DNA of 64,000 nt, taken from contig OZ004615.1 in NCBI GenBank assembly GCA_963924565.1, positions 6,634,001 to 6,698,000 on the forward strand, read 5' to 3'. The position numbers and the translations under genes are program-made. The DNA is from Ascidiella aspersa (Eukaryota). The notes beneath the pieces are model-generated. The model saw nothing but the letters and a program-made list of their open reading frames with translations. It was not told the DNA's origin and did no database searches. How positions within the stretch are numbered: the stretch's first letter is position 1; each line of letters begins with the position of its first letter. This document shows positions 1-64,000 of the stretch, piece by piece.

Positions 1-112
1 ATTTATCGGCACGACTTTTGTCATCCGCATTACAATATTTTTCATTCCCACAAGTGCGTACCATGCGACGGGTTAAAAAGCACTGATTTACAGTAATTAC
101 GTTTTATTTCAG

Positions 113-2422
113 TTTGCAGCCAACCGAATGACGTCATCATCAACGGCAAATATATACGTCACAAGTCGGAGTACCAGGTGGGCGAAAAGGTGAACGTGAC
201 CTGTGACAAAGGATACTGTGGAGACGCACAACTTACCTGCAATAAGACTGGACATTGGGAAGGAAAAACACCAAACTGCACAAAGCTGTGTAAGCGTTAG
301 CTACAGTGGCGAAAGTTAATCTCATAGTTTTAAGATCAACGAAATCATAAAGCCTAAAACGCACTAAAATACGCGACAGAATAAGCTGTTAATCGTGTGA
401 ATACGACTTAAACCTGTCGGAACACGGAATAAGCCCTAAATTCATCAGAATAAGACCAAAATGGTCAGAATCACAAAAGGTACAAAAAGGTATGGAACGA
501 TCAGGGGCCATGAATCTGGCATCGACCGTTTAGGTGTCCACGCTTGGGCGTCCTAGTTTAAAAGCCGTAAGGGCGCCGCTTTTTTGTCACCAGAATTTTT
601 TACCCTGTTTTCGGTTGTTTGTGGGTAATGGGTGGGGTTAAAAATGATTTAAGGTTGAAATCATTAGGGGAATTACTGATGTACTTAGGGGTGTTGGGGT
701 TAAGTAAAATGTTGCACATGCCTGATTCGGGCGATTTAGGTGTTATTCCGCCGGGTTTAGGATTTATTTCAAATTACACGTTATTACGACTATTAGGCAT
801 TAGTCTGATTTTGGTCTTATTCCGAACTGCGTTTTATTCCTACGTTTATGTTCTTATTTCGATCTTATGGCTTGAGTCCCCGGAATTAGGAAGAAACGAA
901 TACTGAGCGAAAATTTGGGGTTCGACGCACGCTTGGAGAATAACATAGGGGTTCGACAGGTTTGTCAAAATAAATTATTCTACTTTTTCCCCTGGATAGC
1001 TTTCACTTTTTAATAAACTTTATAGGAAAGTCAAGTGCTATGGTGCTACTGTGTAGTGTGTAATGTTTATCCCACTTGTTTAACCAAACTAAATCACAGT
1101 AAACAAAATGTGGCCGCCAATTTTTGTTTTGCCACAATACAGCCAAACAAGCGGTAATAAGCAAAGTCATAGAAACTAATGCGCAGCAGTTTTTAATCTT
1201 TGAACTTCGCTTCAGATCCAGAGTGCTTGAAAAACTTGAAGATCTATCACGTGAGCGCATTTCGAAGGTCGTGGAACGAATCGCGGAAATATCGTCAAGA
1301 GAGGGGAGGCGATCTTGCCACGTCATCATTAAGAGATCCGACAATTCGCAAGTACAGGTTGTCTGTGTCGTTAACAAGTCATTTTGAAACGACTCAAGTC
1401 CCAGTTAATCTATGTTTAAAATAACTGAAGCCAAGTCAAGGCTTTTTAAATAAATAACAAGTCAAGTACCAGTCAAGCCATAATTGGAACAAGTCAATTT
1501 CAACTAAAGTTCTTGTTATATGAGCAATTGATTATGGGCAACGCCTAAACTAAGATTAACAAACACGCAAAACATAGCAAGCAACTTTTTTGTGTGCAAA
1601 AATTGAGATAAATAACCCAATTTTATATTAAAAAAAGATGCTTAATGAAAACACTACATTTCAAGCAAAGTCAGTTGCCTAAAAAACTTAAGTTATCTAA
1701 AATACTTAAGTCAAGTCAAGTCATTTTGCCCAAACGACTTAAGCCAAGTCACGTCATTTAAATACCGTGGTTCAAGTGCAATTAAGTCAATCATTGACAA
1801 AAAGTCATTACACTGTCAATTATATGAGTTTCATCCGCTGTTATTGAACAACATCTGGCTACAATAGGCCGTTGTACGCAGAGTCTAACATTTGGTGGAA
1901 TCTCGGTTGATTGCCATATCTGCCTTATTCAAAACTGAAAAATAAAAAAGTACGAAGTAAAAGCGTAAGCGCACGTTATAAAACTGTTTGACCGGCTTCC
2001 GTTGAGATTTATATTCTATACACTTGTGCTCGTTCGAAAAAGATAACTTGACCAAGTAGCAAAAGGCCGAACGGGTTTAAGATGGTAGATAGACGAAATT
2101 CAAGTAATCGTAAAGAGAAACAAAGGAGCTATCATCAGTTTATCCTTGTTTCAGGTTCGTACTTGATAACTTTATCGAGCCACTCGGCGCGCATAACTAC
2201 TGGATCGGCTTAAGCGACACAAGACAAGAAGGAAGTTGGATTTGGATCGACGACATTCCATCTTCTCCGATTAATTCCGCATTCGTACGAGGAGAGCCGA
2301 ACAACCATTTAAACTCCGATTGCGCAGTTATGCATTCAGCGTATAGCTTCAATTTGTTGGATTTCAAATGCACCGAATTGATGCGACCCTTTTGTCAGAT
2401 AAAGTGTGTGTGCAATCAATGA
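113..2422 (+). CDS. 3' part of a Sushi/CCP-domain + C-type lectin domain protein gene (5' end outside window); exons 113-289, 1216-1351, 2155-2422
   Basis: Exon 113-289 (ttcag...gtaag, phase 1-1) encodes CSQPNDVIINGKYIRHKSEYQVGEKVNVTCDKGYCGDAQLTCNKTGHWEGKTPNCTKL, a CCP consensus. Exon 1216-1351 encodes the CTLD N-half (YHVSAFRRSWNESRKYRQERGGDLAT). Exon 2155-2422 encodes YWIGLSD...EGSWIW...GEPNN...DCAVM...CTELMRPFCQIK, with TGA at 2420-2422. Phases join 1/1 and 2/2. Confidence 0.85.
330..870. mobile_element. Diverged foldback-like element in the lectin gene intron
   Basis: gaataagaccaaaat (448-462) is the exact reverse complement of 808-822; further imperfect inverted similarity on both arms; boundaries approximate. 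Confidence 0.45.
1365..1815 (+). mobile_element. Older copy of the AAGTC-rich MITE family
   Basis: Shares aacaagtcattttgaaa..ctcaagtccc start, AAGTCAAGTC arrays and cattacactg-like end with 62118-62628; boundaries approximate. Confidence 0.65.
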
Positions 2423-5400
2423 ACGACCATAGGGATTTCCGATATTTAATTTAGTCGCTACCAAAAAATTATGCGAAAAGTACGACCATCCGATCCGACA
2501 CTTTTATCAATCACGGATGAGATCGAACAGTCAAAATTGATAAAACGTTCAGCGGTTATGTTATTTTACCTTATACAGCTAAGCATTGCTTCCACGTTAA
2601 GCAGGAAGTTACCTTCACAAGGTAATAATTTTAGAAAAAATGTTCTTTAGAAGGTTCAAACTCTATATTGGATCGCAAACCATGGCTAAATTACCTATAT
2701 TTGTTATCGTGTACCTAGGGCCTATAAGCCATCAACAGTGTTGGACGAGTATCAAAATTAACAGTTGGTATTCAGTATAGGAGTCGATAGAATAATCTCG
2801 GACATCTCTATTTAAAGTCCATGTATGTTGCACTGAATATGTGAATAATAGAAATCACCTTGACCCTTACAAGATTCATTCGAACTAAGATATACTGACG
2901 ATGCCTTGATTGGCGAAATATGTATATATATATATTTATATATATCTTTTAAGATCTGTTTATTGTGTCGGACCTGAATTGCTAGCTTTGCTAGAGTATT
3001 TTGCTGTTAAAGCCCCATGTATATCAGTTTCTTAGAAAACGATCTGTATTTTTATTTAATAATTTGCATCCGTTGCCAGACGAGACAAAATATGTATTGT
3101 TAAAAAAAAACATTTTACTTATTTTAAAAAGAAACCTACAATCTTCCAAGACTCATTGGAGATGTCGTAATACCTTTTTTTAAATATATATAGGCCTTAC
3201 AAAAAGATTTTTGGATGGCCCTCAGTTGAATAAAACTTCTATGCAAGACGTGTAAAGCTGATTTTCAAAACACGTTTTCTGTCAAAACTTGCTGTCTTAT
3301 TTATATTATTTCCGTTTTGGTATTTAGGGATTTTAATTTTTTAACGACGATATTGCATAAGGTAATTGTTTCTAAACAGTGTAACCAATTGTTACGTTGT
3401 GGTTTCACGTATGCCCGTAATTTATTTCTCTTTTATGGAACGCCTAAACAACTTCCAACCGCCAAATTTAGGATTTTTAAACGGACATAGTGTGTATGTT
3501 ACTCGATTAGGCATTACAACATTTTTTTTGTAAACCTATTGTAACCGTTATCCGATTCTACTTTGCCTTCTACTTCTGTATGGCGTTACGTTTGTTTTTT
3601 ATTCCATGTTTTTGACGTGAGGTTCGGTATGATTAGTAAATAACTGTCACGATTAAAAATCTTATTTGATCGAAGTGTCTAAAAAACAAGGCAGAACTAA
3701 AACGCCCGGTTGCAGCTGGAAACAACCTCATATATGATTTTTTATCAAATAGAAAACGATTTAGATATTATCGGTTACGGAACTTAAAAACGATATAGAA
3801 AGATCCCGATTTTAGCAGTGAGTATATTCATTATTCAGGCATGATGTCACAGAAATTCCTTATAGAGGAGGGTTTTAAACTGAGGTCCATGGACCCTTTG
3901 GGGTTCCGTAAACTATAGTTTAAGGGGATCGATAAACGTGTAATTTAAATATTAGCGTATATTTAAAAAGTAATAAATTTATTAAAGAAAACAGTTGCAT
4001 TTAAAATAAGACGTTTTTACACTGAATGTATTAAGCATCTATGGCACTTTCATATTTTGTGACCGAAATCAGCAGATATTTAAAGTCTATTTGTATTGTG
4101 ACGTCAATTTATGACGTCAATTTTTGAAAAACAAAACATGGAATTTAAGGAAGGTTTTTGTTGCCAGCAAGGACGCATCCATGATGACACGAGGTCATAG
4201 CTATAATATGTGAATGCAAAATTAACTGCGTAAGCCTACAAGTAAAACTTTACGCACTTGGCGCAAATCTGTGTTATCTTTTTTTTTTCTAAAAAATTTT
4301 TTTTTGGTAAATTAAAAAAAAACTTTGTCTTTCGCTGTATGTTTGATTGGGCGATATTTTATAGTCATAAAACCACTACTGCGTACGTCTACTAGTGTAT
4401 TTAATATGCCATCTGTCAACAGTCTTACTTCTTCTCTTTAGAACGTTCTCAAAAAGAACACATAGACTTACACATTTCGTCAAGCATTTATTGATATTAT
4501 GGAGCTTGTGATGTAGTTAATTAAACAGTGCTGACAATGCCCAGAGTAGTAGAGGTACAGGTTTAGTCTGACGTCTGTGCTGAATCAAGATCACTTTTTT
4601 CGTTGCTATATCTATCACAATTCGTCGACCAAACTGCTCTATGGCAAGGGTTCTAATACTTTTTTAACGCGGAACCCTAAAGTGAAATTGTTTATATGGA
4701 TCAGGGTTGGTATACGATTTTGCAGAGATAACGTCATAACACAGGTATACCTAAATGACCTGCTGTTTTGCGTAGAACTGATGAAAAATGTACATACTTT
4801 TAAGTAAACCGAGTTCAATTTGGCTTTTACTAACCCCTAACTATTCCACGCAAACAAAGGCCTATACTAAAAAAAAACTACGTGCCCATATGTGTTGTAT
4901 TCTATTTTCAAGGGTATCGCGAATGCATGTCGACAACTTTATCCAGCCGCCTGCCAATCCTCACTATACTGGATCTGCTTAAGAAACATAACGCTAGCAA
5001 TTCGCGCTTCCGCAGTTAATATGGCGCTTTCTTATTACCAAGTCGTATTTATATGTTTCGCAAACAATAGCGACTTCGTGCCCGTTTTGTAAACCGAATA
5101 TAAGATCCCGAAAAAACAAACAAAATTTTCACTATGTCAAATATGAACTAAATTCACCTCAATAACTGACGGTCGATTCATGGCTCTTTTTAAAGAGTAA
5201 ACTCGTAGGTATCACACTGTATGACTCACTTTTTGCAAGAAATTGCTTAAGGCCGAATATGACTGAATAGTAATATTCATATTAATATTAGTATCAAATC
5301 TCATAAACCTGTATGAATATGAATATTTTAATTTCTCAAAAATCTAATTAAGTTAGTTTGCTTTAAGTAAAGTGTAAAAAATTCTGATCGATATATTTTT

Positions 5401-5896
5401 CACTTTCGGAGATATTACACGCTAAAATTTCGCCGACCATCGAACGCTGAAAAATGTCGCGACAATACACTTAGCTTATTTATGTTTGGTTGTTTGTCTA
5501 TTTGCTAGGCAAAGGTTTTGGTCATTTGTTGACTTACTACCATATTCACTTTTTTATTTGACACATGGAACCCTTCAGGAACTTTCAGTAAGGTTAAAAA
5601 TAAAGTAAATTGTAGATTTAAGTCAAGCTACAAACGCAAAAGCGTATACTGTAGCATTCAGCTCATTACCTAACAGTCATGCAGGTTCAGTGCAGCATTA
5701 TTCGAGTCATATCACCTTACTTAATTGCTGCATCCTGTTTGTGCCTTTAACTTCATTGAAAGCAAAGCGTAGTTCCGAACGTAGCACATGCGCCATGCCT
5801 ATGGATAATGGATACCATGATCTGATGATACTGTATTTAAGTTTTACCAGTGCTCATCGCATTACCAAAGGCCATTTGCATTAATTGAGTCTAGAA

Positions 5897-6216
5897 CAGA
5901 AGTGGGCAAATATTTTTGACAGCGAGCCGCACAAGAAACTTGAAATTTCTTGGCCGGCCGTGTTAAATAAGGGTTCTCGAAAACACATAATACAACGTAC
6001 GTGTGTTTCATTTGAAAAGAATCTTTAAATAACCTTGTTTTGACAAGCTGGGAAATGTAGTTATAGGTGAGGATTTCCTACAAGGGTAATGTATTTAATA
6101 AAATAATATGAATTCAAGAAAAAACGTTAAGGCTCATTTTTGGTAAAACACTTTAAAGAAAATGAGCCGCTGGCCGGCCTTTATTGCTAAGCGAGGCGTA
6201 GTTTGTCCAGGGTCTA
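5897..6216. mobile_element. hAT-type MITE
   Basis: Starts cagaagtgggcaaa, ends tttgtccagggtcta; perfect 8-bp TSD GTCTAGAA at 5889-5896 and 6217-6224. Confidence 0.75.
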
Positions 6217-8549
6217 GTCTAGAACGTCCTACTGATGTTGTATATAAAAGCGATCCAAAGTTAATCCCAATATATTTCCCAACATAATTTCTTTCAGGCT
6301 TGACTTTTGTATCGGTAAAAGGTATAATTTGATGACACCCTATTATAACGTAATTTCTTGACGCCATGTTTGAAAAATGTCGCAAACAAATGCTCGCAAA
6401 CAAAAATGGCTCCTACGCCTTGTTTGATTTTCTTACTGTGAACCGTTTATCGTATTGCCATCATAGCTGCAATTTTAGTTTTGCTTTTAACTTGTATTTC
6501 ATTGTTTCTTGAATTGGTAAAAGGCCCACGGCAGAATGAAAGGACTACAACAATGATGGGTCAATAACTTATATCTCATATAGTATGTATTGCATGATTG
6601 ATTGTACGCGTTGCTAAACCTGCGCCTATGTACACATATTCAAACAACAATGTTGTGTGAATCAATGTTCTCTTATAGGTCAAACTTTAAAATTTTTTTT
6701 TTCAGGTCAAAATATATATATAATTAATCGTCCTACTTATAGTTATATAGTAGATTGGCATCGCACCTACCAATGTTATTATAGTAGATTGGCATCGCAC
6801 CTACCAATGTTTCTGTAAAAACTCCAAACTGTTGTACATAACTAGAAAAAGCTTGAATTGTAAATTAATTTGGACTTTTCATGTTTTGTCGAAAGTAAAT
6901 TAATTTGGACTTTTCATGTCTTCTTGTCGAAGCAACCGTCGTGAAATGGCTTCTCGACAGGCGTCCAAGTATTTTTTACCGTGTTAATGAATAACAAATT
7001 TCGTGGAACTATAATTTTAACTTTTCCTAAAATAAACGCAATTTAAATTTCCTAAAATTAGCGTCCCTAATCTGCAGCGCAATTAAACGTAAAACGAGAT
7101 GAATTGCAGCTGCTGATGATAAAATTAAATTGATCGTTAAGAACTAATCTAACAATCGAATATATAACCATGCTTTCAACGCTATAGCAAATGACGACCG
7201 AATAACCCGGAAACATTGCCTTTGCATGTATGTTTCAAATTTAGCAATGGAACTTGTAAAAATATAGCCGTGACATCATTTGGCACCGTATCGGAGTGCG
7301 TTTTTTTTGCCCAAAAAATTTGGTATATTTATCGAAAGAAAAGGCAACATATCGAACATCTTGATATTTTTTCACTCTGTTGTGTCTAAGACGTTACAAC
7401 GTGGTGTGTCGGATATAAAAATTGTTTTTTGGTTTGCCAAATAAATTGCTTTGGTATAGGAGTTATCGAAAAGGACAAAATATGAACGAAAAAAAAATAT
7501 GAACGAGCCAGTTGGAATGAGTTAATCATTGTCGTATAGTATTAAGAAATATACCTTGCAGCAAAGCAAACACTCAAAGCGCACTATGGTTAATATTTAG
7601 GTAATCGCCGAGCATGTAAGTTCGCGGTTAACACATAACCGGACAGATATTTTACTAGAATTTCATCCTTGTGCTGGTTTAGTTGCGAACGCTCGCGTAT
7701 TTCAACACCCTTTTTTTCGCAGCCCTGTAACGAACAACTTGGAAGTTTAAAAGCTGCCTTGCTACCCTTGAACACTTTAGTCATAAAAACATGGCTTGTG
7801 TAACTTTTCGAGAACCTTCAATATAGTGAGTTTGAAACACAAGCAAAGGTTGTTGAACATTGCGAAATGACTTTGGCAAACTTCTTGAATATTGCGAAAT
7901 GACTTTAGCAAACGACTGATTTTAGGTTTGGTTTGTTTAAAGATTAATTACCGGTCGTTGTCAATTTGTAGGCGAGTTTTTGTGAGCTGTTTTGAACCGT
8001 TAACGTATACGTATTTGTGTATAGACTGTAGATTGAGCAAAATATCGCCAAGGAAATGCAACGGACAGCGTAAACATACAAACATACAAAAACACAAATC
8101 GTGACATACGACATTGACATTTTAATCAAATCAACAATACTTATTGTTTTGTTCGGCATTCTTTGACCAGTTCTAATAAATACATCGTATTGAAAATTTA
8201 AAAGGTAGGAATATATAAAGCCCACCGACTAGAAGTTGGGACTGTAATACGTGGCTCGTGACATCAAAAACAGGGAGTTCATTTATTAGCTAAAAAACTT
8301 AAGGAAACTTAAACCTAGAATGCTGTCAGCAAAATAATATACCCTTAGTAAAGGCAATCAGGGTTATGCTAAAAAGGCAAAATATCAAAACAATTCTTTT
8401 AGACAGACTTACCACACTTTTAATCTGCGGCCCTTTATTGTTAAAACAGTTCGCGACCTTTTGTTTAACAGTAGTCTACTAAACAAAACAAAAATCATCT
8501 GCATATCGAAGTTAAGAAAAATAATACCGGTAGGCTACATTTATTTTAC

Positions 8550-8676
8550 ATAGAGAAATCAGGTGGCACTGTATAAAGACAAATTCAAAGTATAACCTGA
8601 TAAAGCACGGTTGTGCGAAAGCTTGTCGAGAATCAAATACAATTTGTCTTTATACAGTGCCACCTGATTTCTCTAT
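8550..8676. repeat. Perfect 36-bp inverted repeat with 55-nt spacer (probable mini-MITE)
   Basis: atagagaaatcaggtggcactgtataaagacaaatt (8550-8585) is the exact reverse complement of 8641-8676. Confidence 0.85.
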
Positions 8677-9746
8677 TTAGAATTAGGACAAATACGGCCA
8701 TATACAAAGATTTATTTTACAGTAACACTTTGTGTACAAGCCGTCTCGCAACCCCAAAACCTTATGGCAACCCTCAGTTTGGAAAGCTCAGGTTTAAAGC
8801 CTGTTGTATTGTTCTTAATTGCCAAACATTGCAACTGAGCCGTGAAATAAGCCTGTCCAAAGTCACTCATGAATAGTACCGAACATTGTCAATCTATGAA
8901 CTGAAACATTTACGTACATACAATGTATATTCTGTGATTAAGCCCTTCTGTCATATAATCCTGATTAGGCCAACTGATTTGACAAGCATTGCCAAAGGTA
9001 TCCGGTGTGTTGTAGTGTCTATTTTACGCTAGTTATTTTCAAAATACTGGACAGCAATTGAACAATGGATAAAGTTTGTACCGGGCGTTTTAGAAATCCC
9101 ACGCGACTGCAAATCGAATACTTTGGTTCGGCTACATGTTTAGCCGGCATATGCCCGTTCTGCACGTTTGTGTAACTAGACGAGAGCCTTCTTCATGTGT
9201 TTGTCAGTCAGCAGAATGAACAGCGTTGGTTCACTACAGTACAGACAACGTGTTGGCTGGTTGTCGGACCGAGTGCTGTTTAAAATACATGGCGTTTTTC
9301 TTTGGCTGCTTCGAGTTTCCTCTCGCTGCCTTATTCAGTGAAAATTTAATTAGGGTTAGACGTATTACAAGAACTCGTATAGTCTATTTACAAACGTAGA
9401 AAGGATTAAGCGCCCAGCTGAGCGACGAGACCGCAGGTAGCCGGTACTTTTCAGTTGGTGTTTTATTAACTGCAGTTTCCCGCAGTACAACAAGCAGCGG
9501 TTACACGCACAGCATTAGGCCAATTGCGGCGGTGCAGCTGTTGCTGGCACAGCCGTTCGCTTCCCGCTTCAATAAATCAAATTGTTAGTACCGGCAACTG
9601 AACGCACCACTGACAAAAATCGGTTTTAAGCGAGCGCACTGCCTGTGTGTCATCCGAGCAGCCGCATAGTCGCTTACTGAAATATCTCGGCTTTATTTTC
9701 AGGTGGTAGGAACAGGCCAAAAGCCGCTAGGTCATTTGCAGAAAGA

Positions 9747-12700
9747 ATGGAACTCTCGTGGAGGTATGCGTCTCAGCTCTACAAAACAGTGATCGACGAA
9801 CGCGTAGGTAAGGACTCGGTGGGAGATTTGACGGCGCTGAGTAACTTAAACACACTTGATATGCACTAAAACAACACGTGCCTAAATAGTCAGCAGTCGT
9901 AACCCGTGGAACCATTTTTAAGTCATTTAATTGCCTTTGTCCTTAACGTTAACCATCAGTTCAAGCACGTAATGTGTTTTTCGGTTGTGGAAATATCACT
10001 GGAAATAAAATGAGAATTTACAAAAACGCCCGACTGCAATTTACAACTGTTTAACCAAGCGATTTACTTACTACGGGGGTTCAATTGCCAGAGGCGCACA
10101 AATTCAGTATAGGTGAATATTATACACAGTTTAGAGTATTAGGCTCACTCAATGTGTGGCCGATCACGTGACGCCGATGTGGCAGACGCTGACTCACGCT
10201 TGTTCGACGTTTAAAAGTTCGCCGCCTGCGTTTTATTAGGCTTTCACACGACTTGAACCGGGTCCCGTAAAACGACAACGCCTATAGTGGGCGTTACGCT
10301 TGGCTGGGGGGCGACACCAGCAAAAACTTAGCCCAAATTTTGCAAAATTGCTTGGTTCGTCGGTTATTTAAGGCTTCCTAGTTATATCTCTCCGCCAATT
10401 TAGGCGACCCCGCCAAACTTGAAGCCTACACCTTTGTGTTCACCCTGCGTTACATTCGCTTCGGGTAACGTTTGGTTTTCCCTTTGTGACGTAATATACG
10501 CCGCGCGTTGCTATCCAGGCAATTTTGCTTCAGCTTTGGAAGGAAGGCATCATATCTCGTGTAAGTTACCGGGTGTGGTCCTGAATGCGAATGTACTACG
10601 TGGCGTGACCTCATATTGTCCCAAACTGTTGCATAGATAACGGGTTTTCAAGCGGAACGGGTAATAGGTCAACTATTTCTCGACCCATTTCCTACGTTCG
10701 CAAAACTGACTCAATGAAAAGCCATATTTTAGCCGCTTCAGACAATCGAATATAGTTTTGTTCGACACCTATGATATATTATGGTTTTCTTGACGATTAA
10801 GTAATTTGATGTGAAAGATAACACAGTTTGGTGTCACAGGGCGTTCTATTTAAACTTTAAAGGATTGATTTTCTGGCTAATAGACCCCTTAGGTTTAAAT
10901 CAGTGGATCCAATATCACAGTTTGCGTTCGACTTAAAGACATTTTCAACAACCGTGACCCATCATTGAAAATGTAGAGATGTTTTTGCTTTGATGTCTGT
11001 TATTTTATACTTCTTAATAAGGGTACGAAAAACAAACGCCGGCAAACTGAAGTCCAAAATTTTGAATAATGGAAATTACGAAACTATTTTGAGAACTAGT
11101 GTAATGTAATACTTTAGGTTCGTTTTTGTTGCTCTTGTCGCCAATGATTTGGACCAGGAGCGGCGAATCCGCTTCTCTCTACATAATCAGTTATATGCCC
11201 TTCCATTCATATTTCATTGTTGATATTTAAGGTGTAATGTACACTGTACAGTCTAACTCACTTCCACTTTGACAGTCGCACAAAATTAGCTTTTCTGTTG
11301 TTCGTGGCGCGGTTAACACGGAAAGTTTACCTCAAAAATAGGGCCCTTACATCCTGCGTATAAAAGTTGTATACTGTATTTACTTTGACTTTGCTTTCGA
11401 ATCAGAAAACATTTTAACACACCGATTTACGGAGCTAATATTTTGCTAAAAGATAGCTATACTGCGAGGTTGGACGAGTTAGGCTTGGCTTGCGAAACGC
11501 CTCGAATTCTGCGTGTAAAGACACCTCCACTTTTGGATTTCAAACTCTTACTAAAATCTTGTTCGTTTCCAACAGACCATCGGACACAGTCATGGCCGCT
11601 GGTCCACAGTCCATGGAATCCGATCGTTGCCGCGGTCGTGTACCTCTACTTCTGTCTGAACGTCAAAAAGATTACCGCCAAGATGCCGACCTACCAGATC
11701 CGACCGCTTCTGGTGGCATACAACGCCTTCATGGTACTGCTCTCCTGCTACATGACCTATGAGGTAAATTCTGCGAACTTTTTACTCTAACGGCAATGGC
11801 GCTCAACCTGTGCTATACACGTTTTAAACAAGACAATGTAAAAGTACTTGAGTTTGAGTCAATTTATTTGCGAAATCAATTAAATCCGAGTGAAGTATTT
11901 TTCCACAACAAGTCCCAGTCCAAGTCATCAGTTGCCCAAGTCAAGTCCCAGTTAAGTCATATAATAGCAAGCCAACATCAAGTCAATTCACTGAGATCAA
12001 ATATAACGATAAACCATTAAAATTGGTAAACTCGTCCGATTATGAGCTGAACTAAAAAAATAACAAAAACAACATGAAGAAAACTAGGGGTTTTAGGTAT
12101 AAAATTGAGATGAATATAACCAAATTTTATAATTAAATGTTAAATCAAAACACTTAATTTCAACGTCATTTGACTCAGAGACTTAACTCGAAGTCAAGTC
12201 GTTGGTTTAAAATACGTAAGACAAGTCAAGTCAAATCATTGTGCCAGTAAGACTAGAGTTAAGTCAAGGCACTTGGTAACAGTGTTTTAAGTGCGAGTCA
12301 TTATGCAAAAATTGTGGCATATTTATGTGCGTCGTATGTCAAAACCACTATACCGAATGTTTGTTTGTAGTTTTACGGCTGTGCAATCATGTCCAACTTC
12401 AACTGGCTTTGTCAAGGCGTCGAGTACACCCAAGAATATCTCCCGATGCGGGTGAGTCTGTTTTAGCTGCTTGTATTTCACGAACACGTACATTTTAAAG
12501 TTCGCTTTGTTGGCCAATGCAATTGACACATAGCTATAAGCGGCCACGAAGGCTATTTAGCAAACAGGCCCCCCGCCTGTTGGCCATACATTTTTAAAAT
12601 GTATGTTTGCGTATGTTCTTCACATGTTACAAACGTTTGACGAAAAGCCAAGACTACAGATCTCCAGATTATCATTTAAAAAAATCCTAATCCAGAACAA

Positions 12701-15700
12701 AACTTTTTACGAACCTAATACAATGTATTACGCAAGTAGTGACAGGGTATAAACTACGATCGGATATTTTGCTTGTATAATACAATAAAATATACCAGGA
12801 AACATTTAAAAATTTAACTTCCTGTTGCACCACTATGAAAAGTAGGACTGTTATATGGTTAAGCTATTACATTTGCTAAAATGCTTAAAAGTGAGATTTT
12901 TTAACAAAATGCCCTCCCAAAAGTTATAAGGCCTGCGTTTTCACAATACTGAATTTTTCTACGTGTTTTGTGAAAGCAATAACCTTTTCGTTTTCGGCGT
13001 TCGTTGAAACTGTGTAAGGAAATAATTAATATTTGTATATTTTTGTACTTCTGTACCAGCATAGCCTGAGCGCTTTGAATAAATGATTGAACTGATTTTA
13101 GCGTAAAACTGATTACTTGAAGTTATAGGTAATACTGCTTTTAAAAGCGTAGATTCGCGAGCACTGACGCGATTTCTTTAAAAGTGGGGATTTAATTTGT
13201 GAAATTGCGACGAAAGTCAGTATCACATATAACTTCAGGAAAAAAACTTTTAACGCCAAAACCTGACATAAGTGGATAGTTTTTTTTTTCAATGAGTACG
13301 CCAGAAACATCCGTATGTGACAATGAAAGCCATAATAAATATGATAACCTTTATCGTGACACGTTGCCCAATTAACTGTTTTGTACTAACTGGTAGACTG
13401 TGATGTAAACTAATAGCGTGGCATAACTAGACCCAAAACAAGAAGACCGTACAATGTCGCAGTCACAAAAAACTTGAACCAATTGGTTGCATTAAGCTTA
13501 CTTACTTGTTTCCACAACTTTTTATTACAAAAAACTATAAAAGTTCGCTTTTAAAGAAAAAAAGTGGCCCCAAAAGTCATGGGATGACATACTGCACCAC
13601 GCCCATTTAGCGGGGTTCGCAAGTAGGCCAACATCGATACCTAACGAAGGCTTAAACCTATTGTATTGCACTAGTTCTGACTTTTCAAACTCAATCCTCA
13701 AGTGCAGCATATATGTATAGGAGCAAACAACAAGAAATGCTCGATTAAACAAACAAACTTGAAGGGTTGCGATTAGCTTTTTAAGGTAAAGGGGATTGAA
13801 TAAATGAAAGTTTTATGAAGCTCTGGGTTCGTCGTAAGGTGAGCCGAATTTACATTAAGTCACTTTCCGGCAATTGATATCGCAGAAAAGCACTGAGCAT
13901 CGGCCCTTTCGATGCAGTTTTTGGTCCAGGCATTGCTGGAAATAAAACGGCGTTGTTTATTGTTTGTATTGCTAGCATTTTCGTTTGCCGTCCATCCGGT
14001 GGTATGCGTTCGAACGTTTAGCAATTTAATCGGGTTGGGGAAACGCCGTCGCAAATTAGTGGAACAGCTCGTTAGCCGGGCACGAGTCGGAATGGCGTGA
14101 TACTGTATCGTGTATAAACGCTCCAGTTCTCGAAAACGTCTAGTATCATATCGAAAACACAGCACAGCAGCAACAAGGCTCGGTCCAAATCGGCTGCTCT
14201 GCCAATATTTGCAGTGTGCTGTATCTTATCTCCCAGCATATGCGTGTCACCGGAGGTAAACTTTGCCCTTTTGCCTGGCATAAATCAAAATACAATATGG
14301 GATTGGCAGGTAACATGTTTTACAAATGGAAAACTGACAAAATTTTTGTTTTACATATATATATATTTATAATACTACAATTAGTTTTACATTGTTCATG
14401 CCTTTTTAAGTGGGCAACATGTTGATAATAGTTTGTTAAAAGTTCTCCGCCCTAAAGTAACGATGTAAATTGTTTTTACCCGCCAAGTCTAACCCAACCT
14501 AAAATGCATAAAAATATATGAAATTGAAAAGCTATACGAATAATTACAGGTAAATATACACAAACGGAAATAAAACTGTGATCTAGGGCTAACGCTTCCG
14601 AAGTGGTTTTGTGATGAACGAAAGCGACTTGCGACGAATTATAGTTAACATAATTACATTAAAGTGTTTACTCAGAATTAGCTCGTGTTTTGTATGGCTA
14701 ACCGCACCAATGCAAAGTAGGTCGTCGGGTTAATTTTCACAATATTTGCTTCATTTCATGTCTCGTCATAGTTTCCTTGCCAAAGAAACCACGCCTGACA
14801 TGCAGCTATTCGCATTGTGTGCCGTAGTAAGGGTCACACAGCGTGTGCTCTTTCGGCTTTTATAACGAGCGCACAAACGTGACATTAATATTACTGCAGA
14901 TCGATTCGGCGTTTTACGGAAGCGTTAAAGGCAATAAACTTGGCCAAAGTGCCTTTTGTCAAATGCCATATGGCCCAGGATAAACATGTCCGTCTCAGTT
15001 GTTTGATGTTGGTTTTGTTGTCTGTCGGGTATCATTAAATATATGTGCTCTTTTTTTGTCACATGTTGCTTAATTTTCTGTTTTCCAATGCTACACTATA
15101 GCCTCATTTAGCTGATCGGGGCCTCAAGTTAGAAGCGAGTTAACCCTTTAAATAAAGTGCACAACATGTCGGAAAGCCTTGGCGCTTGGTAGTTGGTTTA
15201 CGCATTTCAATTGCGGAAAATGTCCTACAAAAGCGCTCATAAAAGCGATTTTACGACTTGATATTTGTTACAAGCTTTGTCGCCTTGCGAAACCACTGAA
15301 AAAAAAGTTAAAATCAAAACCAGAATGGGCTTATCTTCTAGCGATCAGAAGGCATGGCTCAGCGGCTTATCTGTCGTTTTGATTTAAGCATAGTTACTAC
15401 GGAGAATGTTACAAGAATGGGTTGATAATGTGTTTGCGACACAGACTGTATTATAGCTTCTACGCCCTGTAAGCCTGATAAAGAATAAAACCGATGTCGG
15501 TTTAACTTGTATATGGCGATAAACAGTGTACAGTGTACATCCACATTCCGTAGGGGATGTCTAGACGCCGGAAAACATCGGTCAGATTTTTTTTGCGTAT
15601 CGGTCGCCGGCCCCTCGAACGGCTATGTCCGAACGATGATTGCTGGTACACACAGGCGTGGCGGGCTAACCCCGCTAGGCAAATACGGCGGCGGCCCGCG

Positions 15701-18700
15701 TAAGTTAGGAGAACACACACACAACGGGCTGAAACGTTGGATGGACGCGAAGGGTGGGCGAAGGCAGAAAGACTTGGATAACTAGACCTTTATAGTTTTC
15801 TAATTCAATGAATAAGAGCAAAATGCGGCTAATTTCTAAAGGTGAATTGCTTATGTGCAACTTTTTTTGTCAATAATGAAATGTAATTCTAGTTCAAATT
15901 CTAGTTGGTGCTTATGTTTTTTCACGAATTCAGTTGTTTTAATTCTAATCTAGTTTAAAAAAAACTTAAAATTATCTAATTCTAATTCTAATCTAGTTTT
16001 GAAAAACCTAAATGATCTAATTTTAATTCTTATCCAAATTAAAAAAAAAAAAAAATCTAGTGGTCCAAGTCTGGGCGAAGGAACGATTTGTACCTGCTTG
16101 TGAGTTAGTCGTTGGACCTTAGCGGCTTATGGAAAGTGACTCGCACCCTTTTGGTTTATGTATTCGCGCCATTGACGCAGCGAACGTATAACAGTTCACG
16201 CGCAATCTGATACAGTTGTGGTTCACTGGTTGGTCCTGTATAGCGCAAACATTTTCTTTGTGACTTTATCCCCTGATCGCCTTCTATCATATTCCTCTTT
16301 GTAAGTGTGTCTTCTTAATTGCATTAATCATTGTCAAATATATTCGTAATAATGCGTCCTGCCAAGAAAACGTTCTCGACAACAAAAGGCGACTTGGTTG
16401 GTGACTTTTTATATCAAAATCTAACTAATACTTGGCGTTGTAACTTAATCATTAAGTTACCGTTTTAGAATAAACTAGGACGCGTATTTTACAAGTTAGG
16501 GCCGTTTGAAAATTGCTTTACATTTTTATGTTGTGTTCGGCTAGTACTTGGAAACGTTGGTTTTGTTGCTTTTTTATATTCAGCTTCCGCCAATTCAAAG
16601 GTTGACAACATTACCCGCGCCTCAATGTTTGCGCTCGAAAATTCCAAACCTTAAATGTCAATTGGTATTGAATTTTCCCTCCAATTGCCTTGTTCGTATT
16701 CCCGGTCAAACGAAAGGTTCCAGAATCAAGTTCCCCGGTCGAATTGCCCCTGGCTGTTGGACAGACGATAGCTCTGCTTCCAATTTCAGAATTATGCCCG
16801 TATCAAGTGAAAAACCTGTCGCGTTGGAAAGCCATTATAGGTGGGGTAAGCCTGTAGCAAATATAACTATATTAAAACCCTGTCTTTGATGACCGGGGTA
16901 ACATGTAAGAAAACTATGGGTAATGATATTAGGTTTGGTCTGCATCATTGTGAATATATTCGTCCGGCATGAAACAACACTAATCGAAAATTTTTTTGCT
17001 ATTGGAAGACGCAATGTGATCGAAACCAATGGTAGTATTTTATTTCCAACCTAGCGGAACCGTTTAACGACGCAGCCAAGTGTATGACAGTACAGTGCAC
17101 ATATACTTTACGACCTTACGCCGGTGCTTTGTCAGCTATAAACCTATTAAGGTGATATAAAATAAAACTTTTTGCCGTGTTCCTGGAACTAGTTACTCGC
17201 TATATATGGCGTCACGGCAAAATTTCTTTTTCAGTCGTTAGACTGCCACCTGATTATCGTTAAATTGATAATAAAAACAAATAAAATAAAACTTTTAGAA
17301 GAATCTTTTTTACCCATTAGAAGCTATTTAATTCCTAAGCCTACAAATGTCTGCCACAAAGCTGGCGTTTAGTGTTTTTTTTTGTGTACGTCTTATTGGA
17401 AACACGCGCTCGTTGCTCTACAAGGGCTTGTACCGTGCTGAACTCCTACGGGGTTGAAACGTCTCAGTGCACGGCAACACATAAGGATTGGGTTTGGCAC
17501 CCTGGCAATGTGTTCGAAATACTTATCTGTCATTTCTAAACCTAAACAACCTACTAAACTACTGTTTACAGTTTTGTCGGTTGACATTTGTTGAGCTTAC
17601 GGTTTTGCACTTATTTTAACGGAAATCGCACGCTACTCCGACAGAATGGCAGGCAGACTGCGAACAGTTAGCGTCGCTGCCATTCGTTGTTGCACTCTGC
17701 CCGTATAGTACGTTGCTTGATATCCGATATGCAAAACGTAGACCCTTTGATCTGATACCAACTCATTTTTTGCCACGGTTTCCAAAACTAAAACAACTTA
17801 AAAGTAATATCTTGTTACCCATTCGGTGTACTACTCTTAACAAGGTATAGGATTGGATACGCGTCCATATCTCATTGAAAACGGACAAGTGTAGATGCAT
17901 TGCCAAGGTATTGAGCATAAGCTCAATGATTTTACTATTCAATTCTCGCCCTTGCGCATCAATGTTACAGACAGATTGTTTTTCTGTCAAGAACTATATA
18001 GTTATAGGGTTACATGTCAAAGAACTATATAGTTATAGGGTTACATGTCAAAGAACTATATAGTTATAGGCTTATCCGATAATATCGTATATTTGATGCT
18101 AAGTGGTAGGACCAGTAGTCGTTACTGGTTTGATACTCAATGCTATTGATGTCTGTCTGATACCTAATTCAGTTAAGCATTTCAGCCACTATTTGCGTTT
18201 TAACTAAACGGTTTTCACTTTAAGGTATTTTAAGACAATTTTTGGGATTTAGCGTGAAAGCAATTTTTTGTTTAACAACCTCGAAAACAATATGTTTGGT
18301 CATTTCAATTGGAGCAATTGTGCGTATCGTATTGACCAGATTTACAGTATTTGACCAGTGTCCCAGTCAAGTCGTGTTCAAGTCAAGTCTTTTTGAATAA
18401 ACAACACGTCAATTCCAACCTAAGTCCTTGTCATACAAAATTAAAAGTTCAACTATTAACATTGGTGAACTCGTCCGATTATGAGCTATAAACTTAACTA
18501 AACAAAACAACAACACGCAACGTTTGTCAAGAAAATTGTTTTATGTACAAAAATGAAAAAAAATAACTTAATTTAGTTAAACAAATGCTTAAAGAGAACA
18601 TTTCATTTCAACCCAAGTCAATATTTAAAAAGTCTTAACTCAAGTCAAGTCAATTGAAAACAGTGACTTAAGTCAAGTAAAGTTATTTGAAAACAGTGAC

Positions 18701-21700
18701 TTAAGTCGAGTAAAGTTATTTGAAAAAAGTGACTTAAGTCAAGTAAAGTTATTTGAAAAAAGTGACTTAAGTCAAGTAAAGTTATTTGAAAAAAGTGACT
18801 TAAGTCAAGTAAAGTTATTTGAAAAAAGTGACTTAAGTCAAGTAAAGTTATTTGAAAAAAGTGACTTAAGTCAAGTAAAGTTATTTGAAAAAAGTGACTT
18901 AAGTCAAGTAAAGTTATTTGAAAACAGTGACTTAAGTCAAGTTATTGGTATTGACGACATTTGACATTGGAAGGGATCCGATCGACAGTATACTTATGGC
19001 CTAAAATATCGGGTCCTGTTCTGGAATAAAATACAAAGTATGGTACATGCCTACTCACAACCTTGTTTTCGAGCAGCTGGCCAACGTGTGCTGGATCTAC
19101 TATGCCTCTAAGTACGCCGAGCTGACCGAAACCGTGATGTTTGCGATGCGCAAGAAGTACAACCAGATCTCGTTCCTACACGTCTATCACCACACGTCCA
19201 TGCTCTTCGTCTGGTGGCTCAACACAAAGTACTGCGCCGGCGGCCAGTGTGAGTATTTCTGCGGCGATTTCACTTAGAGCAGCGGTTCACACCAATTGGG
19301 GTCCGCGGACCAACTGGTGTCCCGCAAAGCAGTTTCAGAGGGTCCGCAAGGAGAATTAGTCTTGCTTTAGCGATTGTTTTTAAAGATTAGTCTATCACTT
19401 TATGTTTTAAACATTATCTGTGATCTTTATTTTCTTTAGTTATGCTTTTTATTCGATCATTTGCTATATAGCGTGTTTTATGACGTCTTTTGTGACATCA
19501 TAAAGCATCCATTTTGCTGTACTACCTGCTATCAGCTGTTGGCATTAGTTAAAAAGTTGTTACATTAGAAAGAATCGCGACTGCACTAGTGTACTACCAG
19601 AAACATGGGTCAACTGACCTTTGAGTCTTTATTGGGCCACAAAAAATCAAAATATTTGCAACGGGTCCACCGGGGAAAAAAATTAGTAAAGTTTGAAAAA
19701 CGCTGACTTAGAGCACTTAGTTGGGCCAAGGACGGGTATTTCCTTTTAGAACAGCGTTATACGGAGGTTATATGTGTTTTTCGTTGGATTTTGGTATTTT
19801 TGGTATTTTATTTGTGACATTAACCCCTGCTCCAAACAAAATTCTTATCCTACACATCAACCCAACATTTTTTACTTTTTTGAGATTTGGTATATACATA
19901 CATGTATGCGCAAATAAACAGCTAATCCAACAACATTGCAAACTAAACTGACTGCCCCAAGTAGGCATTTGCATGCTATCTAGTAATGCATAGGGCGTAA
20001 CTCTCCGCAAGAGTTTATGTTTTTTTAAACATATGTGTAGAATTTCGGACAATTGAGATCAACTTCGAGCATATAGTTGCAGCCATGTATGCCTCTTTTA
20101 GTGGCGCCATATGGGTCTTTTGATGAAAACATTTTGCTTTAGATAAATATAAGCTATCATTTCTCAACATGATCAGAATAAAACTGCAAGCGACCACGAC
20201 TTTCCTAACCTTATATTTCATTTTTTGTTACACATAGCAAATTTTCGGCGCTCTTCGCGAATCTCTTTTTATATCCTAATATTTTTTTCAACGGAACTTC
20301 GTAATGAAAGTTGTGCACACTTATCTAATTTATTTTTTTGCGTATTATGTTATGTCTTTTAAATGAGATCAAAATAAACGGCCCTGCTTAGTTTAGCAGT
20401 TTTTGCCAACCTATAACTATAGATGTTAAAAACTATTATATGGCTCTTATGGAAATACAACCAAAAATATTTAACTTTTATCGCCCTCTTAGCTAAAAAG
20501 GTTGCCGACCCCTGTTATAGGCCATTAAGGGGCATAAGAATGTTTATTTAGGGTTTTTAAATGATAAAAGGTAACCTTTTCCCTACATCCCTGTTAACTT
20601 CTACGCTCTAATGACAATTATTAATATGAAACTTGTGTCATGTATTAAATGGTTGCAAATGTGGCCATATGAGAGTTAAATCAATCATAAAGCCGAAAGC
20701 CTTTTACAAGTTAATAATCATGATTCATAAAATATCGTTTTACTTTACAGTGAATTTTTAAACGTGCTTTACGAAAGTTTATACAACATTGCTATAGTAG
20801 AGTTTTATAGTTAAGTGCCACATACGGAATTTTATAACGCTTATTTCACGTTATACCTCACCTTTTGCTATAAAATTAAAAAAATACTTTACTAACATTG
20901 CGGCAGTGTTTCTTTTATGTAACCACGGTTAAGGTTACATATATAGTTTTTTACAACGTTTGTTAACGTAATGTGAAACTGTAATACTACCCCAACACTG
21001 TTAGTTTGTTATTTAAAGGTTCCAAACAACTATGGTAAAACGATCTTTTTCGACGTTAGTTGATTTACGTTTTTTCCACGCTATATTAAGACCGTAGCTC
21101 AACGAAGCTTAACGTTTGCGCAAACTTTTTAACAGCTTTAAAAAAAAAATAGTTTTCTGGTCAGAAATCTTTGCGAAAGAACATTGCGAAGTTTTGTGTT
21201 TTTTGGGTATACTCCACTACATGATGTGTGTTTATGGCCGTTAAATTCCCATAAACGCTGGTCAACGGGCTTCCGGCATAACAATGCCCGCCGTTACAAT
21301 AGCTGGCCAACAAAAACACGAGTTGAAAAGAGGGCGGGAACGCGTTGAGTAAGGGTGGTGTTTTGTTTAAGCTGCTCGCCCAGAGTTAAGGTGGTGTTTT
21401 GTTTGCATAAAAGGGAAACTTAACGTTTTCTGATGTAATGGTGACTTGTGCCTGGGGAGAAATACATGGCGTTGCGTCTCCGAAACCTGGATGTAGCTTC
21501 TTTCCAAATTACCGGATTTGCCACGGTTTTCCGAATTGCCGGATTTACGAATTGTTGTCTTACGCGACAAAAGCCATTTCTTTTAAAAAGCGAACAAGAA
21601 TTAGGGTTATCCGATATAATTGTGCTATTTCCGCCTAACAACATTACCCGCTCTTTAAACTAAACATGTACGACCCGAAAAAATAATGTTGTAGTAACGA

Positions 21701-24700
21701 ATGTAAAAAACAACTGGTTGTCATTACCAACCAAATTCTGTCATTGCTACTGTAAATAACACAAAGACTTTTTTCGGGCCTGTCGGATTCTACGTTTTGG
21801 TTTCGGGTACTGTCGGATTCTACGTTTTGGTTTCGGGCACCTGTTCGCAATTATGTGACTTTTCTACCGTTCATTGGCAAAGTTAACCGGTTTGACCTGT
21901 TAGACAAAAATACACTCTAGCTCAGTGGTTCTCAACCTTTTGAGCTCACCGGTAAAATTTTAAAACAAATGTTGCGGACCGGTGGGCCTTCAAAAATAAA
22001 AATAAACCCATAATGTAGTTACGACAAAAGTATGAGACTTAAAAGCAAAGAATCGTAACTTTAATTTATTGAGCAATTTGGTGCTGTCTTTTTGATATCA
22101 TACGTGTTATACGTGGTTCTATTACAAAATGGTCTTAAAGTTAAAGACTTGAACGAGTTGTAGCCTACTTTGAAACACTTGGGCACAATACTTGTAGCAT
22201 TGTGACATACGATAAGTCCAAAGTAGACCATTCTCTATGTCACGATACCACAAATTACGGAATCTGCGAAGTTGTAAATTTGATGAACAAGCCTTTTACA
22301 TTTTGCATTTTGCAATTAAGATATAAAATTGTAATATATTTGTCGGACCGGAACCATTTCACTAGCTTGCACAATAAGAACAAACCAAATAAATACCGTT
22401 GCAATTTCGTACAGTTGCAATAAGAAGTGACACGTATTTTTGGTATTTTATTTGTGACATTAACCCCTGCTCCAAACAAAATTCTTATCCTACACATCAA
22501 CCCAACATTTTTTACTTTTTTGAGATTTGGTATATACATACATGTATGCGCAAATAAACAGCTAATCCAACAACATTGCAAACTAAACTGACTGCCCCAA
22601 GTAGGCATTTGCATGCTATCTAGTAATGCATAGGGCGTAACTCTCCGCAAGAGTTTATGTTTTTTTAAACATATGTGTAGAATTTCGGACAATTGAGATC
22701 AACTTCGAGCATATAGTTGCAGCCATGTATGCCTCTTTTAGTGGCGCCATATGGGTCTTTTGATGAAAACATTTTGCTTTAGATAAATATAAGCTATCAT
22801 TTCTCAACATGATCAGAATAAAACTGCAAGCGACCACGACTTTCCTAACCTTATATTTCATTTTTTGTTACACATAGCAAATTTTCGGCGCTCTTCGCGA
22901 ATCTCTTTTTATATCCTAATATTTTTTTCAACGGAACTTCGTAATGAAAGTTGTGCACACTTATCTAATTTATTTTTTTGCGTATTATGTTATGTCTTTT
23001 AAATGAGATCAAAATAAACGGCCCTGCTTAGTTTAGCAGTTTTTGCCAACCTATAACTATAGATGTTAAAAACTATTATATGGCTCTTATGGAAATACAA
23101 CCAAAAATATTTAACTTTTATCGCCCTCTTAGCTAAAAAGGTTGCCGACCCCTGTTATAGGCCATTAAGGGGCATAAGAATGTTTATTTAGGGTTTTTAA
23201 ATGATAAAAGGTAACCTTTTCCCTACATCCCTGTTAACTTCTACGCTCTAATGACAATTATTAATATGAAACTTGTGTCATGTATTAAATGGTTGCAAAT
23301 GTGGCCATATGAGAGTTAAATCAATCATAAAGCCGAAAGCCTTTTACAAGTTAATAATCATGATTCATAAAATATCGTTTTACTTTACAGTGAATTTTTA
23401 AACGTGCTTTACGAAAGTTTATACAACATTGCTATAGTAGAGTTTTATAGTTAAGTGCCACATACGGAATTTTATAACGCTTATTTCACGTTATACCTCA
23501 CCTTTTGCTATAAAATTAAAAAAATACTTTACTAACATTGCGGCAGTGTTTCTTTTATGTAACCACGGTTAAGGTTACATATATAGTTTTTTACAACGTT
23601 TGTTAACGTAATGTGAAACTGTAATACTACCCCAACACTGTTAGTTTGTTATTTAAAGGTTCCAAACAACTATGGTAAAACGATCTTTTTCGACGTTAGT
23701 TGATTTACGTTTTTTCCACGCTATATTAAGACCGTAGCTCAACGAAGCTTAACGTTTGCGCAAACTTTTTAACAGCTTTAAAAAAAAAATAGTTTTCTGG
23801 TCAGAAATCTTTGCGAAAGAACATTGCGAAGTTTTGTGTTTTTTGGGTATACTCCACTACATGATGTGTGTTTATGGCCGTTAAATTCCCATAAACGCTG
23901 GTCAACGGGCTTCCGGCATAACAATGCCCGCCGTTACAATAGCTGGCCAACAAAAACACGAGTTGAAAAGAGGGCGGGAACGCGTTGAGTAAGGGTGGTG
24001 TTTTGTTTAAGCTGCTCGCCCAGAGTTAAGGTGGTGTTTTGTTTGCATAAAAGGGAAACTTAACGTTTTCTGATGTAATGGTGACTTGTGCCTGGGGAGA
24101 AATACATGGCGTTGCGTCTCCGAAACCTGGATGTAGCTTCTTTCCAAATTACCGGATTTGCCACGGTTTTCCGAATTGCCGGATTTACGAATTGTTGTCT
24201 TACGCGACAAAAGCCATTTCTTTTAAAAAGCGAACAAGAATTAGGGTTATCCGATATAATTGTGCTATTTCCGCCTAACAACATTACCCGCTCTTTAAAC
24301 TAAACATGTACGACCCGAAAAAATAATGTTGTAGTAACGAATGTAAAAAACAACTGGTTGTCATTACCAACCAAATTCTGTCATTGCTACTGTAAATAAC
24401 ACAAAGACTTTTTTCGGGCCTGTCGGATTCTACGTTTTGGTTTCGGGTACTGTCGGATTCTACGTTTTGGTTTCGGGCACCTGTTCGCAATTATGTGACT
24501 TTTCTACCGTTCATTGGCAAAGTTAACCGGTTTGACCTGTTAGACAAAAATACACTCTAGCTCAGTGGTTCTCAACCTTTTGAGCTCACCGGTAAAATTT
24601 TAAAACAAATGTTGCGGACCGGTGGACCTTCAAAAATAAAAATAAACCCATAATGTAGTTACGACAAAAGTATGAGACTTAAAAGCAAAGAATCGTAACT

Positions 24701-27700
24701 TTAATTTATTGAGCAATTTGGTGCTGTCTTTTTGATATCATACGTGTTATACGTGGTTCTATTACAAAATGGTCTTAAAGTTAAAGACTTGAACGAGTTG
24801 TAGCCTACTTTGAAACACTTGGGCACAATACTTGTAGCATTGTGACATACGATAAGTCCAAAGTAGACCATTCTCTATGTCACGATACCACAAATTTCGG
24901 AATCTGCGAAGTTGTAAATTTGATGAACAAGCCTTTTACATTTTGCATTTTGCAATTAAGATATAAAATTGTAATATATTTGTCGGACCGGAACCATTTC
25001 ACTAGCTTGCACAATAAGAACAAACCAAATAAAAACCGTTGCAATTTCGTACAGTTGCAATAAGAAGTGACACCAACCCACGTTTGTTTTATATGTTTCT
25101 TGGCCGGTTAACGTGACTACTAAAAAGTGCCGGTTCTGTTTTGACAAAGCTTATGTTTCCATCTTATCACACCCCATGGTAATCCTTCGTTGCCTTAAAA
25201 GTTGTTGATTGACATGTAAACCGAAATGCCAGCCGGCAAAACCATACTAATCTAACAACAGAGGCAGTAACGTTTTGATTGCTATTGTTCCTAATTCTAA
25301 AACTGTTCAACTACGGCCGATACGACTCTTTTGTTCGACAAGGAATAAGTTGAAGTGGACCTAATAATTTTAATGCTAAATATCTATAACGAAGCCTAAA
25401 AAATAGGAAAAATTACATAGGAATTAATCCTGTTGTATAGTTCCATTTCCAACAGGTGGGCTACACACAAGCCCGTTTGTTCTTTTATTATAATCTTAGT
25501 GTTAAATAAGCTTTCATATAAAGTTGCGCACATTACTATGCTAGTAGCGCGAAGTGGTTTTGAATTGGTTGATTTCTAACAACTGACAATAACGTTATTT
25601 TGTTTCCACGAAAGACCGTAAAGGCCGGCAAAGATAGCAAAACGTTGCTTGTCGAGTTTGGCTGCTGTGTTATTTTGCCGGGTTGCCGCGTTTCAGTAAC
25701 TAATTAAATAAACAGCAACGTCAAGTAACTAAAACGCCGGGCGAACACCGAGAATTAGGCCGAAAAACTTCGTGATTAAACGCTATAACCGAGGTGAACC
25801 ATTACGGGGCTCGTCCAATTGTCTGGTCGTGCAAAGTGGAACGGCATTATGTCGTAACTGTGTCGCTGTCATGAAAAGGATATGACACCAGTGCTGCTTG
25901 CAGTCATTTTGCGGACAAGACCGCGTTCAGCCTTCACTGTTTTATGTTAAGGTATTATATTTTAACAATCGCGCATGGGCGCTATAGGCAAATAGCTGCG
26001 CATTTGGAAAAATGCGAAACCAGCACCTGAGCTGCCTTGAGCAAAGTTTTAAAATTTGCAAGGGAAAGTTGGTTTTATTTAGGCGATGTTTCTGTTAAGA
26101 TGCCTACGCATACATGTACAACAATTGTGATCGAGCTCTTCTAAGGTCGTTTTTTTTTACCGAACAACTCCCGGTGTAGCCGAGGTCGTGAGTTCGAACC
26201 TCACCGCAGGTTATTTGTTTTTGTAGCCTGGCTTTTAATAGCTTACATGAAAATCCTTAATTGATCAAGTGACTCGGTTAGTGACTACTAACAAATATTA
26301 TAGTCAAGTGGTTTGCAATCTTGTCAATTCTAATTCCGTTATATATTACCTTTTAAGTTGAAAGCGCACGCTAGACCAAAATTTAGAAGGATTTTAGCAG
26401 CCTTGGTAAAGTAGTAAAACCCTTGGAAAATCACACGTGTTCTTATCCAAACACGATCTACAAGCTCTTATAGTATTCGGTCTGTAAGTAAAGTTACACA
26501 TAACATCCTAATTTCCGCTTATAGCTTTCCTCTTCGGCGGCATCAACTCTTCTGTGCACGCGATAATGTACACCTACTACCTGATGACAGCCATCGGACC
26601 GCACATGCAAAAGTACTTGTGGTGGAAGAGATACATCACCGTCATTCAGCTGGTAAGTCACGACTCAGTTTTCAACGCATTTTAAAAGCGCCCTGGTGCC
26701 ACTAAATAAAGCGGCGATGATTTTTTATTTGTAGGAATTTTTTTAAAGCGAAAAAAACACGCAATGGAATATGGCAGACCGATAGAGACAATGTAAACCA
26801 GAGTCTCATAACCAGGGGTGCTCGCACCCCTAAGGGTACGAAAACTGTTCCAAGGGGCTGCCGGGATGCTGAAATCAGACACAAAAATGTATACTGTAAC
26901 TTATTTCTTTAATCAGCTAAATGTAAAACCAACGATGATTTGAAAGGGGTGCAGCAAGGTAAAAGGTTAGGAACCACTTAATTGTGAACCATCCCAATAC
27001 AACTCTTTGGCTCCACTTGTTGTCTTACTATGCAGTGAGCGAAAATTTGAGCTTCACGACATTTTTGTGTGAAAGTCGGATTAATCCTCAACGCTATTTT
27101 GTTCAAAAAAATATATATATTGGGAAGGCAAAGTTAACCACGACAAAATGTAAGATAAAGTTAAATATATTTCCCAGAATTTTATCTTTGAAGATAAATT
27201 ATAAATGATAACTATCAAACAGTCAACAGCTCCCCTCCAAATTAGATATAGCACAAAAAGGACCAAAAGTCTATTTAAATTAATGTGCTAAATTAAAATT
27301 AAAGTCAACATACAATCTATTTGATTATTTCGGTTCCTTCGGTCGTTCATTCTCAAACATTAGAAGCATATTCTGTATTAAATATAAAAACAAGCATAGT
27401 TTGGGTTATACTTATTTAAAACACATTTCCCCTACAAACCTGTTAGTTAATTTGGATATATCGCGCTTTCCAAATAAAAAATGTATAGGTTGTTTAAACA
27501 TTTTGGAAGCCTTTTAAAGTCTACATTGTATTTTGTTTGTTGTAGTCTTGAAAAATTAACCGAAGTCAATATCTGGTTATTTTTTGTTAGTTTAATTGGT
27601 CTAGTAATGCCTACAAACTACACATTGAACCGATGTACAGCCTTTAACCTTGAGTCACGGGTTGAATGCTGCATCCGTGATTGATTATCAGCGGTTACCA

Positions 27701-30481
27701 ACGAAACAAATTGACCGTTAAACCATCAGCTCAAAACGAAAAAAAGTAAAACTTGACCTGCTAAAGAGAACTGATGATTCCGTTTTTGGCGCAAAATGTT
27801 TTTCTTGTTTTACATAAATTGGGAGGTCTTTTTATTACCTCTGTGGTTCTTTTTGAATATTAACCTTAAATAACTTACACTGTTAAATGAACGACATCGC
27901 ATATATATTGATGGTTGTTTAGAAGTTGCTTATAGTATACTCAAATCAATAAAATGCATCCCAAATGGGCCTTGTATAATGTCAGGCCAACAGCAGTTGC
28001 CAACATAGTGGTATATGAATACAATCTACTTTACTACTTTCTATTCATGCCTAGACACAATTTCAATGGGATAACTTATGGCGTTTTCAATTCTAAGTCC
28101 ACTTTGTGGCTGCTCTTTTAAATGATGACTTTTTAAAACCTTGAAAACGAACAACGCCTTTTTACAAACCACTTGTTAGAGTTAGAGGTTTGAACTAAGC
28201 TGCCCTATTTTTATAACTCAAATCAGTACGCCTTTTAAACAATCAAAATGTTAAATTCGTTTTCAATTTGCGTGTGCCTTTTAATAATGTGGTTTGGTGG
28301 TAGTCAAAAGGAAGCATTCCAATGTCAACATCCCGTATTTTCGGACATCCAAAAGTAATCAGTCAAATCACTCATCATGCAAACATACCCACGACCATTT
28401 TCCGATCAAGAACTAAACAAACTGAATTATTAAACCTAAAAACTAAGTCCAAAAAGTAATTCGGCACGTATGATTATAGACTATAAGACATACAACTCGG
28501 GTTAGATATGAAATGGGCCTTACATGTTTGGCTTTGGTCGCCACACAAATTAGGACATGGTGCTCAATCAGTCATCAACAGCGGCATTGCTGTAATCGTT
28601 TTGCATGCGTTTCCAGGAAAAGGCTAACCTCAGCGGTTTGCTGGCACCCCGCAACTGGTGATACCGACCTTTGCCCGAGCCCATCTCACGCTTTGTGGAC
28701 ACAGGCGCTACTCTTTTCTCTGTCCGCGCAGTATTATCGCAACAATTCCAGTAAAATCTGACCGCTCGTAATAGCGCTTGACTCTTCAATTAAGGAGCAA
28801 ATATTTATGCATCATCCGACAATGAAATATTTTAGTTTGTTTGAGGTCGTATATTCGGGCTGCCACAAGACTATTGCGCGAAACTCGTTTCTGGGAAAAG
28901 TAGCCTATAACCAACACAACAAACAGGTTGATTCTTTATCATGTATCACCCATCGCCCTTTGTAAACAAGCAGATACTGTTGTTTTGTACAAGTCCGTTA
29001 CCAGAATTAGTTGACCCCTTGTACTTATGTCCAAGTCCCGTTAACAATATTCGTATTCCCACAAACCTTGAAAAAATCAAATAATTAAATCAACACAAAA
29101 GAAAAACGAAATGATAAAAAAAGGTTAAAACAAATCAAGTAATAAATGCTTATATTTTTGCGTCCCATTATCAATATTTATCCACATGTAAATTTAGCTT
29201 TACCCTACACCTATTTTTATTTAGTTTGTTTGAATTTTGAATCAAAAACTGTTTAGTTAGACAATAGGCCGTAATAAAATCTAGTCATCTATATGCTTTA
29301 GTGAAGGGGTCGGGTACCTATGGCTCGCGAGCCATACGTGGCTCTTTTGATGAAGAATCTTGCGTGCAGATAAATCCAAGCTATCATTTCGCGATTTGAA
29401 TGAAACTCCACGCGGTAAAGGCCACTTTCCTAACTTTATTTTTCCTTTTTAACACACATAGTAGGCTACTAAATTTTTTGGCAATTCGCGCGAATCCTAT
29501 TCGTATTTTGGGACTGTTATCCCGTTTGATGGAATATCTTTATATCCAAAAGGCTCATGCTCTTACGAAGGAGCTTACTAATAACAGCAAACTTAGCTAA
29601 TTATTTTTTTTGTGGTTAGTAATTGCCGTCTTTTAAATGAGAACAAAATAAAGGGCCCTGTTTAAATTGTTGTTTTTTCCAACCTCTAACTATATGTAGA
29701 AAAGTAATATATGGCGCTCATGGAAGTACAACCGATAATATTTGGCTTTTATGGCTCCATTCGCTAAAAAGGTTCCGAACCCTGGTTTAATGTATGTAAA
29801 AACGCTATCACAATTTACGAAGTTATCACAGGTGATTCGGTTTTGTCGCGCCTAATTTATTTTAACCACAGAGGCAAAATACATTCGCTCCTTTAAATTG
29901 GCGGAGCTGTTTACACACAAGCAATCTTTTCCGGGTCCCGAAGTTTGTACTGTCTGTGATTAATGCGAGTAGCCCAATTTTATCAAAGTCTCATCAAAGT
30001 CAAACCGCATACTTATTCAAACAAACTTGCGATCCTTTATTCTACTCGTGTTTTTAAACTTTGCGTTTCACTTGTTTACATATTCGTTGTAGCAGATCAG
30101 TTATTGACAGACATGCTACAAAGATTTGCTACAAAGATTTGTGTAATACTTTATCCACCTTAAACAGCCTGGTCCTGACTGTCGGTTGAAGCTCTTTTCA
30201 ACCGGCTCCTTGTGCTTGCTTTTCAGAGCCAGTTTGTTATCCTCTTCTTCTTCTGCATCCAAAGCGTGATCAGGGACTGCGGATACCCGAACTGGATGTG
30301 TTACCTCATGGTGGGTTACGCCACCACCCTCTTAGTACTCTTCCTTAACTTTTACATTCACGCGTACATCACCAAAAAGAGGAGCCAAAAGACGGAACCG
30401 AACGGAAAAGCGGCGGTGAAGAACGGAACTGCCTCGCACAACGGAAAAGCGACGAGCAATGGCGCCAGCAAGCAGGATTAG
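9747..30481 (+). CDS. ELOVL: Very-long-chain fatty acid elongase (ELOVL4/7-like), 294 aa; exons 9747-9807, 11576-11763, 12371-12451, 19077-19248, 26525-26652, 30227-30481
   Basis: All introns are GT-AG with consistent phases and the exons sum to 885 nt. Motifs: [32 protein letters not shown] (HxxHH), [32 protein letters not shown]-terminal KQD. The paralogue cannot be assigned without a phylogeny. Confidence 0.95.
11850..12305 (+). mobile_element. Older copy of the AAGTC-rich MITE family (ELOVL intron 2)
   Basis: caagtcccagtccaagtcatcagttgcccaagtcaagtcccag and attggtaaactcgtccgattatgagc match the family; boundaries approximate. Confidence 0.65.
15765..16073. mobile_element. MITE with internal AATTCTA(G/A)T repeats
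   Basis: Ends ...agacttggataactaga / tctagtggtccaagtctg; perfect 8-bp TSD GGCGAAGG at 15757-15764 and 16074-16081. Confidence 0.75.
17985..18070. repeat. 31-bp tandem repeat, about 2.7 copies, containing palindrome AACTATATAGTT
   Basis: gaactatatagttatagg recurs at 17991, 18022 and 18053. Confidence 0.9.
18355..18950 (+). mobile_element. Copy of the AAGTC-rich MITE family with an expanded internal minisatellite
   Basis: attggtgaactcgtccgattatgagc core shared with other copies; ends in the 33-bp array; boundaries approximate. Confidence 0.65.
18656..18942. repeat. 33-bp minisatellite, about 8.7 copies
   Basis: Unit gaaaa(a/c)agtgacttaagtcaagtaaagttattt starts at 18656, 18689, 18722 ... 18920; no spacers. 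Confidence 0.95.
19280..19705. mobile_element. hAT-type MITE 31 nt downstream of ELOVL exon 4
   Basis: cagcggttcaca... / ...tttgaaaaacgctg; perfect 8-bp TSD ACTTAGAG. Confidence 0.8.
19794..25073. repeat. 2640-bp direct tandem duplication inside ELOVL intron 4 (19794-22433 / 22434-25073)
   Basis: Lines repeat at an exact 2640 offset and the same ORFs recur in the track. I could see only three substitutions (21986/24626, 22257/24897, 22394/25034). Confidence 0.95.
26170..26215 (+). mobile_element. Possible tRNA-derived SINE head fragment
   Basis: ggtcgtgagttcgaacctcacc resembles a tRNA T-arm/Pol III B box; no complete cloverleaf. Confidence 0.3.
29304..29784. mobile_element. hAT-type MITE; related partial copies at ~20070-20514 and ~22710-23154
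   Basis: aggggtcgggtacct / aggttccgaaccctg ends; internal similarity (ggctcttttgatg, aagctatcattt, atatggc.ct.atggaa.tacaacc) to the copies in the 2640-bp duplication. Confidence 0.7.
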
Positions 30482-32998
30482 ATAATAATTCATTTTTCAT
30501 TTCATTTCTTTTTTCGACCTTCGAGAATGTTCGGCGCGCTTTTTCACAATCTACAATTTGAAATAGGAAAGCCAGTAAAGCTATGACTATTTCGCGGCGT
30601 GTATGATATTTACTATTAGGAATATAACTACTTTAAATCTAACTTATTTTTCGGGATTTAGTGAACACATCTCCAAATTCGAATTAGACCATTGCAACGA
30701 TATTTTAAGGATTATTAGCGAAAAAAACACAGTTTTTTTTTCAGGCTGCGTCTGACTGACACCAAGGCAGTTAATTAAAGCTATCTTTCTTTTCCACCAT
30801 TAGTGTTGCCCGACCTAATTGTTGCTTAATTTGTTTTCCTTTGCCTGATAAAAAAGCAATCGTGTGTCACAGTCGTTTTCGCTCGTAAGGTTGTAGGCTT
30901 TCTTTGTATTTGTATGACTATATGACAGCCTTCATTCGTAGACTAAACAACAGCCCGATGAAAATATGCAACTGTCATTACAAGGGACAAACAATGAGAC
31001 CCATTCGTGTTATCCACGTGGTCGAGGTCCATTTCTGTGTAGCGACATATTCCAAACCGATTGTTTGACTTTCTAGGAAATTTATTTAAGTTAATTCTTC
31101 GATCATGTCTTTCCAATTCTGTTGGTGAATCACAAGGGCAGCCATACTCCGCCCAATTCGCGCAGAATTGCAAACGAAACACCGCGATTTGTTGCTTAAA
31201 TAAAAAAAAACGAGATCTCAAAAGTAATGCTGAGACTTAATTTAAGAGCCGAATTTCTGTTGAACACTTTTTCAAGAAAGATTTAAAATTAACACAATAA
31301 TACCCCAAACACGCAATTTTTGTTACCCGTCGCGTCATTTGTATTACAAAAACACGCAATTTTTGTTACACGTCGGGTAATTTGTATTACAAAACTTAGA
31401 TTTTAATATCTTTTAATTTTTATATCTCTACCAAGATTTTTTTTTGCTTGCTTGTGCGCACGTTTATAGTAAATGCATCTTTCGCGCCACCAAAGTTAGC
31501 ACCTTCGATGTTTTCCTTTTTAATCCAACCCCTCGTTCTATGCAAGTTAGCAATTGCACGACAATTCCTTCGCAACTTTCGCTTCATCGATGACCTGTTT
31601 GACGATTGCTGCGGCAGGCATGCAGCAAACTACAACTAACGACGGTAGCCCTTATCTCTGGGATCCTTTGCCAGTTTAGACTGGTGCGGTTAATATGCGC
31701 TTTGCAAAGTATAATTGTTTAGTTCCTTTTACCAATAAACCACCCACCACCTTACCGTTCACGTTTCACTCGCCTGTTAAGTTTTTCTTGGCCTTTAGCA
31801 GTATGAGTTGTGTGAAAGGACCTACTGAAAAACTTGGTAAAACAAGCGTTAGCCTCGGTACATGCACGACTTTGCACGTTTTTTTTAAACCTATGCCCTA
31901 ATTCACGTGAAACAGTGTGCCAAAAAAGGCAATGTCTACGACTGCATGATAACCGCTCCGCTGGCCGGAGTGTATGTCGCCGATACGTTGCAACATTTTT
32001 GGTACTGCCACTTAGTATTACTGCTAACTGGTTTCTCCTGGTTAATTCTTGTGCTGTGACTTTGTCTTCCAAACCATGTCGTTTGAAGACGCGACGTTCG
32101 ATTTCAGCGTTTTTACGGTACGTAAAATTTCGATTTCTACGCGAGAAACGTTTCTTCAAATTTATAGCGTTTTCAGTTTTTTTTTAACTTTCCGCAATAT
32201 AGTTTATGCTGAAGTCGAATTTATTATACACTTGTGTAAATAAAATCGGGTTCTTAAATTCTCATGTCTTACATTGTGGGGACCTAAAAAAGTTTTTTGG
32301 ACGCATATAGTTATGCGTCTTGTACATTTACGAAAAACACAACTCATCGCCTGGCGAGTTGGTCTCGTACAGATTTTAATTGCCTTATCAATTGTTGCTC
32401 CCATAGTTATCCTTTCAATGCCATTCGCATTCTTGCTTTAATGATCAATATGCACGACATTTTGCGAATCCTCAAATTACGCTTTCGTTTGCGTGTGCCC
32501 ATAATAATTAAGCACCATTTTTGCTATATGTAAAAGGAATATAATCGTGTTATTTTCAATCTCGTGTTACTTTTTGTTGTCGTTCAATTAAAATATAAAA
32601 TTATGAATGGCAGCTGATGTTTTTTTGGCAGAAAGGCGTAAAAATGAAGTGTAAACAAATATTTTTTTAATGCAACTACTCAAGCTAAATTTAACGGTTT
32701 TGTAAGCAATCTAAAATTTTGTTGTTTTGTAAGAACAGAAAATGCTCTAAGTAGCGTCACATGCATATTTGAGCGATATGAAAGATTATTTGGCCAAAAC
32801 ACTGCCCACCACTTGATCTCCACTCAAAAGTCAAAACAAGTGTTATTGGAACTGCTTCCATATTACATTCTGAAACAATAGTAATTTTACCTGGAACGTA
32901 TTTTCTTCTTAATTGGCTTACAGAGCAACTTGGTATACGGTATATATACCTGCTACAAAATATTTTAGAAATGAATATATAGTTAGGTTTATTAAAAC

Positions 32999-33146
32999 CA
33001 AGGGTTTCCAAACCTGGAGACCAACCGTCATTTTAATTAAAATGACGTTTCTTTTTTTCTTTAAAAGGTCGGCAAAACTAGGGTGGCCATTGATTTATCA
33101 AAACTTTCAAAGGGGTGCACTGTGTAAAAACGGTTGGGAACCCCTG
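32999..33146. mobile_element. Short hAT-type MITE
   Basis: caagggtttccaaacc / ggttgggaacccctg; perfect TSD ATTAAAAC. Confidence 0.75.
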
Positions 33147-34424
33147 ATTAAAACAAATATGACATATTGAACAGTAACATAATTATGTGATGTGCAAGTT
33201 TTATGGTCTGCGTGAGATTCACACCATACGAAAATGTTTTAGCTGTTATGAAAAAGATCGTGTCATTTACCAAATTCCATTTTAACTACTTCTGCGAATG
33301 ATATTTAAAACAACCTGCCAAGTGACATGTTTCTTTGTTCAGTAAACCAAATTAAGCCGCTCTGGTGACAACAAAGCGGACTGCCTTCGGAGAAATTCGA
33401 TTTATTTTAAAAACGAGCCAAGCGACACGACGAGCCGCAAACTAAAACAACATGTGAACTGGAGCTTCGCCGAAAAGTTGAAGCAAAGTGCAATAGCATT
33501 GCGGGCAAAAGGGCATAAAGCATGTACCAACGGCCAACGGGGTAAACTTATAATGCCAATTTTAAGCAATAAGCGGGACAGCTGAACAGCAATTGATTGC
33601 TGGGAACTGTCTTCTTTCGCAAGCGACATTAACGAGTGAAGCTTGAAGAAACGCGATGTATTACCTTCGATATATAGACATTTAACTCGGCGTTAAACCT
33701 TTGAATCGTAGCGGAACTTTGTCAAGATGAAGCACTGAAGGCGAAATTCATAACGGAGATTGCGCCACGTCAATTCTGTGCGTTTTAACGCTGAACAAGG
33801 GACAAGGTAAGACTCCGAAATAAAATACGAGAAAAAACAAACCAAGATTTATTCTTTGTGTATGTCCAACGTTTTTAGAAATCCGTTTTTAGGCTTTACA
33901 AAACTGTTCTAAACACGTGTGAGTCATTTAGCATTACACGACTGGGAAAATATTCAATTCTGAAAATTTTAATTATGTAAATCAACAAACAAGACCAGTA
34001 GTGTTGAGGCCCACTCTTTCATTAGCCGAATAGAATTTGCAAACTTGCAACCAAAGCTTAAAAATATATATTGTCATCTGCCTTTTTGTCTGCTATTGTG
34101 TTTTGTGTTACATTTCCCTCGATAAAAGTCGTTTTCGCCCATACAGGCAAGGCAGAATGTTTGCACCAGGCCAAAACTTGTTTCCTTGTAATACCTGGGT
34201 CATGGAAAAAATAAAATTACACAATGGCTTAAAGAGGTTTTACCCGTATGCTGTCCAATGTCGGGTAGCTAAACAATGGAGCCCCCTAGCGGGCGGTGTA
34301 CGCAAGATGATAAGCCGCGCGGTGTCGCAACGTAACTCCTGAACCACATCTCTCATTTCGCGCGTCAAACAACAAAGGCACTGCATTGTACAGAAACGGC
34401 AAGCGGCGGCGTTCCTAATCCCGG

Positions 34425-37400
34425 CTAAATGACCATCTCGCCGTGGAGGACCTTTTTCTTGACGTAGCGGAGGACCACCAAACGGAGGACCTTGGTGTAG
34501 CGGCTCTCGCCCTCAAAGAAAGTCCCGCTGGCGCCTGCGACGAGACTAGGGTCGATTCCTGTCCTCCGCCTCTGTTAAAAACAGTCGCCAATGTGAGAGG
34601 GATGCATGTCCTAACGGAGTAGTTAAATTGGTAAACCGCATTTTTTCCGATGGCACATCACATCAACAGAGATATATATGGTTATTATTAAGGATCAATC
34701 GATTGAATTAGTGCGAAATAGCGATAATGACGAGTAACTACATTTAAAACCTATGAATCTTAAAAAGCTTGGCGGGATCGGATGCTTAAACAAGCGCCTT
34801 TGGGTGTTTTATTTGCAAAGCGTTTTAACAGGTTAATAAGGCGTTACTTCAGTGTTTATTACCCAAAATTGGATATCGCCGTTTGATTTAATAGGGTCGC
34901 TGACTGCAGTAGATTTTTTATAGTTAAATTTTTTGAGATTGGTTATGATCAAGATTTCTTTCAAATTAAAAAAAGAAAAGCTTCGCGGTTATACTTAAAC
35001 GATTTATTTTGGGGTCGCAGGTCGCAGCGAAAAAAACAGAAACACGACTTTAGATGAAATGAGCTTACTATTCAAAGATCGTACTAGATATGTTAACCAT
35101 AAATTGCATATTTATGGTGCCATTAAAAAACGCAATTTCCAATTTTGCTTTGACATTTTTGCAAGACAAAATCAATGAAGAAACGGATTACTTTGCTTAT
35201 GCGTATCGTTAAACATTTAACGGCGTTGCATTACCGGGCAAACGAAGGTGAAAAAAGTGATTTTCTCTGTGGCTAAAAAAACCTTAATTTTTTTGAGTAG
35301 CAAATCGATTGCCCGGCACAGATAATAGGGAACCTGATAGTTAGGTCACTGCCCAATATTGTGCCTCAAAATATAGCTATAGTCTATCCAACGTTTATGT
35401 GGCACTATTTTAGTAGCAACATAGAACTACACAGGCCCAAATTTGCGAACCAGGTGAATGTGAACTTTTTTAGAAGAAAATCTATTCCCTGCACAGATAA
35501 TGGGGAACTTTACGTCCAGTCACTGCCAAAATAAAAGGCCACTATTCGATTCGCGTTTAAGTGAGATTATTTCAGCAACATCAAAAAAAAACCCAAGGGT
35601 CAAGGTTTGCGAACCAGGTGGATGTGATTCTCGCCGTTGGCGGCCACCAGGTCTTGCGAAGTGGGATGGTTGATCCTGTAAACTCTTCCCGACATCCTGC
35701 GGAACCAGGACTCGATCTTGGAGAGGAGCTTGCGGATCGATTTCCACGTGGGTAGAAGATTCATCGGAGGAGGGCAGTTAATTTCGTTCCGGATGAACTT
35801 AAGCCAGAGCTGCGTCCTTAAAAGCGAAATTCTATGTTTATGTGCGCCCGCTAAAGTGTTGTGCCGTGTATTTTTGGTAAGTTTTAAGTTTGGTTGTAAT
35901 ACGAGTTTTCCATCTTCATTTGAATAGGTTGGATTTTTTACGCGAAAAATTTCCTTTATTAGTTCGAATGGGGTAAACTTTACTTTTACCTTTAATTTAG
36001 GAGACCTGACGCGTAAGGCACCCAAATATTGCCCCCTAAGGGCGCAATCCCTCGGTTAAGAACCACTGCTGTAACTTATGGACAAACATTGCTATCAAAA
36101 TTACATTGTCTGACTTTTTCACTTTTAATGTAGTTGTGTGGACGAAATAGCATTTAACTTGTTTAAACGAAAGTATCAGGAAATATAATACTTATTTACA
36201 TTGGAGCAAAGATTTGACAAGGGTATAAATCATTTTCCGTCTGTTTTTACACTTTTTTGTCGAATAGAAAATAACAATTGGCGACAACAAATGGGAGGAC
36301 ATCAAAATTGTGTCTATACTTCAAACAGTATTTCGATTGTTTTAACTGGATTACTTCAAAACAAAGGCGTATACTTAAACTCTATGGAAAGCGAAACGCC
36401 TCTTAAATCACTCGTTGTAGATTTCCATAAAGCGACACCGATTGGCCAAACTACCTGTGGAATTTCCATTCTCTCTCCGAGTCATCGTGTGTCTTCTGGA
36501 AGCTGTTGCTCATCATGGCGATAAGCATGTTCACCAGCAATATAATGGCGCCGAAATGGTAAAGGCCGATGATAATACCTCCGGCCTATACAGGTTTGAA
36601 GCCACGTGTCAAGCAAAGTTCTAAGTTTTTTTCTTATTAAACAAAGCAGATTTGCCAATTTGCGGTAAGGCGTTCATGGTTGTTAAATGTATTTTACTTG
36701 TTGTACTGTTAGATACATTTAAATTAAATAGCTTGGCATGTGGGGCGGTAACGTTTACTTACATTAGTTACTTACTTACTTGCTAACAGACTTACTTACA
36801 TTATTTTATAAAATTGTTAGTCATTTGAAACAAGATCAAAAATGCACAGCCTAAACACTCTTTGGGTATTCCAAACGTTAGTTAAACGAGCCACACAAGC
36901 AAACGAATGTTATGATTCTTTGTGTTTCGTTCATGCGGCGTGCAGCAGGCAAATCAATACGATTTGATGCGATATTTCAATGTAAAAGGACAGTTGATCC
37001 TGACAATTGATCAAGGGTAATTAGTAAATATTGTCCATCGAAAGCAAAGTTTCGACAAACGCAGTAACTGCTGGGCATGGTAATAAAAATAAGACCACGC
37101 GGAAATTAATTCGGAAGGAATCCATATTATATAGTCCATAAGGTAACCAAAACGCAACTCAATGCATCAGCAAATGTAGACCAAGTCGTTGTACCAAAGC
37201 CGCAACAAAAACAGCAATAAAATATTCATACGAGACATTAGGAAGAAACCCGGTGCTGTCATTTCGGACAGCCGATCCCCCGTCAAGGGATTCAATTTAA
37301 AAAGCTATGTCTAGCATCCTTTATGGTGGTTTACAATTTCGGAAGTACACCCAAAGCAAGAGCACGCTTCGGCTGGATATCAGCAATGTCGTATCTCAGT

Positions 37401-40400
37401 CATCAGCAGTTGGATATGTTCGATATCTAGCACGTATATGCAACTCAGCAGACAAAACAGAATGAGCTTTCGGACTGGATTCACAGTCCTTTGCTGTGCT
37501 CGAGTTTTAACGTCTGTTTCAGCCAGAGGTTCGATCAACGAAAAAGCAAAAAAATATTTATATTTGAGCCAGCAAAACTTAACAAAATAAAAGCAAAACG
37601 CAAGTATAATGCTGCAATTCGACGGCAAAACGATAGCAATAAAATAACCAGTCACATTTCTGTTTTCAGTGTCGCAGCCCTTGGGCAAAACAAAATCGCG
37701 TCAAGACACAAAATGGCGCCCGATTTACTGACCACTTCCTGCATGATGAAGGTTTCCCGGCAATTCTCGACCGGATACCAGGCCTGCGGCTCCCCATACC
37801 CAAATAGGGTCCAGAAGAAACCGTTCATTGTGGTCGAGAGTTTAGTCATCTCGCCAGACGACGACACATTAAAGTCTGCGCACATTTTTTGCTTAAGTTT
37901 AGGCCGCCGTTAATTCTGTTGGCCTTAGTTTTATTGCTCTTCATCTAACTGGTGAACTTATAGTAGGCCGTGGATTTGTCGATGATAAGATACATTATTG
38001 GCAAAATTCATCATCTCGACCATAATGACCGTTAAGACCGTACGAATTGTGTTGTGAAATTCCGTATATACAATTCCAGTCAAAGATTAGACAAAAAAGA
38101 GTGAGCGCATAATATAAAATACTGGTATGATATATTTAAAGTCTGTTTCTTGGGCCACCAACTTAATTGTGTGGTCTAGTGGAGAACGCCAACGTTACTT
38201 CCCAGATAAATTATGTCAGACTTATTTGGTTACTTACAACAAATAGTATTATCGTGTATAATTTAAATATAATAAAAATCCTTAAAACAAAACTGAAAGC
38301 ATCGCAGTGGTGCCTAAGACCACCTGACGAGTAATGCACAATATATAAAAAGATAAATACCTCTCTGCTGTAAATATAAAAAAAACACAATGCACCCGCC
38401 TGTGCAACAGCTAAAAGTCCGTATCACTTGTATACAACAACATGCAAGAGCAGGGCAAACTTAACAAAACGTAGTATCCCTACATTCATTCCCGCAGCCT
38501 TTGAATAAATCACAACAGCGATCCTGCCACCAAATATTAACCGAACCTTGTTTGTTAGTCACCTCACATATACACAAGAAAACACAAAGCGCAATAATGT
38601 ATACCGTTATGCCACCGACGTACAAAAATGAAACCGCAGCAACGGCAGGTTAAGACAACCCGAAATTAACAGAAGCCAACAAACGTGTTAGTCACCGCCC
38701 AACAACTGAAACAATTAAGTAGAGCACGGGTGTCAATAAAAAGGAGTAGTTTTTCTCAATTAAGCACGCTAATTGCATTAATAGATTTTAATAAATTTAC
38801 AAATTACCAGTCGATTTAAGTCAATTTACGTTCTTATCTTCTGCAAATATGCTTTTGCGACTCGAATCGTAGAAAGCTTAAACGTGGTCCCCCGAAATGT
38901 AATAGGTTAAAATATATTTTGAAAATAAATTTAAATTGAATCTAAACTCAATTAAACTTGGGCTTTCTTAATAACAATGCAGTTGTTAGCAGAAAAAAGT
39001 TTGTTACTTCATTTGAACTTTACACACCCAATGTCCGAAGCGCCTCTTTTGTTTCAATTAATACAAATTAAGTGCTCTAAGTAAGTAATTAAATTAGCAC
39101 CCCTGTTTCTGCGTTTTTATGTTAAAGCCACCAGAACGCCACAGGCAAAACCAAGTCAGTAGCGACACCGTCTGGCTAACAGCGACACCGAGTGACCAAC
39201 CGCCTCCTGCAAGACCAACTTTTCGGGACAGTTGTCGATCGGATACCAGGCGTCCGGATGGCCGTAGCCGAACAGGGTCCAAAAGAAACCACCCATGGCG
39301 GCCAGAATCGACGCCATTTCCTCCGAAATTGGGTTGGTGAAGTCTTAACGTGCGAAGGAAAGTCGTGTCAGACAAGCTTTTGTGAAAGTTCTCGAGCGGA
39401 TTGCGGTAATGCGATGATTATATAGATAACTTTGGTTTGCATTGCGGCCAGGTAAAACGCGTTAAAAGTTTATGTGCACCTTAAATACTTGATTTTGATG
39501 CAAGCATAGTGCCTTGTTTGTCCCAGAGGGCAAGCTAGCAGTTTCATGTAGTTACGCATAAAGACAGGAGCAGATAATTGTGAGGGCACCGTGTTTTAAA
39601 TGCCGAAAGAAATGTGCAAACTATACTATTTATTTGCCAATAATATAGGGAATCGGCTAAACCGAATTTTCAGAATAGAAATAACCTATAGATTTGTTAT
39701 ATGCTGGAGAAAAAGCAAACACCACACCAGACTGCCGCTGAAGTATGGAGCTAAGAAATTTGACATGAATAAACAAGGTTAGTTGATAAGGTATATGTCA
39801 ATGTCAGTCACACTGCAACAATTAGTATCATTCGGGCTTGGGTAATTCGACATCATATTGCTGCTGTAAAAATAAGAGAATAAATCAGATTAATATCAAT
39901 GTGCATTTTTATACAATTTCGCAACTAAGCACGTCGTTAGTAAGCCGCCGTGAACTCTTTTTAGTCTTTCGTGGCGCGGTAAATCAAGTGATACAGTGAG
40001 GTTTTTATGAAGGGTGAATTTTATGAAGGGCACACGCAGAAACGTTTGCCAGCGCTTTGTCATTAGTGGAAAGCTGTAGTGCTGTCAAACAAGGATAGTG
40101 TGCTGACCACTTCGTCAAGCATGTTCTTCTCCGGGCAGTTATCAATGGTGTACCACTGTTGTGGGCTGCCGTAGCCGAAGAGCGTCCAAAACATGCCGGA
40201 CAGCGCCCCTTCGAAGCTCGTCATGGCCTGCGACTTGGGCGTGTTGGCTGGAAGTGCATTATCACCGGTCAGGTTAACTCTAGGTGCCGCTATACACGCG
40301 CGCACGCACAGGCACAGGCACACACACGCACGCACGCACGCACGTACGGGTACGCACAGCCACGCACACGCACGCAAACGCACAAATACGCAAACGCACA

Positions 40401-43400
40401 AACACGCACACAAACACTAACTACCAAATGTACAGATCCAGATAGACCAATAGACACATGTCGATTGTGCTAGTCACTTTGTCAAATGTGATCAGTTATG
40501 TTAAAAGAAGCAAACAGTTAAAGTAAGATTATTGTACAGTGCGACTACTCTAGGTTATAGCAGACGACGAAAGGGGTTTAAACTCAACTTTATGACCAAT
40601 TCCTATGAATACAACTAAAAATGCCTCAGAAACGGCAACGAGTACGATTCAATCAGTTGTACCCATATGATTTGAGTATTAGTTTGTTTTAAAGTATATT
40701 TTGCGTCTGGTATGACGCGCATTTATGTCGTCTTCCTGTAGAAAAGGAAAACCTACCAAAGTTAGATTGGGTAAGTTTTCAGCTAAAAGTTTGTACCTAC
40801 CAAAGTTAGATTGGGTAAGTTAGCTAATGCAAATCAAACATCTAAGCAAGCCGTCAATCAGTTGATTTTTGATTCGGTTACACGAGATTTACAACTATAT
40901 TCTACACAAACACACACGCGAAACGTCAACTGCCAGAATCGGCACACGGTCACCAACCCAAATGGTAAAGGTCATTTTTTCGGGGCAGTTGGGAAAGCCG
41001 ATGGACTTGGCGGCATCCCAGTAACCAAACAGGGTCCAAAACATGGAACTAAGCGCCTCGAAAATGTTGGTGAGCTTCAGCGACGACGGATTCTCATCTG
41101 GTGATCGACAAATTGAGGTTTGCTGACTAAAATCTTTTTTATAAACTTTAGGACGCAACTTAGTATCGTGCCCTTTTGATGAAATAAATCCTGGACGAAA
41201 TGGCGCGGGCTTTACGGAGTGCTTTACTTTCTATACGCTACTTATATAGTTAAAAATCACTCTATAATATTCACTGCTTTGGATGGGGAATTTTTTACAA
41301 TTTTGAAATAGCCCGACCATCGATTTTGGCTCAATTATACGTGTCGAGTTTTCAGTTTAGGATATAGCGTGCTTTGTCGAATAAAAAATCAAAACGCCAT
41401 AGTATAATGATTGAGAGGTTTCGTAAAATGCTATATATTTAACAAAAAACTATAACTAATCAAAATAGTGTTCTTAAAATATAAGAATTACATATAAATT
41501 TAAGTTTTGTGCCAGGAAAGTTATCCTACCAGCGCTCTAACAAAATTTTTCGCTGGTGGTTTGAATGTGTTAATGTATGACCAAGTGTCCATGACACCGT
41601 TATGACATCAAGCGATGTGAAATGATGATAAAAAATAAAATAATTTTATGTTGGGGAAATGTGGTTTATGAAAATTCAATAGAATGAAGCTTGATAATGA
41701 ATTGCAAAGTCAAAAAGGTCGAATATATCGACATATTTAAGACATTTCGATACGAGCTTGTATCGTCTTAAATTATTGTTAAAATTCATTATCAAGCTAC
41801 ATTACAGATTCGTGCATATGTACTCAATAGAATGACCCATCACAAACACAAATGTCTCCTGATATTTTTATGCATAGAGGCCCACGGTTGTTATCTAACC
41901 AGCTCGTTCAAGAAGTACTTGCTCTTGCAGTTTTCGGTAAAGATCCATTTAAGCGGTTCGCCGTAGCCGAAAAGCGACCAAAACATGCCCAAAAGGCTGC
42001 CCAGCCACGAGGTTATCTGCATTGATTCCTCGTCGTCGAAGTCTGTCATCGCGTCAAAGTATCAGGCTCGATTAGTGGTCAGCGTTTTAACGTTTATCCG
42101 GCCCAGTTCAAAATTAAAGCTAAGGGTTTGGTTAACAACTTAAGTGCTGTGCAGTTTCCCGTATTGAATATTGAATACAGTTAGCTTTCTAAGCATTTAG
42201 TTAAATAGTATAGGGCGGGGGTGGGCAACCTATGACCCGTGAGCTAGATTCGGACCGCCAACGCAAATCCTATTTTACAAACTGGACACGAGGCCATTCC
42301 TCATAATTTTTTGCTTTCAACTCGTTAAAAGCTTTTTTTTTGCAATTTGCGCAGTCTCGCTCCCATATCGAGTGTAAATGGCAAACCTCCCTAGTTTTAT
42401 CCCTGATTAACAGTCGTTGGGATTGTTACAAGATGCGTAAAGTCTACACAGTTAAAATTTGACAGCCCGCAGAGACCTTTCTGAGTTTGGTTTCGGCACG
42501 CGACAAGAAAGTTGTTGCCCACCCCTAATATAGGGTATAAGATCAAATATATATCTCGAAACATTTGCTTTTAAACCTGTCTTTCAAGTCTAATTATTTT
42601 TTTATAGTCTTTATGATAGAAACTGTGCGTGAAAATAGATGGATACTTTAATATAATTAGGTTTACAAATTAACAGGGTAATTATGTTTAATAATTAATA
42701 AAATAAATTAAACAACAATTGAGGCAATTTGCACTGAGCTAAAACAATTAGCCACTATTACCTTTACAAGACACACATGGGCGCTCGGATACCTTCATTT
42801 GACTCCAATCAGCCGTGTATGCTGGTAGAAGGTCAAGGGTCTGAAAACAATTCAAGATATTCAAACAACCGTTAACCTTAGCCTACTACAACTAGTCCAA
42901 CGCTACAGCCATGATCCTAAACTGGTAATAATATATTTACACTTACACAAGTTGAAAAATTCTTTCAATTTTAAGAATATTCTTGCTATCTTGGAGTGCT
43001 TAAATAACTTAGTAAATAAGTTTAAGCGCACCCTAATAATTTGTATGATTGGCATATAGGTCCTTTCTTGGTACAATATCTTACTTAAGTTGAACATAAT
43101 TTTGTCAAATTGGTAAACAACCTTTTTATATACCTCTAATTGTAAGAGCTTTAGCATTTTTAACAAGGTTTGTTAACATAAAAATTGCTATTTTAATCAT
43201 GTTTTATCGACATATTTATGATCATGATCGGTTGTAAAAGGGATCGCAATCATGATAATAACTATCATTATAGTCGTGATAATGATAAACTCATGATTAT
43301 CGTAATGAATATAATCATAATCACAATTTTCGTAATCCTGTTCACGATATTCATCTCCTCCTTTGTGATCATCACGATTATCGTTGTGATCATCACGATT

Positions 43401-46400
43401 AATGTGATATTTTGTGATCATCACGATTAATGTGATCATAACAGTTATCTGATCAGAAATCATGATCACATCGCCGTAATCTTTACGTGATCACGCAATT
43501 ATCGTGATAGCGATCATCAACGTGATCATTGTGATCGTGATCATAACAATCATATAATAATCATCATCACCGTAGTGATCAGAATGACGATTACAATCTT
43601 CATGATCATGTTCTGGATATTTATCACCGTCGTTGTGCTCATCACGATAATCATGATAGCAATAATCAAGGTGATCGTTATCGCGCACTTACGACGTTGC
43701 ACTCCTTGGGGCTGTTGCATGAGCAGTTCTTGTCGAAGGCGTAAGGCGTGTAGAGCTCCGTGATGCCGCTTCCGAAGGCCAGAAAGACGATGCAGAAGAT
43801 GACTGAGAAGCGAAAAGCGTCGTGCAGCATCAGATCAAGGGACACCTGGGAGAGTGGAACAATTCTTGAAGCGGAATTCTATTTAAGCTTATGTTAACAT
43901 GTTTCTTTGCAATATAAGCCTTTATTGGTTCCAACCTGCAGCGGCCCGAAAGTCCTTTCGGCTCTTAGCAGTTCCATGATCCTCATGTGGATAAGGATGT
44001 ACGAGATGGCGATGCAGATGTCGGACAAGGGCAGGGGGTCAAACATGCCGCCATGCCAGAACACCTTGGAGTCTTCCGGCACTGTGACGTCACAAATAAA
44101 ACAATAATTGTACAAACGAGGGCTACCAGCGAATGTTAGATAATAGAGTTCTTCGCGCAGAGCTTTCTAAAGTTATGATCAACAACCTAAACCACTTAAA
44201 TAAAAAGAAACGAACGTGAATGACGTGTTTACGTAAATAACAAAGGAAAGTCAATATATAGCCCATATAGAGTCTGCCAGGCATAGAGCATAAATTATAT
44301 CAAAAAAATGTATACGTCCACCGTTTTTAATTTATAGTGCCTTAATTAAAAAAATAGTGAATTACCCACATTGTGTTTCCAACTCCAATAACCTACTAGC
44401 TCGCAAACAGTACACAATTTTTCTACGGAGTCTTATGATTTTACGTTATAGATAGTCCGAATTAACAGCGGGCCTTTATCAACATATTACTTTATAACAG
44501 AGCTGTGCCACTTCATACAAACCGTAACATGATTTGTAAATGTGTAATAACGTTTTACAAAGGTGATGGTAATAAGGACATCAAAGAGCTTGCACAGTTC
44601 CTAAAATATATTTTCAATAACGTACTTTTTTCCGCCGTAGCGATGTGAATGAGTCTAAGCACCATGTAAGCTGTGTAGAGAATGATAGTGGTCATGTCGT
44701 TCCAGTTCCAAATGTCCGTCATGTATTCACGCAACCCCTTCATCAAACATTAAGCACCGTAATGAAAGTGAAAAAATGCATACGAATTTATTGATTAATT
44801 ACCGGTATCAATATTATTTTATACAAATTTATAAATAAAAACATAAATACTGTTTAAGCCAGTGGTCGGCAAACTGTGGGCCACAGAACCATTTTTAGTG
44901 GGCCGCGAGTTACTTTTTAATAGCTTAGTGTTATCATGTAGTTGTGGGCCGCGTGATAGCCGTACGTTCATTGCGCTTTATTTTAAAATTTCGTGTGACT
45001 TAGAAATTATATGTTGTCTCAGCGTGGTTCAGACCCACGTGCCAAATTTGGTCCTGAAAGCCGGTCGAACTATATTTTTTTCCAACTTAAACTATATGTA
45101 AACGCAAAATGTTCGCGCCTCGCGCGTATATTCTTCTTTTATAGTATGTTTTGCTTGACATGGCACTGTTTTGGGCCTCAAGGCGCCGTGTAATATTTCA
45201 CTTTAAAAACAGTTATCCTGAATCCACCACTGTTTTCGTATTGGTTTTACATAGTGGCCTTCAATACCTCTGAAAAGAGTACTTTGGGCCGCGACAAAAA
45301 ATGTTTGCCGACCATTGGTTTAGGTTGCAAATAATTCCTAAACATTTAACGTGAAGTAACAGGCCCAGCGTCAATCCAACAGCGTCCGGATATTTTTAAT
45401 GTTACCTATAGATTAGGTGCTGTCTTAACCTACATACAATAAACTGCCTTCTAACAAATTACCTAGGAGAGTTTCGATGCAGAATATAGCACGTTACTAA
45501 TCGCACGCTAAAAGTCCCAGTATCACGCCTCCCGAAAACCCTGACGTTCGTCATCGGCTAATGTATCGGGCAAAACAACGTTAAAACCAAAGTACGCTGC
45601 ATCTTGAAAAACTCTGAAGCATATCGTGCGAGACCATTGACGGTCCCATCTAACCTAACGCGTTTTGACACCCACTTTGTCTGGAAGTGGGCAGTCAATT
45701 GGAAAAGCGTGGTCATGAGGATTTTGCTCAGACTAATTGCCTTTGCCAAAAATTTGGTACTACAGATTATTAACATAAAAATATGTTTACGACCAAAATT
45801 GGGCTCCACTTCTTCCGCTCTGACTTTTACTCAATTTGCAGGGAAACTAGAAGAGCTATAAGCTGCAACCATTGGAACATATGGGAAGTAATAACAGACA
45901 AAGGGGCGTTTACCTGATGATAAATCTCTCTGGATTCCTGGATAAACTTCCCGACCACCCAAAGGTACGCAACGGAAAGCAATGGCGATATCTGCAAAAC
46001 AAAGTATTTTTTTTAAATAAATTACATATAACTGACTCGGGCTAGTCCTTACCGAATTTTGACTGCGGTTAAATGAGATAAAAAAATTATTTGTCAAATA
46101 TGGCGATTTGAAACTAAGTACCGGTACCTCGAGAGTTTCTAAAAGTTTTTAATACACCTTTTTTGTATGACGGAACAGCAAACAGACAAGGAATGCGAGA
46201 CTTGCATCCATCCAATAAAAACCTGACCGTAATCGTAATTATCAAGTTTCAAGTTATGACTGATGTGACTATATTTTGTGTAGAAAATAAGCCGCGATTT
46301 GTTTTTTGGGGTTGTTTTGACCCAATTGTATTAGTTCTGACTCGGTAACAATTTTCACCTATACTTGCTTACTACACTATAAACTTAAACTCTTGTAGTT

Positions 46401-49400
46401 AACGATCCACGGGCAAAGCTTGCACCTTGATCACGCATCACGTAACTGGGGGTGAAACGTTGGTCTAGTTGCCAGAAGGTAAATGAGCCGCGAAAACCAC
46501 CGGAAAAGGGTTAAACGTTTTTTTAATTTACTTTTTTGAAGTTAAGGGTTGTATTACAGCGGAGACTTTGGTGTTCGTCAATACCTTTTGTTTTTCCATC
46601 GGCTAACCTTTAGCCAATGAGTAATAGACTAACATCTCGAACGCAGCTATTGGTTGTTACTACAGCTGCGTTTCTAGACGTAAGTCGCTGGAGTACCTAG
46701 GCCTAGATGACTTGCGTTATAATCCGTTAATTATTGGGGCAAATCATGATCGGTTCACACAGCTATGTGTATATCAACCAAGAAAGCGCTTCAGAAATTA
46801 CGCGTGTCCCTAGACTTTTTTTCTACTACGAATTGCACCTTACCAACCTATATGTCTTTAAAAATAGGAAGCACAGACTGCTTTCGAAGTACACTGGCCA
46901 AAGAAAACTGAAGCTGTGTAAAACGTATGACCGGATTCGGGCGCTTTTAGAAATGGCCATGAAAATTAGCAGTGTAAACACGTCATTAGCCCTGCTGTTT
47001 TCCTTATACGTATTCACCCTGATAATAAGATTTTACACAACAACCCTCACTAGGGATGTACGATAACATCAGATCGGAACCGATACCAACACCAAGTGAT
47101 ACATCTATTCTCCTATATTCTTCAAAACCAAATTAATTTGTGCATTCTAGTTGTTTTGTAATTGAATATGAAGTTTTCCATATTTTAAAGATTCTTTTGT
47201 TGATATCAAAATAAAAGCGAAGATAAATATGCTTTCTAACCCTTGAGTGATTTTCAGCCTCATAACCTGGATAACATCATCCTAATTCAAATATATCAAA
47301 TCTGCTTATTTGACCATAGCAGTAATTTGGAACCTGTTTAAAATATCGGTTATCGGTATCGAGATAAAATAGATCGTTCATCCCTATAGAGCTCACCCCT
47401 CCGTCTGCTCCCTTGAAGAAGTCGTACTGCATCATGATGGTGTTGGTGAGGAGCATGGCGATGAAGACGACCTCCGAGATGACCCAGCACCAGAACTTCA
47501 CCGTCGGATTCTGCATCACTTTGCCCAGAGCCGACTTGGGAGCCATGAGAAGAGCCAGACTCAGGATCGGGAATAGGAATCCGAGCAGGATCTAAACCAG
47601 GTGTTATTAAACTTTTTGTTAACGCGAACCCTTAAAAAAATATAGTCTCGGTTTGAGTAAACCTAGGGATGACGTCATAACACAAATAGATTTGAGAAAG
47701 CTGAGGTTTTCGGTCGAATTGATGCGTCAGCTTCAGAGTTGAGTCTAAATACATTGAACGAGAAGGCGTCAGAGTATTTTGCAAATAATCTCTTTTCTTT
47801 AAAAAAGTATTTATGGTTTCAAAATATACACTAAGATTTCAATTAGGCCTTCATAGACCACCTCGCCCCCTAAAAGGGGGTCGACGGTCCCCTATTTGGG
47901 AAGCCCTGATTGAAGCGAATGGAGCGACGACGACGTTAGCAGGAGCAAATAAAGGGCGTACAAGTATATATATTATGGAAAATTTTGCAATGTTGTAAAG
48001 CTTATATGTCAAATTCAAGCCGTATTTAAAATTGCTACCTCGATCCCAAATGCTTAGCATCAATTAAATAGAAACATAAAAAAATATTTTTTAGAGCTCA
48101 ATGAAATTTAAAATACAGTTTTGTTTGTATTAATTTGTTTGTATTATTAAATAATGTCAAAGAGTTATAAAGTCTATCGTTGTATTTAAATGTATGTTGA
48201 TTTTACATTTAATATCGTCGTCCTCAAGTCTTATATGACATTACATTTTCTTGTGTAAACGGTTATTTTCTGAGCAGCTATCCAACGCAATTTAAAATAA
48301 TGATCAGTTCTTAACCGTGACTGTTATAAAATATTGGGATCGTCATTGCAGTCCGACGATATAGAAAAAGTCATGAAACGTAAGCCACGGCTAAACAAGA
48401 ATCTGAAAGTTAAACCCAGGTTACTTTAAATTTATTTAGAGTTATGTCAAGCACACAAGCTAATGTACAGGAATTTTAAAGGTGAAATTAGAGTTCACTT
48501 CTGCAAACTGAGACAGTCGCTTATAATTGCTTTCAGGGTTGTTTCAAACGCGCCCTGCTTAATTCACAATCACTTATTCATCGCGTTTATGTGTCGGATG
48601 AACGGTTTGAATTGCGTTACGCTCTTTTATCCATAATTTATTAAGGATCTTTGTTACTCTTTTGGTTGCCGCTTGACTCAAAATATAAGATACTCAAACC
48701 TTTTTGTCAAAGTCATGACATATGTTGACCTGAATCGGCATCAATTCTATTTAAATATTATATCGTGGAGGTTTTCTTTTAGTTTTTTTAAAAACAACGT
48801 TTGCTTGTTGATGAAAATAACGTAAACATCTCGTCACAGGGTTTAATTTGTCATTAACAGTTTATTTTGTACAATAGGTTTGTAAAGCAAAAACACGCTT
48901 TATTTATTTAGGATCTTGAAGACATCTCATTTCTATTTTGTATTTAAAAATATAATTTTACCTGTAGTATGAAAAATTGTTTTCCCCTGCATCATATTTG
49001 ATTACTATACAATAATTCCTGAAGCAACACCCCAAAGCGGCCGACATTTAAATTGTTCATTTTTGTTGGCTAATATTTTTATATTGCATACAATCAGCAT
49101 GCAATAGCTATAGCCATTATGCAATGAATAATTCGTCTCACCTGTATCACGGTCGCCTTTATTCCTTTAAGACGTCGAAACAGCTTTCCTTTCTGAATGT
49201 AGATGAGCGCGAGTTGCGAATTGTCCGAGGTCACGAAATCTTTCATTTCGTACTTTACCGCCTGAAACGCGAAGTTTACGTTAATAGGTTTCAAAATAAT
49301 CACCGTAGCAAAAGCGTTAAGGTAGAATTTTAACCAGTTCGCAAGCTATGCATAAAAGCAGATGTCAAAATCAGTCGATGGGCTTTTGTATTTTACAGTA

Positions 49401-52400
49401 ATTTTTTTATGGATATAAATAAGCTCTATAGGTTAGCAGGTTTATAATGGACTTCAAATTGGCCCGAATCAAAATGAAGTCAAACGGCCGACGTATTTTT
49501 CTTAACTTGTAATTGTAAAACTTAAAAACTTCCAATATAAAATTTGGTGATGGTTTGATGATATAAACAGATGACATTTCTTAGGAAACTGAAGAACACA
49601 AGATTTGTGGTTATAATGAAATGCAAAACTGTCCTGTGAATGTTAGAAAATGACTCCTGTAAATGTTAGAAACAGATTCAAGTCGTTCAGCAAGCAAAAT
49701 CGAAAAGTGATTGATTCAATATTTGATTTATCTTAATTTAGACAAATCAAAGACTGAGATTTTAAAACCGAGGATACTACGAAAAACACAAATCTGATGA
49801 TTTAAATCGCTAAACGTTCAGCACGATTTACTTTTTCGATTGGTTTCAGATAGTGACGTATCTTCTGACGTCGCTCTGGCGCGATGCTTTCTGTTTCGTC
49901 ATCGAGCACCGAAACGTCTTCAATGTCATCGTCAAGGTCATACTGCATGAGATCGGCCAATTCGCTGGCGGACCGGACTTCCTGTGAGTAAGGTGAACAT
50001 AAAAACGTTAAAACAAATCGTTTTTAGATTAACCAATTGTCTGTAAAATCATTGACGAAATTACGTCAGTCCAAGTCAAGTCATTTTCAACAAACAGCTC
50101 CTTCGAGACGAAATCTTAATGTAGCAAGATAACTACAAGTCCGGTAAGTATAGCACAAGAATCAAGTTAAACATTTAAAACTTAAATAACTGGCCGTATT
50201 TTACTTCACAAACACTGAAAAAGCAAATAGCAAACAAAATGTTTTGTGCGTAAATTTGAGGAAAGTATCCAAACTTTACGAAAAATGTAATTAAACAAAC
50301 CGCTTGGGTCAATTAATTTGGCGAAGTGATCTAATTCCAAGTCAAGTCATTTGTCCAGTCCATGAATATTATCAAAATCTCATTCTACAGCTCACATTGA
50401 TTACGCTTCGCCGTTTATCTGCAACTGACTTTGCTAGCAAAGTAACAGAATAATCAAACTAGATTGTGATCCTCAGCTATTCAAAAACGGCCACCTATTT
50501 TCGGTTCCCGCGCCCCCAACTAAAGTCCTTTGTGGGAGGCAGACTCCTAAACCTCTAAATCGCATCTACTTACCACTCTCCGTCCAGTCTAAAAATTTGA
50601 AAATTATACGATGTGTACTTTTTCTAGGAAGCTCAGGACTTACAAAAAGTTCTGAAACATACTAAAGTTGACCAATGCAACTCAAAAAACAATCGCAACA
50701 AAAACAAGAGATGTCCCTAAAATAAATTTAATAAAAAGGGTAATATAACGGCCCATATAAAAATGGTTTGAGAATCGTTGCGCTGCAATCTTGAACGAAC
50801 CTCGAGAAGTTGAATGGCGAAGGTCTCGCACTGCTGCGACATCTTAAGGTAGGCTTCCTCTACTTCGCGTTCGCGCTGCCCGAGCTGGTGGAGTTCGTTG
50901 AAGAGGTCCATAGCGGCAATCAGTGGATCCCACGACATGCCCTTTTCACTGGAGAGGCATAGACGCGAGTTAAAATAGGACAGTCTATAGACCAGTGATT
51001 TCAAAATTGTGTGCAGCGGACACTAGTGTGCCTCGAGAAATTGTTAAGTGTGCCGCGAAACTTTTTGTAATTTCGGAAAAAGAGTATGTCTTACCCATAG
51101 GCAAACATTTAGACATAAATTCGCACAATAAATTCAAAATATCGAGACATTTATTAATATAGCGTTTTAGTTTGTTGTGTGTTAAGGGTGATAAAATTAC
51201 TCTATTGTTGTTCTGTTAAAAGTGTGCCGCGAAATATTAAGTTTTTTTTTAGTGTGCAGCAAGCCAAAGATGTTTGGAAACCCCTGGTATAGACACAAGA
51301 ACCGGGCTAGCGAACTTCGTTGGTATTGTTGACAGGGAACAGAAAACGGAATTGAGTTTTGCTTGCAAACAGTGGAGTTTAAGTCAGGAAATAAGGTTGC
51401 GTCTGTTTCTATTTCATTTATTCATATTAGGATATTCTGCTTTCATTGGAGACATCTATTAAACAATTAAAGGGTCTGACCTTATTTACTAGCTTTGCTA
51501 GACTAGTCCGCTGCTTTTGTTTATATTTTTTTGCAATAACTGCAGATTGTCGCACATAAGGTTCTGTTAGCAGCAGTGCAATTAAACGCTTCTGTTTATA
51601 AGTTAACTCCCAAATATTGCATCTGTTAACATCCTGTTCACATATAAAAACTATACTTTCGCCATGAAGCCATATAGATGCTTTTTAACGTCGAAAAGTA
51701 ATGAGTACTTAACATTTTCGTTTTAAGCAACTTTTTAAAAACTTAATATACGCAGGTATACACGTTGAGAACCTAACCATTAAGTTTAAGAATACACAAA
51801 GTGACCACTTAAACCTTTGTTTAACCTATATTTCCACACGAGTGTGTTTAGTTAGTTTTAAGTCTTACTTTAGCAGTACCAAAATTCTCGCTTACTTAAA
51901 CATGAGAAGCATAAACGAAGGACTTGCTCTCGCCCTGTAATGAAGAAGACGCTCCATGACCGCATCCCAGGAGTAGGGATCGAATCCTTCGTCCAAGATG
52001 AACTCATTCTCGCTAAACGTCAGACGATGCGAGTATCTGTTTTTTAAGGAGATGTTAGAAATGACGCAATTTAGTTTAAATTTTAGAAAAATAGCGGGTC
52101 AAACAAAGGCCCCGGTCAAATCTTCGGCCATACCAAATCGCGTTTTTTGTGAACTTAACAGAAAAAAATATGAATCCTGAGAACAAAAAAAAAACACTTT
52201 TAGCAATCATGTAAACAAGCCCTCTATACAAACAGAGAGCCTAACACAGTTTAATCAAAAAGATTGTTTCTCAAAAATGTTATGCTTTTGATAATGAAAC
52301 CTATGTTATCTTAAAAGTTTAGATAATTTTGCTGTCGGCAGCTTTAAAACTTTTTACAATTTACATAAGGCAAAATAACCTTGTGAAAAGAAGACAGAAA

Positions 52401-55400
52401 TCTCATTTAGTGCAAATTTAAACGAACAAGCGAACTGGGGTCATGTCAACTTCAGAGGTACTTACATAAAACGAGGCTTCATGTCTAAACTATTACAGTT
52501 AACACTCGACCGGCGTCATTACACAACTGTGTAAAAATGATAGGTGAGCCGTTAATGACATGATATCTATATTTGATCACATCATCTTTCGAAGCTAAGT
52601 TAAACAGCAAACGAGCCCATTAATGTTTGGACCAAGTGGCCTAATCCATTACACACATAGGTGTTCTTAAATCTAGAAAAATCTGAAATCTAGAAAAAAC
52701 TAGAAATAAAAGTAACACTTTTGGCCAAGATGAATCGTTGATTTTAGACACTTTTTTACAAACTGAAATTAGAAGCAACTCATTAATTAGCTTAAACATC
52801 TACGTTGACTTGTAAAATATTATTTGAGGAAAGACACCTTCTTAAACACGAAATTCGTAAATCGAAATGTACTGTGATTTTTCTTACCTAGACCTGGGCA
52901 AACTATGGCCGGCGGTCCGCAGCTCCTTTTCATAAAACTTTTTTGGCAAAAACGGGCTTCACATTTATTTTCTTAATTTCAGAATACTTATACATAACTC
53001 TTGTAAGGCATCCTCACCTACTGATATTTACATTTTTTTTAAGGAATCACGCGTTGTATTATGTGTTTTTGAGAGCCCTTTTTTGACACGGCCCGCCAAC
53101 ACATTTTCTGTTTACCATTAGGGTTTCTCTCTGAGAATGTTTCGACGGGAATTCCCGGGATTTCCCACAAAAAAACGATCTTTTATCTCGGGATTTTTTA
53201 TAATCCCGGTTATTCGGCATTATAGCAAAACTCAAAAAAACTTGTCGTTTTTGACTGATGTAAAGAAAAAAATATTACCAATTCTGTTGAAGTCGTTGCC
53301 TGAAGTTTTTTATTTGCGCTTACCAGCGGAAAAAAGTGATTAAATTTATTTTACCAATAAAAATGCGGAGCTAAATAAAGTAAATTTAGACATTATAATG
53401 ACCTAATTAAGCACGAAAAGTCAAATAATTTCGTCGGGATTCCCGGGAATTTTCGAATTTCAATCCCGTTTCTCGGGAGTGAAAAAATCCGGAAAAAAAA
53501 CATGCGGCTCGCTGTCTCAAACAATTGCCAGCCCCTGGTATTACCTGTAGAGCAGACACAGGATCTTGTAGTTGTTCTTGTGCGCGGCCATCATAAACGG
53601 GGTAAGACCGGGTTCGAAGGGTGACGTTGTCCCCGGTACCACCTGTATCGAGGTCTGGGGGTCCTTTTCCAGCAGGAGCTCGATCGTTTCCACGAACTCG
53701 CACTGGATGGCGTAAAAGAGCGCGTCGCCGAGTTTTATTCCCTCTAAACATAAATTAAAAGAATGATTTAAAATGATTTTATTTATGGTGCATAAGGAAA
53801 TGTGGTATTCAATGTTACTCGATCAAAAAGTGTAAACTGTCATGGCACAAAAATTATTTATTTTTTATTCTTAAATTCGTTTTATTCACGTGTTTTCCTG
53901 ACCAAACAAATAGTTGGTGGGACCCCCGAGCAGAACAAAGACATACACTGTTGTATACAAAAAAAGTATTTGCTTAACAGACAAGTTAATTCAAAAATCT
54001 CTAAGTTTGGGTGGCATTGAAAGCGTGACAACATTAAGCAATAACTCCAATGTTGGGCACTATTCGTAAACCTACTCAATTGGCAAACAGAAAGGTTGTT
54101 TGCGTGTTTCGTGGGAATACAAGCCAGCTGATTTATCGCCACATTTCACAAGTCAAACTCAGCACTGACACCGCGTTTCGGGTTCACTACAAGTCGCTGA
54201 ACCAGGTTGGTTAAGCTGTGAAGCGTTTTGCCACCGATGCTGCCTTAGTCGAATTCGATGCTTTGTAAACAAGACAGATCATCAGATATTGGGGGTGTTT
54301 TTTTCTTGGCAGTTCGTAACTAGGAAACAGCGGCGTACAGAGGAGGGTTATAAACCAACTAATACAGTGTGTTGGCTGTTTTAAAGCTCAAAGGTGCCAA
54401 AAAGTGTTATTGGTGATTAGGGATTTTTGAGCGCAGACGATGTGTGTCGTTTGAAATAGGACTCCTTTGACTGCTCTCCGTCAACTCTCCTTCTTTCGCC
54501 ACCAGCTTTTTATCTTTTCTATATAAGCCAGTGGTTCCTTAACAGGCTGTTTTAGGGCCCATACGTCCTCTAAAACAGTACACTATACAGACAGTTTTAT
54601 AATGAATTGTCCGTTGTCTCTCTAAAATTATATTTTGTTTTGCCAACTTTAACTATATAAATACAGTTTTTGTCGACATCCTTTTTAATACGTTTTGTCC
54701 TAGTTAAGAAAAATTCTTATCGGCGCTATTGAGGCATGTTACGCCGGGTGACTCTTAAACACTATAAAGTGCAACTTCTTTACATAATAATTGCTGCGAT
54801 ATCCACTTATCAGGGTTGTTTAATTAGGTTGAACAAACGTTGACATTGTACTACCAAATTGAAGATCTTTACATAACCTATACAAACCTTCGTAGTCTCG
54901 GATTGAGGCAAACTATAGCATATAACAAACTTTTCCGCGAGCTCGTTTCAATAAGCGGCGTTTGACGGAGCGTTCCGGTGGCCAATTAGCGGTCGTGAAA
55001 GCGCGCAATCATCACGTAGGTTTATATGTTGTTTTTTGCGAAAGTCGCCGCAAAAACATTCTTTCAAGGTAAGGTAATAGCTCGAGCTAGCTTCGCATGA
55101 TCAACGTTGCGTGGCCTCAATTAGCGGCGCTCCTAGTGCATCTTTGGGGTTGTGTGTGATAATTACTGTACAGACGCCATATGCAGTTAAACTGGAGAAC
55201 GTGCAAAACGATTTTGCAGCAGCGAAACTATTTTTACCGAAAAATAGTACGGAGAAATTAAACCCAAATTTTATATTTCAAATTTGGCCTGCGGTTATAC
55301 TCTTATTTTTACCTTATTTTTTTCATTCAACATTTAGGTAATTTGAAATCAAGAACGACAGCTATACAACGTAAAAGCAACTTAACAGGTTAACGTGAAA

Positions 55401-58400
55401 GAAAATTACAACTTAATATACCGTAGTGAACATGGACATTTCCCTAATCAATTTAATCTATATATTAGCTTGACTTTAGAAATGAAAGACTTACAACCGG
55501 ATAAAACATTACCAATTTTGCTCAAAATATTGCTTCTTCATAACAGATAACAATATACAGTATAGAAAATCTGGCACAACTCCTTTTCATATTTGTTAAC
55601 CTTTAATGATAAAAAGTTACAACCGGATAAAAAGTCTCAATGTTGCCTAAAATTATCGCTTTTCATCGTCAAAACAAGATACTAAGTAAATAAAATCTGG
55701 CAGAAGAAAAACTATTTTTTATATTTTAGCTAAACTAAAGTCATAGAAGGTTTACAACCGGACAAAACAGTTAAACGCCCACTTAAAACAAGAAAGGCTC
55801 GTCTTGGCCAACCTACCGACTTGGTCGAGTAGGAACTTGACCACGTCCACGTGATTGTTGATGGTAGCCAGGCTGAGCGCGGTGCGATCCAGCGAATCGA
55901 CGCAGTTTACGTTGAGGTAGAACAGGTAGTAGGTCTGCTCCTCGAACAACTTCTCCAGGCCCTCGATGTCGCCGTTGGCCGAGAAGTGCAGGAAGTCCAG
56001 CTCGTGGCTGTTGAGGCCACCTGAAAAATACAAAAACGCTCTGGAAACCAGGACTGCGTAGTAGGAGTCGGAATTGGGCTTGGGACTTGGGACTCGGGGA
56101 CGGCAAAAAACTTTGCTAGAGTCGGATTAGGGACTCGAAACTGAGAATCCAGGGAGTCGGCTAAGTTTGCTGGATTTGGACTCGGGACTCTAGACTTAAA
56201 GGAGTCGCTAAAGTTTGCTGAAGTCATACTCGGGACTCAGGACTAGAGTAATACTACTTCCCGAGGTGCTCATATGCAGTTAGCAAACTTCGAAACTGAC
56301 AAACTGTAAATTGTAAAGGTGGAATATGCATATGGTGGAATATTTTCGACCCATGTTTAGTGGGTGGATGATTGAAAAACACCCTTATGAGTGGATTGCT
56401 GAGTATTCACCTTATTTTAGTTGAGTAAATGGATGAAACACAGGATGTTAAGCGAAATCGGATCTGGGACTCGACAAAATCGCACATTGGCCGGAGTCGG
56501 ACTCGGAATCCGGTTCAATTTTTTGGCTGGAGTCGGACTCGGCAGTTTTTTTTTAAACCGACTCTATTTTAGGACTCCGCAGTCGTGCTTGAAACTACAC
56601 ATACAGTAGCGAAAAACGTTTTTCAGTCCTGTAAACAAGTTACCTTTAGAAGACTAAAGTTCCGAGCGTGTCTCGTGCAAAATTTAAGTCCAACTTATTT
56701 TTGTCACAAACTAAGATACAAGTGCCTAGTCAACATGAATGAACACTGATAGAAAAAAATTAAACGATAACAGCGTTAACGGTAACCAACTCCAGTCAGG
56801 AGCAGTTATCTCGCTCGGTAGGGATCATGATGTTCGTCAGGTCATACCCGATCGTCATTCAGCTACTCGTCGAAACCAATCAAAGTTAAAAAGGATTGCA
56901 ACATGGAATGTACGAACCATGCATCAGAAAGGAAAAGTGGAAAATGTGATTATGGAGATGAAGAGGTTAAAAATTGATATTCTTGGCATATCTGAAATGA
57001 GATGGACAGACCAAGGCGAAATTACTAAACAAGGATTTAAAATCATATGGTCTGGAGGAAGCAAGCATGAGCGTGGCGTTGGTTTCATACTCGGAAATAA
57101 AACTGCTGAAAGTTTTATGGGATGCTTGGCTGTATCCGATAGAATCATTCTTCTTAAACTGAAAGGTCAGAGGACTAATCTCAACATTATACAGGTTTAT
57201 GCTCCTACTGAAAAAGCCCTGACGATGAGATTAGAACGTTCTACACACAACTGAATTTAGTTAAAAAGAAATGCAAACACGGTGAATTATAATTGTGATG
57301 GGAGATTTCAATGCAAAGGTGGGAAGAGGAAGAGACGGAGACATTGTTGGGGGTCATGGACTTGGCGATCGCAATGATCGTGGAGATTTGTTCGTGGATT
57401 GGTGTCGTATCAACGATCTCACTATAAGCAACACATGGTTTCAGAATCATCCACGCCGCATCTGGACATGGAAAACACCAGGAGACCAGACCAGAAATCA
57501 AATAGATTACATCACAATTTCAAGGCGCTTCAGGAATAGTGTTTTAAATGCAAAGACTTATCCAAGTGCTGACTGCTCGAGCGACCATGTACCTGTTGTC
57601 GCAAATATCTATACCAAACTAAAGATTTGTCGAAAACCGGTAAGAAAACTGCAATACAATGTTGCCGCCTGTCAAAATGCAAAATTAAAGGAAGTACTGA
57701 AACATGAAATGGGTAATGCACTGAAAAACCTGCATGACAAAAAACAGAGTTGGCCAGAAGACATATTCCAGGAAATCAAAACGTCACTGAGAATATTAAT
57801 GGAAAACAACCTTCCGAAAGTCCAGAGAGAGAACTTGCAAAGCTGGATGACAGATGAAATAAGAGGTTTACTGGAAAAAAGGCGCAGAACCAAAAGAAAT
57901 CTTAAGAAGTACAAGGAATTAGATAAGTGTATTAAATTAAAGCGCAACTCTGCTTATGAAGAATTTCTAAATCAAAAATGTCAAGAGGTAGATAAGCTTT
58001 TTAATATCAGCGCGAAAGAAGCTCACCAAATAATTAATCAGCTCAATGGAAAGAAGGAAAACTGGATAAAATCGGGCTGCGTGAAGAGTAAAACCGGAAA
58101 GATCTTGTTTCAAAAAGAGGAAATTAAAAATCGTTGGCGAGAATACACCCAGGAACTGTACAGGGATCCAACAAGAAACGCCCCACCAATTATGTTTAAA
58201 GAACCACTAACTGGGCCAGAAGTAATGAAATGTGAGGTTGAGAAAGCCCTGGCTAGCATGAAAAATGGAAAGGCGGTTGGTCCTGATGAAATTCCAATAG
58301 AAGTGTTGAAGGCTTTGGATGACATTGGAATCAATTTACTTACTTCTTATAAATAGCATTTACAACACTGGTCAAATTCCTCAAGACATGCGGAAGTCGA

Positions 58401-61400
58401 TTTTTGTCGCACTGCCAAAAAAAGCCGGAGCAATCGAGTGCAAAGATTATAGGACAATAAGCCTTATGAGCCATATTGTTAAATTACTGCTAAGAATATG
58501 TATGAATCGAATAAAAAACAAAATTAATGCAGAAATTGCAGAAGAACAATATGGGTTTATGACTGACAAAGGAACACGAAATGCGATATACGTGATGAGA
58601 ATACTCAGCGAAAGAGCAATCGAAATGCAACAAAAACTCTATGTTTGCTTTCTTGACTACAGGAAAGCTTTTGATCGGGTCAATCATGCGCAGATGCTAC
58701 AGATGCTAAAAAACATCAACATTGATGACAAGGATCTAAGAATCATTCAAAACCTGTACTACAACCAACATGCAGTGGTGCGCGTGGGAGACTCCGAAAC
58801 CGAAGTTATTACCATAGAAAAGGGTGTCCGACAGGGATGTGTGTTATCTCCAGACCTTTTTAATTTATATAGCGAAATCATCTTAAGAAGCATAGCTGAC
58901 TTAGAAGGGATCAAAGTTGGTGGTGTAAACATCAACAATATTCGGTACGCTGATGATACGGTACTTATTGCAACATCCGAGAAGAAGCTTCAAAATATGG
59001 TAACAACAGTGGAAGAAGAAAGTGTGAAAATGGGAATGGCTTTGAATGAAGATAAAACAGAATGTATGGTAATTGCCAAAGTAGCAGGTGTGAACAAATG
59101 TAATATACTAGTTTCAGATAAACCAATTAAACAAACCCGAAGATTTAGATACCTTGGTTGTATACTTACAGATGATGGTCGGTCCAAATCTGAAATTAAA
59201 GCCAGAATTGCACAGGCAAAAAATTGCTTTATAAATCTCACGTCAATTTTGACAAACAAAAAATTAAATGTAAATACCCGTGTGAGAGTTCTTAAAAGTT
59301 ATGTGTTGCCTGTTCTTCTCTACGGGTGTGAAAGTTGGACTTTCACAAAGGAACTGATTGACAACCTGAGTGCCGCTGAGATGTGGTTCCTGAGGAAAAT
59401 GCAGCGTATATATTTTACGTCCCATAAAACCAATCAAGAGGTACTGATTCAGACCAATCAACAGAGATCACTGTTAAGCACTATAAAACTTAGACAACTC
59501 AAGTTTTTCGGCCATATAACCAGACACCAAAAACAAGAATTCATAATTTCGTGTGGCAAAATATGTGGAAATCGTGCACCTGGACGATAAAGAAAAATGC
59601 TTATAAATCAACTGAGGGACTTTCTGAACATCAAAGCAGAGAATATTTTTGAATTAGCAAGAAATAGTAACATATGGAGAAAACAGTGTTTCATGGCAGC
59701 CGAAGCCTGGTTCAGGCATGGCACTGAATGATGATGAAGATACAAGACCCACTTTTATTTATTGTCATAGCAAATTGATATGTCCAAATATTAGTTAACT
59801 ATAAATGAACTGATCAACTTGGAGCTAAACTCATCGTCATTAATTCTTCGTTTTAAAATGAAAACTCATCGATTTGGAGCTGTTTTTGGTTTAGGTAAAA
59901 CCAAACAAAATGTTGTAGACCCAATATTATTGTCAATGTATTTGTAGAGTCTTTTAAAACGAAGAACTAATGACAACTGCAAGTTTTGTGTATCACGGTT
60001 AAATCATCGTCTAGGCCGTTATATTTTGTTTTCTAAACCAGTTTTAGTAAAGCTGTTTCGCTTGCATTCGAGGTGTAACACTTTGAGGACCATTTATTTA
60101 AATCATATCGCTCAACTGCCCGGTATTAGTTAGAATTCGAAACAAAATTCTCGAGTTGCGGTGTTCGTTGAACATTAAAAATCGGCCTTAACTAAAGCTA
60201 AACTTGGGACTTGATGTCAATTTGGTAGCCAAGCGACAACTGTTAATTAATGCAATCTATATTTTTGGCTCAAACTGTTCCTACCAAGCATGATTTTAAT
60301 CAAAAAAGGCTCATCTGGTAATTACATTTTCTTCTCCAACGTTTCTGTAACCTATTTCAGTCGCCTTCGTTAAATGAAATGTCGTGGTAATAAAAACTAC
60401 CAGATTAGCTTTAGAGAATAATGGTTGGAGGTTGAAGTAAGACGTATAGTAAGAACATTAAAGCCCATACAGAAGTAGGTATCAATTTGACCGTTTTAAA
60501 TAACTCTTTATTCATTTTATTGTTGAAACATCTACAGGAGCTGTTTTTGATTCCTTTTTACTCAACGTTGTACAGGGACGTTAGTCACTTCGACCCAACT
60601 TTCGAGGCCCAAAACAAGTTTTTAACCGGACGGAAGCATCGGTCAACTGCTCTGTACTTACCGTCGTCCATCATCTTCGGGATGTTTAAGCTGCAATTCC
60701 TCACGTCGACGCTCTTCTTCGACGCGAATGAGTAGTTCGACTTTATGGACCTATATACAAAGAAAACGTCGATCGTTGTCGATTTAAACAATTCGAAGTT
60801 GCTTTCAAAGTTGACAGCAACACACAAAAAGTGTAAAAAGGAGTGGGGCGGTATTGTTGTAATGAACTAGAGACAGAAATATCACACGTAAAGTTTGGTT
60901 CTATAGAGACTGCATGGGCAATATACTGACCAGCAGGGTCCGATCCCGGCGTTTCATTTTGGGGTATAAGGCAGGAAAACTATTCAGACATGTCGTTAAA
61001 ATTACGTCGTAACAAGACGCAACTTAAAAGTTAGAAGCGCGAAAAAATTGCGTTTATTTGGTTTCACTGGGCGAAACGTTTACTAGTTAAAAACCTCAAT
61101 ATAAAAACAAAACAAAAAAATGAATCCTCTAATAACAACGTGCAGCTTCACCCTTGCAAAAATTTATCAACCAATAATTTTGCAAGGGTGAAGATGAAAG
61201 AGGTTTAAATTTTAATTCTTAGTTGTAATGTTTGTACTCACTAGTGGTCGTATATAGAAGGTTAAAAGCAAAAAACATGTTTGGCACCAGCAACAACAAT
61301 CTTACAAATCTCGTGCGTTAATGTGATTCTTTTTCAGGATGAACAAAATGCACTATTCTGTGGTAGGGGTGAAAAATATCTCAAAAGATTAAGAAGTAAT

Positions 61401-63500
61401 GCACTAGACTAGATATTTGGGTCGATTCGAAAAAAGGTTGATAAACACTATAGATTCTCTAGTGTTTCTCAACCATTTTTAGCAGGGACCCAAATATAGC
61501 GTGACTATACCGGGGAAGCTTTGGCGACCCAACTCTATTTACAGAAATTCTTGTAAGCAAACAAGACATGAAAACAAATAGCATAAATACATTCGAATTC
61601 AATAAATATGGGCCATTTTTTGTATTCCTCCCCCATTTTTGTCAAATTTTAAAGAAACCCTGATCTGGACCGATCTAAGTAAATCCAACCATGTAAACTA
61701 CTAATTATGGCATATTAAACGGGGACCTAATTTTAGGTCGCGACCCATGGGTTGAGAAATCCCGCACTAGACGACAGGGGGGCATCGGGAAACTCCCACC
61801 TGACTCGACTGGGCTTGTATCCGTCCTTGGACATTGTGTCCCACGTGTCCGGGTCGTCACGTGACTCCTCGCGGCGAACTTGCCGGCGCCTGGCGAGGTG
61901 AAACTTGACGTCAGGCTGGTTCTGTTGTTGTTGCTGTTTCTGTTGTTCTTGTTGTTCATGTGGTGACAGCGGGATTTGGTCGAAGCTTGCCTCTGAAAGT
62001 ATGCGTTTTTTTATTCCAAAGAGGCCTATGCGGTGCTGTAATGACTTAAGTTCAGGACTTGAGTTAACTGCACATAAGTCACTGCTTTCAAATGATTTGA
62101 CTTGACTTAACTCTTTCCAGTGTTGTAAACAAGTCATTTTGAAATAACTTAAGTCCCTGTCAGGTCATTTGAAAAATCACTTAAGTCCAAGTCAGGTCTT
62201 TTGCGAAAATAACAAGTCAAGTCCCAGTCCAAGTTATCGGTTGCCCAAGTCAAGTCCCAGTCAAGTCATTATGAGAGTAAGTCAATTTCAAGTCATGTCA
62301 TTGACATAAAAGTAAATTGTTAAACTATTGAAATTGGTAAAATTGTCCGATCATAAGCAACAATTTAACTAAAAAACTAACACAAACGCAATATACAGCA
62401 CTTAAGTGTTTAATGTGCAATATTTAAAATAAATTTTAATGAAAAACACTTAATTTAATCCCAAGTTATTTGACATAATGACTGAATTCAAAGTCAAGTC
62501 ATTTGTCCAAAAGACTTAAGTCAAGTCAAGTCAATTTGGTCAAAAGACTTAAGTCAAGTCAAGTCATTTGAATACAGTGACTTAAGTGCACTTAAGTCAA
62601 GTCAATGACTTAAGTCATTACAACACTGACTCTTTCGAGCAAAATGACTTGACCTGACTTAAGTCTTTTGGACAAATGACTTGACTTGACTTAAGTCTTT
62701 TGGACAAATGACTTGACTTGACTTAAGTCTTTTGAACAAAAGACTTGGGTTAAAATAATGTTTTTATCAATCAATTTTTTCATAAAATTGAGCTATTTAC
62801 CCTAATTTTTGCACATAAAACTTTTTTTTTGCTTGCTATATGTTCCGTGTATGTTATTTTTTACTTGAGTCATATGCAAGGACTTGACTTGAAGTTGACT
62901 TGCTCTATTTATGACTTGACTGGGACTTGACTTGGGCAACTGATGTCTTGGACTGGGACTTAACTTGTTATTTTTTCGAAAAGACTTGACTTGGACTTAA
63001 GTTATTTTTCAAATGACTTGAGTGGGACTTAGGTCATTTAAAATGACTTGCTTACAACACTGGGCCTATGTGACGTAATGCTTCATTTTGTAGTAACGCA
63101 GACTTATCCCTGCTGTTTGGTATTTTGTATTAGTCTTGTATCAAACCTGAACTGCAGCGATGTCAATCACTTAGTAAGTAAAACGAGAAGAAACATTTTC
63201 AGCTTTTTGCGTCTAAAATTAAACAATTAAGTTCAGCCGAAATGGCGCTTTCATCAAAAGAAATCAAAGAAATCATCAAAGTATTTAGACTAGAGTGTTT
63301 TCAATATACAGTGTTATTATACTCCATTTTGGTTCATGGCGGGTACAGCCCATAATGACATAAAGCTAAGTGGAACATCATATTCAATTAAATGAGGATA
63401 TAGTCTTACGTTTTTTGGTCGGTGATGGTTTAATCAGCGGTTTCTCGCAAGATTCAGCGTCCGATTTTCTTCGTTCGTCCGACCCTTCACAGCTAGTCAT
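34425..63500 (-). CDS. TRPC: Divergent TRPC-family (canonical transient receptor potential) cation channel, ~906 aa, 19 coding exons with exon 16 present as five alternatives
   Basis: Exons in transcript order: 63500-63410, 61992-61800, 60750-60662, 56020-55817, 53743-53545, 52036-51896, 50948-50801, 49981-49832, 49261-49142, 47591-47397, 45991-45914, 44737-44626, 44081-43936, 43845-43693, 42840-42762, [one of five pore exons], 36585-36455, 35816-~35615, 34571-34425. All are GT-AG and phase-consistent. Motifs: ankyrin repeats (NVNCVDSLDRTALSLA; GDALFYAI; TPFMMAAHKNNYKIL), YRARASP, DPLIAAMDL, S1-S6 (FGPLQVSL; LVNMLIAMMSNSFQ), TRP box EWKFHR, PPPMNLLP, rib helix RYTKVLRLVVLRYV. The first three exons and the donor of the penultimate exon are less certain. 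Confidence 0.93.
37733..37875 (-). CDS. TRPC alternative pore-loop exon E (143 nt)
   Basis: cgcag|AC...GTG|gtcagt; encodes (D)FNVSSSGEMTKLSTTMNGFFWTLFGYGEPQAWYPVENCRETFIMQEV; phase 1 to 0. Confidence 0.9.
39201..39343 (-). CDS. TRPC alternative pore-loop exon D (143 nt; its frame is not in the ORF track)
   Basis: ttaag|AC...GCG|gttggt; encodes (D)FTNPISEEMASILAAMGGFFWTLFGYGHPDAWYPIDNCPEKLVLQEA; phase 1 to 0. Confidence 0.9.
40108..40247 (-). CDS. TRPC alternative pore-loop exon C (140 nt)
   Basis: ttccag|CC...GTG|gtcagc; encodes (A)NTPKSQAMTSFEGALSGMFWTLFGYGSPQQWYTIDNCPEKNMLDEV; phase 1 to 0. Confidence 0.9.
40292..40417. repeat. (CACG/CA)n microsatellite just upstream (transcript sense) of pore exon C
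   Basis: cacgcacgcacg/cacaca arrays; reads UG-rich on the TRPC pre-mRNA. Confidence 0.9.
40958..41097 (-). CDS. TRPC alternative pore-loop exon B (140 nt)
   Basis: accag|AT...TGG|gttggt; encodes (D)ENPSSLKLTNIFEALSSMFWTLFGYWDAAKSIGFPNCPEKMTFTIW; phase 1 to 0. Confidence 0.9.
41900..42042 (-). CDS. TRPC alternative pore-loop exon A (143 nt)
   Basis: gacag|AC...CTG|gttaga; encodes (D)FDDEESMQITSWLGSLLGMFWSLFGYGEPLKWIFTENCKSKYFLNEL; phase 1 to 0. Confidence 0.9.
42216..42527. mobile_element. hAT-type MITE upstream (transcript sense) of the TRPC pore-exon cluster
   Basis: ggggtgggcaac / gttgcccacccc TIRs; TSD gtataggg/atataggg (7/8). Confidence 0.75.
43195..43685. repeat. Degenerate (ATC/GAT)n low-complexity tract in TRPC intron 14
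   Basis: Continuous atcacgat/gtgatcat-type units; produces spurious I/M/D/H-rich ORFs. Confidence 0.85.
44860..45316. mobile_element. hAT-type MITE
   Basis: cagtggtcggcaaac / gtttgccgaccattg TIRs; degenerate TSD gtttaagc/gtttaggt. Confidence 0.75.
50993..51286. mobile_element. hAT-type MITE
   Basis: cagtgatttcaaa / tttggaaacccctg ends; gtgtgccgcgaaa subterminal repeats; TSD ctatagac/gtatagac (7/8). Confidence 0.75.
56049..56587. mobile_element. MITE with GGAGTCGG/GGACTCGG subterminal repeats
   Basis: caggactgcg.ag / ctccgcagtcgtg ends; TSD ctggaaac/cttgaaac (7/8). Confidence 0.75.
56723..59736 (+). mobile_element. RTE-clade non-LTR retrotransposon (APE endonuclease + reverse transcriptase), near full length, disrupted; antisense within TRPC intron 3
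   Basis: APE motifs IATWNVRT, LGISEMRW, IIQVYAPT, MGDFNAKVG, NQIDYI, SDH. RT motifs YRTISL, FLDYRKAFD, GVRQGCVLSP, RYADD, FRYLG. 3' end GGCACTGAATGATGATG. 10-bp TSD AAGATACAAG at 56713-56722 and 59737-59746. Three frameshifts (~57215, ~57290, ~58340) and a premature TAA at 59588-59590. Confidence 0.93.
62031..63062 (-). mobile_element. AAGTC-rich hAT-type MITE (outer copy), interrupted by a same-family copy
   Basis: TIRs cggtgctgtaa / ttacaacactg; perfect 8-bp TSD GGCCTATG at 62023-62030 and 63063-63070; internal GACTT repeats. Confidence 0.85.
62118..62628 (+). mobile_element. AAGTC-rich hAT-type MITE (inner copy, opposite orientation)
   Basis: Perfect TIRs CAGTGTTGTAA / TTACAACACTG; perfect 8-bp TSD ACTCTTTC at 62110-62117 and 62629-62636. 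Confidence 0.9.
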
Positions 63501-64000
63501 TTCTACAAGTCAATTTAAAACTCGGTTTAATGTGTTTCTTATAGTTTGATAAAGACAGTACGACTGGCCTGGTGGCTACATGCCCTATACTTATTCTCAC
63601 CACACCACTATAAAATGGTGGCTTAACAATTGTAGAATCGACAATAGTCTACGATCCGACGAACAATCCCCCTTTATTCTTAAGCGAACCAATTCGAAGC
63701 CTTTGAAATAAACTCTAACAAACATAACTTTTAAATGTTTTGTCAAAAGTCAATAAGCACACATATTTAATCTAATAAGTAATTATTCGTCATCAGAAAT
63801 GCACTTTAGTAATTATGGCAAAAGGGTTGACTCAAACGCCCTATAAACTGTAGAAACACTGATTTTATTTTTGCAACTTGTCCTACAGAAGAACGGCTTT
63901 TTTCTCAATACTGTTAAACCAACAAATCAAACAACACATACTTGAAGAGTGTAGTCTCTATAAATTTCCTTGTTCCTTTTACAAGCTATTACTCAATTTG

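Follow-up and report, generated by a model that had tools for sequence, protein, structure and literature searches.

The host gene and its pore-exon array

The window (the whole stretch of DNA analyzed, 64,000 nucleotides from Ascidiella aspersa) carries on its minus strand a gene for an ankyrin-repeat, TRPC-like channel (34422 to 61992). With any single pore exon, an open frame of 782 to 783 codons extends from the exon at 56020 as far as the stop near 34425, and two more 5' exons (60750-60662 and 61992-61800) are in frame with the gene, whose start codon was not located. The N-terminal ankyrin repeats are matched by Pfam Ank above the curated cut-off in two exons; TRP_2 (PF08344) is matched below its cut-off in one exon (E = 0.067) and is absent from the domain listings of the ascidian orthologs. 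The host protein is 78% identical to Phallusia CAB3267280.1 and 69% identical to Ciona X1. It has the LFW-type pore helix in the form MFW/FFW and the TRP box EWKFHR, and its best PDB sequence hits are TRPC3/6/5/4. The gene and its ascidian paralogs form a clade separate from canonical TRPCs (SH-aLRT 98) in a quick, midpoint-rooted tree built without a vertebrate TRPC1/4/5 row, in which the gene did not come out as an ortholog of any named vertebrate TRPC subfamily. The predicted fold of one relative, P0004, had TRPC structures as all of the top matches listed.

Three shared exons, all on the minus strand, frame the array. The first (43693 to 43845) encodes S5 and the start of a Cys-rich turret, and the second (42762 to 42840, 79 nt) continues the turret, ends in phase 1, and donates to the array; the orthologs share this CxxCK/R turret ending. 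The third (36455 to 36585), which has a phase 0 acceptor and lies outside the duplicated unit, encodes S6 and the TRP box; its Ion_trans match (E = 9.6e-5) is below the curated cut-off, with TRPC3/6 as best hits. Five separate genes were rejected as an explanation, because S5 and S6 are each encoded once and the genome contains a single exact match to the S6 exon.

The array itself consists of five alternative pore exons on the minus strand, A (41900 to 42042, 143 nt), B (40958 to 41097, 140 nt), C (40108 to 40247, 140 nt), D (39201 to 39343, 143 nt), and E (37733 to 37875, 143 nt), covering, as in exon A, the turret end, the pore helix, the filter, and the linker to S6. Every one is open, has AG...GT borders, and runs from phase 1 to phase 0 (5/5). 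The five filter motifs named in the initial annotation, SLFGYGEP (A), TLFGYWDA (B), TLFGYGSP (C), TLFGYGHP (D), and TLFGYGEP (E), were reread on the minus strand and are all exact; the filter Gly codons lie at 41968-41966, 41026-41024, 40176-40174, 39269-39267, and 37801-37799, respectively. GC3 is 0.70 to 0.83 in the pore exons versus a GC content of 0.33 to 0.42 in the flanking introns, and exon D is closest to E (65% DNA identity). Exon A as a query found five matches in the genome, the array exons only, and contigs of DNA run X1, which may be the source sample, cover all five. An assembly duplication, artefact, or chance origin was rejected because the exons diverge and these contigs span them. 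A Pfam search of the five pore exons returned no family. A UG-rich simple repeat (40294 to 40411, minus strand) directly upstream of the exon C acceptor is a possible splicing element.

Exon choice and the array in other ascidians

A single pore exon yields a protein of 782 to 783 amino acids with one terminal stop; skipping the pore exon, and all eight of the multi-exon combinations tested, led to a premature stop. A single protein with several pores was rejected, since joining exons breaks the frame. Because the reading frame survives only with one exon at a time, the five exons are likely mutually exclusive splice alternatives of one ascidian TRPC-like gene, and transcripts with no pore exon or two would undergo nonsense-mediated decay or encode truncated subunits. 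Plain steric exclusion is unlikely because introns of 710 to 1,325 nt separate the exons, and no docking/selector pairing common to all exons was found among the longest 25 of 125 inverted-repeat pairs. In about 6% of the raw reads of RNA run X4, most matches fell on intronic repeats and a few near exon E and the intron upstream of it; no splice joints of the host gene rose above thresholds in this fraction, which speaks neither for nor against the exon choice.

Orthologs vary at the same place. The isoform models in the databases differ in the pore segment among four Clavelina versions (XP_076822126-129; FGYGS, FGYGT, FGYGT, and FGYRD), between Ciona X1 and X2 (FGYGD/FGYDN), and between Styela X1 and X2 (FGYSQ/FGYGN). 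Frameshifted skip forms with the same junction also occur among database models of Phallusia (P0014), Ciona (P0176, P0178), and Styela (P0183, P0185). These exon swaps, together with the one-exon-only frame, bear out the earlier view of the exons as alternative filters. Since the Clavelina, Ciona, and Styela models swap the same exon, the array, as judged from predicted transcripts, is old, and the ascidians carrying it presumably span all three ascidian orders. A metagenome search gave four loci: L011 and L012 are the same tunicate-like ortholog with a single pore exon, and L013 and L014, both in unrelated GC-rich contigs, match by chance. The array is dispensable, because the L012 ortholog has one pore exon.

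The number of pore-exon copies seen thus varies from one (L012) through two (Ciona, Styela) and four (Clavelina) to five (A. aspersa), as would suit copies that are mostly redundant duplicates, with only one or two types (the Gly type and the B type) mattering and the others drifting. The exon tree is in keeping with such redundancy in that it does not separate the Gly-type exons into cross-species types, 11 of its 20 inner branches being open. Exon B groups with Clavelina X4, Styela X1, P0003, and P0007 (support 95/89), in a group with long branches (Styela X1, 3.09; B, 1.7) that took in a paralog in one tree version. Counted from the filter Gly, the residue at position +3 varies across species in related exons (D His, L012 Ser, E Glu, Ciona X1 Asp), and this unfixed residue and the open forks of the exon tree fit relaxed drift as well as tuning. 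However, all five exons retain their frame, splice dinucleotides, phase, high GC3, and invariant core at 48 to 65% DNA identity to each other. Decay is expected in drifting exons of such age, so five intact copies count against redundancy, which we consider improbable.

The GYG triplet and K+ channel filters

The GYG triplet is present in four of the five array exons, and to that extent the "K+/HCN-like" filter of the initial annotation is there. Across 23 exons of the clade, Tyr at +1 is invariant (23/23), GYG occurs in 17, and the second Gly is replaced in the other 6. The canonical TRPCs sampled, a set dominated by invertebrates and drawn from TRPC-like matches of which 120 of 4,596 were listed, have Gly at +2 in 70 of 115 and an acidic residue at +3 in 90 of 115. 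Because these are the majority states of TRPCs, the K+/HCN-like label is weak and reduces to the Tyr. The FGYG string proved rare among sampled canonical TRPCs (1/115; 2/134 in a wider set), but it is not unique to ascidians, its carriers being an annelid and a nemertean. By sequence, GYG is what the clade's Tyr makes of F-G-x-G-[DE], a pattern common in invertebrate TRPCs, rather than a K+-channel filter, and the spelling is a family trait that likely does not signal K+ selectivity. The vertebrate motif LFWS(I/V)FGL, cited earlier for comparison, is roughly right (FWSIFG in TRPC4, FWAIFGLSE in mouse TRPC6).

A profile of the five exons had 12 PDB hits at E ≤ 10, all of them weak matches to TRPC4/5 (E of 0.8 to 3.2), whose alignment places the filter Gly on G577/G581. 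K+, HCN, or CNG chains were 0 of these 12, in a search that is weak at 47 profile positions. The K+ (TxGYG) and HCN (CIGYG) filters, as described in an excerpt of PMC9614928, share the outer-pore G-Y-G triplet with four of the ascidian exons, and the same excerpt has GYG by itself as insufficient for K+ selectivity. Unlike those filters, which have Thr or Cys two residues before the filter Gly (G-2), the array has Leu there in 5/5 exons, the clade can do without the second Gly, and the residues before the filter Gly sit in the TRPC pore helix. K+ selectivity had been rightly left unclaimed on account of this Leu.

A case for isoforms that conduct K+ preferentially could still be built on the 17 GYG exons, on the relatives P0004 and P0011, which carry the full TxGYGD signature (TTFGYGD), and on a paralog in the same genome that reads TLYGYG. 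However, these two relatives are the only ones of the 23 clade exons with Thr at G-2. In the part of PMC6656536 available, the TRPC5 residues preceding the Gly are pore helix, and in the model of P0004 the helix is likewise predicted to reach residue 395, its G-2 position. With the array Leu, the six replaced Gly residues, and the PDB hits also against it, a K+- or HCN-like filter is very improbable.

Outer-mouth residues and known counterparts

The variable G+3 residue (Glu in A, Asp in B, Ser in C, His in D, and Glu in E) aligns with TRPC5 N584, which bears out the proposed switching of the outer mouth among acidic, neutral, and His residues. N584 is at a position similar to TRPC3 E630, its mutation alters Ca2+ permeability, and N584D is about 5.7-fold more Ca2+ permeable than N584G (PMC7565274, in part); G581 forms the filter constriction of TRPC5, whose pore helix extends to residue 580 (PMC6656536, in part). 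Because the copies differ at this known mammalian TRPC Ca2+-entry site, one gene likely makes several channels of different Ca2+ permeability, and isoform differences in permeation are plausible. By analogy with N584D/N584G, the acidic +3 residues of A, B, and E would confer higher Ca2+/Na+ permeability than the Ser and His of C and D, and a bulky residue at +2 in the B type may reshape the outer mouth. One recurring non-Gly type takes in exon B (FGYWD), flagged initially as an outlier, along with FGYRD of Clavelina, FGYSQ of Styela, FGYKD, and FGYID. The idea specific to its Trp finds no support in conservation, with Trp in 1/23 clade exons, and pH sensing through the exon D His is equally weak, because His occurs in 1/23, and was set aside.

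We therefore favor, with a probability of roughly 0.65, the reading that the five tandem pore-helix/filter exons are likely mutually exclusive and likely give Ca2+-permeability variants, not K+-selective channels. Exon choice would also alter the end of the turret and the linker from pore to S6, and gating or ligand sensing may therefore differ. TRPC channels are tetramers. Since they are homotetrameric, choosing one exon would alter the pore loop of all four subunits, or isoforms could mix, five subunit types giving 70 possible tetramer compositions. The literature searched yielded no electrophysiology of the clade.

Exons B to E are 33 to 46% identical to A, so that most of the approximately 47 residues differ while the FW-LFGY core is invariant, and A and E have the same FGYGE filter yet are 38% identical. 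The exons might thus be mutually exclusive but selected for their extracellular surface (the turret end, the pore-helix face, and the pore-to-S6 linker with its conserved Asn-Cys), with effects on gating, on the sensing of lipids or ligands, or on assembly, the filter being secondary. Precedents from sources available in part are TRPM3, in which pore-loop splicing alters pharmacology (PMC9290681), and TRPC5, in which an extracellular loop and disulfide tune gating (PMC6656536). However, the two positions after FGY vary widely over the 23 exons (7 residues at +2 and 8 at +3), and in TRPC structures the +3 residue is oriented toward the ion path (PMC7565274, in part); we regard surface selection as the main driver as unlikely. 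A bolder and doubtful extension is that this one gene is a pore library in which exon choice moves the channel among pores that are Ca2+-rich, monovalent-only, or, in the B type, narrowed or modulatory, mixed in tetramers, and that the TTFGYGD branch of the clade converged on a K+-channel-type filter; if true, it would be a natural series linking TRP and K+ channel selectivity.

The preferred reading, of Ca2+-permeability variants, bears on signaling, as Ca2+ permeability decides whether TRPC output is chemical signaling or depolarization only. On a single scaffold, a chordate gene appears to offer as many as five filter variants made by nature, which amount to a natural test of how +2/+3 control permeation and of why GYG filters are or are not K+ selective. 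No description of the ascidian array was found in a search of titles and abstract openings in mainly open-access literature; FGYG with TRP channels gave unrelated matches only, and the part of a crayfish paper available (PMC13483504) held nothing relevant to the array.

Canonical TRPC4/5 (G581/N584) and TRPC3/6/7 (E630, E687) share with the ascidian gene the ankyrin repeats, the LFW-type helix, the filter Gly, the +3 residue, and the EWKFxR box; unlike them, the ascidian gene, about 26% identical to TRPC6/7, has Tyr at +1 and alternative filters. Splicing of TRPM3 reportedly alters divalent selectivity, going by the title of Oberwinkler 2005. The long and short pore-loop forms of TRPM3 resemble the ascidian case in that splicing in a TRP pore region alters pharmacology, but they arise from a 12-residue insertion via alternative splice sites, whereas the ascidian gene swaps duplicated filter exons (PMC9290681, in part). 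Duplicated pore-coding exons are also found in protostome TRPC genes, with two pore motifs each in Mytilus P0148, Owenia P0143, and Toxocara P0170. Their filters are near-identical (GLVD, GLID, GLVG), whereas those of the ascidian array, which belongs to another clade and shares its S6 exon, are chemically diverse, and the two duplications are likely of independent origin. The closest known system is NALCN, whose exons 15a/15b and 31a/31b, according to the part of PMC3557258 available, are likewise tandem duplicated, mutually exclusive pore-helix/filter exons with a changed filter residue, the functional effect being predicted only in both cases. NALCN has four domains, two alternatives at each site, and a Glu/Lys switch, whereas the ascidian TRPC is homotetrameric with up to five. 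Taken with the NALCN and protostome TRPC arrays, the ascidian one suggests that duplication strikes pore exons repeatedly.

Host gene and pore exon array

Exons of the host gene between 56020 and about 34422 on the minus strand encode a channel that has ankyrin repeats, six TM segments, and the box EWKFHR. The host protein shares 78% identity with a Phallusia protein, 69% with that of Ciona, 67% with that of Clavelina, and 60% with that of Styela, and about 26% with vertebrate TRPC6/7. A quick midpoint-rooted tree built from 29 proteins places it, together with orthologs and paralogs from ascidians, in a clade outside the canonical TRPCs (SH-aLRT 98). The best PDB matches of the S6 exon are TRPC3/6/5/4, and TRPC structures alone are found among the top fold matches listed for the predicted structure of the relative P0004 (pLDDT 75). 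A paralogous TRPC-like gene in the same genome (L015:1317-1529, G000:C2, minus strand) and its Phallusia ortholog P0163 both read YWTLYGYGW; the 9.9 kb examined of the former showed one pore exon. In the TRPC-like paralog L007 (G000:C1:3082164-3085289), the frame stays open for 281 aa between S4 and the TRP box, and the filter reads FWAIFGQVD; L009 (FFALFGLIE) and the TRPV-like L010 are further TRP paralogs.

Re-reading of the minus strand confirmed the five filter motifs of the initial annotation exactly as written. They are encoded by the tandem pore exons A (42042-41900, 143 nt), B (41097-40958, 140 nt), C (40247-40108, 140 nt), D (39343-39201, 143 nt), and E (37875-37733, 143 nt), separated by introns of 710 to 1325 nt. 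Each exon is preceded by AG, starts in phase 1, ends in phase 0, and is followed by GT (5/5). Alternative exons often deviate from the GTRAG donor consensus, and the donors here (GTTAGA, GTTGGT, GTCAGC, GTTGGT, and GTCAGT, from A to E) lie off it. Any single pore exon leaves an open frame of 782 to 783 codons; an early stop results with zero pore exons and in all eight multi-exon combinations tried (five pairs, ABC, ABCD, and ABCDE). The exons are 48 to 65% identical at the DNA level, their GC3 (0.70 to 0.83) is similar to that of the shared downstream exons (0.76), and exon A matches only the five array exons in the 308-Mb genome.

A repeat search revealed no pairing element common to the array exons among the 25 longest of 125 inverted-repeat pairs. 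Between exons A and B (41683-41803) lies a short, MITE-like element that is present in high copy number and bears terminal inverted repeats of 21 nt; a second high-copy repeat lies at about 42240-42500. A UG-rich repeat on the sense strand (40294-40411), directly upstream of the exon C acceptor, could be a candidate binding site for splicing regulators. Elsewhere, an intron of the TRPC gene carries a frameshifted plus-strand element (56739-59590), called LINE-type from endonuclease- and reverse-transcriptase-like ORFs recognized by eye. Convergent with the gene are plus-strand exons (about 11389-30430) that bear the ELOVL-type motif VHAIMYTYY (about 26540-26570) and resemble those of a fatty-acid elongase. 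A near-perfect tandem duplication of 2640 bp (19794-25073, 99.9% identical) is either recent or an assembly artifact.

The array in other ascidians

A profile of the five exons matched 9 of 1.84 billion proteins, namely, seven short ORFs, each with a single pore exon, and two long proteins that look spliced. Isoforms of the orthologs, known here only as database models, differ at the pore segment: FGYGS, FGYGT, FGYGT, and FGYRD in Clavelina X1 to X4, FGYGD versus FGYDN in Ciona X1/X2, and FGYSQ versus FGYGN in Styela X1/X2. In addition, the models Phallusia CAB3267280.1, Ciona X4, and Styela X3 join the turret exon directly to the S6 exon, which is then read in a shifted frame, matching the skip product predicted for the window gene. 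The metagenome ortholog L012 has a single pore exon, and the A. aspersa RNA sample was too shallow for splice junctions to appear. Trees of the exons place B with Clavelina X4, the relatives P0003 and P0007, and Styela X1 (95/89, with long branches), a grouping that also took in a paralog in another tree; the Gly-type exons mostly do not resolve. The pore exon array is a real, conserved feature, and the finding is a swappable filter.

Variable residue and the GYG triplet

Counted from the filter Gly, position +3 is TRPC5 N584 by numbering and presumably also Drosophila TRP D621. The latter is described as the Ca2+ determinant of that channel; TRPC5 N584D is reported to have a Ca2+ permeability about 5.7-fold that of N584G and twice that of the wild type, and TRPC3 E630 is placed at a similar position, these side chains facing the ion path (PMC7565274). 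Exons A to E carry Glu, Asp, Ser, His, and Glu at +3, and eight residues occur across the 23 pore exons of the clade (D7, E5, S4, T2, N2, and one each of Q, A, and H). Because this varying site aligns with the TRPC5 permeability site, the isoforms are predicted to differ in Ca2+ permeability. The suggested pH sensing through His lacks conservation support, since His occurs once in the 23 and D-related exons have Ser, Glu, or Asp. Exon B had been singled out as an outlier with Trp; its type does recur (+2/+3 pairs W-D, R-D, K-D, I-D, and S-Q), with +2 never Gly and +3 mostly Asp, but what its members have in common is the lost second Gly rather than Trp.

Exon anatomy, frame constraint, isoform swapping in orthologs, and the register of the variable site are the observed parts of the proposed mechanism, in which one pore exon would be selected per transcript, off-frame products would be removed or truncated, the selected exon would fix the pore loop of all four subunits in a homotetramer, and an acidic +3 would favor Ca2+.

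The filter Gly aligns with TRPC4 G577 and TRPC5 G581 in a PDB profile search (weak E-values); G581 is described as the filter constriction of TRPC5, whose pore helix ends at 580 and whose filter spans 580 to 584 (PMC6656536). Filters were tallied in the 120 top-ranking members of a set of 4596 TRPC-like proteins (mollusc/rotifer majority, few vertebrates), reduced to 115 by removal of four without a detectable TRP box and one gapped. Gly occupies +2 in 70/115, Asp/Glu +3 in 90/115, and Tyr +1 in one (Tubulanus FGYGD); the commonest filter is FGRGE (n = 34). In a wider set, FGYG occurs outside the clade in 2/134 proteins (Tubulanus and Owenia), on separate tree branches; the motif is thus rare among other TRPCs, yet not confined to the clade. 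All 23 clade exons have FGY and 17 have GYG, with Leu (15), Met (4), Val (2), or Thr (2) at G-2; the same-genome paralog reads TLYGYG. From this tally and the clade-wide Tyr, we therefore read the motif as the G-x-G-[DE] filter usual in invertebrates, to which the clade adds its own Tyr. GYG alone is reported not to confer K+ selectivity, and the Tyr and outer Gly of HCN to point away from the pore (PMC9614928). The K+/HCN-like triplet noted initially is present in four of the five exons, but given how common Gly is at +2, the resemblance is mostly incidental. Two relatives about 50% identical, P0004 and P0011 (JGI records), read TTFGYGD, a complete TxGYGD K+-channel signature in a TRPC-like protein, and are the sole lead toward a K+-like reading.

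Comparison with known systems

A literature search found no published description of the ascidian array; automatic RefSeq isoforms of orthologs exist. Doubled tandem pore motifs in the TRPC gene models P0148 (Mytilus), P0143 (Owenia), and P0170 (Toxocara) are probably mis-joined alternative pore/S6 exons. The ascidian array would work like that of NALCN, which is described as having tandem mutually exclusive filter exons (PMC3557258), and it is reminiscent of the pore-loop splicing reported for TRPM3 (PMC9290681). Unlike the protostome TRPC pore-exon duplications, the ascidian array leaves S6 outside the unit, has another copy number, and varies the Ca2+ site.

Follow-up and report, generated by a model that had tools for sequence, protein, structure and literature searches.

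Five tandem homologous pore exons, probably mutually exclusive, in an ascidian TRPC channel gene

Can a single channel gene carry a set of interchangeable selectivity filters, one of which is given to each subunit? This question is raised by a 64,000-nucleotide stretch of the Ascidiella aspersa genome (referred to below as the window; contig OZ004615.1, positions 6,634,001 to 6,698,000), in which a preliminary description, made from sequence alone, had recognized five alternative pore exons of a TRPC-type gene. The analysis presented here indicates that this is, in all likelihood, a real and conserved array of five tandem homologous pore exons, used in a mutually exclusive manner, in an ascidian TRPC gene encoded on the minus strand. 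In the literature searched, no paper was found that describes this array or any five-way or filter-swapping splicing in a tetrameric TRP channel. Within that scope, the earlier statement that no multi-exon pore cassette is known in a TRPC gene held, with the addition that isoforms of orthologous genes are already present in RefSeq, unremarked in any paper found.

Identity of the host gene

The host gene is a TRPC channel, as had been claimed. The constant S6/TRP-box exon (36455-36585, minus strand, starting in phase 0; …NMLIAMMSNSFQ…EWKFHR) matches TRPC3, TRPC6, TRPC5, and TRPC4 with E values of 1e-8 (TRPC3: 37 bits, E = 1.4e-8). It closes with EWKFHR (compare EWKFAR), the TRP box, and is followed by a proline-rich motif of the LPPPFN type in the next exon (TQLWLKFIRNEINCPPPMNLLP). 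That constant exon, with the TRP helix and the CPPPMN motif, occupies 35818-35621 and precedes the C-terminal constant exon RYVKKKVL...EMVI (34574-34428), both on the minus strand. Upstream, again on the minus strand, lie the S4-S5/S5 region (43696-44061, a tblastn range that spans an intron, with exon ends not fixed) and the constant exons that extend from the ankyrin repeats to S3 (44642-56021; tblastn ranges and Pfam). The individual tblastn ranges are 56021-55821, 53801-53544, 52053-51898, 50998-50792, 49984-49817, 49294-49139, 47648-47400, 45994-45845, and 44740-44642.

The N-terminal ankyrin repeats are present: the Pfam domains Ank, Ank_2, and Ank_3 match the open frames 56126-55755 and 53822-53544 with E values of 1e-5 to 2e-4. 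On single exons, Pfam gives weak Ank and Ion_trans matches and nothing more. No match to TRP_2 (PF08344) was obtained on the single exon 51022-50720, whose counterpart in relatives aligns with the linker region of TRPC5; the precomputed domain lists of the orthologues contain PF23317, PF08016, and Ion_trans and likewise lack PF08344.

The window gene was searched exon by exon, and its overall match to TRPC in sequence and fold was obtained with natural proteins of relatives as queries rather than with a joined spliced model. The relative's protein P0004 has TRPC5 as its best match (E = 1.9e-48), with TRPC4, TRPC1, TRP-gamma, and TRPC6/3 behind it. The AF2 model of isoform X1 from Clavelina lepadiformis superimposes on TRPC5 with a TM-score of 0.77 (normalised to the target); this monomer model, in which pLDDT is <50 for most residues of the pore exon, was used for the fold match only. 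The nearest solved structures are TRPC5 and TRPC4. Exon by exon, the window matches ascidian TRPC4/5-like proteins in order, at 43-95% identity, and the S6 exon is 95% identical to its counterpart in Clavelina and 93% identical to that in Ciona. The gene is an orthologue of the “TRPC4/5-like” genes of C. lepadiformis, Ciona intestinalis, and Styela clava.

Five alternative pore exons

Exactly five homologous exons, all on the minus strand, lie between the constant turret exon (...SERPCVSCK; 42762-42840, ending in phase 1, donor GTAATA) and the S6 exon. They are exon A (41900-42042, 143 nt, filter FGYGE, donor GTTAGA), exon B (40958-41097, 140 nt, filter FGYWD without GYG, donor GTTGGT), exon C (40108-40247, 140 nt, filter FGYGS, donor GTCAGC), exon D (39201-39343, 143 nt, filter FGYGH, acceptor TTAAG, donor GTTGGT), and exon E (37733-37875, 143 nt, filter FGYGE, donor GTCAGT). 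Each has its own AG/GT sites and is open only in the frame fixed by the phase 1 end of the turret exon. The preliminary coordinates, lengths, splice sites, and phases of all seven exons held. A profile built from A to E finds only these five matches in the window (next best E = 0.19) and no sixth copy in the whole 308.6-Mb genome.

The five exons share 28-57% identity in protein and 44-63% in DNA. Apart from the first residue, which B and C lack, their peptides align with hardly a gap, and eight positions are invariant (F20, W21, L23, F24, G25, Y26, N37, and C38). The LFW of the TRPC pore helix appears as MFW in A, B, and C and as FFW in D and E, with FW invariant and a conservative change in the first residue; this segment aligns to “LFWSIFG” of TRPC4/5. 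For every pair of exons pN is lower than pS, the weakest signal of constraint being that of the A-D pair (0.45 versus 0.51), and synonymous sites are saturated, which makes dN/dS between the five exons of little use.

Every variant is 3n+2 nt long, so that inclusion of none or two shifts the frame and leads to a premature stop. This earlier claim also held, and the stops could be located: when a variant comes second and is read in frame 0, A, B, C, and E each contain a stop, while D stays open but the next exon stops; when all five are skipped, the shifted frame of the S6 exon meets a stop.

In this view, each mature mRNA would join the turret exon to one of A to E and that exon to the S6 exon, while mRNAs with none or two variants would run into a stop codon and, by inference, undergo nonsense-mediated decay. 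The gene could thus yield up to five subunits, identical except in the pore. The reading that we consider probable is that a single TRPC1/4/5-like gene carries five tandem, mutually exclusive exons and contributes one of them to each mRNA.

Pore and selectivity filter

According to the alignment with TRPC5, each variant exon supplies the stretch from the last part of the turret to the loop that leads into S6, with the pore helix and the selectivity filter in between. The filter F-G-Y-G/W-x aligns to F580-G581-L582-L583-N584 of TRPC5, the stretch that forms the selectivity filter of that channel, with G581 as the constriction (PMC6656536). At the position of N584, exons A, B, C, D, and E have E, D, S, H, and E, respectively. 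The isoforms probably differ in the permeation or block of divalent cations, an inference from their filters that rests on alignment alone, with permeation untested. Heterotetramers of the pore isoforms are conceivable and likewise inferred. The five pore chemistries and combinatorial heterotetramers of the preliminary description remain inferences.

A K+-channel-like reading of the GYG triplet was considered and is retained only as an improbable idea: the distance from the pore-helix tryptophans to GYG is, in our reading, unlike that in Shaker, and the B type has no GYG.

Orthologous isoforms and the age of the array

Isoforms of the orthologous genes in three other species support mutually exclusive use, and this use is inferred for A. 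aspersa. The four full-length forms from C. lepadiformis (X1-X4, XP_076822126-129) differ only in alignment columns 790-837, the two from C. intestinalis (X1/X2, XP_078489676 / XP_018669083) only in columns 805-853, and the two from S. clava (X1/X2, XP_039252029 / 030) only in columns 832-881. The variable block of ~48 residues corresponds to the exon described here, is preceded by “...CVSCK”, as in the turret exon, and is followed by “GGIIIGLYHF...”; isoform lengths of 990 and 989 aa are consistent with exons of 143 and 140 nt. Gene, variable block, flanks, and the FW.LFGY...C core (NC in most) are the same as in Ascidiella, but no orthologue has more than four annotated variants (four, two, and two, respectively) versus five exons here. 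These isoforms are automatic RefSeq annotations, whose underlying support was not inspected.

The preliminary description had named transcripts carrying several pore exons as an outcome that would refute it; none was seen among the assembled transcripts of relatives (P0004, P0011, and P0009), which contain exactly one such exon each. The use of exactly one variant per mRNA is thus seen in orthologue isoforms and in transcripts of relatives, and for A. aspersa it is an inference. Seven genomic fragments from other assemblies show the end of the exon followed by a V codon, which fits a GT donor. A word-based protein search with the exon profile returned two fragments only.

Exon B forms a clade with Clavelina X4, Styela X1, and the relatives' sequences P0003 and P0007 (support 97/89), an ancient B type with the filter FGY-W/R/K-D and without GYG. 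Because B groups with isoforms of Clavelina and Styela, the switch was already present before the ascidian orders separated. A one-to-one match across species is possible for the B type only. It appears likely that the split between GYG and B types is older than the divergence of ascidian orders and that the GYG type multiplied further within lineages. The earlier inference of old duplication under selection, as opposed to assembly error, is supported by the B clade, by pN < pS, and by the DNA-run contigs described below.

The only relative whose DNA could be read is a metagenomic one (L006/L007). It has a single D/E-like pore exon 872 nt before S6, closest to exon D (60% identity in amino acids and 73% in nucleotides in L007), with a strong GTAAGT donor. 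No second pore exon was found in the 6.2 kb of transposon-laden intron upstream, and the contig ends before the turret exon; this single exon neither supports nor refutes an array in that organism.

RNA evidence in Ascidiella aspersa

The available RNA evidence comes from one run (X4), of which ~6% was sampled, over the region 36440-42439. About five reads fall on the gene, on exon E (mean depth 1.3-1.4 over two bins, with every read oriented as expected for a minus-strand transcript) and the S6 exon (depth 0.9); none falls on A to D. In this sample no splice junction reached the reporting threshold within 36440-42439, so the junction check proposed in the preliminary description has yielded reads on E and S6 and nothing further. 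Four reads cover position 37884, inside the intron before E, and some of the reads may be unspliced. With one run, 6% read and about five reads on the gene, the missing A to D reads carry no weight. Use of all five exons in A. aspersa is accordingly an inference, with RNA seen so far on E only.

Splice sites and introns

All five variant donors conform to GT[T/C][A/G]G, while the donors of constant exons read GTAATA, GTAAGC, GTAAGT, GTGAGC, and GTAGTT. The splice sites of all five variants are weak, which could suit a regulated, competitive choice, although this is inferred. The earlier observation that the flanking introns have no extended similarity held with a small correction: the similarity of D and E extends 13 nt into the downstream intron, the introns being otherwise unrelated. 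A 19-nt intronic element (TTGGTCACTCGGTGTCGCT, 39181-39199, minus strand) starts 2 nt after the donor of exon D, and its core CGGTGTCGCT is repeated at 39170-39161. A second copy (TTGGCCAATCGGTGTCGCT, 36431-36449, minus strand) starts 6 nt after the donor of the S6 exon. The genome contains two copies of this element, both at this locus.

Alternative explanations

The alternative that survives best is that splicing in A. aspersa now uses only one or two of the exons (e.g., E together with the old B type), the remainder being silent open relics of past duplications. In its favor, RNA reads were seen on the S6 exon and, among the variants, on E alone, chance would leave a 47-codon frame open in ~10% of cases (by our estimate), the A-D pair shows the weakest constraint, and L007 has one strong-donor exon beside S6. 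Against it, none of the five exons has lost its frame, either splice site, or any of the eight invariant residues despite synonymous saturation, and four Clavelina variants are annotated as full-length isoforms. Furthermore, the only two exon polymorphisms listed in the DNA runs, at 41951 (the only one listed for exon A) and 40159 (exon C), are synonymous third positions in our reading, and the absence of RNA reads is weightless for the reasons given above. The relic reading is therefore regarded as unlikely.

A second alternative, also unlikely, is that a Dscam-like pairing of docking site and selector picks the exon, frame and decay being merely a back-up. Such pairing is a known mechanism for large arthropod exon clusters, and the locus-specific 19-nt element found downstream of the exon D and S6 exon donors speaks in its favor. 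However, the longest complementary runs between a flanking-intron site and all four inner introns are 9-10 nt, the same as in six decoy introns of this gene, complements of the 19-nt element occur at chance frequency only, and no intron sequence conserved with L007 was found. The test was crude, confined to a single species, and made without comparative intron data.

The third alternative, an assembly artefact in which one locus arose by collapse of the pore exons from different TRPC paralogues or from haplotypes, was a formal possibility raised in the preliminary description, has no supporting evidence, and is all but excluded: contigs from three DNA runs (all labelled as this species and taken from three samples within one study; one of them may be the source of the window itself) cover the region piece by piece at single-copy depth, except for a microsatellite and two repeats, and therefore show no collapse; exons D, E, and S6 lie together on single contigs; TRPC-like S6 exons occur at just two further places in the genome, both on different chromosomes and each with its own single pore segment; the copies, given their DNA identity, are too diverged for haplotypes; and isoforms of three other species imply the same arrangement.

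Comparison with known systems

The closest parallels to the proposed mutually exclusive array are exons 15a/15b (and exon 31) of NALCN and 12a/12b of snail Cav3, which are mutually exclusive; the swap changes either the ring of filter residues (EEEE versus EKEE) or a turret rich in cysteines, so that a single gene provides pores of the Ca or the Na type (PMC4436565). Like these, the ascidian exons are cation-channel exons, probably mutually exclusive, that change the filter and the end of the turret. However, NALCN and Cav3 are four-domain channels in which a two-way choice changes one of four pore walls, whereas the TRPC array serves a subunit that forms tetramers, with five choices, so that all four walls, or a mixture, could be changed. 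In TRPM3, alternative splicing alters the pore loop and changes channel properties, a difference that the title of the paper ascribes to pore-loop length (PMC9290681). TRPM3 belongs to another subfamily, and it is the length of its loop that varies, rather than a whole pore helix and filter being exchanged for a homologous exon; this contrast draws on general background on the splicing of the TRPM3 variants.

The array resembles the Dscam-type clusters of arthropods in that more than two homologous exons stand in tandem and, probably, a single one enters each mRNA. It is much smaller, docking/selector pairing was undetected, and, unlike in those clusters, the 3n+2 length is by itself enough to render wrong combinations non-productive. 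Vertebrate TRPC1, TRPC4, and TRPC5 achieve pore diversity by mixing paralogous subunits with different pore loops (PMC13385394). Those are separate genes, whereas the ascidian alternative pores are exons of one gene, and the filter of the window gene is FGYG or FGYW where TRPC5 has FGLLN.

Implications

A bolder reading, which we hold only tentatively and consider rather less probable than its negation, is that one ascidian gene supplies a diversity of pores for which vertebrates rely on the TRPC1, TRPC4, and TRPC5 paralogues. B and GYG pores, in different cells or in mixed tetramers, would then confer distinct Ca2+ permeability, block, or pH sensitivity, and the lineage-specific FGYG filter could select unlike any studied TRPC. 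The premise of this reading is that ascidians have only about three TRPC genes. As a separate observation, the B type combines the absence of GYG with an acidic fifth filter residue, and the GYG types have E, S, or H at the N584 position.

A few four-domain channels are known to exchange their filters through mutually exclusive splicing. If the isoforms of the ascidian gene differ in permeation, they would constitute five natural chimeras, identical outside the pore, and, if true, a ready-made experiment on the determinants of TRPC selectivity, including the unstudied FGYG filter; the orthologue isoforms in RefSeq can be cloned and tested now. The B/GYG split, common to three ascidian orders, suggests a long-kept physiological need, and the gene would illustrate how splicing can take the role that gene duplication plays in vertebrates.

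Organization and uniqueness of the pore-exon array

Reading of minus-strand positions 43000-36300 and translation of the claimed exons confirmed all exon coordinates of the preliminary description. The constant turret exon (42840-42762; acceptor ...ttttcag, donor GTAATA) encodes TLDLLPAYTADWSQMKVSERPCVSCK plus one leftover base, and the S6 exon (36585-36455), which has a phase-0 start, encodes AGGIIIGLYHFGAIILLVNMLIAMMSNSFQKTHDDSEREWKFH(R). Between them, on the same strand, lie the pore exons A (42042-41900; donor GTTAGA, filter FGYGE), B (41097-40958; GTTGGT, FGYWD), C (40247-40108; GTCAGC, FGYGS), D (39343-39201; GTTGGT, FGYGH), and E (37875-37733; GTCAGT, FGYGE). Their reported lengths (143, 140, 140, 143, and 143 nt, respectively), the AG before and GT after each of them, and the absence of stops were also confirmed; the sole open frame in each exon is the one that completes the split codon of the turret exon. 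The encoded peptides align almost without gaps (the first residue is absent from B and C) and share nine invariant residues (S6, F20, W21, L23, F24, G25, Y26, N37, and C38). The strong divergence previously claimed for these peptides is borne out by pairwise identities of 28-57% at the protein level and 44-63% at the DNA level.

Protein and DNA profiles of A-E detected no sixth copy in the window (next best E values, 0.19 and 0.7), and the protein profile found no copies beyond A-E in the whole 308.6-Mb genome (75 contigs). Contigs from three DNA runs (one study with three samples, same species label) show single-copy depth over the array stretch, except at two high-copy repeats and at a (GTGCGT)n microsatellite that precedes exon C. 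The array is confirmed as an observation, and its interpretation as a set of mutually exclusive pore exons is supported. The high-copy repeats lie within array introns at 41683-41803, a MITE-like sequence whose 21-nt terminal inverted repeats are separated by 79 nt, and at 42240-42439; the DNA runs reach a summed contig depth of ~90,000-170,000 on the repeat sequence, which also attracts many RNA reads.

Identity of the gene and its genomic context

All searches used single window exons or the natural proteins of relatives rather than a spliced model of the gene. Ankyrin and ion-transport Pfam matches come from open frames on either side of the array; among solved structures, the S6 exon matches TRPC3/6 at an E value of 1.4e-8 and TRPC5/4 at ~1e-7, and the exon after it encodes TQLWLKFIRNEINCPPPMNLLP. 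Searched with a profile, a set of 1.84 billion representative proteins yielded the A-E type of pore in only nine, namely, seven short open reading frames called in genomic sequence and two assembled transcripts of relatives, P0004 and P0009. In the seven genomic frames, the pore exon is directly followed by a V codon, which fits a GT donor. The named relatives, obtained with a longer assembled transcript, P0011, as the query, are “short transient receptor potential channel 4-like” or “5-like” proteins of Clavelina lepadiformis, Ciona intestinalis, Styela clava, and Phallusia mammillata. Exon-by-exon matches to them run through the window in the correct order, from 56021 down to 34428, with 43-95% identity, and the window gene is therefore the orthologue of those TRPC4/5-like genes in another ascidian; no counterpart of the ~200 N-terminal residues of the orthologues was found in the window. 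P0004 is closest to TRPC5 (E value of 1.9e-48), followed by TRPC4, TRPC1, TRP-gamma, and TRPC6/3, and the AF2-predicted model of Clavelina isoform X1 scores a target-normalised TM-score of 0.77 on TRPC5.

The genome contains two more TRPC-like S6 exons. In one of these paralogues, a single open frame covers S5, pore, and S6; in the other (minus strand of G000:C2, about 12966135-12967577, i.e., 135-1577 of the extracted stretch L011), a single pore exon, with YWTLYGYGWGQ, lies between the S5 and S6 exons. The array is peculiar to the window TRPC gene, and the GYG-containing filter, being common to at least two ascidian TRPC genes, is not.

Antisense to the TRPC gene and close upstream of its first detected exon, three overlapping plus-strand frames (56739-59587; 171, 356, and 426 aa) look like a recently active non-LTR retrotransposon, given an RVT_1 Pfam match (E value of 2e-41) on the last of them. 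Downstream of the TRPC gene is a perfect 2640-bp tandem duplication (19794-22433 and 22434-25073, 99.9% identical), which is either a very recent event or an assembly artefact. Other plus-strand features include fatty-acid elongase (ELO family) exons at 11389-11787 and 19005-19274, with a 33-nt minisatellite of 9.6 copies (18627-18942) just before the last of these, and, at the window start, Sushi and C-type lectin exons (97-297 and 2114-2419) of a secreted or surface protein gene.

Probable mutually exclusive use of the pore exons

Every pore exon is 3n+2 nt long, and the earlier claim that inclusion of zero or two of them shifts the frame held, with premature stops found in translation. Read in frame 0 as the second pore exon, A, B, C, and E each contain a stop; D does not, but the next exon, in frame 1, then stops, and with all five skipped the S6 exon, in frame 2, stops at codon 34. 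Since several further exons follow, such transcripts would be expected to undergo nonsense-mediated decay.

The 90%-identity clusters of the orthologue proteins have 11 members for the Clavelina protein, 9 for that of Ciona, and 6 for that of Styela. RefSeq isoforms X1-X4 of Clavelina (990, 989, 989, and 989 aa) differ solely in alignment columns 790-837, X1 and X2 of Ciona in columns 805-853, and X1 and X2 of Styela in columns 832-881, and the variable block extends exactly from “...CVSCK” to “GGIIIGLYHF...”. The 1-residue difference in length among the Clavelina isoforms is what 143- versus 140-nt exons would produce. The RefSeq pipeline is not known to add isoforms without transcript data to back them; the backing of these particular isoforms was not inspected. 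Transcripts P0004, P0011, and P0009 each carry one pore exon.

The likely reading is a functional cluster of mutually exclusive exons, with most or all five of them in use, although RNA evidence from the window species itself is thin. In the ~6% of one RNA run (X4) that was read, mean depth was 1.3-1.4 over the two bins containing exon E and 0.9 over the S6 exon, with all reads oriented as expected for minus-strand RNA. Four reads extend over 37884, nine bases inside the intron that precedes E, which means that some could come from unspliced RNA. No junction, including those by which the preliminary description proposed to check exon use, reached the reporting threshold in this sample. The alternative, that only a subset of A-E is used in this species, could point to the lack of X4 reads on A-D, but in so small a sample this absence carries no weight, and we consider this alternative unlikely.

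Splice sites and a repeated intronic element

A pyrimidine occupies position +3 in all five A-E donors, and the acceptors have poor pyrimidine tracts; the donors placed for constant exons are GTAATA, GTAAGC, GTAAGT, GTGAGC, and GTAGTT. Such weak variant sites would fit regulated competition among the exons. A crude, single-species search for a Dscam-like docking site complementary to all inner introns gave only 9-10-nt runs, no better than six decoy introns, and so lent no support to such a mechanism. A 19-nt element, TTGGYCAMTCGGTGTCGCT, has exactly two copies in the 308.6-Mb genome, both on the minus strand of this gene: at 39181-39199, beginning 2 nt past the donor of exon D (a further copy of its 10-nt core is at 39161-39170), and at 36431-36449, beginning 6 nt past that of the S6 exon. 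No enrichment of a complementary partner was found, and the element is absent from L007, a metagenome contig of a relative. It is possible that it represents an intronic splicing element.

Age of the array and selection

The tree of 24 pore-exon peptides rests on few columns and is mostly unresolved. Its one supported clade (bootstrap 97, aLRT 89) unites window exon B, Clavelina X4, Styela X1, and the genomic fragments P0003 and P0007 from other assemblies; transcript P0009 joins it (97/82). Members of this B type have FGY followed by W, R, K, I, or S, usually with D next, and lack the tryptophan five or six residues on, whereas the GYG type has FGYG.P..WY.I.NC. Exon B is 52% identical to P0003 and at most 41% identical to exons of its own array; together with the clade, this places the B/GYG split before the divergence of Aplousobranchia, to which Clavelina belongs, and Stolidobranchia, to which Styela belongs. 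The GYG type, with four exons in the window array and three in Clavelina, multiplied after that split.

In every exon comparison, pS (0.51-0.88) is saturated; pN (0.23-0.51) is lower than pS for every pair, with the smallest margin for A-D. Among 40 listed DNA-run differences, those within exons are 41951 (A) and 40159 (C), both synonymous third positions by reading of the codons. In the relative's JGI metagenome contigs L006/L007, the S6 exon is identical to that of the window at 42 of 44 residues and a D/E-like 140-nt exon lies 872 nt before it; the 6.2 kb of retrotransposon-rich intron preceding that exon contains no other copy, but the contig stops short of the turret exon, so that array size there is not settled. 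Decayed reverse-transcriptase fragments at 1100-3400 of L007 account for the >6-kb length of this intron.

Comparison with known systems and predicted consequences

As the preliminary description had it, no multi-exon pore cassette is known for TRPC: the full-text literature searched yielded none for TRPC or for other members of the TRP family. The closest published parallels are NALCN, whose filter ring is switched by mutually exclusive exons, snail Cav3, whose exons 12a/12b switch the turret (PMC4436565), and TRPM3, with its pore-loop length variants (PMC9290681). The swap principle is already known; new is a choice among five exons that each supply the entire pore helix and filter of a tetrameric TRP channel, with conservation of the arrangement across ascidians. 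The orthologue isoforms sit undiscussed in RefSeq.

When P0004 is aligned to mouse TRPC5 with HMMER, the pore exon corresponds to residues ~561-596, and F-G-Y-G-D to F580-G581-L582-L583-N584. In TRPC5, the pore helix comprises residues 569-580 and the filter 580-584, with the constriction at G581, N584 as an upper filter residue, and S6 from 596 (PMC6656536). By this alignment, each pore exon therefore carries the pore helix, the entire filter, and the loop up to S6. The constant S5-turret region holds five Cys residues and the Cys after the filter is invariant, which suggests a putative disulfide tying the variable loop to the turret, by analogy with C553-C558 of TRPC5. At the last two filter positions, Clavelina has GS, GT, GT, and RD, Ciona has GD and DN, and Styela has SQ and GN, so that, across these and A-E, the outer filter position alternates among acidic, neutral, and titratable side chains. 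The equivalent residue in TRPC3/6 is a glutamate that governs Ca2+ permeation. Exon choice would set the chemistry of the pore while the subunit outside it stays constant, and the most likely consequence, inferred and as yet untested, would be differing divalent permeation or block.
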